Assembly: GCA_964630515.1 (NCBI GenBank)
Contig: CAZVVP010000002.1
Location: forward strand, 12,302 to 76,301
Origin: an uncultured Christensenella sp.
Lineage (GTDB): Bacteria; Bacillota; Clostridia; Christensenellales; UBA1242
Reading direction: 5' to 3'
DNA length: 64,000 nt
Part shown: in pieces, positions 1 through 64,000 of the stretch
How positions within the stretch are numbered: the first letter of the stretch is position 1
Layout: each line of letters starts with the position of its first letter
Notes under the pieces: model-generated
What the model was told of the DNA's origin: nothing
Databases searched by the model: none
Seen by the model: the letters and a program-made list of their open reading frames with translations, nothing else
Position numbers and translations under genes: made by a program

Positions 1-1
1 T

Positions 2-3000
2 TCATTATCAGGAGATTCTATTACAACAAAGAATAGAAACATTATAATTTCTTGGACACAAGATGAAATTATAGATAGTGAATCATCTACAAATTATGGT
101 TTGTTTGGACAACTTTCTAATGTTGAATTATCTAATATTAATCTTGTGATTAATGAGAGCAATATTAAAGCAAATACCAATACTTCTGACATTTACTTTG
201 GTGGATTTGCAGGAACAATAACAAATGCAAAACTAAATAACTGCTCAGTATTTGGTTATATTAATATTAAGCAAGTAAGTGATACTGATACAATATCTAA
301 CTTGATTTATATTGGTTCACTAGCAGGAAAAACAATTGATACTTATGTTGAAGATGTTTTAGAGTCATCTGTTAATGATAATAACTTAAGTGTTAAAACT
401 ACAATTCTTGTTGATGCTTCAGTTGTTAAAGATTCTAAAACTGAAACAGTACCAGCTAACGTTATTATTGGTGGTGCTGTAGCGGAATTAACTAATTCTA
501 GTGTTAAAGATTTGTCAGTAAATATATCTGTATTGTCAGAAAATATGACATATAATTCCATGATAGGTGGTGCTTTTGGTAAAACAAATAATGCAGAAAT
601 TAATGGTGTTGTTAGTTATCCTTATTTAGTTGCAAAGCATAACGTAGCAGGTTTGGCTGGTGAAATATCTGGTACAACTATTACTGCTTCTAAAGTTTAT
701 TTTGTAAACAATGCAACAAGTAACCATACTGCAATTAAAGCAGAAACTAATGTTGCAGGGCTTGTTCTTACAGCCTCAAATAACAGTACTATCATATACA
801 CTTATGTAAGAGGATTTAACAAGAAAGCTTTAGATTTGGTATCAAATGATGGATACAAAGGTGATATTTACTTAACAGGAACTGCTCCTATATTTAGTGC
901 ATTTGTTATTAATGCAAACAACCTAACTCTAAAATCTAGTTACTTTGATGCAAATGTTGCATTTAGTCAAACTACTTATGCTGGATATGACATTTTCTTT
1001 TATGGTATAACTAATTCAACTATTGATTATTTTTACGCTAAAGTTTTGACAAATGTAGAAAACTTTAAAACAACTGAAACAAATATTACACATTTCTTAG
1101 ATTCTACACCAGATAGAGATTCTGGTTATCTGATTATTAACAATAGCCAAGAAGTTTACAACAATATTGATTCTGCTGATATTGCTGATGGAACTAATGC
1201 AGTTGGTTCAAAGCCTTGGTTCCGCAATACTGATACTATATTACAAAACATCAATGATGGTTATCCAATGTTGGTTAATGGCGCAAAAATCCTTTATGAT
1301 ATTTTGCCAGATTCAATTAATATAACTATCGAAGATTTTAATCATGTTAAATATATCGAATATTCAAAGAATATTGGTTGGTTGGATTCTTCATATACAA
1401 CAATAGAAGGCGGAGAGACTATAACTCACAATCAAGTAATAATCTTCTATAATCGTAATTCTTTAGGTCAAACTAATAGATTTGTTAATACATATGTAGT
1501 TGGATTTAATGGAGATTTTGATACTTCTGATGGTTACAAATATTATAACTTTATTGATTTAAGTCTAGTCGGCGATGTTGTTGATACTGAATTCTTTGAG
1601 AAATTACAAGCTGGTGGAAGCATTTATTTAGAAGTTATTAATGGAGACAATAACCTTATTGCAATTGATGGCAATATTATTACAACCAAAGGCTATGGTA
1701 GAGTTACTTTAAGAGCATACTACAGTCTTGATGCTTCCATTTATAATGATATCGAATTTATAATATATAGTGGTATATATAACTATAACGTGACTTACAC
1801 AACAGAAAGTTCACTTACTAACGAAACAAAACTTGATAGTAAAGATGCTATTCTATATATCGACGAAGATGCTAACTTAAGTGTAGACGTTATAAATATG
1901 TATAATGGCGGTTATGCTAATGGCAATATCTACTTCGACGTTGTTACAGAAATGGGTGTTAGAATTGAACTTGAAGAAGATGACAGTGAGTTCAAATACA
2001 ATGATGGTAACAAAATTGTTGTTGTATCTAAAGATGGTGAGGTTAGAGATGGCGAATTTGAAGATGGTGTAATATACATTCCAAGTCTTACCAATATCAA
2101 TATTGTTCCAACTAAGTTGCCTACTTCAGGAGTGCTAAAATTGAAAGTAACTCCATACTACCTTGTTGACGGCAGAGCAATCTTAGTTGATGAAATTTCA
2201 AGAAGTTTTGCACCAAAAATCTCTGCAAGAGCTTCTGAAATTATTATTAATAACAACAAACACACTGCAACAATTACTGCTAACGGTACACAATATTTAG
2301 AATTAGCTGTAACAACAGCAAATGTTTCTGGTGATGGTACAACTTATAACATTAATGATAATGAAGGAATTCTTGTTAGATTATCTTCTAATGTGTCTGG
2401 CAATTTATTAGGAACTGCAGTAATTAATGGTTTTAGTGATTTTGCGCTTGATACGGACTATAGATTAGATAATCCAATTGTCTTTGATACAGAAGTCTTT
2501 GCAGGTTCTCTTCTAAAGATATCTGTATATCAATTCAAAGTTTCTAAAATTGCAGATACTAACGAATATCTAATTACTTACTATATCGCTTTAACTTTTA
2601 ACAAAGATGAGTATCAAAGAAATTATAGTAGTATCAATATGTTAAACGCAGATTATCATATTGAATTTGTTCCAAATACTAACCAAAATATTTCTGCTCA
2701 ATTTGATTGTTCAATTGCGTTAAATGACCCTACATATATAGCATTTGACTATTATGCTAATGGCGAAAAGAGTTCTAGTGGCAGTTTCAATCCTCAAGAA
2801 CAAGAAAGTAGATATATTAGCCCAGGCAGAGATGGTTTGATTAAACTTCAAATATTTGAAGACTTTAACAGTGCAGATACAATCGAACTTTATTTTGATA
2901 CAAATTATCTAAGTTATATCAATATTAAGCAGTTGGTAGCAACTACATCTATTGCATTTACATCAGATTTAACCTATATCACAGGCTATAAAGAAATAAG

Positions 3001-6000
3001 CACTGAGTATATTAGAGATGTCAACGATGCTACAAGAATTATTGGTGTAAGATTAAGTAATATTACATCAACTTATGGTGAAACAAAATTCTTTAACAAT
3101 ACTTTCTACATAAGATTAACTCTTAATTCTAATGTTTCAACAAACGTTATTAATTTAGACAAAAATTTGGATATTAATATCAAAGTTTACAATGTAGCAG
3201 GGGAAGAATTAAAAGTTCAAGACACAAACCATAGTCTGATTGTTGAAGTTTTGCCAGTAGCTAGCATTGAGATTGATAATACAAATTTAACAGTGTTACA
3301 AGTTGGAGATTATAAGAAAATTGAATGGGAAGCTTATAATTACGACTTAATCTTAGATGAAAATGGCAACTATAATGTTGATTTAACTATTAACTATGCT
3401 AATTCTGATTTAGGTAGTTATTTGTTCATTGTTGATAATGTAGGCCTAGAAGCTTATCTAAAACTTCAACAAAATAACTTAACAGAAGAAGAAAGAGAAT
3501 ACTATGAATCATGCTTAAGGTCTTTTGTAACAGAAAAGAGCGAAACAACATTCACAATTTATTCTAATGGTGTATTTGCTGATTATTATCTAATCTGCCT
3601 TGATACAATCTATGATTATTCAACTGAGGAAGATTTGTATAATTACTATATGTATAAAGACGGAGAGCTTGAAACTTACTGCTATGCATCTATTACAATG
3701 ACATTGACAGTTACTAAGACTATTAATGGAATTGAGGAAAAGGCAGAAGATATAGTAGGGGTTCAATTAGTTCCACTAGAATTAAAAGAGTTAGATTTAG
3801 TAGGGGCTACAGAACAAAGTGGCGATATAGACAGATTTGAGGTTCTTAACGGAACTTATACTCAATTAGAATTTAATATCAATGATACACTAGACAGGGA
3901 AGATGTTAACAAGTATAGTTATGACCCATATGTCAAAAATGCAGATTTAGAAGATTATCAATACTTCTATTATGATGGCCAATACTATACATTCGACGAA
4001 TCATATTCTGAGACAGAGAAATATCTTAATAGAATTAAAGCTATTCAAGCAAATGAATATGCTTTAGATAGCGATGGGGCTGAGCCTCTAGATACAAGTG
4101 AGAATGCTGATAATGTTTATCAACTATATGAAGAATTACAAGTAGGTGATAACTTCTCAGCAATCTATATGCCAATCGAAAAGAACAATAGATATGATTA
4201 CATTGAGAGTGGACACTATAACATTAACAATGCATCATTTGCTTCTGCTAATAATAGATTCTATCACATAGACACCAAAAAGAATCTTGTTGTTGATTCT
4301 GTAAGCGGTAGCAGTGTAGAAGTTTATTATTTTGTAGTTTCGTATAATTATGATATAAAAGGAGCCGATGGAAAATTAGAAAAAACAATTTCTGCTAATC
4401 TAGTATATTTACTAAGTTATAATAATAATAATTTCTATTATTCTAAAGACGCTTTGGCTGACATTAATGATGTAACTCCTTCACCTTCAGTATCAAGCGA
4501 TGAGATATTTAATCAAGCTAAAGCTAAAGAGTATTTCCAAAAATATTTAGAGGAGGATTCTTCGCTTAGTAGTTATATAGGACAAATCAAAGATAGTTTA
4601 TCAGTATCTATAGCAACAAGTTTATCTTTTACAAACTTCTTGACTAGTGTTCATTATGATTATGGTTATACAACTGATATTTATGATGCAAGTGGAAAGT
4701 TTGTGGAAAGTTCAGAGCATATTGGCTACGAGACTCAAATCAATAGTAATGGTGCTGGCTTATTGGGTGGTGATGTTAAATTCAGCATAAATGGTAAATC
4801 TTATTGTATTTATAAGCAATCAGACCCAGCTAAAGATGCTGAAGAATCTTACCTATATTGCTATGCAAGAGCAAACTATTTAAAAAATAACTTTGGTGAC
4901 TATGTTGTTTATAATAACAGATACATCAAGATAGATACAGACAAGTTATATGTAATTGAAACTTTTGATGGTGGCAATATAAATAACTCTGATGCATATG
5001 TTGAAGGGGTCAAATATTATATCGAAACTAATAACAACACTTATGTATTACTTGCAGATTATACAGGTGAAAGCTTATTACATTATAGATATAAAGTTTC
5101 TGATTTCTCAGTTGAGGAGAAGGCAAGATACTTACTTAGTGGTATAAGTGTATATCACTACGAAGATTCTGAGGGTTCAGATAAGAAAAAAGTATATGAT
5201 GTAGCTTCTGTTGCTAATTTCTATATCGTTACTCAAAATGGTTCAGATACTAAATGGGAAAAAATTGAGTTAAATGATTTGAATAGTAAGTACAAAAATA
5301 AATTCTTACTATGCAGAACAGAAGAATCTCAGTATAGAAATGATACTATTTATTATTTCGAATACTACACAATCAAAGCACTTGGTGTTAGTGATGATGT
5401 TAAGATAATTGCTCAAGTTAATTATTTCTATGACGAAACTGGACAACTTCGTTCTTTCTATGACAAAAACTTAGACGGCATTAACGACATCTATGATTCT
5501 TTAGGGGATAAGAATTATACAGGTGAAAGCTATGTTGGATTAACTCCAGTTCAATATTATAGAGATGCTGATAGCATGATATATGAAAGAACTTGGAAAG
5601 AGTCAGAAGCTGGTTTAGGTGATTATGCTTGGAGAAAAGAAAATAATTGTTGTGGACATATTTTATATACTTATGAGTACGATTTTAACCTAGTTATTAA
5701 AGTTAATTCTAGTTATGATAATCCTATCCCAATCTATGACGAAGAAGACTTCTTAGCTATGGCTCAAGGTCAAGCTCAAAAAGATGGTGCGGGCAATATA
5801 ATCTCCACTGGTCAACATTACATTATGATGGACAATATTACTCTTAAGAATTATTCTCTAATAGACAATGAGGGAATTGGTAATATTGGTTCTCTTGACG
5901 GTAATGGCTATGTTCTAACAATTGAGAGCTTTGCAGATACAAGAAGATTAAGAGAAAGTACTCTAAAGAACTTTGGTATCTTTGGCACAATTTCAGAAAA

Positions 6001-9000
6001 TACAATTATCAAAAATATGATAATTAACATTGAGCCTCTACTTGTTACTAACAAAAATGTGGCAACTGCACAAGCTACAATCAAGAATTACACAACCACA
6101 GAATTAATTGACGGATATATTAATAGTAATTCTTATATCAATCAAGGTGTATATTTTGATTCTGAAGAAAATGTAAGAGTAGGAAATGCAAGTGTAGACT
6201 TAAGTTTCTTAACAGGTATTAACTTTGGTATCCTTGCTGGTGAGAACAAAGGTAGCGTTACTAATGTTAAGATAGTAGCTTTAACTGGTATTAAGAGTGA
6301 TACTTCTGAAGTAGAAGATAATGCGGATTATAACTTGGAAGTAAAATCCGACAAACAATACTTGTTTGTACTTGCGAGCGAAGTTATTGATGGAACATTC
6401 ACAAATAATAATATTGGAACAATTGTTGGCGTAAATAGTGGTATTATTACAAACAGTAGTGTAGGTATACTTGATTATCAATATAACGAAAAGATTACTC
6501 AAGATGACCCAACTACTGCAGATGTTGATGAATCATCTGTAGAGGCGGAACTACAACAAGCTGATAACAAGATTAAATATTTAGTTAATAAAACTAATAT
6601 TGTTAATGGTGAACATGACAAAGAATATAGATTTATAAGACCATACTATGTTACTGGTAATGGTAATATAGCAGGCTTTGTTGCAAACAATATTGGAGCT
6701 ATTAGTTCAAGTTTTGCCAAAGGTGTTGGTGTATTCAATACTATGACTGATACCCAAAGCTCAAGCAATTCTGAAGCAACAATCTATACAGCAGGATTTG
6801 TTGTAAACAACTCAGGCTCTATCCTTAACTCATTTGCAGAAGCTTATGAGTATGGAACTTTGGACAGAAATGCAGAATATATTGCTAACTTCGTAGTAGA
6901 TACTAACCCAGATGATGATATCTATGTATACAATTATGACATTAGCTCAATTGGCAATATTAGTGGTTTCGTATACAATAACTCAGGCGAAATTGAAAAT
7001 GCATATTCTGTATTAGCATTAACAACTAATGCAAATAACACTGCTGGATTTGTTTACATCAATTCAGGTTCAGTAAAACACGCATACACCACAACTTATT
7101 GCACAACAATCAGCTCAACAGGTGGTGATTCCAATTTAGCATATGGAACATTCTATCAAAGACAAGATAAGGACTATACAGGCACATTCGAAGACTGTTA
7201 TTATTTAGTTGATGTTAGAAAAACTCAATCAGCTATAGATGATCCAGCTACTGGTATAGATAATTCATTTACAGCACATGTAGATGTATATGTAGATGTA
7301 GATGGCGTAGTAGCTAAAGCTAATTATCCAGAATTTGCATCTGAAGAATCTTTTGTTAACTTTACATTCTCATCTGATATGTCTGTAGATGCAGATAGCT
7401 CAGTATGGTATATGACCTTACATGGACCAAGACTAGTGTCTACATTAAGCACAACTTATTCGCATAGACAATTAGAGGGTGTAACAACTCTTACAGACGA
7501 AGAAGACAAATTATCTTATGAGTTTAAAGAATATATTGTTAAGACTGATTTAACAGACGGCGAATCAATAAGAATATTTATAGATAAGACAAATATCTTC
7601 TATGAAACAGCTACTAATTCTGGTAAGTTTACAGCAACTAAAGTTGATGGTACAAGGTCTGCTTATGTTTATGTTTCTTATGATGCAGAAACTGAGACTT
7701 GTCAATATTATTTGTATATTGATGGTGAGGGCTTATACTTAACAGATAATAATTTAACTGAACTTACATTGATCTCTCAAGAATTTACTGAAGAAGTCTA
7801 TAATAGCTTAACTAAATACTCATCTTTAGTAGCAATGGACGATAAAGGTAGCATACTTGGTGTATTAGACTTACTTGAAGTTCCAGTATCTGACTATAGT
7901 AACTTCATATTTAGTTATACTTATGACCCAGATTGTCAATATGGTTCCAAAACAAATCCACTTCTTGTTGATACTGCAGATAGATTTGTTAATTATATAA
8001 CCAATTTTGCAAGAAAAACTGATGAAGGATATGTATTTGGTAAAGTTGAAGCTTCAGAAGATAATAAATATATAAGACAAATTTCTCATCTAGATTTTGG
8101 ACTTAAAACAGTTGATAACCAGAGTATTAATGTTCTTAATCAAGAGAAGAATGGTAAGTATTTAAGTAATGTTATATTCAATGGTGTTTATGATGGTAAT
8201 AACTTAAATATTAACAACCTTAACTTAACAGACTCTAGAGAGAACCAAACAATATCTTTTGGTTTATTTAACCAAATGGGATTAAAGACAAACAAAGATA
8301 ATAATTTCTTAGCAGTATTTAAGAATGTTAACTTATATGTAGTTGAGTTTACGTCTAAAGACGCTGTGTCAACTGGTACTGTTGCTGGTATCATGTATAA
8401 TTCTGCTATACTTAATGTAGAAGTTTCAACTAGTTTGAAATCTAATAGCAGTAACAAATATCAAACAGCAACTTACTTCGTAGGATCAATTGCTGGTATT
8501 GCAGTAGATACCAAATTAATTGACATAGAAGTTAATAATATATATCTTTATGCTTCACTTCCTAACGAAATATCTTCTGATAGTAAAAATATTTATAACG
8601 ATTACTTGACTTGGCAGTATACCGCTACTCAAGGCACAACAACTAACGGAAAGTATAAGACATTTAGTTTTGATTATAGTAATCCAGATATGTACGGAAA
8701 TCCTGCTAATCCTATCTATGACCAACTAGATTCTCAATTATATTCTATTAGTGGTGCTAATAAGAGTATCAAAGTATCAACAGCTAGCTTTGCTGGTGGT
8801 ATTGCGGGTGTTGTAATTAGTTCTAGTGTTGTTGATACAAGTGATTACTATAGTAGTGCTAATCGTATCAATCCTAGTGAGGCAACAATTAGAGGAAACG
8901 AACTATCTGGCGAATATATTATTGCTGGTATTAATGCTGGTGGCTTGTATGGATATGTTTCTGAAAATATTGTTATGTATGATGTAGAATTACTTACTGA

Positions 9001-12000
9001 TTATGATAACGAATTGGGAGATAACCAAAAACAAGCAATTAGTGGTAATAATTTCGTAGGTGGTATTGTTGCAGAAAATCATGGTTTAATATATAAAGCA
9101 CAAGTTAATTACTCAAACAACAACTCAGATGAGGAGTTAAATCAAGATACTTTTGATAAAGATATAGCAGAACATAATTATCAAAGTAAGTCTTTAGTTA
9201 ACGAAGATGCTCTATTTGCTAATACACGTAAAGGCACAAATGCAACTAATACTAACAACACTGTTGTTGCTATCGGTGGTATTGCAGGATATAACGCAGA
9301 TGGATATATTATTGATAGTTATAACAAAGTCGATGTAACTAATGACAATGCATATATTTCTGGTGGTATTGTAGGTTATGTCGGAAAGAATACAACTATT
9401 AAGACCACATTTACAACAGCTAATGTTATTGCTAAAGAAGTAATTGGTGGATTTATTGGTTTCTATAATATAGACGGTGATTTGACAGATTACCAAAGTA
9501 ACTTAACTTTAGAAAAATGTGTATCAATTAACTTATGGGATAAGCAAGTTGAAGAAATCCAAAAGAGTATCATCAAAGGAACATCTTTTGGTGCAACTTC
9601 AGATAATATCATTATTAGATTCCCAGAGGTTGGTAACCAGAAAGTTGAAAAAGCAACTACTATGGAGAAGATTACAGTTGATGGCACAGACTACAATTAT
9701 GTTAAAGACGCAACTTCAATCTCCCAAAACACTAGTAATGTTTTCTTAGGCTCCTTGATTGGTTTTGTTGGTTTAGGTACAAATAACAAAATCGCAGAGA
9801 CTTCTAATAATGTAGTTAATTATTATGGTGTTACAGGAGAAGATAAGACTAACTACGAAGATGATATAATCATACTAAACAAACAAAGATATCTAGTTAC
9901 TGAGACTATAACTACTGGTAGTAAAGCATGGGGATTTGATAATATCACTTCTGTAGTTAGTACAACTTATGCAAGTTTGTCTAAAACAACTGGTGAATCT
10001 GTAGACCAAATTAAGATGGCGTATGATAGCACAAACGCTTTAGCTTATGATGAATTATATGTTAATGAGAATAATGGTGGACTAAAGAAGTGGGAATTAA
10101 AAACATTGTTGAGCGAAAGTGCTACTGAGCAAGAAGCCACACATGTAGAATTAAATGATGGAACAATTATTCCAAAGACAGATTTAGAAGCTGGTCAAAC
10201 TGTTAAAACATACTATATTGTTCAGCCTCCTGCTGAGTATGATTCCGGAAGTGATACAACTGCTGGTAATGTATATATTGATTATAACTACTCTAAGGAT
10301 ATATTTGGTAAAAAAGATAAAGATGGTAACAATACTATCAAGTCTAGACAGATGTATTTGCAGAACATCTTAGGCGTATATAAGAACATTGATGACACTA
10401 ACGGTAGTTCTTATACTCAAGAAGAAATAGATAAGAATACTTCAAGTAATTTATTTGAGGAAAAATATTACGAATATGAGTATGAAGATAACGGAGATAG
10501 AAAGGCTACTTCTCCACTTATGCTTGACTTAACATTTACAGATTCAGATGATGATAGAAGTATTTGGAGTATGGCTGACAACGGAAGCGGTAGTTATATC
10601 CCAGAATATATTACTGTTCCAGACAAAAACTATATTCAGATAAATACAAGCGAAGAATTAATTGAAGCGTTGAGTAATAATGGAACAACTAAGACATATT
10701 TCTTGATGCATAACAACAAGTCTGATAGAAAAAAGACAAATTCCTTTAACATTTATATCAATGATTCAGCTTACATTTATAACTACGCTATGTTTAACTC
10801 TACCTTTAAGGGTAATTTGTTAGGTAAGAAGTATGATGTTGATACAGGAATAGTATCTGACACTACAATAAACCCAGTTATAAATATTTATACAGGTAAC
10901 TCTAGAGGGGTATATGCTCTAATTAACAGATTAGAGAATGCTGAGATTAGAGATATCGACTTTAATATTTATGTTTATGCTAATGATAAGAGTAGTTATA
11001 CTAATGTATATGCTTCATCTAATGGCTCATTTGGTTTACTTGCTACAACTATTACTGCAAGTACTATTAGTAATGTTAAATTTACTATTAGTGGAGAGAC
11101 TACTAGTGAAGATATTTATTTAAATCTAGTTCACAATGCTGAGGAAGCAGGACTTACTAGTGTTAAGAACTTTGGTCTTGTTGCTGGTACTTCGATTAAT
11201 AGCGTATATTCAACTATTACACAAACTATAAGTAGCAATATCCATATCAATTCTGGTTTAACAGATACAATTGGTGGAGTATTTGGTTATGCTTCTGGTA
11301 ATACAATTAAGTCTTACGATATTACTGGAGCAAAGACTTTGAATTTGCATTTGAGTGAATCAAGGTCTAATACAGGCAATGCTTTGTATTTTGCTACAGC
11401 AATTGCCAAGAACCATTACAATTTAATAACTACAATAACAAGTAATATAAACATTAATGTTGATTATGCTGAGTCTGCTAAATCAGTTCTTCAACCTTAT
11501 GGTATAAGATTTAATATCTTTGCTGGTGGTTTGTTTGGTTACTCATTAGCTGGCGAAGTGACAAATTCTAAATATACCGCAGACAATGTTAACTTTACAT
11601 TAGATAGAACTTCATCTTCTGCTATTACTAACAGTGTATACTTTGGGGCAATTTCTGGCTCAACGTTTACTAATAATATGGAAAATGTAAATGCAAGTGA
11701 AAGTGGTTCTACATATAATTTCAAGTTAGAATTCCTAAATGCATTTATTGGTGGTTTAGTTGGATATAACGATTACTTGTCTTCAATTATTTCTACAAGT
11801 TATCAAAAGTCAACTAGTAATATTACCTTAGCTCCAAGAGGCTCTGGTAGATATTATGTAGGTGGAATAATTGGTTATAATGCATCTAATATAACTGGAG
11901 ATTATACTATTGAGAAAGTTGTTAATACTGGAGCAATCTCAATTAATACTGATGAAGTATTATCTATCGAAGGTAATAACAGAACTATGTTATATGTTGG

Positions 12001-15000
12001 TGGTATTGTTGGATATTCTGCCTCTGGCAAATACTCTTATGTAGCGAACTACGGAAATATTAAGACATATAGTGAGAAGGATAAAGAAGATACAGAGTAT
12101 ACAGTGGACCAAATTCAAGAAAGATGTTCTAACGCTATGTACTATGTTGGTGGTCTTGTAGGTTATGCAAGAAACATTGGTATATATAATTTTGCTAATT
12201 ATGCAGATATCTATTATGTAATTGGTCATGGTGGAAACTACTATGGCGGTATCATTGGTTACAGTACTCTTACTAACGTTATCTTAAATACTGGTAAGTC
12301 TTATTGTAGATTCTATGCTTCTGATACTTCTCAAGAAAATAGATATAATGCTAACTTATTTACAATAGCAGAGAATTGTGTATATGTATCAGAAGAAGAT
12401 AGAGATAATTCTCTAACTTATACTGATGATGTGTATTATATTCAAGAGTTCTATGCTAAGTACTCTGATTTAAGTCAAAGTTATGCAAGCTCTTCAACTT
12501 ATAACGGAACTCAAGTATATGCATATGCAGATATTTCTAGTTTCAATGGTAAATTTATTAGTGAAAGTAAAGTTCCTGCTTCTGATTTAAGTAGTTCTTA
12601 TGATACAGATAAGTTAAATGCAACTGGTATATATCATATAATTGACAATGACGAGGGGTATAATTATATTTATAATCCTACCGATTTTACATTTATTAAT
12701 TGGTTTGAAGAAGATAATGTGGTAGTTGCTGTTAAAGGTGGCACATCTTTAACAAATGGTCATTCAGCTGGAATAATACCTTCAGTTCCAGCAAACGGTA
12801 TATTATCTGGATTTAAGATAAATATAGGTGGTATGGCTAAGAATGAAGTAGATGATAAATATGAATTCACTCCATTTGTAAAAGAGAACAACGGAAGAAT
12901 CTTTAACTGTATTGTTTATGGTGAAATAACTGAAGACTTTGGTACAGACGGTGATGAGGAATATATTAACAGTTTTGCAATGACTAATAATGGTGATATT
13001 GTAAGGTCTGGATCAGTTATTACATATACAGGTAAATTCGAATTTGAAAAGACTTACGAAGAATATAAAAACGTTAAAGATTTATCTAACAATGAGGTTG
13101 GTACTGCTTATAATATAAGTTCTAATATCAAGTTCAGTGGATTTGTTTATACTAACAGCGGATTCATTAGCGATTGTTACTCTACAGTTAACATTGATCA
13201 TGTTAATAAGTGTGATGCCTCTAGAGATGACCAAATTAGTGTCGAGGGCGCTACTTACAACGTCAATGCTCCTAATTTCTTCTCTTATGAGTTAGAGATG
13301 GCAGGTCTTGTATATTTACAAGGTGAAAGAACCAATGCTAACACAATAGGGGTACACAATTCATTCCATTCTGGAAAATTAATTGATTACACTACTCCTG
13401 CAGTAAGGTTCTATGGTACAAATGGATCATTAGGTGGAACAAAGCCTGATGATAACAATCCAGATGACTATAAACCTATTGAGTATAATCCAGGACTAAT
13501 TGTTAAAGATACAACTTCTGGGATTTATTCCCAATGTGGTAATAATCTATACGACAATACTCATGTTGAGGACTTGGAAGATGGCGTAACTAATTACTTT
13601 AATGATTTAGACAATAAAACTCACAATATTTGGATCAAATCAGACGACCGTGCAAAGAACTATTATCAATACTACATCCAAGATATAAGTATCGGAAATA
13701 GTGACCATTCTCTATATGCCCCTACTGGTATAGAAGCAAGTTTTAGTAATAATGGTGATAACCTTGAAACAAGTAGTTCTTTCTCTAATAAAGGTGTAGT
13801 CACATATAGTGATACATCAAAAAATGGATTATATTATTCGGTTGCTGCAATTGAACATGGAACATATAAATTGTTCCAATCTACTTCGACTTCAATTATT
13901 GTAGAAACTGCAAGAGATTTTGCTAGATTAATTGGAGACTACAATGATGAAGATAGCGAATTAAACAAAAATGTTTACATCTTAGCTGACCAATTAGATA
14001 TGACAGGGCTTCTTGGTGCTAGCGAAAGTGGTATCACAAAATTAACAGGTCAAATCATCGGTATAGGAGATGGTAATCTTACCGAGGCTGGTAAAATGGG
14101 TGTTCTTATCAAGAATCTAACCATTAATTCAGCTTTTGTTAAGACAAATACCGGAACAATATCAGGATTATATTTTGATAATATTAACAATACAGGCAAC
14201 TCATGTTCTGCAATAGTAGAAAATAACTCAGGAACAATAGAGTATGTATCAGTTGTTAATAGTAATCTATTAGTTTCAAATGCTACTTCAAGTGTAGGGT
14301 TAATCGCTTCAACCAATACAGGTACAGGTACAATAACTGGAATATATGTAAGTAATTCTTCAGTTAGTGTATCAAAAGAATCATTTAGTGATAATAATGG
14401 AATCGGAGGTATTGCTGGATATAACAATAACACAGGCAATGTATCTTATATTTATATTGGCAAATATAATGCTACAGAAAGTGGTTTGATTGTTAATTAT
14501 ACAGATACTCAAAACTCCACAAAAAATGTTGGAGGAGTAATTGGAAATAACGAATCTACCTTTGTTAATAATTTTGCGATCTTTAATGTATCAGTTAATG
14601 CTGGTAATGCGAATAAAGTCGGAGGTGTTATTGGTTGCAATACCGGAACTCTAGAATCTTCATATTTTGCGGTTACTAGTGTTCAAGTAACAGGAAAGAA
14701 TTATGTTGGAGGTTTGGTAGGAAGTAATATCGCAAGCACTATTACTGGTAAAATAGATGGCTCAGGTAAATATCTTTTCTTAGCTAATGTTGATGTTGTA
14801 GCTAATGGACAGTATAGCGGTATCTTTGCTGGTGATTTTATAACTGAAAATTCTGTACAAGCTCAAATTTCTGTTATAGATTTGATAGCATCAACACTTA
14901 ATGCAAGTTCTGATTATGCTGGTGGAGTCGCTGGTTATGTAGAAAATACAAACAATGATAGAAGTAGTATTATTATTGAGGACACAGACCTTTATGATAT

Positions 15001-18000
15001 AACTATTACAAGTAAAGGTGACAATACAGGCGGAATTGCTGGTTATGTTACAGGTAGAGCAAGAGGTGTAATTGTTTATGGTATAGATTGTGAAGATTTG
15101 GAAATAACAGCAGAAGGTAACAACATTGGAGGAGTATCTGGTTATTATGAGAATGGTGATATAGGAAGTTTAGACAATGGAAAAGAAGTTACATTTAATA
15201 GACTTATAATCAAAGGTACAAGTAGACGAAGTCAATATGTTGGTGGTATAGTAGGACAAGCTGAAAAAGTGAATATATATGACACGACTATTACTAATTC
15301 TGGAACAAGTGCGGAAAGAAACACAATTTCTACCCAAGCAATTGCGAATCAAATAAAAGACAATTTAATAGATTATAGCAATCTTTCTGAGTATAAATCT
15401 TATATCGGAGGATTTATAGGTAAATCTACAAATTCTTCAATTACTAATTCTTCAATTAACAAAACTAATATCTTTGCAAATGGAGACTATGTCGGCGGTA
15501 TGATAGGTTACAATGATGCAACTTCTGCTACATTTATAACTTCGGGATCAGACAATAATATATTAAGTAATGTTTCGGTTGTATCCGAAAGATTACTATT
15601 AGGTATTAAGAACAACAAAGATAAGTATACAACAAATAATTACGTAGGTGGTTTAATTGGTTATGATGATAACAATTCAGGAGAACATTCCTTAAATAGT
15701 ACAGAAGATACAAATGCAATTAAATTGTCAAACTTAACAGTTTCTGGTGGACAATATGTAGGTGGCGTTGCTGGAGAATTAGATACTACAATTTCTAAAA
15801 TAGTTTCTGACACTTATTATAATTCTTTTGTATTAACAGACATTTCTATCACTTCAGATTATGTCGATGATGAGACGAAAAAAGAAGGAGTTGGATATGT
15901 TGGTGGTGCTATTGGTTATAGTAGTGGTATTTCAATAGATGGTATCAAAATCAACAAGTCTACCAATGGAACAGGAAATATTATTACTGGTATATCTTAT
16001 GTTGGAGGTATTGTAGGATATTATGATGAAGGAAACATATACAATGTTGAAGTAAGCGATGCTACAATCACGGCTACTGGCAAGAAAAAGTCTAGCGGGT
16101 CTTACATAGGCGGTATTGCTGGTTATATGAAAGACGGAGAAATCGGAAATGAAGATATTGGTGCTACTGTGCAAAATGTTATTATTTCTGCATACAGTTC
16201 TTATGTCGGTGGTGTTGTAGGTTATGCGAAAAATACTGACGTTGGAGCTGTAAGCGAGGAATCTTCATCTACAATCAGATTAAGTAATGTTACAATTTCA
16301 AACATTTCAGATGCTTATGTCGGTGGTGTATTCGGTAAGGCCGTAGATGGTTCAGGCATTCAAAATTTAAATGTTAAAGATATAGTGGTTACAGGTGCTG
16401 GTTCTTACGTTGGTGGTCTAGCAGGTGAAACCTCAGGAGATATTGGGTCAAGAGATTCATCAATTATATTAAAAAATGTTACTGTTACAGGTAATGGTGA
16501 ATATGTAGGTGGCGTTACTGGCAAAGCAACAAATAATATAACCAATATTCTTGCTTTAACATTAAAAGTGAATAATAACAATGGAGAATATACTGGTGGT
16601 GTAACAGGTTGGTCTAAAGGAAGCATTAAAAACATAGTATTAGTAGATATTAATATACAATCTTATGTCAAGAATACTGATCCGAATAGAAAATTTGTAG
16701 ATGTTAACCTTGGTGGTATTGTTGGTTATTATGTACCTACAAGCGATAAAGTAATAGAAAATATATTAATCACTGCAACAAATGAATCAACATCCCGTTC
16801 AAAGATTCTAACAACTGTTAACAAAGGTTTCTATATAGGTGGAATTGCTGGATTTATAAATCGTGAGTCAGAATCTAATGTATTAAAAAATATCTCCGTA
16901 CAAAATACAGATATCGATACAAACTTAAGTATATATGTGGGTGGAGTTGTTGGTTTTTATCAAGCATCAGGAGTTGCAGAAGAAACTTCATTAGGAAACT
17001 TTGACGGTTTGCCTGATGTATCTTCAGATTCAGAGTGGCAAAAATATAAATCTGAGTCAGATGAGTATACTATAAAAAATGTGTTTATTAAAGGTGATTC
17101 TTATATCGGTGGTGTATTAGGAACCATAGATAATCATTCCGCTCAATATTTTTTGACTAATGTTAAAGTTTACAACATTGATATTGAAGCTGAAGGTAGT
17201 CTGGAAATTATAATAGACGATAGTCTTGAACTTGAAGGTGGATATATAGGTGGTATAGCGGGTTTCTTTAAAACAGCAGATACTAATTATGAAGATACTT
17301 ATAGCCAAATCTATGGTGTTGAAGTTACTGGAGGAAATGGTAATAATGCTTCATCAATCTTAGTCAATGAAGCTGGTAGCTATATTGGTGGTATTGTCGG
17401 TATAGTTGATGCAATAGCTACTAACGAAGATACAGCTACTAATGATGGTGGCTTAGTTAATGGAGCTTTGAATAATAATCGGGTATCAGTTTCTAATATC
17501 ACAATAGAAGCTGCTGGCCAATACATCGGCGGGGTTGCAGGAAGTGCAACTAAAGTAGCGCAGTATTATCACACAGGTAATAATACTATAGAGACAAATA
17601 CAAACGAATTAGTGGCATTAATTAATATTTCCAATGTGCAGATTTTTTGTTACAATAACAATATTGGTGGAGTTGCTGGTGACGTAGAATATGCAAATGG
17701 AACATATAGGTCAGATGATCTTACAATTACTAATCAATCTGGTAGCAAAGTGACAAGGATTGGTGGTCTATATGGTATGGTTTCTGGTAGCTTTATGAAA
17801 CTTGATAATATTGCTAATGAAGATTCTAAATTTATATATTCCAATAATACAAATATATCCGTTAGTAAAGGTACATACCTAGGAGATCTAGCTTCTGGAT
17901 CTTCTGAGCAAGTTGGAATAGGTGGCTTAGTTGGTGTATTGGAATATATTTCTGAAAATGGAATGAATGATAATCTTGGTGGTCAATCATTCAAAGTTTA

Positions 18001-21000
18001 TGAATTGGAAATGAATGTTTCTGGTGATCATATAGGCGGTTTGTTTGGTTACATTTATTCAACAAATGGGTTCTCAGAATTAACAACTGGTTATCTATAC
18101 GACAGTAGAATTAATGTATCTGGCGATTCTCAGTTTATAGGTGGAATTGTAGGTGAGGCAAAATTTGTTAATATTGATGGATGTATGATTAATGCTATAG
18201 AAATAGTTGTCGATGGTGTTGGTGGTCATTACACAGGTGGAGTTGCTGGTAGAGTTATTGGTAATGTATACAATGTTGCAGTTTCAGAATGGAGTAATGG
18301 AAACAATGTAATTTCTAGTACTGGACGTTATATAGGCGGAATTGTAGGTGCTTGTGAATCTGGCGAAGCTACAGATGGAACAGAAGATGGCGGAAACATC
18401 GGTCAATTTATGGTTAAAGCTCCTTTAATAGTAGAATCAACTTATACTGGTAGTTACACTATTTTGGAAAATGGTATAGGCCGTGCTCAAGTAAGAACTT
18501 ATGATTCTTATGTAGGCGGTATTGCAGGTTATGCGGAAGTATTCGGCGAAGACAACTATTCAACTTCTGATTATTCAGTAGTTATTCAGAGGTCAGTTTC
18601 TGTTAGTGCAAGATTTGGTTGTGTTGGTGGATTAGTTGGATTTATGAATGGTCCATTCAAAGCAAGCGCAGATATTGATGGAATTAATGTTAATTCTTCA
18701 TATAGCCAAGTAGGTGGCATTATTGGTTATTCTAATGACGAAATTGATTTTAGTAAAATAATGATTGCTGGTACTAACCAATATAACACTATCTCTGGAG
18801 ATAATTATGTTGGGGGAATTACTGGTGGTGGTTTACAACTTACTTACTATGATGGCTCCTTAGAGAGAACTATTAAAGAAGATGTAACTTCCAAGAATTA
18901 TCAATTTATGGCGTCATCTAAGTCTGATGCTTTAGGTACGTGTGAACTAAATGAAACTAACTTAGCTACAATATTAGAAGAAATCAATGATTTCATTGAT
19001 CCACAATATGAGATTACAGTAGGTGGTGTCAGTGATTTAAAAATTCAAACTTCAGTAATAAAAGCATATAACAGATTAGGAGATTTTATTGAGGATATTT
19101 CATACAAGGATTATGACCTTAAAGATGACCAATTAATTCTTGAATGTCTTAAAGAAAAAATTACAGAAGAAGTTAATGCTGATAACACTATAGTAGATAA
19201 AGCAGCAGAAATCGATAATAGTTATAATGAAGTGAAAGACACTTCAGAAGGTAAAGAAAAAGGTAAGAAACAATTAATAACACGTCTTGTCGATTACTTA
19301 ACTAAGAAGAATATCAAAACAATCAAGTTTGTATTCGAAGTTGATAGCGATACTACAAATGATGGTTATGAAGATGCAGTTGTGTTTAGTTATGGTCAAG
19401 AATTCTATTCTCAGAAACATATCTTTAATATGTTTGCTAGTCTTGGAGATAAGTTGAAAGACAAAATTACATTGAAAAATGATTCACAAGCAGGAGTGAC
19501 TAAAGGTAGTGGGTTAACTGATTGGCTAATAACTTATGGTTCAAAGACATCAGATGAGCAGAATGCATATATTAAGACTATTCAGTATGTTACTATTACT
19601 AAACAAAGTACAACCAAAATCAATCCGGATAACGGTAACGATTCTTATATTACTTTAGAATCCTTAAATATCGAAGGTAACGACTATGTCGGTGGTGTGC
19701 TTGGTAAATCTATAGTATCTAGTGGACTTAATGTGGATACCAATGGTTCTATTAATAATACAACGGTAACTGGTAGAAACTATGTAGGTGGTGTTTTGGG
19801 TAGTGGTAGTGCTACTATTAAAGCAACACTACGATGGGTAACAGTATCTGGTAATGATTACGTTGGTGGTGCTGGTGGATACACTAATAACGTTATATTG
19901 TCAGTTTCTAAATTCTCAGAAGATGTAGAAGTTTCTGGTAAGAATTATGTCGGTGGTGCTATTGGTCGGAATGAAAGTTCTGGAACAATAACAGGAATAC
20001 TAAAGCAATCTAATGTTACAGGTATCAATTATGTTGGAGGATTAGTTGGACAATTCAAAGGAGAAGATCAAACATTAACTTTGGGCACATCGCATATTAC
20101 GGAGACTATAGTCGTAGGATCTAGTTACGTAGGTGGCTTGTTTGGTGATGTCATTGCTTCTCATGTTACTCATGGCGGTGATGGTACATATCTTGGTGTA
20201 TATAACTCCACAATAGACGGTACTCAGCCAACATCTGATGCATATACTTATGTAGGTGGATTGTTTGGACATGTATATACTAAGAATATATATACAGATA
20301 ATGGAACTCTAAAGGGCGACGGTGGATTATATTTCTCACAAGCTGAGTTTATACATAGCACAGTAACAGGTATTAGTGGCGTCGGCGGAATTGTCGGTGT
20401 CATGGAAGGTAATTATGCAGTAGGTACATCTTATGTCATTGGTGATGAGAAAGCGTCTTACTCTATTACTGGTCAAGCTAATGTTGGTGGTGTAATAGGA
20501 GCATTAATAGACAAACTTAATAAGTTTAAGGTTGATAAAGTAGAAGATGATACTATTACTGGTATAGATGAATTTGTTCAAGAACATTATGAGTACGAAT
20601 TAGTTACAGATAATACATATACAGATACAGATTCTGTTATTGACAGTGTTAAAGATGGATCGTACAAGACCAAGATTTATGGACTTTCTGACTTTAATTC
20701 TCAAGCATATGTAATGGATTATAAGATTGGTAGCTTAAATGTTAATAATGTTGGCGGAGTAATTGGTAAAATTAACACTCTTAATATTATTGGCACAAGC
20801 GCAAATGCTTCGATGTCTATAACTAACGTAACACATACTGGCTTTAATAAATACGCTTTGGGTAATGGAGAATTATCAATTGATAAGAAAAATGATACAT
20901 ATTTCTATTCTGTTCCAACTAATATGGAAGACACCAAAGACGACTTCTATATCCAAGGTAACTCAGATGTAGGAGGCTTGGTCGGAAGATACGAATATGC

Positions 21001-24000
21001 ATCATATATCAATGATGATAGTATTGGATATATAGTATATCGGACTATCGCAGAAACAATGTCTAAAGCAGTGCAAGATGTATTAGTTTCACGATATTTC
21101 GAAGGAAAGAATGATGATGGGTCTGAGTATACAAGTGATCCAGAAGGTCAAAAATTTGCTAATATTATGAATTTATCTTCTAACAACTTAGTTGTAATAG
21201 GTAATAACAATGTAGGTGGTTGGATAGGTAGTACTATTAACCCACAATTATTAATTGGCACGAACTCTGAAGAATCTCACTTATATAAAAATAACCAAGT
21301 ACAATCTACCGGAAATAGAATTGGAGGAATGATAGGATATGCGACTACACTTTATGGTACTGGTAATATTAGAATTGGCGGATTAAGTTCTTCGTTTGAT
21401 GTTAATGCATCTGGTCAATATGTTGGTGGTGTAATTGGTATTGCAGAGAAAATTAATATTGATAGTAAATTTAATAATGAAGCTAATATATCTTTCAACA
21501 TGGATATTAACATACCTAACTCAGGTTCATATGTCGGAGGATTTGCTGGTTATCTAGTTAATTCTCCAGTAGATTTTAGTATTAATAATCAATTTAATCT
21601 GTGTTCAACTATAAATAGTGGTGATTACACTGGAGGCTTTATTGGTTGTGCTGATGTAGGTTCACCTGTAAGAGTTACAACATTATTTTATGATGCTCAT
21701 ATAGTAGGTGATAATTATACTGGTGGTTTAATTGGAAATATAGTCGAAGAATTAACATTATATTTTGTAGGTAAACAAACCAATGGAACATTCGTAGATG
21801 TAGATTATTCTGTAGTTGATGTATATGGAATATCATATGTTGGCGGGATTGCAGGGCACACTGGAAATAATGTTAACCTAACAGGAAGCTCTGGAGAAAC
21901 TTCTGTTGATGGAGAAGTTGTTGCAACAGGGAACAATATAGGTGGATTGTTTGGTAAGTGTTCTCTTGGTAATATTGATGGACAATTTGATGGTAGTAAT
22001 ATGATTTCCGTATCAGTCGATGTTCGTGCCTCTTCTTCTGAAATGGTTGGAGGAGTTATAGGTTATGCTTATATGTGTGACAATATAAAGAATTTTAGAG
22101 TTTATTATCCAGGTTCTATAATGAATTGTCCAGAAATATCCGGATTAGAAGGTGTTGGTGGAATTGTTGGATCGATGTTCTCTGGGAAGTTAGATAATTG
22201 TAATAATGAAGGAATTTATGTAACAGGACAAAATTATATTGGTGGATTTGTAGGTAATGCTAGTAGAGTTGAAATAAGTAATTGCAAAAATCAGGCAAAA
22301 GATATATTCGGTGAAAAATATGTCGGTGGTATATCTGGTAATCATAGTTACGGAATAATTCAATCATCTTGTGATAATGAAGGTAAATTGATAACAGGAA
22401 CCAAGTATGTTGGGGGGATAGCTGGATTCGTTAATAGTAGTGATGTGAATGTTGGTCCAGAGAAGTCACAAGGAGCATCAAATATAATTAAATATAATGG
22501 TGTATTTAATTTAAGATTTATAAATACAGCTATTAATATAAACGCAAGTGCAGTTGATGGTCAAAACAACATTGCTGAAGTTTTTGGTTCAATGTCTTTT
22601 GGGGACTTTATATCTAAATTTAGTGAATCTAGTGAGATTTTCACAAATAGTGAAAAATTTAAAGAAGTAATTGCAGATTTATATAATAATGATACTTCAT
22701 GGGAAAAGTATGTTGACGATATAGATTTTACATATAACGAAATTATAGCCGATGAAAATACGGAAGTTATACAATGGATAATTACTAATGTTTTTGTTGG
22801 TAATATTGTCGGAAATTCTATTGATGATCCTCATAATGATAAGACAGCAAAAAATGTAAAAGATTTGTCCGATAGAAGCCTTAAAGAAATATTTGATATT
22901 GAAAAACAAAATTATGAATCTGAGAAAAATGAAGAATTTTCTGAAGCAATATTTATATCTTCTCAATCAGGAGCAGGTGTTCAAAATGTTCAAAAAACTA
23001 TTAAAGTAAGATATCATTTTAGATTGGATCTTGTTAGAACGACATTTTCAGGGAATCCAAATGATCAAAGATTTAATGCGAGAGTTATAGATGCAGGAGT
23101 TTATAGTGATACTTACAATAAATTTGTTAGTTATTCTATGAACACTACAACAGATTCTAAATGGCATACATATTGTACAAACACTGCTGGTTGTAAACAT
23201 GGAAAATCGTATTATAAGGGAAGTGATTATGCTCTTTATAATAAAGGATTAGTGTTAATGTTATTACATGACTGCTTTGGAAATCACAGAATATCATTTA
23301 ATGATCAAATATTAGGAATTGATCCCGATTGGGGGAATAAAAACTTATATGACATACTAAATAATGATGGAAGTACATATTCAGCAGCTAAATATCTTGA
23401 CAAAAGTCGTCAAATTGTACTTACCGTGTGGATAACAGATAGTTCTGGTAATATATTAGAAGGAACAAAAAAACTAAGATTAAGGGTTTATCTTCCTTTC
23501 TCTTATAGTGAGTATGGAATAGTTGATCCTAAGAATAAAAAATCTGATGAAGAGTGGACTTTATTTGGTAAATTTGATTTTGACTATGGTAGTGGTTACG
23601 AAGATTCTAGTGCTGAAAATCAAACTTATGAAACTTATATTCGTAAAAACGGTGCTAATGATTATCATAGTTTGTATCAAAATAGAGATGCGTTCTTACA
23701 TCAAGTTCTAAAAACAAGATTTGATAATCAAGGAGAAAAATTATTTAATGTCAATACGAAAGATTTTGGACCCTTTGCTCAAATTAGTGAATATGGTGAA
23801 AATAAATTATTACTTATCGAAAACACAAAACATTATACGATTACTGACTCTTATCCACAAAAATATACTATTTATTATAGTGAAGAAGCAAATAATCTAA
23901 AAAGTGATTATTTTGGGCCATCTGAGTATTATCGTTATTATTTAGAGTGGAATGGTGGTGAAACTTACACAAAAGATGATCCAAAACAAGATACTGATGT

Positions 24001-26754: not shown

Positions 26755-26972
26755 ATCGACTAAATTTTTCCAAAATTTTCCAAACTTTTTTACATATTTT
26801 GGAAATTATAGCACAAATTATAACTATAAAATGATTGTCGATGAGGTGGAACATGGTATATTATGTTTAGATATAGTTGTTAATTGTATTAAACGATATA
26901 GTTTCAAAAAGTTAAATATTTAGCACCTTTTTTGTAAAATTTGAAAAATAGATTTTTATCGGTTAAATATAG

Positions 26973-27001
26973 TTGACATTTTTTTTATTAAAGTATAAAC
27001 T
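26973..27001 (+). promoter_or_regulatory. Candidate sigma-A-type promoter for the 1,180-aa surface protein gene
   Basis: TTGACA (26973-26978), 17-nt spacer, TAAACT (26996-27001). About 45 nt upstream of the start. Confidence 0.4.
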
Positions 27002-27048
27002 CTACTTGTTACAATTAATCAAATATTTAAGGAGAATTATTTACTATT

Positions 27049-30000
27049 ATGAAAGGCAACAATATTTTAAAGCAAATATCTAAGATTTTTGTATCTATTA
27101 CTATGGTATTTGCATTCCTTTGCACTCCAATAACTAAGTTCTTTAACAAGATTACTAAGGTTTTTGCTTCTAGTAATCCAGAGTTAACTAATGTAGAGGG
27201 TGCTAATATTCAGGTAGTTGGATTCGAAAGTACTGGTATAGTTGGTGAAGAGGTAAAATTACCTACAGTTATGATTGGTAATGCGACTTATCAGGCTAAC
27301 AATGATAACGATAATAGTGACTTATATTATGTAGTTAAGTCACCAGCAGGTAAGTCTGTTGTAACTCCACAATTTAAAGATGGTGATAACTCATATTATT
27401 ACTTCGTTCCGACTCAAGAAGGTGTATATACTGTTGATATCTACACACAATATGAGAACAAACTTAATACAGTTGTAGAGAATTTACAAATCAATGTTTC
27501 TAAGGCAGAAGTTGAATTCTCAGTTGATACAACAGCTATTGTAAAAAGTGGCAGTACTGCTAACATTTTACCTGCAAAGATTACTCTTTCGGACTTAACA
27601 AGCGATGCGTTTAAGCTTGATGCTCCTACAATTTCAGAAGGCGCAGATATGGCTAATATTAAGGTTGTTTGTATTCCTGCGGGCAAAACCAGCACAAATG
27701 ATGGCTACACACTAGTTTATGATGCTACAACTAAGACTTATTCTTTCTCAGCAGAGGATAAGGCAACAATTACTACTAATAACAAGTATGGTACTTACAC
27801 ATTTAAGTATTCTTATATCTCTAATGGTGTAAAATTGGGTAACGATATTACTTCTACTTGTGAAGTTACTGAGACTGATGACTTCGAAGATGATATCAAG
27901 CTTGCACTTAGCACTCTTATTTCTTCATCTGAGTTGACAAGTGCTAATATTGGCGAAACTATTGACTTACCTACAGCTACCGTATATAACTCAGCTAGTG
28001 GCACAACAGATGCAATCCCAGCAATCCTTTCTATTAAGATTACTCCATCAGAGTCTATTAGCGATGCAGTTATTGAACAAGAAGGTTATACTTTTAGTGC
28101 AAACAAGATCGGTACTTATCAAGTAACTTATACTGCAACTTATCCATATACTGATAAGACAGTTGAGAAGAATTATATTATTGAGCTTAAAGACGAAGTT
28201 GCACCAGATGTTATGTTTGTTAAGTCTTATGACAAAGACACAGACTATATTGCAACTACCCAAAACCCAACAGAGGCAGGTTTTGTAGAATATCTAGAAA
28301 CTAACAAAGATGCTAGCGATATGCTTAAGTCTGTTTATGTTCTTGGTGATGTTGATGGCGAAGAAGGATTGGAGGCAAAAATCGAAATCCCAGCTATCTA
28401 TGCTAAAGACAACTCAACAGATGGTAACTATACTCTAACAAGAGATATTACTACTGCTAACAATTCAAGTGTTGTAATTAGCGAAGATGCTAACAAAGAG
28501 ACTTTCTATACCGCAACATCTGAGGGTGTATACACCGTTTACTTTAGAGCTACAGATTCTAACGGTAAGAGCACTATTGCTAAACACTCTATGCTTGTTG
28601 TATCTGAAGATACTCTAAGAGAACTTTCAGAAGCTACAACTAATGAAGAAATTCTTAAGCCAGAACTTACGACTGCAACTCTTCCTAGAAGTATTGAATC
28701 TGATCAGGAATTGACTTTTGCTATCCCTACAGCAACTGATGCTTTGACTAATGATTTCAAGAACACTTTCACAAGATTAAAATCTTCTTCCATCAGCTGG
28801 TCAAGTAATGTAGATATTACTACAACTCTACAAGCATACACTTATGATGCTAACGAAGATGAGTATGTGCCTATGAGCGGTGTTTCTTACACATTCACAG
28901 AAGATGATATTAATGATAATAATCAATATACTTTAGACATGCAAGAATTCCTTGCTGATGTAACTTCTAAAGCAGATATTGCATATTTCAAAGTATCTTA
29001 TTATGCACAAACTGATTGGATGAAAGCACTTAATATCTCTGCACAAACTAAGAATTCTTCTAATATTGAGTTTATTTATGTAGAAGATGATACAACAGCT
29101 CCAACAATCGCACTTCTTGAAAATAGTGGCAAAACATCATTAAATGATCTTATTTATCTATTAAATACAGATAATATTAACCAAGTAATTGATGGTCGTG
29201 TTACAACGGTTGCTATAGAAAGTAATGGTAAAGTAACTCTTGCCGATGGTTCACTTGTTGCACCATTCAATCAATATTCTAGTACAAATCAAGAAGAAGT
29301 AATTTTGCCAGATTTAATTATTACTGATGCAGAAGATAGGTCAAACCTTTCTGTAACAGGAACAATTACAGACGCACTTGGCAATACTAAATCTTTCTTG
29401 CCTACAATTACTAAGATTGAGACATTGGTAGATTCATATCAATATTATGTAGATATGGGTTCTCACCAATTAACAACTGCTGGTCAACATACCATTACAA
29501 TTACTGCAGTAGATAAGGGCGGAAACATCTCAACTTATTCTTATGCAATATTTGTTAATGATAATACAAGCCCATCAGATATCGTTCTTAATACAGATAT
29601 TATTGGTGATAGTACAATCAGTACAACATATAATGTAGGAGAGTTTATTTATTTCCCAGAAGCTACAGTTGTAGACAATATGGATGAGGATATTGAGTAT
29701 ACCGCTACTCTTACATCATATCCTGCTAACGCAAGAATTATTGAGAACAAGTATAATCGTGGTTTCAAAACTTTGACTGCTGGAACTTATGAGATTACCT
29801 ATTCTTGTGAAGACTCTTCCGGTAATCCTTATACTAAGGTATATACTCTAGAAGTTATTGACAAAGATTACACTTCTATCGTAGTAGATGATTCTTTATT
29901 CCCAGAAGATATGAGATACTCTTTTGATGATACTACGACAACTAATGAGATTGTTATCCCATTCGGTATTACTATGAATACAGTTGACCCAACTCTTAAT

Positions 30001-30591
30001 AATATTGAGGTTAAACCAACTGTTAAGAATTCTAATAATGTAACTCAAACTGTTACTGCTAGTGATGATAACTACTCCTTTAATGCTAAACAAGGTATAT
30101 ATACAATTGAGTACAAATATGGCTCAGTTTCTAAGACTTTTACAATTTATGTAGGTGATACAGATGCTCCAACTATTAAGTGGTTAGAAGATGTTCCAAC
30201 TTCTCTTGACCTTAATGCGAAGTGGGGTGCTGGCATCGACGAAATGTTTGAGATTACTGATATCAAGAACGGTGAAAAAACCACTCTAGAATACAAGTCA
30301 ATCACAATCACTACTCCAAGTAGTTCTACTAAGGTAACTCTTACTGGAGATAATAATTACACATTTGATACAGAAGGCGACTATACTCTTACAATTACTT
30401 TCACAGATGGAGTTAATGAGGTAACTGAGACTAAGACTATTACAGTTGCTGGAAAAACAACAGAAGTTACCAACAACACAACTAACGTAGTAGGAACAAT
30501 CCTTCTTGTTGCTTCAATCTTGGTTGTTGGTGGTGTAATTGTATACCTTATCTTATCTTCTAAGAAATCTTCTAAGAAGAACAAAAATTAA
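27049..30591 (+). CDS. Large surface protein with tandem Ig-like (DUF5011/HYR-like) domains, signal peptide and C-terminal TM anchor
   Basis: N-terminal hydrophobic leader ending VFA/SSN. Recurrent domain-boundary motifs: KDEVAPDV, EDDTTAPTI, NDNTSPSDI, GDTDAPTI. Each is preceded by Y-x-A-x-D-x-x-G-N/K strands (FRATDSNGKS, ITAVDKGGNIS, YSCEDSSGNPY). The C-terminus VVGTILLVASILVVGGVIVYLILSSKKSSKKNKN is a TM helix with a basic tail. No LPXTG. Confidence 0.8.
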   Translation: MKGNNILKQISKIFVSITMVFAFLCTPITKFFNKITKVFASSNPELTNVEGANIQVVGFESTGIVGEEVKLPTVMIGNATYQANNDNDNSDLYYVVKSPAGKSVVTPQFKDGDNSYYYFVPTQEGVYTVDIYTQYENKLNTVVENLQINVSKAEVEFSVDTTAIVKSGSTANILPAKITLSDLTSDAFKLDAPTISEGADMANIKVVCIPAGKTSTNDGYTLVYDATTKTYSFSAEDKATITTNNKYGTYTFKYSYISNGVKLGNDITSTCEVTETDDFEDDIKLALSTLISSSELTSANIGETIDLPTATVYNSASGTTDAIPAILSIKITPSESISDAVIEQEGYTFSANKIGTYQVTYTATYPYTDKTVEKNYIIELKDEVAPDVMFVKSYDKDTDYIATTQNPTEAGFVEYLETNKDASDMLKSVYVLGDVDGEEGLEAKIEIPAIYAKDNSTDGNYTLTRDITTANNSSVVISEDANKETFYTATSEGVYTVYFRATDSNGKSTIAKHSMLVVSEDTLRELSEATTNEEILKPELTTATLPRSIESDQELTFAIPTATDALTNDFKNTFTRLKSSSISWSSNVDITTTLQAYTYDANEDEYVPMSGVSYTFTEDDINDNNQYTLDMQEFLADVTSKADIAYFKVSYYAQTDWMKALNISAQTKNSSNIEFIYVEDDTTAPTIALLENSGKTSLNDLIYLLNTDNINQVIDGRVTTVAIESNGKVTLADGSLVAPFNQYSSTNQEEVILPDLIITDAEDRSNLSVTGTITDALGNTKSFLPTITKIETLVDSYQYYVDMGSHQLTTAGQHTITITAVDKGGNISTYSYAIFVNDNTSPSDIVLNTDIIGDSTISTTYNVGEFIYFPEATVVDNMDEDIEYTATLTSYPANARIIENKYNRGFKTLTAGTYEITYSCEDSSGNPYTKVYTLEVIDKDYTSIVVDDSLFPEDMRYSFDDTTTTNEIVIPFGITMNTVDPTLNNIEVKPTVKNSNNVTQTVTASDDNYSFNAKQGIYTIEYKYGSVSKTFTIYVGDTDAPTIKWLEDVPTSLDLNAKWGAGIDEMFEITDIKNGEKTTLEYKSITITTPSSSTKVTLTGDNNYTFDTEGDYTLTITFTDGVNEVTETKTITVAGKTTEVTNNTTNVVGTILLVASILVVGGVIVYLILSSKKSSKKNKN

Positions 30592-30613
30592 TATTTGATT
30601 AATATTACAAAGA

Positions 30614-30646
30614 AACACTTCAAATACGAATGAGGTGTTTTTTTGT
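30614..30646 (+). terminator. Intrinsic terminator after the surface protein gene
   Basis: AACACTTC / GAGGTGTT stem (one G-U), 10-nt loop, then T7. Confidence 0.7.
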
Positions 30647-30686
30647 TGCTCAAAAATTTGCTATTTATCAAATATTATGAATTAAT

Positions 30687-30715
30687 TTGCCAATATCTAT
30701 AATTTATTGTAAAAT
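30687..30715 (+). promoter_or_regulatory. Candidate sigma-A-type promoter of the three-gene unknown operon
   Basis: TTGCCA (30687-30692), 17-nt spacer, TAAAAT (30710-30715). Confidence 0.45.
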
Positions 30716-30784
30716 ACAAATAATATTATTAACATAATTAGACATATGTCTGCTTTTTGTTATACATTTGGAGGAAAATGGAAG

Positions 30785-33595
30785 ATGGCGATAGTCGCTT
30801 TAATAATAGCAATTCCTGTTTTAGTAATTGCATTAACAATAGGTATTAACGGTTGTATTAGTGTGTTTTTTGGTTTCTGTTATCGAATTGCACATGTGTT
30901 TTTGTGGCTTATTGATTTTGCACAGTCTTTAATGAGAAGATTATGTGGTTTAAACAATGATGGTGGAGATGTATTGTTAGAATTTTTAAAACAACCAAGT
31001 GTATATAATGCATTTTTAGGTATTTTGATTATCGCACTAATTTTGGTTGTTGTTTTTACAATTATACAAATTGTCAGAATACAATGGACTACTGAAGGTT
31101 CTAAGAATGCAGTTGGTCCGTTAATTAAAACCGCATTGAAATCTCTATTCTTTTTCTTTCTTATTCCAACATTTAGTATGATTGGAATCTTCGTTTCAAA
31201 TATGTTTCTTGAAGCTGTAGATGAAGCTACTTCAACTGTTGCTGATGAAGATGGACAATCAAGATCCATTGCTGGTCAAATTTTTTCAATTGCCAGTGAA
31301 GATGCAAATCCATATGCTGAGGATAATGATAAGATAGATTGGGTTTGGTGCGGATGGGATGACTTTTTAAATATTCTACTCAATAAAATAACCTTTGGAC
31401 TCGCGGGAGATTATGATGATGATACAGGAATAATTGTACGTGTCACTGGAACTTCAAACAAAGGTGAGGATAAAGTATATTTCGAAGGTGATCAAGTTAA
31501 AGGGGCTAGCAATTTAGGTTTGACTGAAGATGCCGAAAGTATTAATCTAGCTTTTTCGCAACTTACAGAAGATGCAATAAAGTTTGAAACCGGTTTTAGA
31601 GGACAAGATAATTATGCAAAGAGGTTAAAGAAAGATGAGCCTATAAATTATACAAATTATGATGCTGTATATTATGTTTATAATTTCAGTCAAATGAATT
31701 ATGCTGTATTATACATTGCAGGTTATTTTGTTTTAAAAGCACTAATCGATATTGTTTTTGGCCTAGTTATGAGGATTTATAAAATTGTAATATTATTAGT
31801 AATTTCACCGTATCCAGTTGCAGCATCAGTTCTTGATGATGGGCAATCATTAAATAAATGGAAAGGTAAATTCTTGGGTGAATTATTTTCATCGTATGCT
31901 GTTATTGCTGGCCTTAATTTGTTTATGATGTTAATTCCTTCCATAATAGGAAAAAATGGAATACAAATATTTACAAAAGATGCTGTTGGCGCCGAAGTTG
32001 GTTTTTATAATGGTGTTCTACAAATTATATTTCTAACTGTCGGGTGCATGATGATTAAAGATATCGTCGGAATTATTGCGGACTTAATTGGTGCTAATAA
32101 TACTATGGCTGATGGAGAAGGAATGTCAAAGCAAGTTGGAGATATGGCTATGAAAGCTGGCTCAGTCGCTATGGGTGGACTAACAATGGCATCATCTGCT
32201 GCTTTCTCATTAGGTGCAGGAGCTATGGCTCTTGGAAAAACTGCCGTTAATAAATTTCAAAATTCTAAAGCGAAAAAAAGAGAAAAGGAATTTAAAGATA
32301 GTGTCGATAAAGAGTTAGGTGGAAGTGTAAGTAGAAACGAAAAAAATAGAGACACAGCTCTGGAGAATGCAAAAAATCTTGCAGATCTTGAGGCGAAAGA
32401 AAAAGCTGGGACGCTTACAGCCGAAGAACAGGACGAGATGGACAAATTGTCTCAGGGTGGAACTGTAACATCACAAGACTATAAAAAGGCTGCTGATCTT
32501 GCTTCACAAAATCTTGAGACGATATATAAAAGTGATTCTTATAAGAATGCACAAAAAAAGCATTCTAAATTACAAGAAAAATCTGCTGGTTGGAATAAAC
32601 ATGCGCAAAATTCAGCTGCTAGTACAGCAATTAGTTTAAGAAACGTTCATAGAGGCGCTGCTGCATTTAGCTTAGGTTTAGGCAATATGGTAGGAAATAC
32701 TTCGATTGGAAAGATGGTAGATCAAGGTACTTTTGGGTTATTGCATAAAGAAAATAGAAGCAAACTGGACAAAGGTATTGCAGAATCTGCCTCCGGTGAA
32801 GCTGTTATGAAGGCGGCCGCTGGTGTAGAAAAAAGTCGTCAGGCCGATGGAGGATTTTGGCTAGGCAAAGTTAATAGAGGTTTAGCAGCACTTGATAAAC
32901 AACTTCATGACGGCAAACAAACAGCTCTTTCAAATTTATTGAAACCAAAGGATAGAAGCACAGGTGCTGTTAGTGAAGTAGATAATTTATTAAATCCATT
33001 TGAAAGATTAGTTGGTGCGATGGATAACAATTTAACTGAAAAAGATATTACAAAAGACTTCTTAGCAAACTTTAATACTTCAGATATGGAAAAAATAGCC
33101 AAAGCTGTGGAAAGAGGTATCAAAGCAGGAATGGATCCGAACAAAATGGATGAGAATACTGCTAGAGATTTAGTTGCAAATCGTGCAGAAATAGAAGATA
33201 AATTATCCTATCACGATCCAAGTATAAGAGAAGAATTAAAAGAATTCTTAGATGGCTTGGAAGAAGGTTTGGCTTATAAAGAAGGTTCTGCAGAAAGAAA
33301 GATAGCTTTCGATAAAGCTTCGGTTAATGCAAAGAATCTTGATGGTAAAATTGTAACGAAATTGGATAAGACAGCTATCAATGAAATAAAAGAAGGCTTA
33401 AAAAATGGTAAGACATCTCTTAAAGCAGTTATGGATAATAAAGCTTATAATCAGGAATTGAGAAACATAATTTCAAAAGGCTTCACTGAAGCTTATCAGA
33501 GAGTAGCAAATGCTAAATATGATAGCAAACAAGATAATCTTGTTGCTGAGTTGTTAAGACAAATTCTTGATGTAACAAAGAGCAATAAGAAATAA
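30785..33595 (+). CDS. Polytopic membrane protein with long Lys/Ala/Glu-rich cytoplasmic tail (VirB6/TrbL/TcpH-like layout); function unknown
   Basis: GGAGGA at 30770-30775 lies 9 nt before the ATG at 30785 (MAIVALII...). The ORF-track start at 30746 has no RBS. About 8 hydrophobic helices fall in the first ~470 aa (AIVALIIAIPVLVIALTIGI, FLGILIIALILVVVFTIIQIV, LFFFFLIPTFSMIGIFVSNMF, YAVLYIAGYFVLKALIDIVFGLV, IVILLVISPYPVAASVL, YAVIAGLNLFMMLIPSII, VLQIIFLTVGCMMIKDIVGIIADLIG). A Gly/Ala-rich segment follows (AMGGLTMASSAAFSLGAGAMALG), then ~470 aa of hydrophilic, helix-prone sequence. Confidence 0.8.
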   Translation: MAIVALIIAIPVLVIALTIGINGCISVFFGFCYRIAHVFLWLIDFAQSLMRRLCGLNNDGGDVLLEFLKQPSVYNAFLGILIIALILVVVFTIIQIVRIQWTTEGSKNAVGPLIKTALKSLFFFFLIPTFSMIGIFVSNMFLEAVDEATSTVADEDGQSRSIAGQIFSIASEDANPYAEDNDKIDWVWCGWDDFLNILLNKITFGLAGDYDDDTGIIVRVTGTSNKGEDKVYFEGDQVKGASNLGLTEDAESINLAFSQLTEDAIKFETGFRGQDNYAKRLKKDEPINYTNYDAVYYVYNFSQMNYAVLYIAGYFVLKALIDIVFGLVMRIYKIVILLVISPYPVAASVLDDGQSLNKWKGKFLGELFSSYAVIAGLNLFMMLIPSIIGKNGIQIFTKDAVGAEVGFYNGVLQIIFLTVGCMMIKDIVGIIADLIGANNTMADGEGMSKQVGDMAMKAGSVAMGGLTMASSAAFSLGAGAMALGKTAVNKFQNSKAKKREKEFKDSVDKELGGSVSRNEKNRDTALENAKNLADLEAKEKAGTLTAEEQDEMDKLSQGGTVTSQDYKKAADLASQNLETIYKSDSYKNAQKKHSKLQEKSAGWNKHAQNSAASTAISLRNVHRGAAAFSLGLGNMVGNTSIGKMVDQGTFGLLHKENRSKLDKGIAESASGEAVMKAAAGVEKSRQADGGFWLGKVNRGLAALDKQLHDGKQTALSNLLKPKDRSTGAVSEVDNLLNPFERLVGAMDNNLTEKDITKDFLANFNTSDMEKIAKAVERGIKAGMDPNKMDENTARDLVANRAEIEDKLSYHDPSIREELKEFLDGLEEGLAYKEGSAERKIAFDKASVNAKNLDGKIVTKLDKTAINEIKEGLKNGKTSLKAVMDNKAYNQELRNIISKGFTEAYQRVANAKYDSKQDNLVAELLRQILDVTKSNKK

Positions 33596-33601
33596 TTAGT
33601 T

Positions 33602-33623
33602 GATGCCTAATATTTTAGGCATC
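33602..33623 (+). other. Perfect 9-bp hairpin between operon genes 1 and 2 (no U-tract)
   Basis: GATGCCTAA-TATT-TTAGGCATC, followed by TCTAATTAAAGAGG (the RBS) rather than a T-run. Confidence 0.5.
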
Positions 33624-33642
33624 TCTAATTAAAGAGGTAAAT

Positions 33643-34407
33643 ATGATTGATAAGATAAAAATGAGAAAAATAAGATATGATGTAGTCAAACAGTTAGAAC
33701 TTGAAGATTTATTAAACAAAATTAATACAGCTTTAGATAATAAAGAAAAATATAAAGAAGATTTTGATTATCTTAAAGATTTGCAAAAAGAAGCAAATCT
33801 TGATATTTCTAAACTTAATTATGAAGAAATAATTAATCAATTGGAAACTTTTGTTAAAGATAGTAATACGATTGATTCTATAGATCATTTACCTATACTT
33901 GATTATATAGATGAAGTTTTTCAACAAGTAGATGAAGATAATTTTGTATTATCAGAAGATAAGCTTGCTGAATTTGAAAATTTCTTATTACAACTATTAC
34001 AGATAGAAAAATTACAAGTAAGAATGTTAGAGCAAGCACAACAAATTTTTTACATTGGTGATAATAATGACATATATGATGTTTCAACAGATAAAGTTGT
34101 TATTAAAGCTAAAGATATCTTAAAAGAATTTAATTCTGACAACGAAGAAGATATTAGTCAGTTAAGTATTCAATATATTGCAAAATTAATCGTTTCTTCT
34201 CAAAGAAAATATATAATGGGGTTAGATTTTAGTGATGAAGGCTTTTATACTACATTAGAGGGTGATGATATTTTTACTGAAGAAGAGAAAAAATTTATCA
34301 TAGAAGAATCGAATCTTGAAAGGAATAAAATTCTTGGTCAAGATTTAGAAGAGGATAATAACAACATAGAAGAAAATGATATATTCGATGATGTGACTAT
34401 TGATTAA
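33643..34407 (+). CDS. Highly acidic cytoplasmic protein, unknown function
   Basis: RBS AGAGG 6-7 nt upstream. 254 aa, very Asp/Glu-rich (ends EEDNNNIEENDIFDDVTID). No signal peptide or TM. Only 47 nt after the upstream gene. Confidence 0.75.
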   Translation: MIDKIKMRKIRYDVVKQLELEDLLNKINTALDNKEKYKEDFDYLKDLQKEANLDISKLNYEEIINQLETFVKDSNTIDSIDHLPILDYIDEVFQQVDEDNFVLSEDKLAEFENFLLQLLQIEKLQVRMLEQAQQIFYIGDNNDIYDVSTDKVVIKAKDILKEFNSDNEEDISQLSIQYIAKLIVSSQRKYIMGLDFSDEGFYTTLEGDDIFTEEEKKFIIEESNLERNKILGQDLEEDNNNIEENDIFDDVTID

Positions 34408-34428
34408 TTTGTTCAACTTTGTTATAAT
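34400..34428 (+). promoter_or_regulatory. Candidate internal sigma-A-type promoter for the 628-aa gene
   Basis: TTGATT (34400-34405), 17-nt spacer, TATAAT (34423-34428). Overlaps the stop codon of the acidic-protein gene. Confidence 0.4.
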
Positions 34429-34462
34429 ATAGCAAGTATGCTACAAAGTTGGAGGGAGAGAT

Positions 34463-36349
34463 ATGGATTTATTTACTAAAGAGTTTAAATTGGCTGCAAT
34501 TTTTAAAGGTATAGGAAAAATAGGGCATGATAGGATGTTGGGACTATTGGAATATTATATAGGGCTATTGTCTCAAAATAGTTACTATTCTAGCCGCATA
34601 GAAAAAGATGTTGCTCCTCCAAAGCCAGACCCATCTCCAAAGAAGAATCCCGAATTGACAATCCCTGAAGCGAAGGGGAAGGATAGATTTAAGGAGTTGG
34701 ATAAACTTCTTAGAGTCCATGGCTTAGATTGGAAGAGTAAAACTCCAGAGCAAAAGGAGTTCTACGAACAGTTTATAGAGAAATCTCAAGAAGATGTTAT
34801 GAATGTTGTTGGAGCCACTTTCGATGAAATTTTGAAAGCTGGTAACATTAATCCGGAAATTATAAAGATGATGTCTGCCATGAAAGATGCATTTTCTGTA
34901 GATCCGGAAAATGCTAAAAGTTGTCCAATGATGTCTTTGATTGAAGCAATTAAGGAGGATAAAATTCCTTATGATGCTCTTCCTATAGAAGTTTTATCGA
35001 CTCTAAAGACTTTAGATGATTTGGCAGCTACAGCTTTAGGTATTGATCCAAAAGAATTTGCAGATAAGAACTTAGGAATGAAAGACCAATTTGGAACATT
35101 CCAGTTTCCTCCTCATGCAGACTTGTCCAAGTTAGGGATAGAGGGGCAATTTGTATTTGCTATCCAGCAAATGTTTGCTAAAGAAGATATGACTGCAATG
35201 ATGACTCCGGGCAGTAAATTAAAGTCTGTAGATATGCTAAATACTATGTTAGCTAAGTATTCAGAGATGATAACTACTAAAGAGAATGCTAGTAAAGATA
35301 GAGCAAAATTAAGAGCTAAAGACTATGAAGCTGCGGCGGTAAAGAGTTCTAAAGAAATATATGCATTTGATGAGTTGCAAGGTGATGTGGCAAGCGAAAA
35401 AGTAGACAAAAGCATCATTAGGCACGATAAAGAAAGGGCAAAACAAATAAAAGAATTAGGCGAAGAGAAGTTAGAGCAAAGAAGACAAATGTTAAGAAAT
35501 CAAGAGATGGCAAAAAAAGCTGCTTCTGGCGAAATGACAGAAGAGCAGTTAGAGGTTCTTGATGAATATCATAAGATTATGGACGAAGTTGCAGATCTTA
35601 TGGATGTACATAGAGGGATAAACAACGACAAAAAACGTGACCATGGATATTGGAGACATGAGGCAGATAACCAAGCAATTGCCAATTATGCTAAAGATGA
35701 AGCTAAAATGCTTGCTAGTTTAGGAAACAAATTAAAGACTGGAAAAATTACTTTTGAGCAATACAAAGCGATTAGAGATGGTGTTGACCTTGCAATGGAT
35801 GAAGGGGCTTACAAGAATAGACCTATAAGCGAAGTATATGCTCAGTTTGAGCAAGAAGTTGTAGAGGGTAAAGCAAAGATTCAAGAGGAAAAAGTTGTAT
35901 TTGAAAAGAAAGAGGCTATCAGAGGTACAATGACCAAAGATGAGTGGATTGCAAAAGAATTTGCTGAAGACAAAGATAGAATCAAGTTTGATAAACAATT
36001 AACTATGTATGCAAAAGATATTGATAAGGCACAAGAATATTTAAATGAGCTTGCGAAAACCGACCCTGCTAAAGCTAAAGAAGTAGAAATGTTGATAAAG
36101 GAAAGACAAGTAGAGTTAGAGGCTGATGCTAGAGCTAAAGCTGGATTTAAGGAAATGGTTGACAAAGAAAATGCTGTTAAGAGAGGTGAGCCATTAGAGG
36201 CAGAAGCTCCAGAGGTTGCAGAGTCTGAAACAGAGGCAGAAACTGAGAAAACTGAGTCGGAAGTTGTCCCAGAGGTTGTTCCAGAATTAGTTGAGGAAGA
36301 AGCTAAGCCAAAACCTCCAGTAATGGAAGATGCAGAGCCAACAATGTAG
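34463..36349 (+). CDS. Charged coiled-coil-type cytoplasmic protein with Glu/Pro-rich C-terminal tail, unknown function
   Basis: RBS GGAGGGAG at 34451-34458. 628 aa. No TM or signal peptide. Long Lys/Glu/Ala heptad-like stretches. Tail EAEAPEVAESETEAETEKTESEVVPEVVPELVEEEAKPKPP. Confidence 0.8.
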   Translation: MDLFTKEFKLAAIFKGIGKIGHDRMLGLLEYYIGLLSQNSYYSSRIEKDVAPPKPDPSPKKNPELTIPEAKGKDRFKELDKLLRVHGLDWKSKTPEQKEFYEQFIEKSQEDVMNVVGATFDEILKAGNINPEIIKMMSAMKDAFSVDPENAKSCPMMSLIEAIKEDKIPYDALPIEVLSTLKTLDDLAATALGIDPKEFADKNLGMKDQFGTFQFPPHADLSKLGIEGQFVFAIQQMFAKEDMTAMMTPGSKLKSVDMLNTMLAKYSEMITTKENASKDRAKLRAKDYEAAAVKSSKEIYAFDELQGDVASEKVDKSIIRHDKERAKQIKELGEEKLEQRRQMLRNQEMAKKAASGEMTEEQLEVLDEYHKIMDEVADLMDVHRGINNDKKRDHGYWRHEADNQAIANYAKDEAKMLASLGNKLKTGKITFEQYKAIRDGVDLAMDEGAYKNRPISEVYAQFEQEVVEGKAKIQEEKVVFEKKEAIRGTMTKDEWIAKEFAEDKDRIKFDKQLTMYAKDIDKAQEYLNELAKTDPAKAKEVEMLIKERQVELEADARAKAGFKEMVDKENAVKRGEPLEAEAPEVAESETEAETEKTESEVVPEVVPELVEEEAKPKPPVMEDAEPTM

Positions 36350-36360
36350 ACTGTTGATAT

Positions 36361-36395
36361 AATCACAAAGCTAATTTAGTTTTGTGATTTTTTTA
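36361..36395 (+). terminator. Intrinsic terminator ending the three-gene operon
   Basis: AATCACAAA / TTTGTGATT perfect 9-bp stem, 11-nt loop, then a T-run. Confidence 0.8.
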
Positions 36396-36437
36396 TTTCA
36401 AAAAAATCACGAAATATAAGCAGTATTGTGAATTTGT

Positions 36438-36466
36438 TTGGGAAATAAAGGAGTTTTTGGTATACT
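36438..36466 (+). promoter_or_regulatory. Candidate extended -10 promoter for plsX-rnc-smc-ftsY
   Basis: TTGGGA (36438-36443), 17-nt spacer ending in TGg, TATACT (36461-36466). Leaves a ~130-nt leader. Confidence 0.4.
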
Positions 36467-36601
36467 AATTTAGATTATAATGTTAGAAGTGTGACTTGAG
36501 TAGCTTTAGTTTACTTCTTTGTATAAAATATTTTAAAAAACAGATTGGAGTTAAAATTAAGTTTAGCCATAATATTCGTGGTTGATGTTTGGAGGATAAT
36601 T

Positions 36602-37621
36602 ATGATAAAAGTAGTTGTTGATGTATTTGGTGGAGATAATTCTCCAGAGGAGATTTTGTTAGGTTCATCAATGGCATTAAAAGAGAATGCGGAACTAAAT
36701 CTTGTATTAGTTGGCGATGAGGATATAATTAATGAGAAGTTAGCGGATTATTCAATTGACAAAGATAGAATAGAGATTGTTGACGCTAAAGAAGTTATTA
36801 CGAATGATGAAGCTCCTACAACTGCTATTAGAACTAAGTCTAATAGTACAATTGTTAAAGGTTTTGAGGCATTAAGACAAAGAGATGATGTAGCAGGTTT
36901 TGTCAGTGCAGGCTCTACCGGCGCAGTTTTGACAGGGGCTTTCTTGAAGTTAGGAAGAACTGCAGGAGTTTCTAGACCTGCTCTTTGTCCAATTTTGCCT
37001 ACAGTGACAGGCGGGAAAGTGGCTATTATTGACTGTGGTGCTAATATGGATTCCAAGCCAATTAACCTAGTGCATTTTGCTATTATGGGCAATGCTTATC
37101 TTAAGTCTGTATATGGCATTGAAAATCCAAGAGTGGCATTACTTAGTGTCGGTGTTGAGGACCACAAAGGAAATGAATTAACAAAGGAAGTTTTCCATCA
37201 ACTAAAGCAATTGAAAGAGATTAATTTTGTTGGTAACATGGAAGCAAGAGATTTGCTTAGTGGAGACTATGATTTGGTTGTTTGTGATGGTTTTGCAGGT
37301 AATGTTTTGCTAAAATCTACAGAAGGTGCTGTTATGGGACTTCTTAAGATAATGAAGGGTGAAATTAAGAAAAGAACTGGAGCGAAAATTGGTGCATTAT
37401 TTATGAAGCCAGTATTTAAAGAATTAAAGAATACTTTAGACTTTAATAAGAAAGGCGGTTCTGTTCTTCTCGGTTGCAAAAAGATAGTTGTTAAGTGTCA
37501 TGGTTCTAGTAAGGCTTATAGTATTAAGTGTGGAATTGAGCAAGTAATTGAAGCGAAGAATGCGGATGTTTGTAAGATTATTGAAGATGCTGTTAATGCA
37601 GTGGAAGTAAAAAGTGAATAA
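36602..37621 (+). CDS. plsX: Phosphate acyltransferase PlsX
   Basis: GGAGGA at 36591-36596, then ATG at 36602 (MIKVVVDVFGGDNSPEE, the canonical PlsX N-terminus). C-terminal VVKCHGSSKA. The ORF-track start at 36545 adds 19 non-homologous residues. Confidence 0.92.
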   Translation: MIKVVVDVFGGDNSPEEILLGSSMALKENAELNLVLVGDEDIINEKLADYSIDKDRIEIVDAKEVITNDEAPTTAIRTKSNSTIVKGFEALRQRDDVAGFVSAGSTGAVLTGAFLKLGRTAGVSRPALCPILPTVTGGKVAIIDCGANMDSKPINLVHFAIMGNAYLKSVYGIENPRVALLSVGVEDHKGNELTKEVFHQLKQLKEINFVGNMEARDLLSGDYDLVVCDGFAGNVLLKSTEGAVMGLLKIMKGEIKKRTGAKIGALFMKPVFKELKNTLDFNKKGGSVLLGCKKIVVKCHGSSKAYSIKCGIEQVIEAKNADVCKIIEDAVNAVEVKSE

Positions 37622-38294
37622 TATGGTTGATGAAATTGAAAAAATAATTGGATATACTTTTAATAATAAAGATTTACTTTTGCAAGCTTTTACTCATTCT
37701 TCATTTGCCCATGAACATGGAACTAAAGATTATGAGAAACTAGAATTTTTGGGTGATAGTATACTGGAGACTATAACTACAATTTTCTTATATAATAACT
37801 TTAATGAAAGTGAAGGTAATTTAAGTAAAATCAGGGCTAAGGTTGTATCAGCACAGAGCCTTTATGATGCGATAGAGAAGTTAGGACTAATTAGGTATAT
37901 TAGAGTTGGTGGAAGTATAGATTCTAGAAACATACCGCTTAATATTGTTGCAGATGTATTTGAAAGTATAATTGCGGGAATTTATCTGGATAGTAATAGT
38001 CACGAAGAAGTTACAAAGTTTGTGATTAATAGTTTAATTATTTCTAAATCCAACATTGAGGAAATAATTAATCATCTAGTGGATTATAAGACACTTCTTC
38101 AAGAGAAATTACAAGCAGTTGGCAAAATGGCACATTATGAAGCTGAGGAGATAAAAGAAGGTAGTAGCTTATCTTTCTTAATTAACTTGATAATAGATGA
38201 CAAAATTGTCGCTACTCACACATCCTCTTCTAAGAAATTAGGAGAACAGGCGTGTGCTAAGACAGTTTTAGAGGAAAATGGAGGCATATTTTGA
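37614..38294 (+). CDS. rnc: Ribonuclease III
   Basis: Signature EKLEFLGDSILE. C-terminal dsRBD-type DYKTLLQEKLQ. Overlaps the plsX stop. An alternative ATG start lies at 37623. Confidence 0.9.
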   Translation: MNNMVDEIEKIIGYTFNNKDLLLQAFTHSSFAHEHGTKDYEKLEFLGDSILETITTIFLYNNFNESEGNLSKIRAKVVSAQSLYDAIEKLGLIRYIRVGGSIDSRNIPLNIVADVFESIIAGIYLDSNSHEEVTKFVINSLIISKSNIEEIINHLVDYKTLLQEKLQAVGKMAHYEAEEIKEGSSLSFLINLIIDDKIVATHTSSSKKLGEQACAKTVLEENGGIF

Positions 38295-41200
38295 ACTTTA
38301 AACAAATAGAAATGATTGGATTTAAGTCATTCGCTGACCCAATCAAGATTGTTTTACAACCAGGAATTAATGCAATAGTTGGCCCAAATGGTTGCGGAAA
38401 GAGTAATGTAGCTGATGCTATCAAATGGGTTTTGGGAGAACAAAGTAGCAAGAATCTTCGTGGCGACACTATGCAAGATGTAATCTTCAAGGGTACAGAG
38501 AAGAGGAAGGGTACTAGTTTTTGTGAGGTCTCTCTATGCTTTGATAATTCTAACAAACTATTTAATACTCCATTTGAAGAATTTACTATTACAAGAAAGC
38601 TTTACAAGAACGGTGATAGTGAGTATATGTTAAATAACACTCCTTGCAGACTAAAGCAAATTGTAGAAATTCTTCACAATACTGGTGTTGGTAAAGGTGG
38701 ATATTCAATCATTAGTCAAGGTATGGTTAGTAAGATATTGCAGAGCAAACCAGAAGAAAGAAGAGTGATATTTGAAGAAGCTGCAGGTATTGCAGGATAC
38801 AAGGCTAAGAAAGTAGAGGCTGAGAGAAAGTTAGAGAGAACTCAGGCAAACTTAGACAATATTCAGAACATTTTGACAGAGATTGACAGACAACTTACTC
38901 CTCTAAAAAAGCAATCTGAAACTGCCAAAATTTACTTAAAATTGAAAGAGGAGTTAAAACTTTTAGAAGTTAATGCATACATATATCAATATGATTATGC
39001 TAGTGAGAATAAGGAAATTATTCAAGCCAAAATTGATTCTATAGTTAAAGAATTAACTCAGAAACAAAAAGATTTAGATAGTGTTGTTGTAAGATACAAT
39101 AGTGACTTCAATAAGCTTAATAATCTTGATGAAGATGTTAAGTCGGTACACGAAAGAATTCTTGATTTAACAGTTCAGTTAGAAAAGCAGTTTGGTCAAA
39201 GTAACTTAGTTAAAGAAAAGATAAAGAATTTGGTTAGTGAGGTTACAAGACTAGAGGAAGAGATTAGTGATAATAAAGCTAAACTTGACCAGCTAAATCA
39301 ATCTGTTTATACTAGCAAAAACACTAAAGCTTCTAAAGAAAATGAAGTTTTGATTTCTAAGACTCAACTTGGAGAGTTAGAGCAAAATTATTTAGAAGTT
39401 TGTAATGAGTTGCAGATTGGAGAGGAAGAAGCAATAGGCTTGCAACAAGATTTGCTTGATTCTCTTAACAAATTATCTGATGTTAAAGCAAGGGTAAGTG
39501 CACTCAAAGTGGAGAAGGAGAATTATTCTAATAACTTGGATACTGCACTAGCAGATAAGAATGAGTTAAATAGAAAGTTAACCTTGCTTCAAACTGATGA
39601 AGATGCAAGACTTAAACAGCTTCAAACCATGGCAAGAGATAAGAAAGAGAAAGAGTCTTTGGTGTCACAGTTAAACCAAAAACAAAATACTTTAAGAGGC
39701 GAAATTGACATTCTTAATAAGAATTTGGCTGAATGTAACTCAAGTACAATTAGGGTAAAACAACAGTTAAATATGTATGAGTCAATGCAAAGAGAATATG
39801 AGGGCTTTGCTGGTGCAGTTAGAAGACTTCTTAAAGATTCTGAACAAAACCAAGAACTAAAGAAAAGAATTATTGGTGTTGTTGCTAATCTTATTAAAGT
39901 GCCGGAAAAGTATCAAGTTGCAATTGAAATGGCACTTGGTAATGCGGTTCAAAACATTGTCACTGCATCTGATGAATTTGCAAAATATTTAATTAATTAT
40001 CTTAAGCAAAAAGAATATGGAAGAGTAACATTCCTTCCACTTAATTCTGTTAAAATAAGGGTGTTTGATAACAAATATCTATCTTACTTGAAAGGGAATG
40101 ATATTTTTGGTATTGCTGAAAATTTAATCGAATTTGATAACAGTATTAAGCCTGTTATTTCCAGTTTGCTTGGCACAACTGTTATAGTTAGAGATTCAGA
40201 CACTGCAGTTAACTTGGCAAAGTCAACAGGATATTCCTTTAGAATAGTTACCCTAGACGGCGATATTATTTCTACTCAAGGAAGCATTACTGGAGGAAGT
40301 AAGAAAACACAAGGAACAAACTTGCTTAGTCGTGAAACGGAGATTCAAGAATTAACTGCTACTTTGAAAAAATTAGAATTAGAATATTCTAACTTAACAA
40401 ATATTGTAAACAATAAGACTGCTGAGTATAAGAAACTTATAGAAGAAGTTAATAGTATGACAATTTCTATACATAACATGGAAGTCGCTTATGCTAAAGA
40501 AAACGAGGTATATTCTAACATTAATGCAAGCAAAACAGCTATGCAAAATGATTTGACTAAGATTGATAGCAATATAGATAAATTTAATCAAATGCTTCAA
40601 AGTATTAATAACGAATTGAATAAGTATGAGAGTCAAGAAGGTGAAATTCATGACAAAAATACTAATTTTGGTCAAAATCAGAACGATTTCTCTGTTTTAA
40701 AGGCAAGAAGAGAAGACTTGCTTAACAAAATCACTGAATTGAAGATTGCTATTGCTGGTATGGAAAGTGAGATTTCTATTTTTGACCAAGAGATTGATAG
40801 AACAAATGCGGAAATTGGCTTAATACTTGAGGAAAATACACATCTTGCTAAGCAATTAAACCTTAATAAAACTATGCTTGATGAGTATAAAAAATCCACA
40901 GATGTAGTAACCTTAGAAAGGGCTAATACTTTAGCTGAAGAAGATTTAAGAAAAGAGAGATTAAAACTTCAAGAATTAGAAAATTCAAAAACTAGTCTGC
41001 AGGCAGATCTAAGATTCTATGATAACGAAAGATTAAGACTTTTGGAAGAAGTTAATAAACTTCAGGATAAGAAATATCAACAAGATTTGAATTTAACTAA
41101 GGTTGATACAGATATAGAGTCAATGCAAGAGCGTGTTTGGGAAGAGTATGAACTTACTTATGCTAGTGCTTTACAATTTAAGCAAGATATTTTTGACCTT

Positions 41201-41869
41201 AAATCTGCTCTGCAAGATATCAATAGAATAAAGAAACAAATTCAAGGTTTAGGCAATATTAATATTAATGCTATAGAAGACTACAAATTATTAGAACAAA
41301 GACATGGCAATATGTACGAACAGGCTCAAGATTTGCTTAAGGCTGAAAATGATATTAAAGAAATAATTAAGTCTTTGTCAGAAGAAATGACTACAATCTT
41401 TGTAGACCAATTTAACAAGATTAATGAGAATTTTGGCATAATATTTAAAGAATTATTTGGTGGTGGAAGAGCATCATTAAAATTACTAGACGAGAGTTCT
41501 GTCTTAGAGTCAGGTGTTGAAATTGAAGCTGTCCCACCAGAGAAAAAATTAAATAGTACCAAGCTTTTATCAGGTGGTGAGCAAGCGTTAGTTGCTATTG
41601 CAATATTATTTGCAATACTCAAGCTTAAACCAATGCCATTCTGTCTACTTGATGAGATTGAAGCACCGCTAGATGAGGCAAATGTATATAGATTTGTACA
41701 GTATCTAAAAAGATATGCTGGGGAAACACAATTTATTGTAATTACCCACAAAAAGCCTACTATGGAGTATTCTGATTGCTTGTTTGGAATAACTATGGAA
41801 GAAAAAGGTGTTTCTAAAGTTGTATCTGTAAAATTAAATGAAGCAGTAAAGATGGCGGAGGTTAAATAA
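38291..41869 (+). CDS. smc: Chromosome partition protein SMC
   Basis: N-terminus MNFKQIEMIGFKSFA with Walker A GPNGCGKSN. Long coiled coils. Signature LSGGEQALVAIA. Walker B FCLLDEIEAPLD. TTG start overlaps the rnc TGA, with GGAGG 7 nt upstream. Confidence 0.95.
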   Translation: MNFKQIEMIGFKSFADPIKIVLQPGINAIVGPNGCGKSNVADAIKWVLGEQSSKNLRGDTMQDVIFKGTEKRKGTSFCEVSLCFDNSNKLFNTPFEEFTITRKLYKNGDSEYMLNNTPCRLKQIVEILHNTGVGKGGYSIISQGMVSKILQSKPEERRVIFEEAAGIAGYKAKKVEAERKLERTQANLDNIQNILTEIDRQLTPLKKQSETAKIYLKLKEELKLLEVNAYIYQYDYASENKEIIQAKIDSIVKELTQKQKDLDSVVVRYNSDFNKLNNLDEDVKSVHERILDLTVQLEKQFGQSNLVKEKIKNLVSEVTRLEEEISDNKAKLDQLNQSVYTSKNTKASKENEVLISKTQLGELEQNYLEVCNELQIGEEEAIGLQQDLLDSLNKLSDVKARVSALKVEKENYSNNLDTALADKNELNRKLTLLQTDEDARLKQLQTMARDKKEKESLVSQLNQKQNTLRGEIDILNKNLAECNSSTIRVKQQLNMYESMQREYEGFAGAVRRLLKDSEQNQELKKRIIGVVANLIKVPEKYQVAIEMALGNAVQNIVTASDEFAKYLINYLKQKEYGRVTFLPLNSVKIRVFDNKYLSYLKGNDIFGIAENLIEFDNSIKPVISSLLGTTVIVRDSDTAVNLAKSTGYSFRIVTLDGDIISTQGSITGGSKKTQGTNLLSRETEIQELTATLKKLELEYSNLTNIVNNKTAEYKKLIEEVNSMTISIHNMEVAYAKENEVYSNINASKTAMQNDLTKIDSNIDKFNQMLQSINNELNKYESQEGEIHDKNTNFGQNQNDFSVLKARREDLLNKITELKIAIAGMESEISIFDQEIDRTNAEIGLILEENTHLAKQLNLNKTMLDEYKKSTDVVTLERANTLAEEDLRKERLKLQELENSKTSLQADLRFYDNERLRLLEEVNKLQDKKYQQDLNLTKVDTDIESMQERVWEEYELTYASALQFKQDIFDLKSALQDINRIKKQIQGLGNININAIEDYKLLEQRHGNMYEQAQDLLKAENDIKEIIKSLSEEMTTIFVDQFNKINENFGIIFKELFGGGRASLKLLDESSVLESGVEIEAVPPEKKLNSTKLLSGGEQALVAIAILFAILKLKPMPFCLLDEIEAPLDEANVYRFVQYLKRYAGETQFIVITHKKPTMEYSDCLFGITMEEKGVSKVVSVKLNEAVKMAEVK

Positions 41870-42756
41870 TGGGATTTTTTAGTAAAATTTTTGCTGGTTT
41901 AAAGAAAACAAAAGATGCACTTGTTAGCAAAATTAATTCAATTTTTCATGGCGAATTAGATGATGAATTTTTTGAAGATTTGGAGTATACTTTGATATCT
42001 TCAGACATCAGCGTTGATGCTACTGAAGAAATTATTTCTAAGGTTAAAGCTATTTCAAAAAAACAAAAAATCAAGACAATTGATGAGTTTAAAGAATGCC
42101 TGAAAGAGTCAATGATAAGTATTTTGGAAGTTGAGGAAGAAGAAGAGTCAACTCCAGTTGCTATCACAATTGTTGGTGTCAATGGTGTGGGTAAAACAAC
42201 CGCGATAGGCAAGTTAGCTCATGCTTTTAAATCTGATAGAAAGAGTGTCTTGCTGGTTGCGGGAGATACGTTTAGAGCGGCAGCTGCAGACCAGCTTACA
42301 GAATGGTCCAAAAGAGCAGGTGTTAGAATAGTTAAGTACACAGAAGGTGCAGACCCGGGTGCTGTTGTGTATGATGGGCTCGAGAGTGCTAAGGCAAAAA
42401 AAGACGATATTGTACTTATTGACACTGCTGGAAGATTGCAAAATAAGTCTAACTTAATGGAAGAGTTAAGGAAGATTAATAAAGTTATTGACAAAGCTTG
42501 GACAGGTGAGAGAAAAAATTATATTGTCCTAGATGCAACAACTGGTCAAAATGCGCTTAGTCAAGTAGAAATTTTTAACGAAATTATCCATCTTGATGGA
42601 ATAATTTTGACAAAATTAGACGGAACAGCGAAAGGTGGTGTTGTATTTTCTATTGTTAAAGAGTATAATATCCCAGTCAAATATATTGGTGTTGGTGAAG
42701 GTATTGATGATTTACAACCATTTAATGCCAAAGATTTTATTGATTCAATCGTATAG
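41869..42756 (+). CDS. ftsY: Signal recognition particle receptor FtsY (short form)
   Basis: GVNGVGKTT, DTAGR, TKLDGTAKGG. The ATG overlaps the smc TAA (TAATG). Confidence 0.93.
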   Translation: MGFFSKIFAGLKKTKDALVSKINSIFHGELDDEFFEDLEYTLISSDISVDATEEIISKVKAISKKQKIKTIDEFKECLKESMISILEVEEEEESTPVAITIVGVNGVGKTTAIGKLAHAFKSDRKSVLLVAGDTFRAAAADQLTEWSKRAGVRIVKYTEGADPGAVVYDGLESAKAKKDDIVLIDTAGRLQNKSNLMEELRKINKVIDKAWTGERKNYIVLDATTGQNALSQVEIFNEIIHLDGIILTKLDGTAKGGVVFSIVKEYNIPVKYIGVGEGIDDLQPFNAKDFIDSIV

Positions 42757-42778
42757 TAAATTACAAAAATTTGTCCTT

Positions 42779-42831
42779 TTGACAAAAATATTAACAATTT
42801 GCTATATATTTTGGAAATTATTTGATATAAT
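42779..42831 (+). promoter_or_regulatory. Candidate promoters upstream of the secG-like gene
   Basis: TTGACA (42779-42784), 18-nt spacer, TATATA (42803-42808). Also an extended -10 element TGaTATAAT at 42823-42831. Confidence 0.35.
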
Positions 42832-42856
42832 TTGAAAAATATTAAAAGGAGTAAAT

Positions 42857-43174
42857 ATGTTGACAAGATTTTTAAGTGCAAAGAGTATGCCAGTATGGAT
42901 GGAAACTTCATTTCCTATTATCCAAATTGTTCTTCTTTCTTTAATTGCTATTAGTTCAGTTTTGATTATTATAGCTGTATTAAAGAAACCTTCAAATCCA
43001 GAGAGTGGAACAAATGCTATTACTGGTATCAGTGACACATATTATATGCAAAACAAATCTAATACTAAAGAAGGAAGACTTCAGAAATTAATCATTATAG
43101 CTATGTCTTGTATTTTTGCTTTCACTGTAATCTACTTTATTTTACAATTAATCATGAATTCTTACACAATTTAA
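42857..43174 (+). CDS. secG: Small two-TM membrane protein, probably preprotein translocase subunit SecG
   Basis: RBS AAAGGAG at 42844-42850. Two hydrophobic helices flank a loop, SGTNAITGISDTYYMQNKSNTKEGRLQKL. This resembles the clostridial SecG pattern G..G....F.GKNKGRT.D..L as I recall it. Confidence 0.5.
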   Translation: MLTRFLSAKSMPVWMETSFPIIQIVLLSLIAISSVLIIIAVLKKPSNPESGTNAITGISDTYYMQNKSNTKEGRLQKLIIIAMSCIFAFTVIYFILQLIMNSYTI

Positions 43175-43187
43175 TTTAAGGTGATAA

Positions 43188-43610
43188 ATGGATAATAATT
43201 ATTACAAGATAATGGCAATAGACTATGGCGATGTAAGGATAGGGATTGCATTAAGCGATTTGACAAGAACAATTGCCAATGGTTATGAGAATTATACCAG
43301 AAAATCTATTGAAGAAGATATTAATCATCTTAACGATATAATTAAGAATAACATGGTTAAGAAAGTAGTTTTTGGACTTCCTAGAAATATGGACGGAACA
43401 GACAGTGAGCAAACAATTAAGACTAGAGAATTTGCTAAAGAATTTAGCAGAATTTCTGGCATAGAAGTTGTTTTCCAAGATGAGCGATTAACATCAAAGC
43501 TTGCAGAAAGGATGTTAATAAACGCTGATGTGTCTAGAAATAAGAGAAAAAATGTACTAGACAAGCTTTCTGCAACAATAATCTTACAAGATTATTTAAA
43601 TCAAATTTAA
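43188..43610 (+). CDS. ruvX: Holliday junction resolvase-like / pre-16S rRNA nuclease RuvX (YqgF)
   Basis: IMAIDYGDVRIGIALSD N-terminal motif. 140 aa. Followed by a DUF1292 gene, as in the B. subtilis yrrK-yrzB pair. Confidence 0.88.
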   Translation: MDNNYYKIMAIDYGDVRIGIALSDLTRTIANGYENYTRKSIEEDINHLNDIIKNNMVKKVVFGLPRNMDGTDSEQTIKTREFAKEFSRISGIEVVFQDERLTSKLAERMLINADVSRNKRKNVLDKLSATIILQDYLNQI

Positions 43611-43624
43611 AGGAGTGTGTACTT

Positions 43625-43939
43625 ATGGCAGAAGAAAAGTCACCAGTAGAGTTGTTATTAGATGAACATAACAACGATAATATCAAATTATATGATGAGA
43701 ATAACAATTGTGTAGAGTTTGAGCAAATTGCAACTATTCCAATGGACGAAAGAATTTTTGTTATCTTAAAGCCAGTAACTTCAATGGAAAATGTTGCAGA
43801 AGACGAAGCGATAGTTTTTGAAATTCAAGAAATTGATGAAGAGGATTGCTTGGTTGTTGTAACTGAAGACAAAATAATTGACAAAGTATTTGATGAATAC
43901 TATGAGATGTTGAAAGCAGAAGGCATTGATGTAGAATAA
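43625..43939 (+). CDS. DUF1292 family protein (YrzB-like)
   Basis: 104 aa, acidic. Pattern NCVEFEQIATIPMDERIFVILKPV...AIVFEIQEIDEED. Conserved position after ruvX. Confidence 0.65.
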   Translation: MAEEKSPVELLLDEHNNDNIKLYDENNNCVEFEQIATIPMDERIFVILKPVTSMENVAEDEAIVFEIQEIDEEDCLVVVTEDKIIDKVFDEYYEMLKAEGIDVE

Positions 43940-43945
43940 TTTTTA

Positions 43946-43978
43946 AAAAATCTCTTTTATAATTGAAAGAGATTTTTT
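43946..43978 (+). terminator. Intrinsic terminator after the DUF1292 gene
   Basis: AAAAATCTCTTT / AAAGAGATTTTT perfect 12-bp stem, 8-nt loop, T-rich 3' side. Confidence 0.7.
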
Positions 43979-44024
43979 ATTTGTAAATTTCTAAAATATA
44001 TTGTTATTTATATGTAATTTATGT

Positions 44025-44053
44025 TTGTAAAATTTAGTTTTTTTTAGTAATAT
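44025..44053 (+). promoter_or_regulatory. Candidate sigma-A-type promoter for frr
   Basis: TTGTAA (44025-44030), 17-nt spacer, TAATAT (44048-44053). Confidence 0.4.
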
Positions 44054-44086
44054 ATTAGAGTATAAAATTATAATTGGAGTAAATAT

Positions 44087-44656
44087 ATGAATATTGAAGA
44101 AGTAAATCTATATATAGATGGATACAAAGAAGATTTGGCAAAAGCTTATGACCATTTGTTAGAAGAAATGACAACTATAAGAGCTGGCAGAGCTAACCCA
44201 AAGATTATTGAAAAGATTACAGTTGATTACTATGGGACACCAACCCCAATTAATCAGATGGCAACAATCTCTGTTCCTGAGGCCCGAATGTTGGTAGTTT
44301 CTTTATGGGATAATAGTATGCTTAAAGCTGTAAGTAAGGCTATTACTGAGGCTAACTTAGGTGTTAATCCTAGTGATGATGGTAGAGTTATTCGACTTGT
44401 TTTCCCTCAGCTTACAGAAGAGAGAAGAAAAGAGTTCACTAAAGAAGTATCTAAGATGACAGAGAACTGCAAAGTTGTTTGCAGAAATGCAAGAAGAGAT
44501 GTCCTTGATGTCTTTAAGAAGATGAAGAAAGATAACGAATTAACAGAAGATGAGATGTCAAAACTAGAGAAAGATATTCAGAAGATATTGGACGATATCA
44601 CTGCACAAATTGATAAATCTAGTGAACAAAAACAAAAAGAATTAATGACAACTTAA
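44087..44656 (+). CDS. frr: Ribosome recycling factor
   Basis: 189 aa. TIRAGRANPKIIEKITVDYYG. RBS GGAG at 44076-44079. Confidence 0.95.
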   Translation: MNIEEVNLYIDGYKEDLAKAYDHLLEEMTTIRAGRANPKIIEKITVDYYGTPTPINQMATISVPEARMLVVSLWDNSMLKAVSKAITEANLGVNPSDDGRVIRLVFPQLTEERRKEFTKEVSKMTENCKVVCRNARRDVLDVFKKMKKDNELTEDEMSKLEKDIQKILDDITAQIDKSSEQKQKELMTT

Positions 44657-44680
44657 ATCTTTTTTCGACAATATTCGCTA

Positions 44681-44708
44681 TTGCAAATGTAAGTATTAGA
44701 TGTATAAT
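44681..44708 (+). promoter_or_regulatory. Candidate sigma-A-type promoter for uppS-cdsA
   Basis: TTGCAA (44681-44686), 16-nt spacer, TATAAT (44703-44708). Confidence 0.45.
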
Positions 44709-44740
44709 AACTTAGATAAATATAACGGAGAGTAAAATAT

Positions 44741-45451
44741 ATGAGTGATAAAAATACACTAAAAGTACCTACGCACATAGCGTTTATAATTGATGGAAAT
44801 GGAAGATGGGCAAAAAGGCGTGGTTTGCCTAGAAATTTGGGACACAAAGCGGGTTTTAATAGACTAAAAAAGATAGTTAAAGATTGTTTCGAATTAGGGA
44901 TAAAATATGTTTCAGTTTATGCATTTTCGACAGAAAACTGGAATAGACCTAAATCAGAAGTTGATGGGCTTATCGAAATTTTTAAGAAATATTTTGATTC
45001 AGAAGAGTTTGAGAAAGACTATCCTGATGTTAGGTTAAAGATAATGGGGGATTATCATAAATTTCCTGAAGATTTAGCCGATATCGCTGACGAAGTCATT
45101 GAAAAAACTAAGGACAAAACACAATTCGTTCTTAATATAGGTATTAACTATAGTGGTAAGGACGAAATAGTTTATGCTGTTAACAGAATCATTAAGGATA
45201 ATGTTAAGAGTGTAGATAGGTCTGTAATTGATAAGTATATTTATACAAGCGATATGCCAGAGCCTGATTTAATAGTAAGAACTAGCGGAGAGTTAAGGCT
45301 TAGCAATTTTATGTTATGGCAGTGTGCTTATAGCGAATTATATTTCCCTAAGACTTTGTGGCCAGATTTTACAAGAAAAGAACTAATTAAGGCTATAGAA
45401 TCTTTTAATAAGAGAAATAGAAGATTTGGAGAGATAAAAGAGGAAGGGTAA
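44741..45451 (+). CDS. uppS: Undecaprenyl diphosphate synthase
   Basis: HIAFIIDGNGRWAKRRGLPR and RTSGELRLSNFMLWQCAYSELYF. Confidence 0.95.
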   Translation: MSDKNTLKVPTHIAFIIDGNGRWAKRRGLPRNLGHKAGFNRLKKIVKDCFELGIKYVSVYAFSTENWNRPKSEVDGLIEIFKKYFDSEEFEKDYPDVRLKIMGDYHKFPEDLADIADEVIEKTKDKTQFVLNIGINYSGKDEIVYAVNRIIKDNVKSVDRSVIDKYIYTSDMPEPDLIVRTSGELRLSNFMLWQCAYSELYFPKTLWPDFTRKELIKAIESFNKRNRRFGEIKEEG

Positions 45452-45455
45452 ACTA

Positions 45456-46415
45456 ATGAAAAAAAGAGTAATGTCGGGTGCGTTAATCTTTGTAATAATG
45501 GCACTTACTATTGCATCTAGACTTATTTCACCATTTATATTTGATGCAGTAATAATTATTGTTGGTATAGCTGGTACACTAGAAGTGGTTAGAGCAAATA
45601 CTAAAGGAAAAAAGCCAATTAACGAAACTTTAGCTACATCAATGATTTTTACAATGTATATTTGTATGGTTCATGCATTGGTTAATGGGCTAGCACTAGT
45701 ATATTTGTTAATATATTTTGGCTGTATTATCGTTTTGTATTTTCTATTAAGTGTACTTTGTAGTTGTCTTAATAAAGATGCTACAAATACAGAAATGTTA
45801 AAGAATGGATATGTAATTTCATTCAAAAAATATGTTATAACTAAGGCTTTTAGAACTGTGGGTGTTGTACTTTATCCAACACTATTGTTCGCGTTAATGA
45901 TAATACTTAATCAATTTGATAGTTTTTATGTTCTAACCTTGACAGAGGAAAGTACTATACTTTCAGTTTCAGTGTTTGTAGACTTTGCAATTATTGCAAC
46001 TTTTGTATGTGCTACATTTACAGATACTTTTGCAATGTTAATTGGCTCAAAAATCAAAGGGCCTAAGCTTTGTCCAAAGATAAGTCCTAATAAGACTGTT
46101 AGTGGGGCGATTGCAGGTTGGTTGTTTGGTGCTATTGGAGTTATGGGCGTGTATATGCTTTATTCTTTCAACACTGAATTCGTTACACTAATTAACACTT
46201 TCAATATTACATGGTGGCCAATAATTATTCTTGCATTCTTTGCACCAATCTTTACTCAAATTGGTGATATTGTAGCAAGTGCAATTAAGAGAAAAAATAA
46301 TATTAAAGATTATAGCAACTTAATTCCTGGACATGGCGGAATTATGGATAGAGTTGACGGCTTGATATTTGCCAATGTAGTAACATTTATCATAACAATA
46401 GTAGTATGCTTATAA
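45456..46415 (+). CDS. cdsA: Phosphatidate cytidylyltransferase
   Basis: Polytopic membrane protein with the C-terminal signature SAIKRKNNIKDYSNLIPGHGGIMDRVDGL. Confidence 0.9.
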   Translation: MKKRVMSGALIFVIMALTIASRLISPFIFDAVIIIVGIAGTLEVVRANTKGKKPINETLATSMIFTMYICMVHALVNGLALVYLLIYFGCIIVLYFLLSVLCSCLNKDATNTEMLKNGYVISFKKYVITKAFRTVGVVLYPTLLFALMIILNQFDSFYVLTLTEESTILSVSVFVDFAIIATFVCATFTDTFAMLIGSKIKGPKLCPKISPNKTVSGAIAGWLFGAIGVMGVYMLYSFNTEFVTLINTFNITWWPIIILAFFAPIFTQIGDIVASAIKRKNNIKDYSNLIPGHGGIMDRVDGLIFANVVTFIITIVVCL

Positions 46416-46470
46416 TACAAAAATAATTAAAAATAGGCATTATATAACAAATTGAATAGTATCATAAAGT

Positions 46471-46502
46471 AATAAGCCGTTCTTAACAGCTTATTATTTG
46501 TT
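46471..46502 (+). terminator. Weak hairpin / possible terminator after cdsA
   Basis: AATAAGC / GCTTATT 7-bp stem, 11-nt loop, followed by ATTTGTTT. Confidence 0.3.
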
Positions 46503-46514
46503 TGGAGAAGAGTA

Positions 46515-47606
46515 ATGTTGAATTTATTAGGTAGTTTTGCAAGTATTATGTCTGTAGTTTTTAGTGTAATTTTAGCACTATTGTTGTTTGCGTTACTTGT
46601 ATTTATTCATGAATTAGGACATTATGTAGCAGGTAAGCTTCTTAAATTCAAAATCAATGAATTTTCAATTGGTTTTGGTAAAGCTATATATTCCAAAAAA
46701 AGAGCAAACGGAGAACTCTTTTCTATAAGGTTAATTCCTCTTGGTGGATATTGTGCTTTTGAGGGTGAAGAGAATGAAAGCGAAGTAGAAGGCGCTTTTA
46801 ATAAACAGGCTTGGTGGAAAAGATTAATAGTACTATTTGCAGGTGTATTTTTTAATTTTGTTTCAGCTGTAATTGTAGCAATTCCACTACTTATGGTCTT
46901 AGGAAATGCAACGCCTATTATTACAGATTTTGCGGAGAATTCTCCTAATCATATTGAGTATGATATGTCGACGTTACAAGAAGGGGATATTATAAGAAAA
47001 GTTGATGGCGTTAAGCCTACTTACACTAATGGCGGAGTTGTTCTTCTATGTAGAAACAAAAAAGACACTTCCTATACATTAACAATTGAGAGAGATGAAG
47101 CTTTGCTTGAAATAGAAGTAACTAATATAGTTCTTGGTCAAGATGATGACGGAAATGATGTTTATGGACTTGGCATAGACTATGACTATGAAAAATATAA
47201 TTTCTTTCAAGCTTTAGGAATGTCAGTTCCTTTCTGTTTTGAAATGTCGTGGGATTGTATCAAGATAATTGGTAATCTGTTTATAGGACAGACAAGTTTG
47301 TCTGACTTAGGAGGTCCAGTTACGACAATAAGTACAATTGCTGGCTCAATTTCATCAGCCGGCTCAATTAATTTAGTGCTTCTAAATATGCTTCTATTAT
47401 TCCCTGTACTTGCTATAAATTTAGCTGTATTCAATTTCTTACCTTTCCCAGCATTAGATGGTGGAAGAGCGGTGTTTGTTATTATAGAAGGAATCAGAAA
47501 AAAACCAATTAATCCTAAAATAGAAAATACAATTCACAATGTAGGGCTTATCGTATTATTTGGATTTGTTATTCTGGTGGATATCTTACAAATTTTTATT
47601 TTTTAA
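46515..47606 (+). CDS. rseP: Site-2 zinc metalloprotease RseP/RasP (M50)
   Basis: HELGHYVAGKL (HExxH) in TM1. PDZ-like middle region. NFLPFPALDGGR. Confidence 0.92.
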   Translation: MLNLLGSFASIMSVVFSVILALLLFALLVFIHELGHYVAGKLLKFKINEFSIGFGKAIYSKKRANGELFSIRLIPLGGYCAFEGEENESEVEGAFNKQAWWKRLIVLFAGVFFNFVSAVIVAIPLLMVLGNATPIITDFAENSPNHIEYDMSTLQEGDIIRKVDGVKPTYTNGGVVLLCRNKKDTSYTLTIERDEALLEIEVTNIVLGQDDDGNDVYGLGIDYDYEKYNFFQALGMSVPFCFEMSWDCIKIIGNLFIGQTSLSDLGGPVTTISTIAGSISSAGSINLVLLNMLLLFPVLAINLAVFNFLPFPALDGGRAVFVIIEGIRKKPINPKIENTIHNVGLIVLFGFVILVDILQIFIF

Positions 47607-47608
47607 TT

Positions 47609-49198
47609 ATGGAAAAGTTTTTAAATTATTTATATTCTAAAGATGAAAAATACAAAAGCTTAATAATCGCAGGTGTTGAGTATTCCCTAGATGAAAACTT
47701 ATTAAGAATCAAAGTTCAATACACCTGTGATACTTTTTCTGAGCAAGATAAAGTTACTTTAGAGTATATAATCAAAGAATATTTTGATAACAAAATGCTT
47801 ATTGAGTGCAAGTTAAAGAAATATATAGTAGATTCCGATGTTATTAGAGAATATATAACTAAGTTTGTTGAGGCTGAGTATCCAAGTATATTATCCAATA
47901 GCAAAGCTTGTCAAATAGAAATAGAAGAAAGAAATTCTAATATTTATAAAATCGAAGTTCATGTAGATGTTGAAAATTTGGAATATTTAGAAGTCAACAA
48001 TTTTATCCCAAAATTGTTAGAGCATTTAAGTTTTGTTACAATAGAAGAGTTTGAAATATTTTTAGTTGAAGAAGATTCAGAAGAAAAAAATGATAGAGAT
48101 ATTTTGGCTAATAGATACAAGAGACTTAATACAAATAATCTAGGGCAACATATTGATTATACCCCAATCGAAGTTAGAGAAATACATAATGTTGTAGGAG
48201 AAATTGATGTAGATTTTGTTTATCCTATAGCTACTATTCAAGACGGTGAAAAAATTGTAATTGTAGGAATAATATCACGTTACAAAACTTCAGAATTTGA
48301 AAGTAAGTTTAAATCAAAGGATGGAAAGAGAAGACAAGGAAGAAGAGCAAGCTTTGTTTTGTCAGATGGAAGTGACAAGATTAATTGTTCATATTTCCCA
48401 AATGTTACTGATGAAGAGAAGTTAGATGAATTCCTTGATGGCGAAAAAGTTGTTGTTGTGGGGAAAGTAACAGATACTGAGGAAAGGGGAAGACTATGTA
48501 GGGTTAGACAAATCGCAAAATGTGATTTCGATATGTTTGTTAAGCCTGAACCTGTAATAGAACTGAAGAGTGTTAATGAGAATTATACTTATATTTTCCC
48601 TAAGCCGTATTGTTCAAAGACACAGTCATATCTATTTACTGAAGAGGAAAAAATAGACCAGTTTTTGATGGATAATGTTGTAGTTGTATTCGATTTAGAA
48701 ACTACTGGCTTAAATGTAAATGAGTGTGAGATTATTGAGATAGGGGCAGTTAAAATGGTAGAAGGTAAGATTGTGGAAACTTTCGATACTTTAATTAAAC
48801 CTAAGATGCCTATCCCAAAAGACGCAACTGCAGTTAATAATATAACTGATGAAATGGTGGAAAATTGTTTATATATAGAAGATGTATTTCCAGATTTCTA
48901 TAAGTTTATAGATGGAGCTGTATTAGTTGCGTATAATATTGCGTATGACTATGGTTGTCTCAAAGCTTATGGTGATAAGAATGGTTATATATTTGAAAAT
49001 AAGCAAGTTGATGCTTTAAAGCTTGCAAAGAAAGCTCTTCCAGGATATAAGAGTCACAAGTTAGGCAAGGTCGTTAAACTTCTTGGTATTAATCTTGATA
49101 ATGCTCATAGGGCATTATTTGATACAGTAGCGACTGCAGAAGTATTAAAAGTTACGCTTAATATGATTACAGAAGAAGATAAAAAACAAATTTTGTAA
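47609..49198 (+). CDS. OB-fold plus DEDDh 3'-5' exonuclease protein (PolC N-terminal/exonuclease-like, no PHP or polymerase core)
   Basis: Exo I VVVFDLETTGL, Exo II LVAYNIAYDYGCL, Exo III HRALFDTVATAEVL. The upstream segment IVIVGIISRYKTSEF...ASFVLSDGSDKINCSYFPN...EKVVVVGKV looks like the PolC OB-fold insert. No HxH PHP motif between the OB and Exo parts. Confidence 0.75.
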   Translation: MEKFLNYLYSKDEKYKSLIIAGVEYSLDENLLRIKVQYTCDTFSEQDKVTLEYIIKEYFDNKMLIECKLKKYIVDSDVIREYITKFVEAEYPSILSNSKACQIEIEERNSNIYKIEVHVDVENLEYLEVNNFIPKLLEHLSFVTIEEFEIFLVEEDSEEKNDRDILANRYKRLNTNNLGQHIDYTPIEVREIHNVVGEIDVDFVYPIATIQDGEKIVIVGIISRYKTSEFESKFKSKDGKRRQGRRASFVLSDGSDKINCSYFPNVTDEEKLDEFLDGEKVVVVGKVTDTEERGRLCRVRQIAKCDFDMFVKPEPVIELKSVNENYTYIFPKPYCSKTQSYLFTEEEKIDQFLMDNVVVVFDLETTGLNVNECEIIEIGAVKMVEGKIVETFDTLIKPKMPIPKDATAVNNITDEMVENCLYIEDVFPDFYKFIDGAVLVAYNIAYDYGCLKAYGDKNGYIFENKQVDALKLAKKALPGYKSHKLGKVVKLLGINLDNAHRALFDTVATAEVLKVTLNMITEEDKKQIL

Positions 49199-49248
49199 TA
49201 AATTATATAATTTATTTAGTCATACTGACAAAATTGTGTGCAAAAGTA

Positions 49249-49277
49249 TTGCAAATTAGATTAGAATATGTTAGAAT
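49249..49277 (+). promoter_or_regulatory. Strong candidate promoter of the rimP-nusA-infB operon
   Basis: TTGCAA (49249-49254), 17-nt spacer ending in TGt, TAGAAT (49272-49277). Confidence 0.55.
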
Positions 49278-49305
49278 ATCGTAGAGTTTAATAAGATTAG
49301 GCTAA

Positions 49306-49339
49306 AAAGTGGGTTTTCAAAAAACTCACTTTAATTTTT
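49306..49339 (+). terminator. Terminator-like hairpin in the rimP-nusA leader (candidate attenuator)
   Basis: AAAGTGGGTTTT / AAAACTCACTTT 12-bp stem (one G-U), 3-nt loop, then AATTTTT. Lies between the promoter above and the rimP RBS. Confidence 0.5.
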
Positions 49340-49356
49340 GAAAAAAGGAAATAGAA

Positions 49357-49821
49357 ATGAAAAATAGTAGTGTTCAAGAAAAGGCAGAGGCCGTAATAAG
49401 ACCAATAGTCGAAAGTTTAGGGTATGTATTAGTTGAGGTCACTTATAAGAAAGAAATTAATGGAATGACGCTTTGGGTTTGTATTGACAAAGATGGCGGA
49501 GTTGATATTAATGATTGTGAAAAGGTTTCTAAAGCATTAGATGAACCGCTAGATATTAATGACATAACCAATGGCGCATCGTACAATCTTAACGTTTCAT
49601 CTTATGGGCTTGATAGAGCATTTAAAACCGACTATGATTTTAATAAACACATTAATCAAGAAATTGTTATTAAGTTTTATAAACCTTGGAATAACAAAAA
49701 AGAGATTGTCGCAACCTTGGATAGTTTTGACAAAGATAACATCATTATAACTTATAACAACGAAAAGTATACAATATCAAAGAAAGAAACTGCATTAATT
49801 CAGAAATATATAATTTTTTAA
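49357..49821 (+). CDS. rimP: Ribosome maturation factor RimP
   Basis: 154 aa. Position directly upstream of nusA. N-terminal VESLGYVLVEV-type motif. Confidence 0.88.
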   Translation: MKNSSVQEKAEAVIRPIVESLGYVLVEVTYKKEINGMTLWVCIDKDGGVDINDCEKVSKALDEPLDINDITNGASYNLNVSSYGLDRAFKTDYDFNKHINQEIVIKFYKPWNNKKEIVATLDSFDKDNIIITYNNEKYTISKKETALIQKYIIF

Positions 49822-49833
49822 GGAGAAAAGATA

Positions 49834-50973
49834 ATGGTAAATAAGGATTTCTTTTTGGCACTAGAAGAGTTAGAGGCACAAAAAGGTATTAACAAAGAAT
49901 ATTTTATAGAGGCTTTGGAATCAGCACTTACAAGTGCATATAAGAAGAATTTTGGAGAAGGCAAAAATGCTTTAGTAAAATTAAATCCAGATAGTAATAC
50001 TATTAAGGTTTATTCTTACAAAGTGGTTGTAGAAGAAGTTACTGATCCAGACAAAGAGATGAGCTTGCAAGATGCTAAACTTATTAAGAAGTCTGCTAAG
50101 ATTGGTGATGAAATTGACAAAACGGAAGTTACTCCTAAGAACTTTGGTAGAATTGCCGCTCAAACAGCAAAGCAAGTAGTAATGCAAAGATTAAGAGAAG
50201 CTGAAAGAGTAAAAATTATGGGCGAAATCAATACTAAACAAGATGAGCTTATAACTGTGGTTGTTAGAAGAATAGAGGGAGATAATATCTATTGTGATTT
50301 AGGAATCACAGAATGTGAGGGCGTATTAAGTGCTAAAGATAGAATCCCTAATGAGAAGATCGCAATTAACTCTAGAGTAAAAGTTTATGTAAAGACAGTT
50401 AAAGAATCATTCAATATGCCATATGTGCAACTAACAAGAACAAATGTAGGTTTTGTTAGAAAACTATTTGAGCTAGAAGTTCCAGAGATTGTTAATGGCG
50501 AAGTTAATGTTCATAATATTGTAAGAGAATCTGGATATAGAACTAAGATTGCAGTTTCTAGTCCAAATCCTAATATTGATGCAGTTGGCGCTTGTGTTGG
50601 TAACAAAGGAATGAGAGTTGCTTCGATTATAGACGAATTAAAGGGTGAGAAAGTTGATATTGTTCCATATTCTGAGAATCCAGCAGAATTTATAGCAGGA
50701 GCATTAAGTCCAGCAACAATCCTTCATATAGAGTTAAATTATAATGATAAGACTTCATTGGTTATTGTTCCAGACGATAAGTTGTCTTTAGCAATTGGCA
50801 AGAGTGGTCAAAATGTAAGACTTGCGGCAAGACTTACTGGTTGGAAGATAGATGTTAAAGCAAAATCAGCTGTTCCGTCATTGAACTTTGATGATATAGA
50901 ATCAACAACTAATGAACAAAACGATGTAAGTGATTTGTTTGAGGATAATAGTGCTTTTGAAGATTTAGAATAG
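49834..50973 (+). CDS. nusA: Transcription termination/antitermination factor NusA
   Basis: S1 and two KH domains (GACVGNKGMRVASIIDEL, IGKSGQNVRLAARLTGWKIDV). RBS AAGGAGA. Confidence 0.95.
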   Translation: MVNKDFFLALEELEAQKGINKEYFIEALESALTSAYKKNFGEGKNALVKLNPDSNTIKVYSYKVVVEEVTDPDKEMSLQDAKLIKKSAKIGDEIDKTEVTPKNFGRIAAQTAKQVVMQRLREAERVKIMGEINTKQDELITVVVRRIEGDNIYCDLGITECEGVLSAKDRIPNEKIAINSRVKVYVKTVKESFNMPYVQLTRTNVGFVRKLFELEVPEIVNGEVNVHNIVRESGYRTKIAVSSPNPNIDAVGACVGNKGMRVASIIDELKGEKVDIVPYSENPAEFIAGALSPATILHIELNYNDKTSLVIVPDDKLSLAIGKSGQNVRLAARLTGWKIDVKAKSAVPSLNFDDIESTTNEQNDVSDLFEDNSAFEDLE

Positions 50974-50987
50974 AAGTAGGTAGTGTT

Positions 50988-51254
50988 TTGAAGAAAGAAG
51001 TTTTGAGAATGTGTGTAGTTTGTAGACAAATGAAGCCAAAGAATGATTTGTTAAGAGTGGTATTTACTAATGAAGACTGCACTGAGTATATTATAGATGC
51101 TAACAAAGTAAATGGCAGAGGGGCATATATTTGTAAAACTCAAGAATGTGTAAACAAATGTGTCAAGACAAAATCTTTTAATAAAATATATAAGAAAAAT
51201 CTTCCTAGTAATTTCTACGAAGATTTAAGTAAGGTAGAATTGAATGAAGGATAA
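50988..51254 (+). CDS. ylxR: YlxR/RnpM family RNA-binding protein (DUF448)
   Basis: RMCVVCRQMKPKNDLLRVV...GRGAYIC. Conserved position after nusA. The TTG start at 50988 is uncertain; an in-frame ATG lies at 51009. Confidence 0.85.
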   Translation: MKKEVLRMCVVCRQMKPKNDLLRVVFTNEDCTEYIIDANKVNGRGAYICKTQECVNKCVKTKSFNKIYKKNLPSNFYEDLSKVELNEG

Positions 51255-51549
51255 ATTGATAACCTATTTAGGTTTTGCTACAAAAAGCGGAAATGTGATT
51301 TATGGAGTTGATAATATTATCGCAAAATCCAGTAAAGTAATTGTTGCTATTTTTGATGAAAAGTTATCAAATAATAGCAAAAACAAGTTAACAAATTGTG
51401 CTTTACGAAACGATGTCAAACTTTATAAATCCAATATCAATTTAGATGATTTGTTAAATAAGACTAATTGTAAGGCTATAGGCATAACATCTAAAGATTT
51501 GGCGAAAGCCATAGTAGAATTAAATTATTTAGAAGAGGTACGAAATTGA
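51244..51549 (+). CDS. ylxQ: L7Ae-family RNA-binding protein YlxQ
   Basis: LGFATKSGNVIYG motif. 101 aa. Lies between ylxR and infB. Confidence 0.8.
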   Translation: MKDKLITYLGFATKSGNVIYGVDNIIAKSSKVIVAIFDEKLSNNSKNKLTNCALRNDVKLYKSNINLDDLLNKTNCKAIGITSKDLAKAIVELNYLEEVRN

Positions 51550-54035
51550 ATAATCAAAATATACAACAAAAAAATAATTCACAACAAATTCAATTTGAAA
51601 ATTTAAAAACTTTGCAGAGTTATTTAGCAAAAGGTGGAGATATTCAAAATTTTGCAATATCTCTTGCTAGGTCAAAAAAAGTTTTAGAGGCTTTCTGTAA
51701 ATCTTTGAAAGAGCAAGATGTTTTATTGTCTAGAAAAGAACAAGAAAAGGTGGCTACAAAAGTAGAGGAAGTTAGCAAAGAAGAAACTAAGGCTGAAGTA
51801 AAGAAGCCTATTAATGCTAACAAATCTGCAATTGATGCTAGGAAGCAAAGCAAAGAAGAGGGCTTTAGAAAGCGTGATAATGCTACTAATTTCAATAACA
51901 ATCAGCCAAGACAGTCAAGAACAGACAATCGTTTTGGGGACAAGAAGCAACCATTTAAGAAAGAGGAGAATGGTAAACCTTTTGTAAAGAATAATGTAGA
52001 TAATAAAGTTAATGGTAACAAGCCAAGAACAACTGGACTTTTACATAAGAATGATTCTGCCGATACAATTATTGTAACTAAACCAGAAAGAAACTTTGGT
52101 AATAAGAACAAAACTAAGCAGATTGATTCTGATAGGAAAGAATTATCTAAGAAAGCAAAAATTAAAATGGGCTATGTTGATATTAACAAAGACTATGATA
52201 TTGACGAAGATGATACAAGAGTTATTGGAAGGCTTAAACAAAAGAAGACTAAGAAAGAAGTTGTACAGCCTGAGCGTATGGTAATAGATAAGGCTGTTAT
52301 AACAACAGAAAATCTTACTGTCAAATTGCTTTCTGAGAAGATTGGAAAACCTGTTGCTGAATTGATTAAGAAATTTATGATGCTTGGCATGATGCCAAAT
52401 ATTAACTCAGTTGTTGACTTTGAGACCGCAGAACTTGTTGCTAATGAGTTTGGTGTTAAATTAGAGCAAAAGATTGAGAAGAATTTTGAAGAGAAGTTAG
52501 AAGAAATGTTTAATAGTCAGAATTCTACTGCATCTAATAGACCACCAATCGTAACCGTTATGGGACACGTTGACCACGGTAAAACAATGCTTCTAGACAC
52601 TATTAGGCAAACTAATGTTGTAGAGAATGAAGCAGGTGGAATTACACAACATATTGGTGCTTACTCAATAGAAGTTAATGGAAACAAGATTACTTTTATT
52701 GATACTCCGGGACACGAAGCTTTTACTTCAATGAGAGCAAGAGGTGCAAAGATTACAGACGTAGCAATCTTGGTTGTTGCTGCAGATGATGGTATTATGC
52801 CTCAGACAGTTGAAGCAATTAATCATATTAAGGCTGCTCAAGTTCCTATGATAGTAGCGATCAATAAAGTTGATAAGCCAGAGGCTAACATTGATAGGGT
52901 TAAACAACAATTAACAGAATATGACATATTGCCTGAAGAATGGGGCGGAGATACAATTTGTGTCCCAATTTCTGCTAAGTTTAATCAAAATATTGATAAG
53001 CTTCTAGAGATGGTATTGTTAGTTTCTGAAATGTCAGATTTAAGAGCAGATGAGACAGTTTCTGCTAGTGGACATATTCTAGAAAGTAAAATTGATAAAG
53101 GCAGAGGAACTGTTGCTACAATAATTGTAAAAAATGGTACTTTGCATATAGGAGACTTTGTTGTTTCTGGTGTTGCAAGTGGTAGAATTAGAGCTATGAT
53201 GGACTATACAGGAAAGAATGTCGTTAAGGCTACTCCTAGTATGGCAGTATCAGTTCTTGGATTTAGCTCAGTTCCAGAAGCTGGTGATATGGTTCATGCT
53301 GTTGATGAGAAATTAGCTAAGAACATAATAGAAGAGAGAAGTAATAAGTTACAAATTGCTAAGAGTAAACAAACTTCTGGTATCACTTTGGAAGATTTCT
53401 TGCAAAAGAATGCAGATAACGAAATCAAGGTTCTAAAGATAATAATCAAGTCTGATGTTAAAGGAAGTGCAGAAGCACTAAAACAAACATTAGAAAAAAT
53501 TGAGAATGAAGAAGTTAAAGTACAAGTTATTCATGATGCTGTCGGTGGAATTAACGAAAGTGATGTACTTTTGGCACAAGCTAGTAATGCAATAATTATT
53601 GGATTTAATGTTAGACCAGAAGCAAAAGCTAAGCAAATGGCAGAGAAAGAAAATATTGATATTAAACTGTATCGTATAATATATGATGCTGTTGATGATG
53701 TTACTGCTGCTATTAATGGTATGCTTACAGTTAAATATGAAGAGAAAGTTATTGGTCATGCTGAAATTAGACAAACCTTTAAGATTTCTAGTGTTGGTAC
53801 AATTGCAGGTTGTTATATTACAGATGGCGTAGTTAACAACAAATCCAAAGTGAGACTTCTTAGAAGTAATATCGTTATATTTGAAACTGATATTGATACT
53901 TTGCAACAAGGCAAGAACGAAGTTAAAACTATGAAGCAAGGCTATGAATGTGGTATTAAACTTAGAAACTACAATGATATCAAAGTAGGAGATATTATTG
54001 AATGTTACGAAATGCAAGAGGTTGAGAGAAAATAA
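51546..54035 (+). CDS. infB: Translation initiation factor IF-2
   Basis: GHVDHGKTMLLD, DTPGHEAF, NKVDK. TTG start with GAAGAGG upstream. Confidence 0.96.
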   Translation: MNNQNIQQKNNSQQIQFENLKTLQSYLAKGGDIQNFAISLARSKKVLEAFCKSLKEQDVLLSRKEQEKVATKVEEVSKEETKAEVKKPINANKSAIDARKQSKEEGFRKRDNATNFNNNQPRQSRTDNRFGDKKQPFKKEENGKPFVKNNVDNKVNGNKPRTTGLLHKNDSADTIIVTKPERNFGNKNKTKQIDSDRKELSKKAKIKMGYVDINKDYDIDEDDTRVIGRLKQKKTKKEVVQPERMVIDKAVITTENLTVKLLSEKIGKPVAELIKKFMMLGMMPNINSVVDFETAELVANEFGVKLEQKIEKNFEEKLEEMFNSQNSTASNRPPIVTVMGHVDHGKTMLLDTIRQTNVVENEAGGITQHIGAYSIEVNGNKITFIDTPGHEAFTSMRARGAKITDVAILVVAADDGIMPQTVEAINHIKAAQVPMIVAINKVDKPEANIDRVKQQLTEYDILPEEWGGDTICVPISAKFNQNIDKLLEMVLLVSEMSDLRADETVSASGHILESKIDKGRGTVATIIVKNGTLHIGDFVVSGVASGRIRAMMDYTGKNVVKATPSMAVSVLGFSSVPEAGDMVHAVDEKLAKNIIEERSNKLQIAKSKQTSGITLEDFLQKNADNEIKVLKIIIKSDVKGSAEALKQTLEKIENEEVKVQVIHDAVGGINESDVLLAQASNAIIIGFNVRPEAKAKQMAEKENIDIKLYRIIYDAVDDVTAAINGMLTVKYEEKVIGHAEIRQTFKISSVGTIAGCYITDGVVNNKSKVRLLRSNIVIFETDIDTLQQGKNEVKTMKQGYECGIKLRNYNDIKVGDIIECYEMQEVERK

Positions 54036-54055
54036 TTTTCTAAAAGGAAACTTTA

Positions 54056-54421
54056 ATGGGAAATAGAATATTGAAAGTAAATGCGGAAATTCAGAAATTA
54101 GTAGGTGTTATTATTAAAGAACTTAACAATCCGGTTGTTGAGAATACAATTGTATCAGTTACTGATGTTAAGACTACTGAAGATTTGGATATTAGCAAAA
54201 TTTATATAAGTGTATTTGATAAAAACAAACAAGAAGAAGTTTTGAATCAAATCAAACACTCAGCAAATTTTATAAGAAAAACTTTAGCTTCTAGACTAGA
54301 GATAAGAAAAATTCCATATTTAGAATTTTATTTAGATAATTCTATTGAATATGGTGCGAAAATTGATGCTGTAATAGACAGAATCAATGAAGAACGAAAG
54401 GATTTAGAAGATGAAAATTAG
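54056..54421 (+). CDS. rbfA: Ribosome-binding factor A
   Basis: 121 aa. Conserved position after infB. Typical VTDVKTTEDLDISKIYISV segment. Confidence 0.9.
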   Translation: MGNRILKVNAEIQKLVGVIIKELNNPVVENTIVSVTDVKTTEDLDISKIYISVFDKNKQEEVLNQIKHSANFIRKTLASRLEIRKIPYLEFYLDNSIEYGAKIDAVIDRINEERKDLEDEN

Positions 54422-55367
54422 TGAAAAAGTGTTTGAAGCATTATATAGTAGCAAAAAAGTAGCAATTTTTACGCACATGAGACCAGATGCAGACGCTTTA
54501 GGTTCATCATGTGCAATGAAAATGTATTTAGAGAAATTGGGAAAATCTGCTGATATCTATGTTGACGCAGAGGATATTTCTCTAAATTATAACTTTATCA
54601 AAGGTGTTAATAAAGTTAATACTCCGTCACTTAGAGAATATGATACTGCAATTGCTTTAGATTGTGCCGACTTTGGACGACTAGGTAAATATGGTCAGAT
54701 GTATAATAGTATTGATGTTAGGCTTAATATTGACCATCATATAACCAATGATAATTTTGGTCAAATTAATTGTGTGTTTAACACAAGTAGTACAGGGGAG
54801 ATTGTATTTACAATATTTAAAGCAATGCACGTTTCTCCCAATAAAGATATAGCTACTGCACTTTATTCCGCAGTTGCGTCTGATACAGGCTGTTTCCAAC
54901 ACGGCAATACTAATGCTCATACACACAAAGTTGCAGGTCAACTATTTAGATACAAGATAGATATTAACAAGGCGAATTATTATTTGTTTAAGAGAAGGTC
55001 TTGGGGGCAAATAATGTTACTTCAGACTGCTTTAAAAAATTTAAGACTTTATCTTGATGGCAAACTTGCTATCATGTATCTTAAAGCAAGTAATTTCAAA
55101 GAATGTGATGTTGGTACAAACGAAAGCTTTGGGTTAGTAGATTATTGCGTTAACATTGAGAAAGTTGAAGTTGGTATTCTAATCAGTGAAATTAAGCCAA
55201 ATTTGTTTGCTGTATCAATTAGAGGAAAAGGAAATGTAGATTGTTCTAAACTTGCAATGGTGTTTGGGGGCGGTGGACATCCAGATGCTGCAGGTTGCAA
55301 TATTTTTGGTACTTGCAATAGTGTAATTAATAAATTAATAAGGGCAACTAGAAAATATTTATGTTAG
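54411..55367 (+). CDS. nrnA: DHH/DHHA1 phosphoesterase, NrnA-like oligoribonuclease/pAp phosphatase
   Basis: HMRPDADALGS, NIDHHITN, GGGHPDAAG. Confidence 0.85.
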   Translation: MKISEKVFEALYSSKKVAIFTHMRPDADALGSSCAMKMYLEKLGKSADIYVDAEDISLNYNFIKGVNKVNTPSLREYDTAIALDCADFGRLGKYGQMYNSIDVRLNIDHHITNDNFGQINCVFNTSSTGEIVFTIFKAMHVSPNKDIATALYSAVASDTGCFQHGNTNAHTHKVAGQLFRYKIDINKANYYLFKRRSWGQIMLLQTALKNLRLYLDGKLAIMYLKASNFKECDVGTNESFGLVDYCVNIEKVEVGILISEIKPNLFAVSIRGKGNVDCSKLAMVFGGGGHPDAAGCNIFGTCNSVINKLIRATRKYLC

Positions 55368-56218
55368 GATTTATTAATATTTACAAACCTTCTGGCCTAA
55401 CTTCAAGTAATGTTGTAGTTAAATTAAGAAAAAAGTTTCATTTGGACAAGATTGGACACATGGGAACGCTAGATCCAATGGCTTGTGGTATATTGCCAAT
55501 TGCTATTGGCAAAGCCACAAGAATGTTTGATTATTTTTTGGATAAATACAAGACATATATTGCAACCTTTGAGTTTGGTTATGAGACAAATACGCTAGAT
55601 TTAGATGGTGAAGTCGTGAATACAACAAGATTAGTACCCAGTCAATCTGAAGTGATGCGGAAGCTAGGAGAGTTTTTGGGGAAAAGTAATCAAATTCCGC
55701 CTAATTTTAGTGCAAAATTGGTTAATGGCGTCAGGTCTTACAAATTAGCCAGAGAAGGAATTAATATTGAATTAAAGCCTAAAGAAATCGAAATTACAAA
55801 GTTTAAATTTGTTTGCAGGGAAGATAATAAGTATACCTTTGAAATAACTTGTTCTAGCGGTACTTATATTAGAGCAATAGGTAGAGATTTGGCTAAATCA
55901 CTTAATTCTTTATGTACTATGACAAAGTTGGAAAGGGTAGAGTCTGGAGTTTTTAATCTTAATAATTCTTATACTTTAGAAGAAATTTTGGAAAGTGATA
56001 CTTTGGAAAATTTTCTTATTGATGTAGAGACGGTATTTCCAAAAATACTTAAGATAGATATTAATGAGTTTCTTTATAATAGGATAAGGAACGGTTTGAG
56101 TATACATAACACATATAATATTAAAAATATCGCTTTTGTTAAGTATAATAATCAATTAATCGGCGTTGCAGAAAATATAGATAATGAACTAAAATTAAAA
56201 ACATATTTGATGGAGTGA
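55361..56218 (+). CDS. truB: tRNA pseudouridine(55) synthase
   Basis: GHMGTLDPMACGILP (catalytic Asp). 285 aa. Confidence 0.93.
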   Translation: MLGFINIYKPSGLTSSNVVVKLRKKFHLDKIGHMGTLDPMACGILPIAIGKATRMFDYFLDKYKTYIATFEFGYETNTLDLDGEVVNTTRLVPSQSEVMRKLGEFLGKSNQIPPNFSAKLVNGVRSYKLAREGINIELKPKEIEITKFKFVCREDNKYTFEITCSSGTYIRAIGRDLAKSLNSLCTMTKLERVESGVFNLNNSYTLEEILESDTLENFLIDVETVFPKILKIDINEFLYNRIRNGLSIHNTYNIKNIAFVKYNNQLIGVAENIDNELKLKTYLME

Positions 56219-56221
56219 TAA

Positions 56222-57070
56222 ATGGTAAAATTTGGACCTTCGGGTAATTGTGAATCTTTTTATAATGCAGGGCATAAAAGGACTTTGGAAGCACCAAAGT
56301 GGCTAAGTGAACAAGGTTTAACACACTATGAATATTCTTTTGGTAAAGGAATACTACTAAAAGATGATATGGCAAAAATGATAGGAGATGAGTTTAGAAA
56401 ATATAATATTTCTGTATCTATTCATGCACCATATTATATAAATTTTGCCACCCCGACTGAAGAAATGGCAGAAAAGAGCATAAAGTATGTGCTAGACAGT
56501 ATTGACAAACTTAGATTGATGGGTGGCGATAGGTTAATTGTTCATCCCGCTTCTTGTGGAAAAATGACAAGAGAGGAAGCTGTAAAATTAACTAAAGAAC
56601 GATTGGAAAAACTTGCAAAAGTATTGGTTGATACTAACAATGAAGATGTTCTAATTTGTCTTGAAACTATGGGAAAACAAGCCCAAATTGGCACTTATGA
56701 AGAAATAATTGACTTCTGCAAAATAGCTCCTAACTTTATCCCAACTTTTGATTTTGGTCACATTAATGCGTTAGAACAAGGCTCATTAAAAAACAAGCAA
56801 GATTATTTAAAGATATTTAATCTAGCAATCAAAGAACTAGGTTTTGACAAAATAAATAATTGTCATATACATTTTAGTAAAATAGAATTTGGAACAAAAG
56901 GTGAAATTAAACATTTAACCTTTGAAGATGAGGTGTATGGTCCTGAATTTGCACCACTGGCTGAGGCAGTTAAGGAATTAAACTTAAATCCGATAATAGT
57001 TTGTGAAAGTAAAGGTATTATGGCTATTGATGCCAAAAAGATGAGAGATATCTACAACAATTTAGTTTAA
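56222..57070 (+). CDS. TIM-barrel protein of the endonuclease IV / AP endonuclease family 2 type
   Basis: MVKFGPSG N-terminus and SIHAPYYINFATP (Nfo-like H-x-x-Y-x-I-N motif). 282 aa. Confidence 0.6.
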   Translation: MVKFGPSGNCESFYNAGHKRTLEAPKWLSEQGLTHYEYSFGKGILLKDDMAKMIGDEFRKYNISVSIHAPYYINFATPTEEMAEKSIKYVLDSIDKLRLMGGDRLIVHPASCGKMTREEAVKLTKERLEKLAKVLVDTNNEDVLICLETMGKQAQIGTYEEIIDFCKIAPNFIPTFDFGHINALEQGSLKNKQDYLKIFNLAIKELGFDKINNCHIHFSKIEFGTKGEIKHLTFEDEVYGPEFAPLAEAVKELNLNPIIVCESKGIMAIDAKKMRDIYNNLV

Positions 57071-57072
57071 AG

Positions 57073-57115
57073 AAAAAAACATTTTTGCAAAATTTATAGC
57101 AAAATGTTTTTTTTT
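57073..57115 (+). terminator. Intrinsic terminator after the endonuclease IV-like gene
   Basis: AAAAAAACATTTT / AAAATGTTTTTTT A/T-rich stem around a GC-closed loop, ending in a T-run. It covers the ATG (57104) that the ORF track uses for spoIIIAA. Confidence 0.6.
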
Positions 57116-57211
57116 GTTATCTTAAGTAAATTGATGTTAATATTAATATTTATTTGCACATTAATTCTTTTGTTAGGAAATATAAATAATACAAACATAT
57201 GGAGGCGAATT

Positions 57212-58120
57212 GTGTTAGAAAGTTTATTGCCAAAGGATATAGTGGAAGCTTTAGAAAATATTAATATATCTAAACTTTGTGAACTTCGACTTAGAGTAAA
57301 TATGCCTATATGTATTAATATATTGGGTGAAAGTTATTATTTGGCTAGTTATGGGATTTGTAATTCAAAAAGCAATGCTATTATTTGCAAGAAATCTCAC
57401 ATTGATTACATTATCCAAATTGCTAGTAATAACTCTTTATATACGATTAATGACCAGCTTGTAAATGGTTATATCTCTTATTTGGGCGGAATAAGGATTG
57501 GTGTCGCTGGAGAGTTTGTATATGTTAATGACCAGATTAAAACAATAAAAAATATTCAGGCATTAAATATTCGCATTCCTCATGAAGTTTTTGGGTGTTC
57601 TTTATCAGGTTTTCAGTATATCCAAAAAGGAAAAAGTATATATAACACTCTTATTTTATCTCCAGCAGGGGCTGGGAAAACTACATATATAAGGGATTTG
57701 GCAAAACAATTATTAAACAAATTTCAAATGCTTAATGTTTTAATTGTGGACGAACGATGCGAAATTACTGGAATAGCTAATGGCAAAGCAAATTTTTCTG
57801 ATTTTAATTGTGATATTCTGTCTAATTGCAAGAAAGAGTATGCTTTCGATAATGGAATAAGAAGTTTAAAACCTGATGTCATAATTACTGATGAATTATC
57901 TCAAGAAGATATTAAGTCCGTAGAAAATGCAATTACTTGTGGTGTGAAAGTTGTAGCAACCATTCATGCAGATAGTATAATGGATTTAAAAAATAAGCCT
58001 AAATTTATCGATATTTTACAAAAGAAATTATTTGATAGATATATAATTTTGTCTGCTAATAATAGACCAGGAGAGTTCGTAGGGGTCTATGATGCAGAAT
58101 TAGAGTGTATTGCTTTATGA
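57212..58120 (+). CDS. spoIIIAA: Stage III sporulation protein AA (AAA-type ATPase)
   Basis: GGAGG at 57201-57205, then GTG at 57212 (VLESLLPKDIVEAL...). Walker A SPAGAGKTT, Walker B DVIITDEL. About 300 aa, as in known SpoIIIAA. Confidence 0.88.
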   Translation: MLESLLPKDIVEALENINISKLCELRLRVNMPICINILGESYYLASYGICNSKSNAIICKKSHIDYIIQIASNNSLYTINDQLVNGYISYLGGIRIGVAGEFVYVNDQIKTIKNIQALNIRIPHEVFGCSLSGFQYIQKGKSIYNTLILSPAGAGKTTYIRDLAKQLLNKFQMLNVLIVDERCEITGIANGKANFSDFNCDILSNCKKEYAFDNGIRSLKPDVIITDELSQEDIKSVENAITCGVKVVATIHADSIMDLKNKPKFIDILQKKLFDRYIILSANNRPGEFVGVYDAELECIAL

Positions 58121-58575
58121 AAATGCTTCTTATTTGTATCGTTTTTATTTCAATGACAGCAATTTCTCTACTAAATGTTTCCTATTTTTCAAAGAAAAAA
58201 AAGATATTTAGCGAATTGATTGATTTTTTTAAAATGTATAAAGGAGAAATTAATTTTTCCAAGAATTCAATTTCGCAAGTAATTTCAAGAACAAGTGAAA
58301 AGTATTGTTCAGAAACCAAGCAAATTCTAGATAATTATAGCTCTATAAACGAATATCCAAATTGTATTAACGAAAAGGAAAAGAAAGAAATCTTTGACTT
58401 GTTTAAAACTATTGGTCAAAGAGATGTTGATAGTGAAATAAGTTATTCAAATAATGTTATAGAGATGTTGGAAAAACTTTTTTCAAATGCTGAAAGTGAT
58501 CATGTCAATAAAGGATTACTTAGGGCTAAACTTATATTTATATTGGGACTTATTATTGTTATAATATTAATTTAA
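58117..58575 (+). CDS. spoIIIAB: Stage III sporulation protein AB
   Basis: The ATG overlaps the spoIIIAA TGA (ATGA). N- and C-terminal TM helices flank a soluble domain containing FKTIGQRDVDSE (compare B. subtilis FGETLGIHD). Confidence 0.8.
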   Translation: MKMLLICIVFISMTAISLLNVSYFSKKKKIFSELIDFFKMYKGEINFSKNSISQVISRTSEKYCSETKQILDNYSSINEYPNCINEKEKKEIFDLFKTIGQRDVDSEISYSNNVIEMLEKLFSNAESDHVNKGLLRAKLIFILGLIIVIILI

Positions 58576-58584
58576 GGGAAATGT

Positions 58585-58779
58585 ATGGGAATAGATATAA
58601 TTTTTAAAATTGCAGGTGTGGGAATAATTACAGCTGTCACTAATCAAATTTTAAAACATTCTGGCAAAGACGAAATAGCAATGTTAACAACTCTTGCTGG
58701 AGTAATAATTGTGTTATTTATGGTGATTAATATGATTAGTGAACTATTTGATACAATTAAGACATTGTTTAATTTTTAG
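58585..58779 (+). CDS. spoIIIAC: Stage III sporulation protein AC
   Basis: MGIDIIFKIAGVGIITAV...HSGKDE... aligns by eye with B. subtilis SpoIIIAC (MGVDVNVIFQIAGVGIVVAF...). 64 aa. Confidence 0.88.
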   Translation: MGIDIIFKIAGVGIITAVTNQILKHSGKDEIAMLTTLAGVIIVLFMVINMISELFDTIKTLFNF

Positions 58780-58794
58780 TAATGGAAAAATTTT

Positions 58795-59181
58795 ATGAAT
58801 ATATTAAAACTTTCATTATTTGCAATATCAATTGTTTTTGCGATTGTCTTTACAAAACAAGTGAAACCAGAATTTGCAGTAATTGTAAGCGTTGCTGGTT
58901 CTATTGCTATTCTTGCATACATATTAGGATTTTTTACAGATTTAGTAGTTCTTTATAATCAATTAATTGCCAAGACTGGTATTAACCAAGAATATTTTAC
59001 AATTCTTCTTAAAGCAATAGGTGTTGGATATTTGGTAGAATTTGCAAGTGGAGTATGTAAAGATAGTGGTAATTCGTCAATTGCAGACAAAGTGACTCTT
59101 GCTGGAAAAATTTCAATACTTTTACTAGCTGTTCCAATAATTAAATCAATTTTTGAAATCGTCAGTGGAATCATATTATGA
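58795..59181 (+). CDS. spoIIIAD: Stage III sporulation protein AD
   Basis: 128-aa four-TM protein in the conserved operon position. Confidence 0.82.
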   Translation: MNILKLSLFAISIVFAIVFTKQVKPEFAVIVSVAGSIAILAYILGFFTDLVVLYNQLIAKTGINQEYFTILLKAIGVGYLVEFASGVCKDSGNSSIADKVTLAGKISILLLAVPIIKSIFEIVSGIIL

Positions 59182-60413
59182 AATTCAAAAAGTGTCTTAA
59201 TAACTCACAAGTATATAAAGCCAAGAATAGTAAAAAGAGGAACTTATCACTTATTCTATTTTTTATAATTATTTCTGTAATTTGCGTATTTCCCATAACA
59301 ATTACAGCAACAGAAGAGAGTAGTGAAGAAAATTATACTGATTTATATGAAAACACATTTCAAGAATTAGAGAAATACGATTTTAGTGGTATAGATGCGA
59401 TAATTAATAATATGGATTCGGAAATATCTTTTGGTGATAACTTTGTAGATATTGTAAGTCAAATTATTAATGGTGAAATGGATATTAATGCTACAAATAT
59501 AATAGAACACATTCTTAAAGTTATAATATCTAATATCAAACAAATAATTCCAATATGTCTGATAATAATTTGTATTGCAATATTAATAAGGTGTTTGCAT
59601 TCATTTAGTCCTAATACTTTTAAAGATGGAATTAGTGATATTATTAATTTTGTTGCGATTGGAATAGTAGTTATTTTTATTAGTAAGATTGTAATAGAAG
59701 TTAATGAATTGGTATATTCAACGACTTCGACAATGCAAAATATTATAAATATAATCTTTCCAATATTGATGACTCTAATGGGTGTCGTGGGAGCTTCTAG
59801 TAGTGTGGCGATTTATACTCCAATAACCACAATTCTTAATACTGGAGTTTCAAATATTATTACCAATTATTTGTATCCAATTTATACAATTTCGTTTGCT
59901 TTAATTGTTGTTTCAGTATTGACAAATAGAATGAAATTAGACAAATTTATAAATTTTCTTAATAGTGTCTTCAAGACACTGCTTGGGTTTTTGTTTACAA
60001 TATTTAGTAGTGTTTTTGTCATAAAAGGCATATCTGCTGGCAAATATGATAGTGTAAGTATTTATACAACCAAGTTTGCTGTCAAGAATTATATTCCACT
60101 AATTGGCTCTTATATATCAGAAGGATTTAACTATTTATTACTAAGTTCTGTTCTTATAAAAAATGCTGTTGGATTAGCAGGTATAGTTATATTATTATTA
60201 AATATATTATTGCCGGTGATATATATTTTCGTTATAAAATTAGCATTGCAATTTACATCATCAATTGTTGATCTTCTTGGAAGTTCAAGTGTAAGTACTT
60301 TGCTTGATAAGGTAAGTAAGATTATGGCGTTTCCTTTGTCTGTTATTTTAGGTGTTGCGTTTATGTTTGTAATGACTTTATCTTTAGTTATATGTACAGC
60401 AAATCTTATTTAA
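59178..60413 (+). CDS. spoIIIAE: Stage III sporulation protein AE
   Basis: 411-aa polytopic membrane protein with an N-terminal signal-like segment. ATGA overlap with spoIIIAD. Confidence 0.85.
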   Translation: MKFKKCLNNSQVYKAKNSKKRNLSLILFFIIISVICVFPITITATEESSEENYTDLYENTFQELEKYDFSGIDAIINNMDSEISFGDNFVDIVSQIINGEMDINATNIIEHILKVIISNIKQIIPICLIIICIAILIRCLHSFSPNTFKDGISDIINFVAIGIVVIFISKIVIEVNELVYSTTSTMQNIINIIFPILMTLMGVVGASSSVAIYTPITTILNTGVSNIITNYLYPIYTISFALIVVSVLTNRMKLDKFINFLNSVFKTLLGFLFTIFSSVFVIKGISAGKYDSVSIYTTKFAVKNYIPLIGSYISEGFNYLLLSSVLIKNAVGLAGIVILLLNILLPVIYIFVIKLALQFTSSIVDLLGSSSVSTLLDKVSKIMAFPLSVILGVAFMFVMTLSLVICTANLI

Positions 60414-60429
60414 AAGGAAGAAGATAGAC

Positions 60430-60597
60430 ATGGCAGAGTTTATATATTCAATTTTTGGAATTGCAATGCTTGGCGTTTTGGTTGATATTATTGATAGTGG
60501 TAAAAATACGCTTATAGACTTTATATATGATTTAATAGTTCTTGTTGTAATTATAACTAATATCGTTAATATGCTGAAAGGTTTTCAACTTTTATAA
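60430..60597 (+). CDS. spoIIIAF: 55-aa two-TM protein at the spoIIIAF position (SpoIIIAF N-terminal hairpin only)
   Basis: Not in the ORF track (<60 aa). RBS AAGGAAG at 60414-60420, 9 nt before the ATG. Translation: MAEFIYSIFGIAMLGVLVDIIDSGKNTLIDFIYDLIVLVVIITNIVNMLKGFQLL. Resembles the B. subtilis SpoIIIAF N-terminus (..LTTIVLFILFAIVIDMLLP...YAKMVVSLLLIVV..). Confidence 0.55.
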   Translation: MAEFIYSIFGIAMLGVLVDIIDSGKNTLIDFIYDLIVLVVIITNIVNMLKGFQLL

Positions 60598-60740
60598 TTG
60601 ACATATTTTGTAGAATATTGTTTTCTTAATTTAATATAGTTATTTTGTGGTTCTAAAAAAATGTGATTCATAATAAAATATGGTAACAAACCAAGAGAAA
60701 TCTTGAGTTTTTAAATCAAAAGGGGACAAGGTAATGTTTG

Positions 60741-61349
60741 ATGGATGAACATAATGAAACTGGTAAAGAAAATTCTTCTATATTATCAAATGTCAAGAAA
60801 TACTTTTCAAAGCTGTCTAGTATTGGAAAGGTTAAGATGTTGCTACTTATTGCAGTCTTAGCAGTTGTTGTTATATTATCTACAAATTTTGTAGATAGTA
60901 GTACAACTCAAACAATAGTGAGCGAAAAAAGTTCTGATAAAACTTCTTCTTATTATGTTTCAAGTATAGATTATTGTAAAGAGATTGAGGAAAAACTTGA
61001 GAATGTTTTGTCAAACTTAAATGGACTTGGAAATGTGGAAGTTATGATTACACTTGATTCAAGTTTAGAATTAGTGTTTGCTGAGTCGATTGAAGAAAAA
61101 ACTAATTCTTCATTGCAAACGGGTTCAACTGGTTCTTATATAGTTGAAGTATCATCTCCTATCATAATAGAAACTAGTAGCGGTGATGAACCATTAGTTG
61201 TTAAAGAAATTTTGCCAAAAATCAAAGGCGTTTTAATAGTATGTTCAGAGATGCAAAATGTTGCAAGTAAACTTAATATCATTCAAGCTGTACAATCTTT
61301 GCTAGGAATTAATGTATCAAATATTCAGGTATTATCAAGTTTAAATTAA
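60741..61349 (+). CDS. spoIIIAG: Stage III sporulation protein AG
   Basis: N-terminal TM (LLLIAVLAVVVILS). C-terminus IKGVLIVCSEMQNVASKLNIIQAVQSLLGINVSNIQVLS matches B. subtilis IRGVLVVAQGVDNVQIKQTIIEAVTRVLDVPSHRVAV. An alternative TTG start lies at 60738. Confidence 0.85.
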   Translation: MDEHNETGKENSSILSNVKKYFSKLSSIGKVKMLLLIAVLAVVVILSTNFVDSSTTQTIVSEKSSDKTSSYYVSSIDYCKEIEEKLENVLSNLNGLGNVEVMITLDSSLELVFAESIEEKTNSSLQTGSTGSYIVEVSSPIIIETSSGDEPLVVKEILPKIKGVLIVCSEMQNVASKLNIIQAVQSLLGINVSNIQVLSSLN

Positions 61350-61364
61350 AGAGAGGTTAGGGAA

Positions 61365-61853
61365 ATGTCAAAGAAAAAAAGATTTTTTATAATTACAGGT
61401 TTTTGTCTTTTGTTGCTTGTTACAGGAACAGTAAATATTCTAGTAAATAATTCATTAGTTGCAGAAAATAATACAGATACTACAGTTAACGCAAATACAA
61501 CAGTAGGAAACTTTTTTACCAATTATAGAACAAATAGAACAGACACAAGAAATGAAGAGCTTATGTATTTAGAGGCAATCATTTCTAGCGAAGCTTCTTC
61601 TGCTGAAGCTATAAGCAATGCTGAAGCTGAAAAAATTAAAATTGTAACAGCAATGGAAAGTGAGTTAACAATGGAGGGATTGATTAAAGCAAAAGGTTTT
61701 GAAGATGTTATAATTTCTGATTTAAATAACAGTATTACGGTTATGGTTAAAAGTGCAGAGTTGACAAAGTCTGAGGTTGCTCAAATTGTTGATGTTGTAC
61801 AAGCTCAAACTAAGTATGATATTGAAAATATTAAGATTATTCCTGTAGAATAA
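61365..61853 (+). CDS. spoIIIAH: Stage III sporulation protein AH
   Basis: 162 aa. N-terminal TM. Last gene of the spoIIIA cluster. RBS AGAGAGG. Confidence 0.78.
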   Translation: MSKKKRFFIITGFCLLLLVTGTVNILVNNSLVAENNTDTTVNANTTVGNFFTNYRTNRTDTRNEELMYLEAIISSEASSAEAISNAEAEKIKIVTAMESELTMEGLIKAKGFEDVIISDLNNSITVMVKSAELTKSEVAQIVDVVQAQTKYDIENIKIIPVE

Positions 61854-61867
61854 TAAAAAATCAATTT

Positions 61868-61912
61868 AACACTATATGAGGTTCATGTTTGCCTTGTGTA
61901 GTGTTTATTTTT
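61868..61912 (+). terminator. Intrinsic terminator after spoIIIAH
   Basis: AACACTATAT / GTGTAGTGTT stem (two G-U pairs), 18-nt loop, then TATTTTT. Confidence 0.6.
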
Positions 61913-61954
61913 AAAAAAATCTCAAATTATTATTAATTTTATCAATTTAAGTAA

Positions 61955-61983
61955 TTGCAAATTTCAAGATTATATGGTATTAT
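61955..61983 (+). promoter_or_regulatory. Candidate extended -10 promoter for asp23-like/nusB/xseA
   Basis: TTGCAA (61955-61960), 17-nt spacer ending in TGg, TATTAT (61978-61983). The ORF-track ATG at 61974 lies inside this promoter. Confidence 0.5.
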
Positions 61984-62015
61984 TTTTGTATAATTTATAT
62001 AGAGGGTTATTTATT

Positions 62016-62393
62016 ATGTCTAACAATGAAATAAAATTACGACCAACTAAAGGTAATATTACATTTAATGATAACATAATTTTGTCTGTTATTAATTTGG
62101 CAACAAAAGAGATTGCAGGTGTCAGTTCGATGAATGCTAAATATGTAAGCGCTCTAAAAAGATGGTTTAATAAAAATTATGCTGATGGTGTAAAGATATC
62201 TTATTTTAATAACTCTATGACAGTTGATGTATATATCAATGTGTTCTTCGGCTACAACGTGTCCGAAATTTCTTATAGAGTGCAAGAGAACATTAAAAAT
62301 AGTATTGCTTCAATGATAGATATCAATATCGATAAAATTAATGTACATGTTATAGGTGTTGATTTTTCTAAATCAGAAGATTCTGATATTTAA
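62016..62393 (+). CDS. Asp23/Gls24 family envelope stress protein (YqhY-like)
   Basis: RBS AGAGGG, then ATG at 62016. FNDNIILSVINLATKEIAGVSSM is the typical family N-terminus. Conserved position before nusB. Confidence 0.82.
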   Translation: MSNNEIKLRPTKGNITFNDNIILSVINLATKEIAGVSSMNAKYVSALKRWFNKNYADGVKISYFNNSMTVDVYINVFFGYNVSEISYRVQENIKNSIASMIDINIDKINVHVIGVDFSKSEDSDI

Positions 62394-62399
62394 TATTTT

Positions 62400-62438
62400 G
62401 TCGCTCTTGTGTAGATGTATCACATGAGTGACTTTTTT
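62400..62438 (+). terminator. Terminator-like hairpin between asp23-like and nusB
   Basis: GTCGCTCTTGTG / CACATGAGTGAC 12-bp stem (one mismatch, one G-U), 9-nt loop, then T6. Confidence 0.5.
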
Positions 62439-62465
62439 GTTTATTGTAAATAGGAGAGTTTTTGT

Positions 62466-62909
62466 ATGGGAAGAAAGAATGTTCGTGATATACTTTTTAA
62501 ATTAATTTTCGAAAATTTATTTGTAGAGGCTAGTGAAAGTGTTACTTATGAGGACTTTATCAAAGGTGAACCTCTAGATTTTGATGGTGCAGAGTTTATT
62601 GTTTCTAGTCTTGAAGAAGATAATTTGCGATATCTTAAGGAAAATTATTTATCTGTGTTAAAAAATAAGACAGATATTCTTAACATTGTTGCAAAACATA
62701 TTACAGGATATACTATAGATAGTATGTTTAAGATAGATTTAGCTATAATTGTAATGGCTGTTAATGAATTGATTTACTATAAGCAAACACCAGTCAAAGT
62801 TGTTGTAAATGAAGCTGTTGAGCTAGCAAAAAAGTATTCGACAGACAAAAGTTCAAGCTTTGTTAATGGAATACTTGCTGGAATAATTAAGGATTTAGAA
62901 GTTAAATAA
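62466..62909 (+). CDS. nusB: Transcription antitermination factor NusB
   Basis: 147 aa. VVNEAVELAKKYSTDKSSSFVNGILAGI. RBS AGGAGAG. Confidence 0.92.
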   Translation: MGRKNVRDILFKLIFENLFVEASESVTYEDFIKGEPLDFDGAEFIVSSLEEDNLRYLKENYLSVLKNKTDILNIVAKHITGYTIDSMFKIDLAIIVMAVNELIYYKQTPVKVVVNEAVELAKKYSTDKSSSFVNGILAGIIKDLEVK

Positions 62910-64000
62910 TGGAAAATGCTATATCAGTTACACAAGTTAATAATTATATTAAGAATATTTTTGATGCAGAATATATGCTTCAAAATATTTTTGTGTATGG
63001 AGAAATTGGTGCTTATAAGATAAGTAATGGTATAGCATATTTTAATTTAAAAGACGAAAATTCCTTGATATCATGTGTGCTGTTTAATGCACATAATTTT
63101 CCAGTTTTTGAAGTTGGTGACCAAGTTGTTGTAAGAGGCAGTATTGGGTACTATGCAAAAGGTGGAAAACTCAATCTAAATGCAGTTAGTATAGAGAAAT
63201 TTGGAATAGGGTTGCTTTACCAGAAATTCCTAGAACTTAAAGAAGAGTTGGAGAAAAAGGGATATTTTAATCAAGACTTAAAGAAGACTCTTCCCGCAAG
63301 GGTTAAAAGGGTAGGTGTTGTTACAAGTGAAACAGGTGCGGTAATAAGAGATATTATTGATGTAACAACAAGACGAAATAATACAGTAGATATAGTATTG
63401 TATCCAGTAAAAGTGCAAGGTTTGGGTGCGGAAAAAGATATTGCAAAAGGAATTAGTTTTTTTTCTAATTATGATAATATAGATGTTATTATTGTGGCTA
63501 GAGGTGGTGGTAGCTTAGAAGATTTGCAACCATATAACACAAAGATTGTAGCTGAAGCTGTTTTTGAGTGTAAAAAACCTCTAGTTAGTGCGGTGGGTCA
63601 CGAAACGGATTATACGATAATCGATTTTGTGTCAGATTTAAGAGCACCTACGCCTTCGGCTGCTGCTGAGCTTGTAGTAAATAGAAAAGATGAAGATTTG
63701 CTTTATGTTAAGAATATAATGACAAATATGAGTTTGAGTATTTATAGGCAAATTAAAGATAAATTAAATCAATTGAATTTAATTGAAAATAAGATAAATA
63801 ATATAGTTGATTTAAAATTATCTTCACATTCGATATTTTTAAATAAAATTATAAATAATCTAGAAAGAATACTGCTTGAGAAGATAAATAAGCGACTTTT
63901 TGATATAAATGAAATAAAAACACTCTTGTCAAAAGCTGATATTAATAGTATAATGAAAAGAGGCTATGTAAGAGTTTTTTCAAACGGGACTAGAATTAAG
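62909..64000 (+). CDS. xseA: Exodeoxyribonuclease VII large subunit, 3'-partial (runs off window)
   Basis: Not in the ORF track. The ATG overlaps the nusB TAA (TAATG). My hand translation shows 364 codons with no stop. MENAISVTQVNNYIKNIF...GIAYFNLKDENS, RVGVVTSETGAVIRDI, ARGGGSLEDL, GHETDYTIIDFVSDLRAPTPSAAAE. Confidence 0.9.
   Translation, partial: MENAISVTQVNNYIKNIFDAEYMLQNIFVYGEIGAYKISNGIAYFNLKDENSLISCVLFNAHNFPVFEVGDQVVVRGSIGYYAKGGKLNLNAVSIEKFGIGLLYQKFLELKEELEKKGYFNQDLKKTLPARVKRVGVVTSETGAVIRDIIDVTTRRNNTVDIVLYPVKVQGLGAEKDIAKGISFFSNYDNIDVIIVARGGGSLEDLQPYNTKIVAEAVFECKKPLVSAVGHETDYTIIDFVSDLRAPTPSAAAELVVNRKDEDLLYVKNIMTNMSLSIYRQIKDKLNQLNLIENKINNIVDLKLSSHSIFLNKIINNLERILLEKINKRLFDINEIKTLLSKADINSIMKRGYVRVFSNGTRIK

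Follow-up and report, generated by a model that had tools for sequence, protein, structure and literature searches.

A relative of VirB6-slot T4SS subunits, encoded with two acidic proteins and apart from VirB4 and VirD4 in a Christensenella sp. chromosome

The window analysed here is a 64-kb stretch of DNA from an uncultured Christensenella sp., in which three intact open reading frames, here called g1, g2 and g3, follow one another on the + strand. The spacers between them measure 47 nt (g1-g2) and 55 nt (g2-g3), and the public record gives their products as 936, 254 and 628 aa, respectively, which bears out the three-gene unit that a sequence-only reading of the window had proposed. The features of the locus are as follows (coordinates within the window, with the evidence in brackets).

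2-24907, + strand: giant open reading frame, 8268 aa or more, still open at the window start (ORF, positional conservation)
27049-30591, + strand: 1180-aa acidic surface protein, its N-terminus hydrophobic and signal-like, its C-terminus a TM anchor followed by KKSSKKNKN (ORF)
30607-30646, + strand: terminator-like hairpin and T-run at the 3' end of the 1180-aa surface-protein gene, forming the 5' boundary of the unit (RNA fold)
30687-30715, + strand: sigma-70-like promoter match, TTGCCA-17-TAAAAT (10 of 12 positions; positional support only)
30785-33595, + strand: g1, 936-aa polytopic membrane protein of the NF045848/NF045889 family (ORF, public record, homologue starts, RBS)
30785-32236, + strand: N-terminal membrane domain of g1, aa 1-484 (profile search, alignments, AF2 model)
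31211-31699, + strand: acidic loop of g1 between its TM blocks, aa 143-305, 163 aa (composition, AF2 secondary structure)
32237-33592, + strand: cytoplasmic tail of g1, with a Gly/Ala-rich helical start and then a Lys/Ala-rich body (composition, alignment)
33602-33624, + strand: 9-bp hairpin in the g1-g2 spacer, lacking a T-run (read from the sequence)
33643-34407, + strand: g2, 254-aa soluble, very acidic, clade-specific protein (ORF, homologue searches, composition)
34400-34428, + strand: candidate promoter-like match with an extended -10, TTGATT-17-TG-TATAAT, upstream of g3 (sequence match)
34463-36349, + strand: g3, 628-aa soluble acidic protein (ORF, homologue searches, composition)
36361-36395, + strand: intrinsic terminator closing the operon, 13-bp stem and T7 (RNA fold)

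The unit is insulated on both sides, since strong hairpins with T-runs stand at 30607-30646 (-18.3 kcal/mol, z = -4.9, with none of 200 shuffles as stable) and at 36361-36389 (-13.6 kcal/mol, z = -4.6, a 13-bp stem and then a T-run), the latter in agreement with the strong terminator first placed at 36361-36395. The promoter-like element proposed at 30687-30715 is present as a sequence match, but this AT-rich DNA contains about as many such matches as chance would give (58 against 53.8 +/- 7.7 expected from shuffles), and the match is therefore no evidence on its own. The hairpin in the g1-g2 spacer is possibly an mRNA processing or stability element, and the promoter-like match upstream of g3 overlaps a further 9-bp hairpin (34414-34451). 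Directly downstream of g3 lie plsX, rnc, smc and ftsY; a Pfam scan of the open reading frames at 44-56 kb returned the core genes frr, uppS, cdsA, rseP, rimP, nusA, infB and truB, and spoIIIA genes are found at about 56-61 kb, some 20 kb downstream of the trio.

The g1 gene almost certainly starts at the ATG at 30785, with GGAGGA (30770-30775) 9 nt upstream and, in alignments, all homologues beginning at the equivalent Met. The reading frame itself was correctly recognized at the outset, but its start had been set at 30746, almost certainly 13 codons too early; residue positions given here follow the M14 numbering, which counts from 30785. Hydrophobic blocks at residues 1-43, 70-103, 109-142, 306-352, 366-390 and 405-437 give about 7-8 TM helices, and hydropathy together with an AF2 model supports the layout originally described, namely about 8 TM helices, a long loop after TM4, a Gly/Ala-rich segment and a Lys/Ala-rich tail. 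The N-terminal domain was modelled with a pLDDT of 86 and a pTM of 0.81 (a model from a 7-sequence alignment was unusable, with a pLDDT of 49) and keeps the family-invariant residues G55, P128, G134, R330, W359 and N378. The loop at 143-305, of mixed helix and strand in the AF2 model, holds 32 Asp and Glu versus 13 Lys and Arg residues, and from this charge bias is predicted to lie outside the cell. The tail (454 aa, pI about 9.1) ends in an amphipathic helix and a Lys cluster (ELLRQILDVTKSNKK). Tails are basic in every homologue examined (pI 8.2-9.7), and both this property and the terminal tip of amphipathic helix plus Lys are common to homologues in loci like that of the window (window-type) and to those embedded in T4SS clusters.

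To which family g1 belongs is indicated by two NCBIfam models, NF045848 (MMCAP2_0566 family conjugal transfer protein; 143.3 bits, curated cut-off 90) and NF045889 (Mbov_0396 family ICE element transmembrane protein; 101.4 bits, curated cut-off 70), both of which match in two stretches that cover both TM blocks. T4SS-embedded homologues match the same two models at 116-142 and 70-90 bits, respectively, and a profile of the 484-aa N-domain retrieved a family of 2337 clusters at 50% identity, unannotated and without a Pfam model, in which E-values to the T4SS-embedded homologues reach 1e-100 and beyond. Searches of g1 against Pfam gave no match, PF04610 being absent even at E <= 1, and nothing significant was found among PHROGs or PDB sequences. 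Four further VirB6-slot proteins (from loci L043, L044, L052 and L106) likewise lack PF04610 in Pfam searches. An attempt to reach PF04610 indirectly, by way of the VirB6-slot proteins of distant, possibly Patescibacteria-like VirB4 loci, failed, as these proteins gave no Pfam match and their HMM similarity was mostly of low complexity. In a Foldseek search of the PDB with the g1 model the top match and 8 of the 35 best were TrwI/VirB6 chains, at a non-significant E of 1.1, and comparison with TrwI gave TM-scores of 0.19/0.31.

The VirB6/TrbL-like character first suggested for g1 is therefore partly supported: kinship to a T4SS subunit follows from the curated NCBIfam cut-offs and from homologues in the VirB6 slot, whereas membership of PF04610 does not. 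It might be argued that the T4SS resemblance is incidental and that the trio is an unrelated envelope, division or sporulation module beside plsX-rnc-smc-ftsY, or a decaying remnant, as its core housekeeping location, the nearby spoIIIA genes and the missing Pfam domain of g1 would allow. However, NCBIfam scores well above the curated cut-offs, the profile E-values, the T4SS-embedded context of relatives, intact reading frames with the invariant residues conserved in at least 9 loci, and an unchanged evolutionary rate (see below) all speak against this, and we regard it as very improbable and largely refuted.

The genomic context of the relatives places g1 more exactly. In related gut Clostridia/Christensenellales MAGs we found the gene order VirD4 - VirB2-like pilins - g1 homologue - VirB4, with VirD4 and/or VirB4 adjoining the g1 homologue in 22 of 28 GTDB loci, and these neighbours are identified by Pfam (PF02534 at 1.8e-50, P-loop_TraG at 1.3e-16, and PF18895 pilins). 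When loci were sampled through VirB4 rather than g1, the g1 homologue lay directly upstream of VirB4 in all 8 distinct loci. No relaxase was found within 10 kb of these clusters, which are chromosomal and vertically inherited. VirB4 and VirD4 rank with the best-conserved genes in all relatives (59-95% identity), and embedded g1 homologues are mostly 35-40% identical where a housekeeping P-type ATPase is about 75% identical.

Several known systems resemble this arrangement. Closest in sequence is the polytopic protein of Mycoplasma ICEs, which belongs to the same family as the g1 N-domain and, like it, is multi-TM. The ICEA order CDS5(670)-CDS13/15-CDS16(357)-CDS17(928)-CDS19(1517) is colinear with the T4SS clusters of g1's relatives, CDS16 lying upstream of CDS17 as the g1 homologues lie just upstream of VirB4, and judging by size, TM count and position NF045848/NF045889 are probably of the ICEA CDS16 type. 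CDS16 is regarded as the likely VirB6-like subunit (PMC12857230), and its disruption abolishes ICE transfer (PMC6030558). The two differ in that the Mycoplasma profiles span about 310-320 positions (CDS16 being 357 aa) whereas g1 has 936 aa with a 163-aa loop and a 450-aa basic tail, and in that g1 is chromosomal and without adjacent ATPases while its counterpart resides on an ICE. With VirB6/TrbL (TrwI of R388) g1 shares a polytopic inner-membrane nature and the VirB6 gene position, and TrwI chains are its best, though not significant, PDB fold matches; like members of this class it has five or more TM helices (about 7-8) and a large extracytoplasmic loop (163 aa). The clusters of g1's relatives are by contrast a monoderm system lacking VirB5, VirB7, VirB9 and VirB10, in addition to the missing PF04610 match. 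VirB6 paralogues of the Rickettsiales rvh T4SS have long extensions. In Rickettsia the T4SS is encoded in dispersed islands (PMC12102498).

A likeness to TcpH, as had been proposed, holds for layout and not for family. TcpH has a VirB6-like role, and TcpH (pCW3) and CD3337-EF1877 (NF046089) combine an N-terminal polytopic domain with a long cytoplasmic C-terminal region in proteins of about 830-940 aa, but NF046089 is matched by TcpH (6.1e-28) and not by g1, and hhalign of the g1 family against TcpH gave a probability of 1.8%. A further comparison is with Patescibacteria, whose T4SS comprises VirB4, T4CP, VirB6 and arrays of PF18895 VirB2-like pilins and is essential for the epibiotic growth of Southlakia (PMC12102498). 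Both these systems and the clusters of g1's relatives are chromosomal, relaxase-less (in the relatives, within 10 kb) and equipped with tandem PF18895 pilins, VirD4 and VirB4. In a VirB4 motif scan of metagenomes the next VirB4s after those of Clostridia were 22-27% identical, many of them from groundwater or 0.1-um-filter samples; these are presumably Patescibacteria-like. VirB6-slot proteins at these loci share the layout of a polytopic part, a Gly/Ala-rich segment and a charged tail, although their similarity to the g1 family is marginal and driven by low-complexity regions. The locus of the window differs in that only the VirB6-slot gene is present, every other component of the Patescibacteria type being absent there.

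Indeed, family HMMs run against all open reading frames of at least 70 aa found no VirB4, VirD4 or pilin in the 64-kb window, and none occurs within 10 kb of g1 in 9 of 9 window-type loci. Relaxases, integrases and transposases are absent among the Pfam-scanned open reading frames at 44-56 kb and the named downstream core genes, and the g1 N-domain had no tblastn match among 72,556 plasmids. With core-gene flanks, cross-species synteny and no plasmid homologue, the locus does not behave as a conjugative element, and the original view that this is no conventional conjugation module, and that VirB4/VirD4 are missing from the window, was sound. Nine loci keep the gene order giant gene - PBP5 - 1180-aa surface protein - g1 - g2 - g3 - plsX-rnc-smc, without variation between species that share only about 75% identity in their housekeeping proteins. 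Among window-type loci g1 shows 34-40% identity, as against about 75% for plsX and smc, so that g1 evolves at the same rate as its T4SS-embedded homologues.

Both acidic proteins accompany g1 in the window-type loci, in line with the co-conservation first envisaged, and are specific to this clade. g2 (pI 4.19, no TM segment) carries the conserved motifs KIRYDV and LDFxDxGxY..DG..F, with orthologues of 31-38% identity in four loci (L001, L002, L004 and L005) and a distant one in L008. In g3 (pI 5.02, no TM segment) some 170 aa (aa 77-250) form a conserved core; the protein also has a variable stretch rich in Lys and Glu, and its C-terminus is acidic and Pro-rich. Pfam, PHROGs and PDB sequences gave nothing significant for either, and NCBIfam no match, in line with the earlier reading that neither belongs to a recognizable family. 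We also considered g2 and g3 as remnants of VirB4/VirD4, their summed length of about 880 aa being near that of VirB4, and as kin of the large acidic proteins downstream of VirB4; hhalign probabilities of at most 0.2% against VirB4 and VirD4 profiles, and below 1% for the large acidic proteins, dispose of both ideas.

The trio had been put forward, together with its large upstream neighbours, as a candidate envelope or export-associated system. In every full-length window-type locus the 1180-aa gene is the one next upstream of g1 (orthologues 45-54% identical), and the giant gene is conserved in position (9219-9461 aa in relatives) while divergent in sequence. Pfam gave no match for the giant protein at E <= 1e-3, so the GLUG-type label once attached to it lacks support, and phmmer found no kinship of either protein to the large proteins in T4SS-type loci. 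Within the clade the proposed association with large proteins holds, as g1 always stands beside the giant and 1180-aa genes, but the family at large mostly occurs where g2, g3 and the surface-protein genes are missing. That the trio helps to secrete the giant protein, as first suggested, is unlikely, and for the 1180-aa protein Sec export would fit, given its N-terminal signal-like segment and C-terminal TM anchor.

How then did g1 come to stand alone? In an NJ tree the window-type clade is monophyletic and groups with L008 and L009/L010. In its sister loci, L009 and L010, the homologue still has VirD4 as a neighbour, whereas VirB4 is missing from the surrounding 10 kb, evidence that the cluster can break up and yet retain an ATPase. 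One might suppose that g1 is instead a neofunctionalised paralogue, a canonical T4SS with a more divergent g1 persisting elsewhere in the genome and the trio being a duplicate with a separate role. Tandem g1 paralogues do exist in L039, and the count of one copy per genome came from a scan for a motif that just 1 of 9 homologues found independently contains, so that a second copy would usually have been missed. However, the tree places the window clade with these sister loci and not as a duplicate lineage alongside canonical copies, and no genome is shown with both types, leaving this an improbable account.

The reading we prefer, to which we would give an even chance, is that g1 is the VirB6-slot subunit of a minimal monoderm T4SS (Mycoplasma-ICE/MPF-FATA-like) that was split off, partnered with g2 and g3, and continues to work with distal ATPases. 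Under this proposal the gene would have become separated from the VirD4 - pilin - VirB4 cluster in the window clade and joined an operon with two acidic proteins. Its product would form a membrane oligomer that serves as a VirB6-like platform or channel, with the acidic loop facing the cell wall and the basic tail in the cytoplasm; g2 and g3 may dock on that tail as dedicated adaptor or scaffold proteins, a binding suggested by operon linkage and by the charge complementarity of acidic g2 (pI 4.2) and g3 (pI 5.0) with the basic g1 tail (pI 9.1); and the complex would still work with T4SS ATPases encoded elsewhere in the genome. A split system predicts VirB4 clusters without a g1 homologue, and the fact that none was seen among the 8 independently sampled VirB4 loci counts against this reading. 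So do the lack of VirB4, VirD4 and pilin genes around g1 in the window and the 9 window-type loci, and the non-significant sequence and fold similarity to true VirB6/TrbL. Among the best 120 of 489 VirB4 relatives none was assigned to a window-type contig, including a 1.08-Mb scaffold with P0004, which is weak evidence against it.

That no VirB4 cluster without g1 was seen favours a repurposed orphan, in which the T4SS ATPases and pilins were lost and the trio became an ATPase-independent envelope platform tied to the giant and 1180-aa proteins and PBP5, e.g. an adhesion or attachment structure. The invariant gene order, the absence of T4SS genes nearby and the acidic Pro-rich end and Lys/Glu-rich regions of g3, typical of scaffold proteins, are consistent with such a platform, as is the finding that g1 homologues always lie beside filament or adhesin genes, be they pilins (T4SS type), TasA/SipW-like genes (in L009) or Ig-like surface proteins (window type). 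Loss of VirB4 and VirD4 would however be surprising given their conservation in relatives, the rate and invariant residues of g1 are unchanged, and the surface-protein genes' own terminator and the signal-like N-terminus of the 1180-aa protein leave no demonstrated functional link, so that we hold this reading to be possible but doubtful. Although speculative, and in our view rather unlikely in its entirety, a bolder version can be imagined: a VirB6-slot subunit freed from its ATPases and pilins may have recruited two new acidic proteins and become an ATPase-independent platform coupled to the giant (over 8000 aa) and 1180-aa proteins, a T4SS-derived adhesion or attachment organelle. It would then derive from a chromosomal T4SS of Christensenellales-like bacteria that has not been described before, is inherited vertically, has pilins but no relaxase, and parallels the T4SS of Patescibacteria epibionts.

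The suggestion of a novel export system first made for this locus was an overstatement, g1 being a derived, clade-restricted offshoot of a recognizable chromosomal T4SS. Placing it in the VirB6 slot nevertheless annotates a large block of hypothetical membrane proteins (the 2337 clusters lacking a Pfam model), and, as the loci compared here show, gut Clostridia have a T4SS that is inherited vertically and comes with arrays of VirB2-like pilins and no relaxase within 10 kb. According to a 2025 review, nearly all known functions of Gram-positive T4SS are in DNA transfer (PMC12857230), and a core, non-mobile T4SS of gut Firmicutes would therefore be a candidate for a new non-conjugative function, as proposed for Patescibacteria. 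The locus in the window offers a natural experiment on the role of a VirB6-type subunit, and of the partners it acquired, once it stands apart from the remaining machine.

The g1-g2-g3 operon is an orphaned and elaborated subunit of the T4SS VirB6 slot (the gene position of the VirB6-like channel subunit in a T4SS cluster) together with two novel partners. ORF reading of the window places the three genes on one strand where a sequence-only reading had put them, with public-record product sizes of 936, 254 and 628 aa and spacers of 47 nt (g1-g2) and 55 nt (g2-g3). The start of g1 is most likely the ATG at 30785, giving 936 aa, because GGAGGA lies 9 nt upstream and the equivalent Met is the start in all g1 homologues.

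Features of the operon and its upstream neighbours
2-24907, + strand: giant ORF of at least 8268 aa, open to the window start
27049-30591, + strand: 1180-aa acidic protein, always directly upstream of g1
30607-30646, + strand: hairpin and T-run closing the gene upstream of g1, even stronger than the one after g3 (z = -4.9)
30687-30715, + strand: promoter-like hexamers, present, yet with a match density equal to chance
30785-33595, + strand: g1
33602-33624, + strand: 9-bp hairpin in the g1-g2 spacer, read from sequence
33643-34407, + strand: g2
within 34400-34451, + strand: 9-bp hairpin in the g2-g3 spacer, overlapping the next site, read from sequence
within 34400-34451, + strand: extended -10 promoter-like site TTGATT-17-TG-TATAAT before g3, read from sequence
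34463-36349, + strand: g3
36361-36395, + strand: strong hairpin and T-run 3' of g3 (z = -4.6)

The hairpins at both ends make g1-g2-g3 a bracketed unit, and the operon proposed earlier, including its terminator, was found as described. Its proposed promoter fares less well, since the hexamers exist but such matches are no denser than chance in the window DNA (58 observed versus 53.8 +/- 7.7 expected). The spacer hairpins and the promoter-like site before g3 suggest mRNA processing or an internal promoter. Two antisense ORFs on the - strand, at 35881-36366 (161 aa, inside g3) and 30880-31269 (129 aa, inside g1), are Ser/Thr-rich or low-complexity mirror-frame products and almost certainly not genes.

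The layout first described for g1 is correct: about 7-8 TM helices, an acidic loop of 163 aa after the third or fourth of these, and a Gly/Ala-rich helix followed by a 454-aa Lys/Ala-rich tail (pI 9.1). Searches of Pfam, PHROGs and PDB sequences gave no significant match. Scores of 143 bits against NCBIfam NF045848 (‘MMCAP2_0566 family conjugal transfer protein’, curated cut-off 90) and 101 bits against NF045889 (‘Mbov_0396 family ICE element transmembrane protein’, curated cut-off 70) assign g1, at the level of sequence, to two Mycoplasma-ICE families; MMCAP2_0566 is located within the ICE of M. mycoides capri GM12 (PMC3053259). The initial VirB6/TcpH-like interpretation was right in kind and wrong in the families named, as g1 does not match PF04610, and TcpH sits in NF046089 with an hhalign probability of 1.8% against the g1 family. 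A search of 1.84 billion cluster representatives with a profile built from the first 484 aa (the N-domain) matched 2337 proteins at E <= 1e-3, of which 1122 reached E <= 1e-30. The majority span 750-1000 aa and carry the domain N-terminally, and the N-domain defines a large family that has no Pfam model.

Scanning GTDB species genomes for g1 homologues produced 28 loci, all from uncultured gut or rumen Clostridia/Christensenellales MAGs, in which ORF clustering and Pfam revealed two arrangements. VirD4 and/or VirB4 adjoins the g1 homologue in 22 of the 28 (T4SS-type loci). In these loci VirD4, the coupling protein (T4CP), matches PF02534 (1.8e-50) and TraG-D_C (5e-33), VirB4 matches P-loop_TraG (1.3e-16) plus AAA_10, and the usual order is <VirD4 -> 1-4 small PF18895/TrbC pilins -> g1 homologue -> VirB4 -> large protein. 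Searching with VirB4 yielded eight further distinct loci, and in all eight the g1 homologue lies immediately upstream of VirB4. We consider g1 very probably a VirB6-slot membrane protein. One locus, L039:2006-7622, carries tandem g1-family paralogues of 905 and 898 aa upstream of VirB4, so the g1 gene can duplicate.

The T4SS-type clusters (L011-L032 and L034-L044, for example L023:6378-21186 and L038:3573-17369) are flanked by nrdG, P-type ATPase, tmk, thyX, fba, gapdh and mnmA, with no relaxase or integrase within 10 kb. In a syntenic species set VirB4 is 78-95% and VirD4 73-94% identical, compared with 74-84% for the P-type ATPase and 59-92% for Tmk, while VirB4 identity drops to 59% in another species set with greater divergence. 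The cluster is chromosomal and not an ICE, and it is vertically inherited, as the identity of the T4SS ATPases tracks that of housekeeping proteins. We found no description of this T4SS in the literature searched. The slot right after VirB4 holds an acidic protein of 796-1872 aa (L012:15774-18629, L019:16060-20721, L023:16144-21186, L038:12756-17369 and equivalents) that lacks a signal peptide and a TM segment and matches nothing in Pfam or NCBIfam. In one species group these proteins are homologous; in another they are not related from one species to the next. An effector or substrate may be encoded in this hypervariable slot.

Two known systems resemble these clusters. T4SS-type loci match the transfer module of the Mycoplasma ICEA in gene order and sizes, CDS5 (670) - CDS13/15 - CDS16 (357) - CDS17 (928) - CDS19 (1517), where CDS16 is described as an 8-TM, likely VirB6-like subunit (PMC12857230) whose disruption abolishes ICE transfer (PMC6030558). 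The chromosomal, relaxase-less T4SS of Patescibacteria, with its pilin arrays, offers a second parallel (PMC12102498). A JGI metagenome scan with the VirB4 motifs DPENEYE and YPVF.NFF returned L045-L121, whose VirB4s are 22-27% identical and come in many cases from groundwater and 0.1-um-filter samples; these distant VirB4s are possibly patescibacterial. Nearby proteins in two of the loci (L052:2480-4486 and L106:3970-5946) have a g1-like polytopic, Gly/Ala-rich and charged-tail layout, with marginal HMM matches (1.6e-4 and 2.3e-5) lying mostly in low-complexity regions.

The window shares a different order with L001-L007 and L026: giant gene - PBP5-type carboxypeptidase - surface protein - g1 - g2 - g3 - plsX - rnc - smc - ftsY, the giant measuring 9219-9461 aa in the relatives and the surface protein 1180-1205 aa. 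Three of these window-type loci are partial (L003, L006 and L026), and one g1 protein, P0007, is shared by L002, L003 and L007, so fewer than nine distinct lineages are represented. Lineage-specific VirB4, VirD4 and pilin HMMs had no match in the window or the window-type flanks, which bears out the earlier statement that the 64 kb encode no T4SS ATPase. Pfam-scanned ORFs at 44-56 kb are housekeeping genes (frr, uppS, cdsA, rseP, rimP, nusA, infB, truB), followed at ~56200-61900 by spoIIIA genes, of which SpoIIIAB, AC, AD and AE were assigned by Pfam on an identical Logan contig. Given the spoIIIA genes, the source organism is likely a spore-forming member of the Clostridia, and its PBP5-type carboxypeptidase shows that it does not belong to the wall-less mollicutes, even though its g1 is Mycoplasma-ICE-like.

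An NJ tree built from the N-domain groups the window-type sequences as one monophyletic clade, with L008, L009 and L010 nearest. The gene after the g1 homologue is a distant relative of g2 in L008 (E = 6e-8); in L009 and L010, which have no VirB4 within 10 kb, it is VirD4, intact and 51-70% identical to other VirD4s. The window arrangement is a derived exception to the T4SS-type arrangement. In the sister lineage, L009 (5300-20496) and L010, the g1 homologue and VirD4 lie inside a cluster of secreted proteins, TasA-like by eye, that comprises three paralogues of about 200 aa and further proteins, with a SipW-type signal peptidase-like protein (SGSM motif; no Pfam match) and a MacB-type ABC transporter.

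Identity of g1 among window-type loci is 34-40% (N-domain 44-51%, tail 24-28%) at a plsX and smc identity of 72-77%, and T4SS-embedded homologues are mostly 35-40% identical at comparable housekeeping divergence. Residues invariant across 83-145 family members are all kept. With this rate and these residues, g1 is not decaying. All tails in the family are basic (pI 8.2-9.7) and finish, in both kinds of locus, with an amphipathic helix and then lysines; between the two kinds they are unalignable, except in L006 and L008.

Neither g2 (pI 4.2) nor g3 (pI 5.0) has TM segments, and both are confined to the window's clade. Positional orthologues of g2 are 31-38% identical and those of g3 23-31%, over a core of about 170-250 aa; in a search of 5.8 billion proteins g3 retrieved only itself and one relative (55% identity). 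As had been noted, the pair matches no known family: PDB profile searches were empty, and profile-profile comparison ruled out kinship with VirB4 or VirD4. The same comparison rejected the large post-VirB4 proteins as relatives. Since those proteins are also acidic and lack a signal peptide, acidic cytoplasmic partners beside a basic-tailed VirB6-slot protein may be a recurring theme.

Upstream, the giant ORF has no Pfam match at E <= 1e-3, which leaves its former ‘GLUG-type’ label unsupported, and phmmer finds no similarity between it and the C-terminal portions of the giants at the equivalent position; the gene is conserved in position and fast-diverging in sequence. The 1180-aa protein is 45-54% identical, above g1-g3, with weak Ig-like matches, a hydrophobic, signal-like segment at its N-terminus and, at the C-terminal end, a TM anchor with a Lys-rich stop-transfer. 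Given that segment and anchor, export via g1 is not required to account for this protein. The expected co-conservation of the trio holds in that g1-g2-g3 always stand beside large surface-protein genes, but in the wider g1 family the gene sits in T4SS clusters that lack g2, g3 and such neighbours.

This synteny and the lack of nearby T4SS genes fit the main rival, an ATPase-less, repurposed g1 platform linked to the surface proteins, which we regard as possible though rather unlikely. The unchanged selective constraint, the extreme VirB4/VirD4 conservation in relatives and the L009/L010 intermediate argue instead that g1 would be a VirB6-slot membrane platform, that g2 and g3 would be dedicated cytoplasmic adaptors docking on its basic tail, and that the unit would still serve a T4SS whose ATPases are encoded elsewhere in the genome; for this chain as a whole, our best-supported reading, we judge the chances to be even. 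A paralogue scenario, with a second g1 copy elsewhere in the genome, is improbable, although such copies would go unseen, the scan motif being found in only one of nine independently found g1 homologues. Through the relatives of the window lineage, a previously undescribed chromosomal T4SS of gut Clostridia comes to light.
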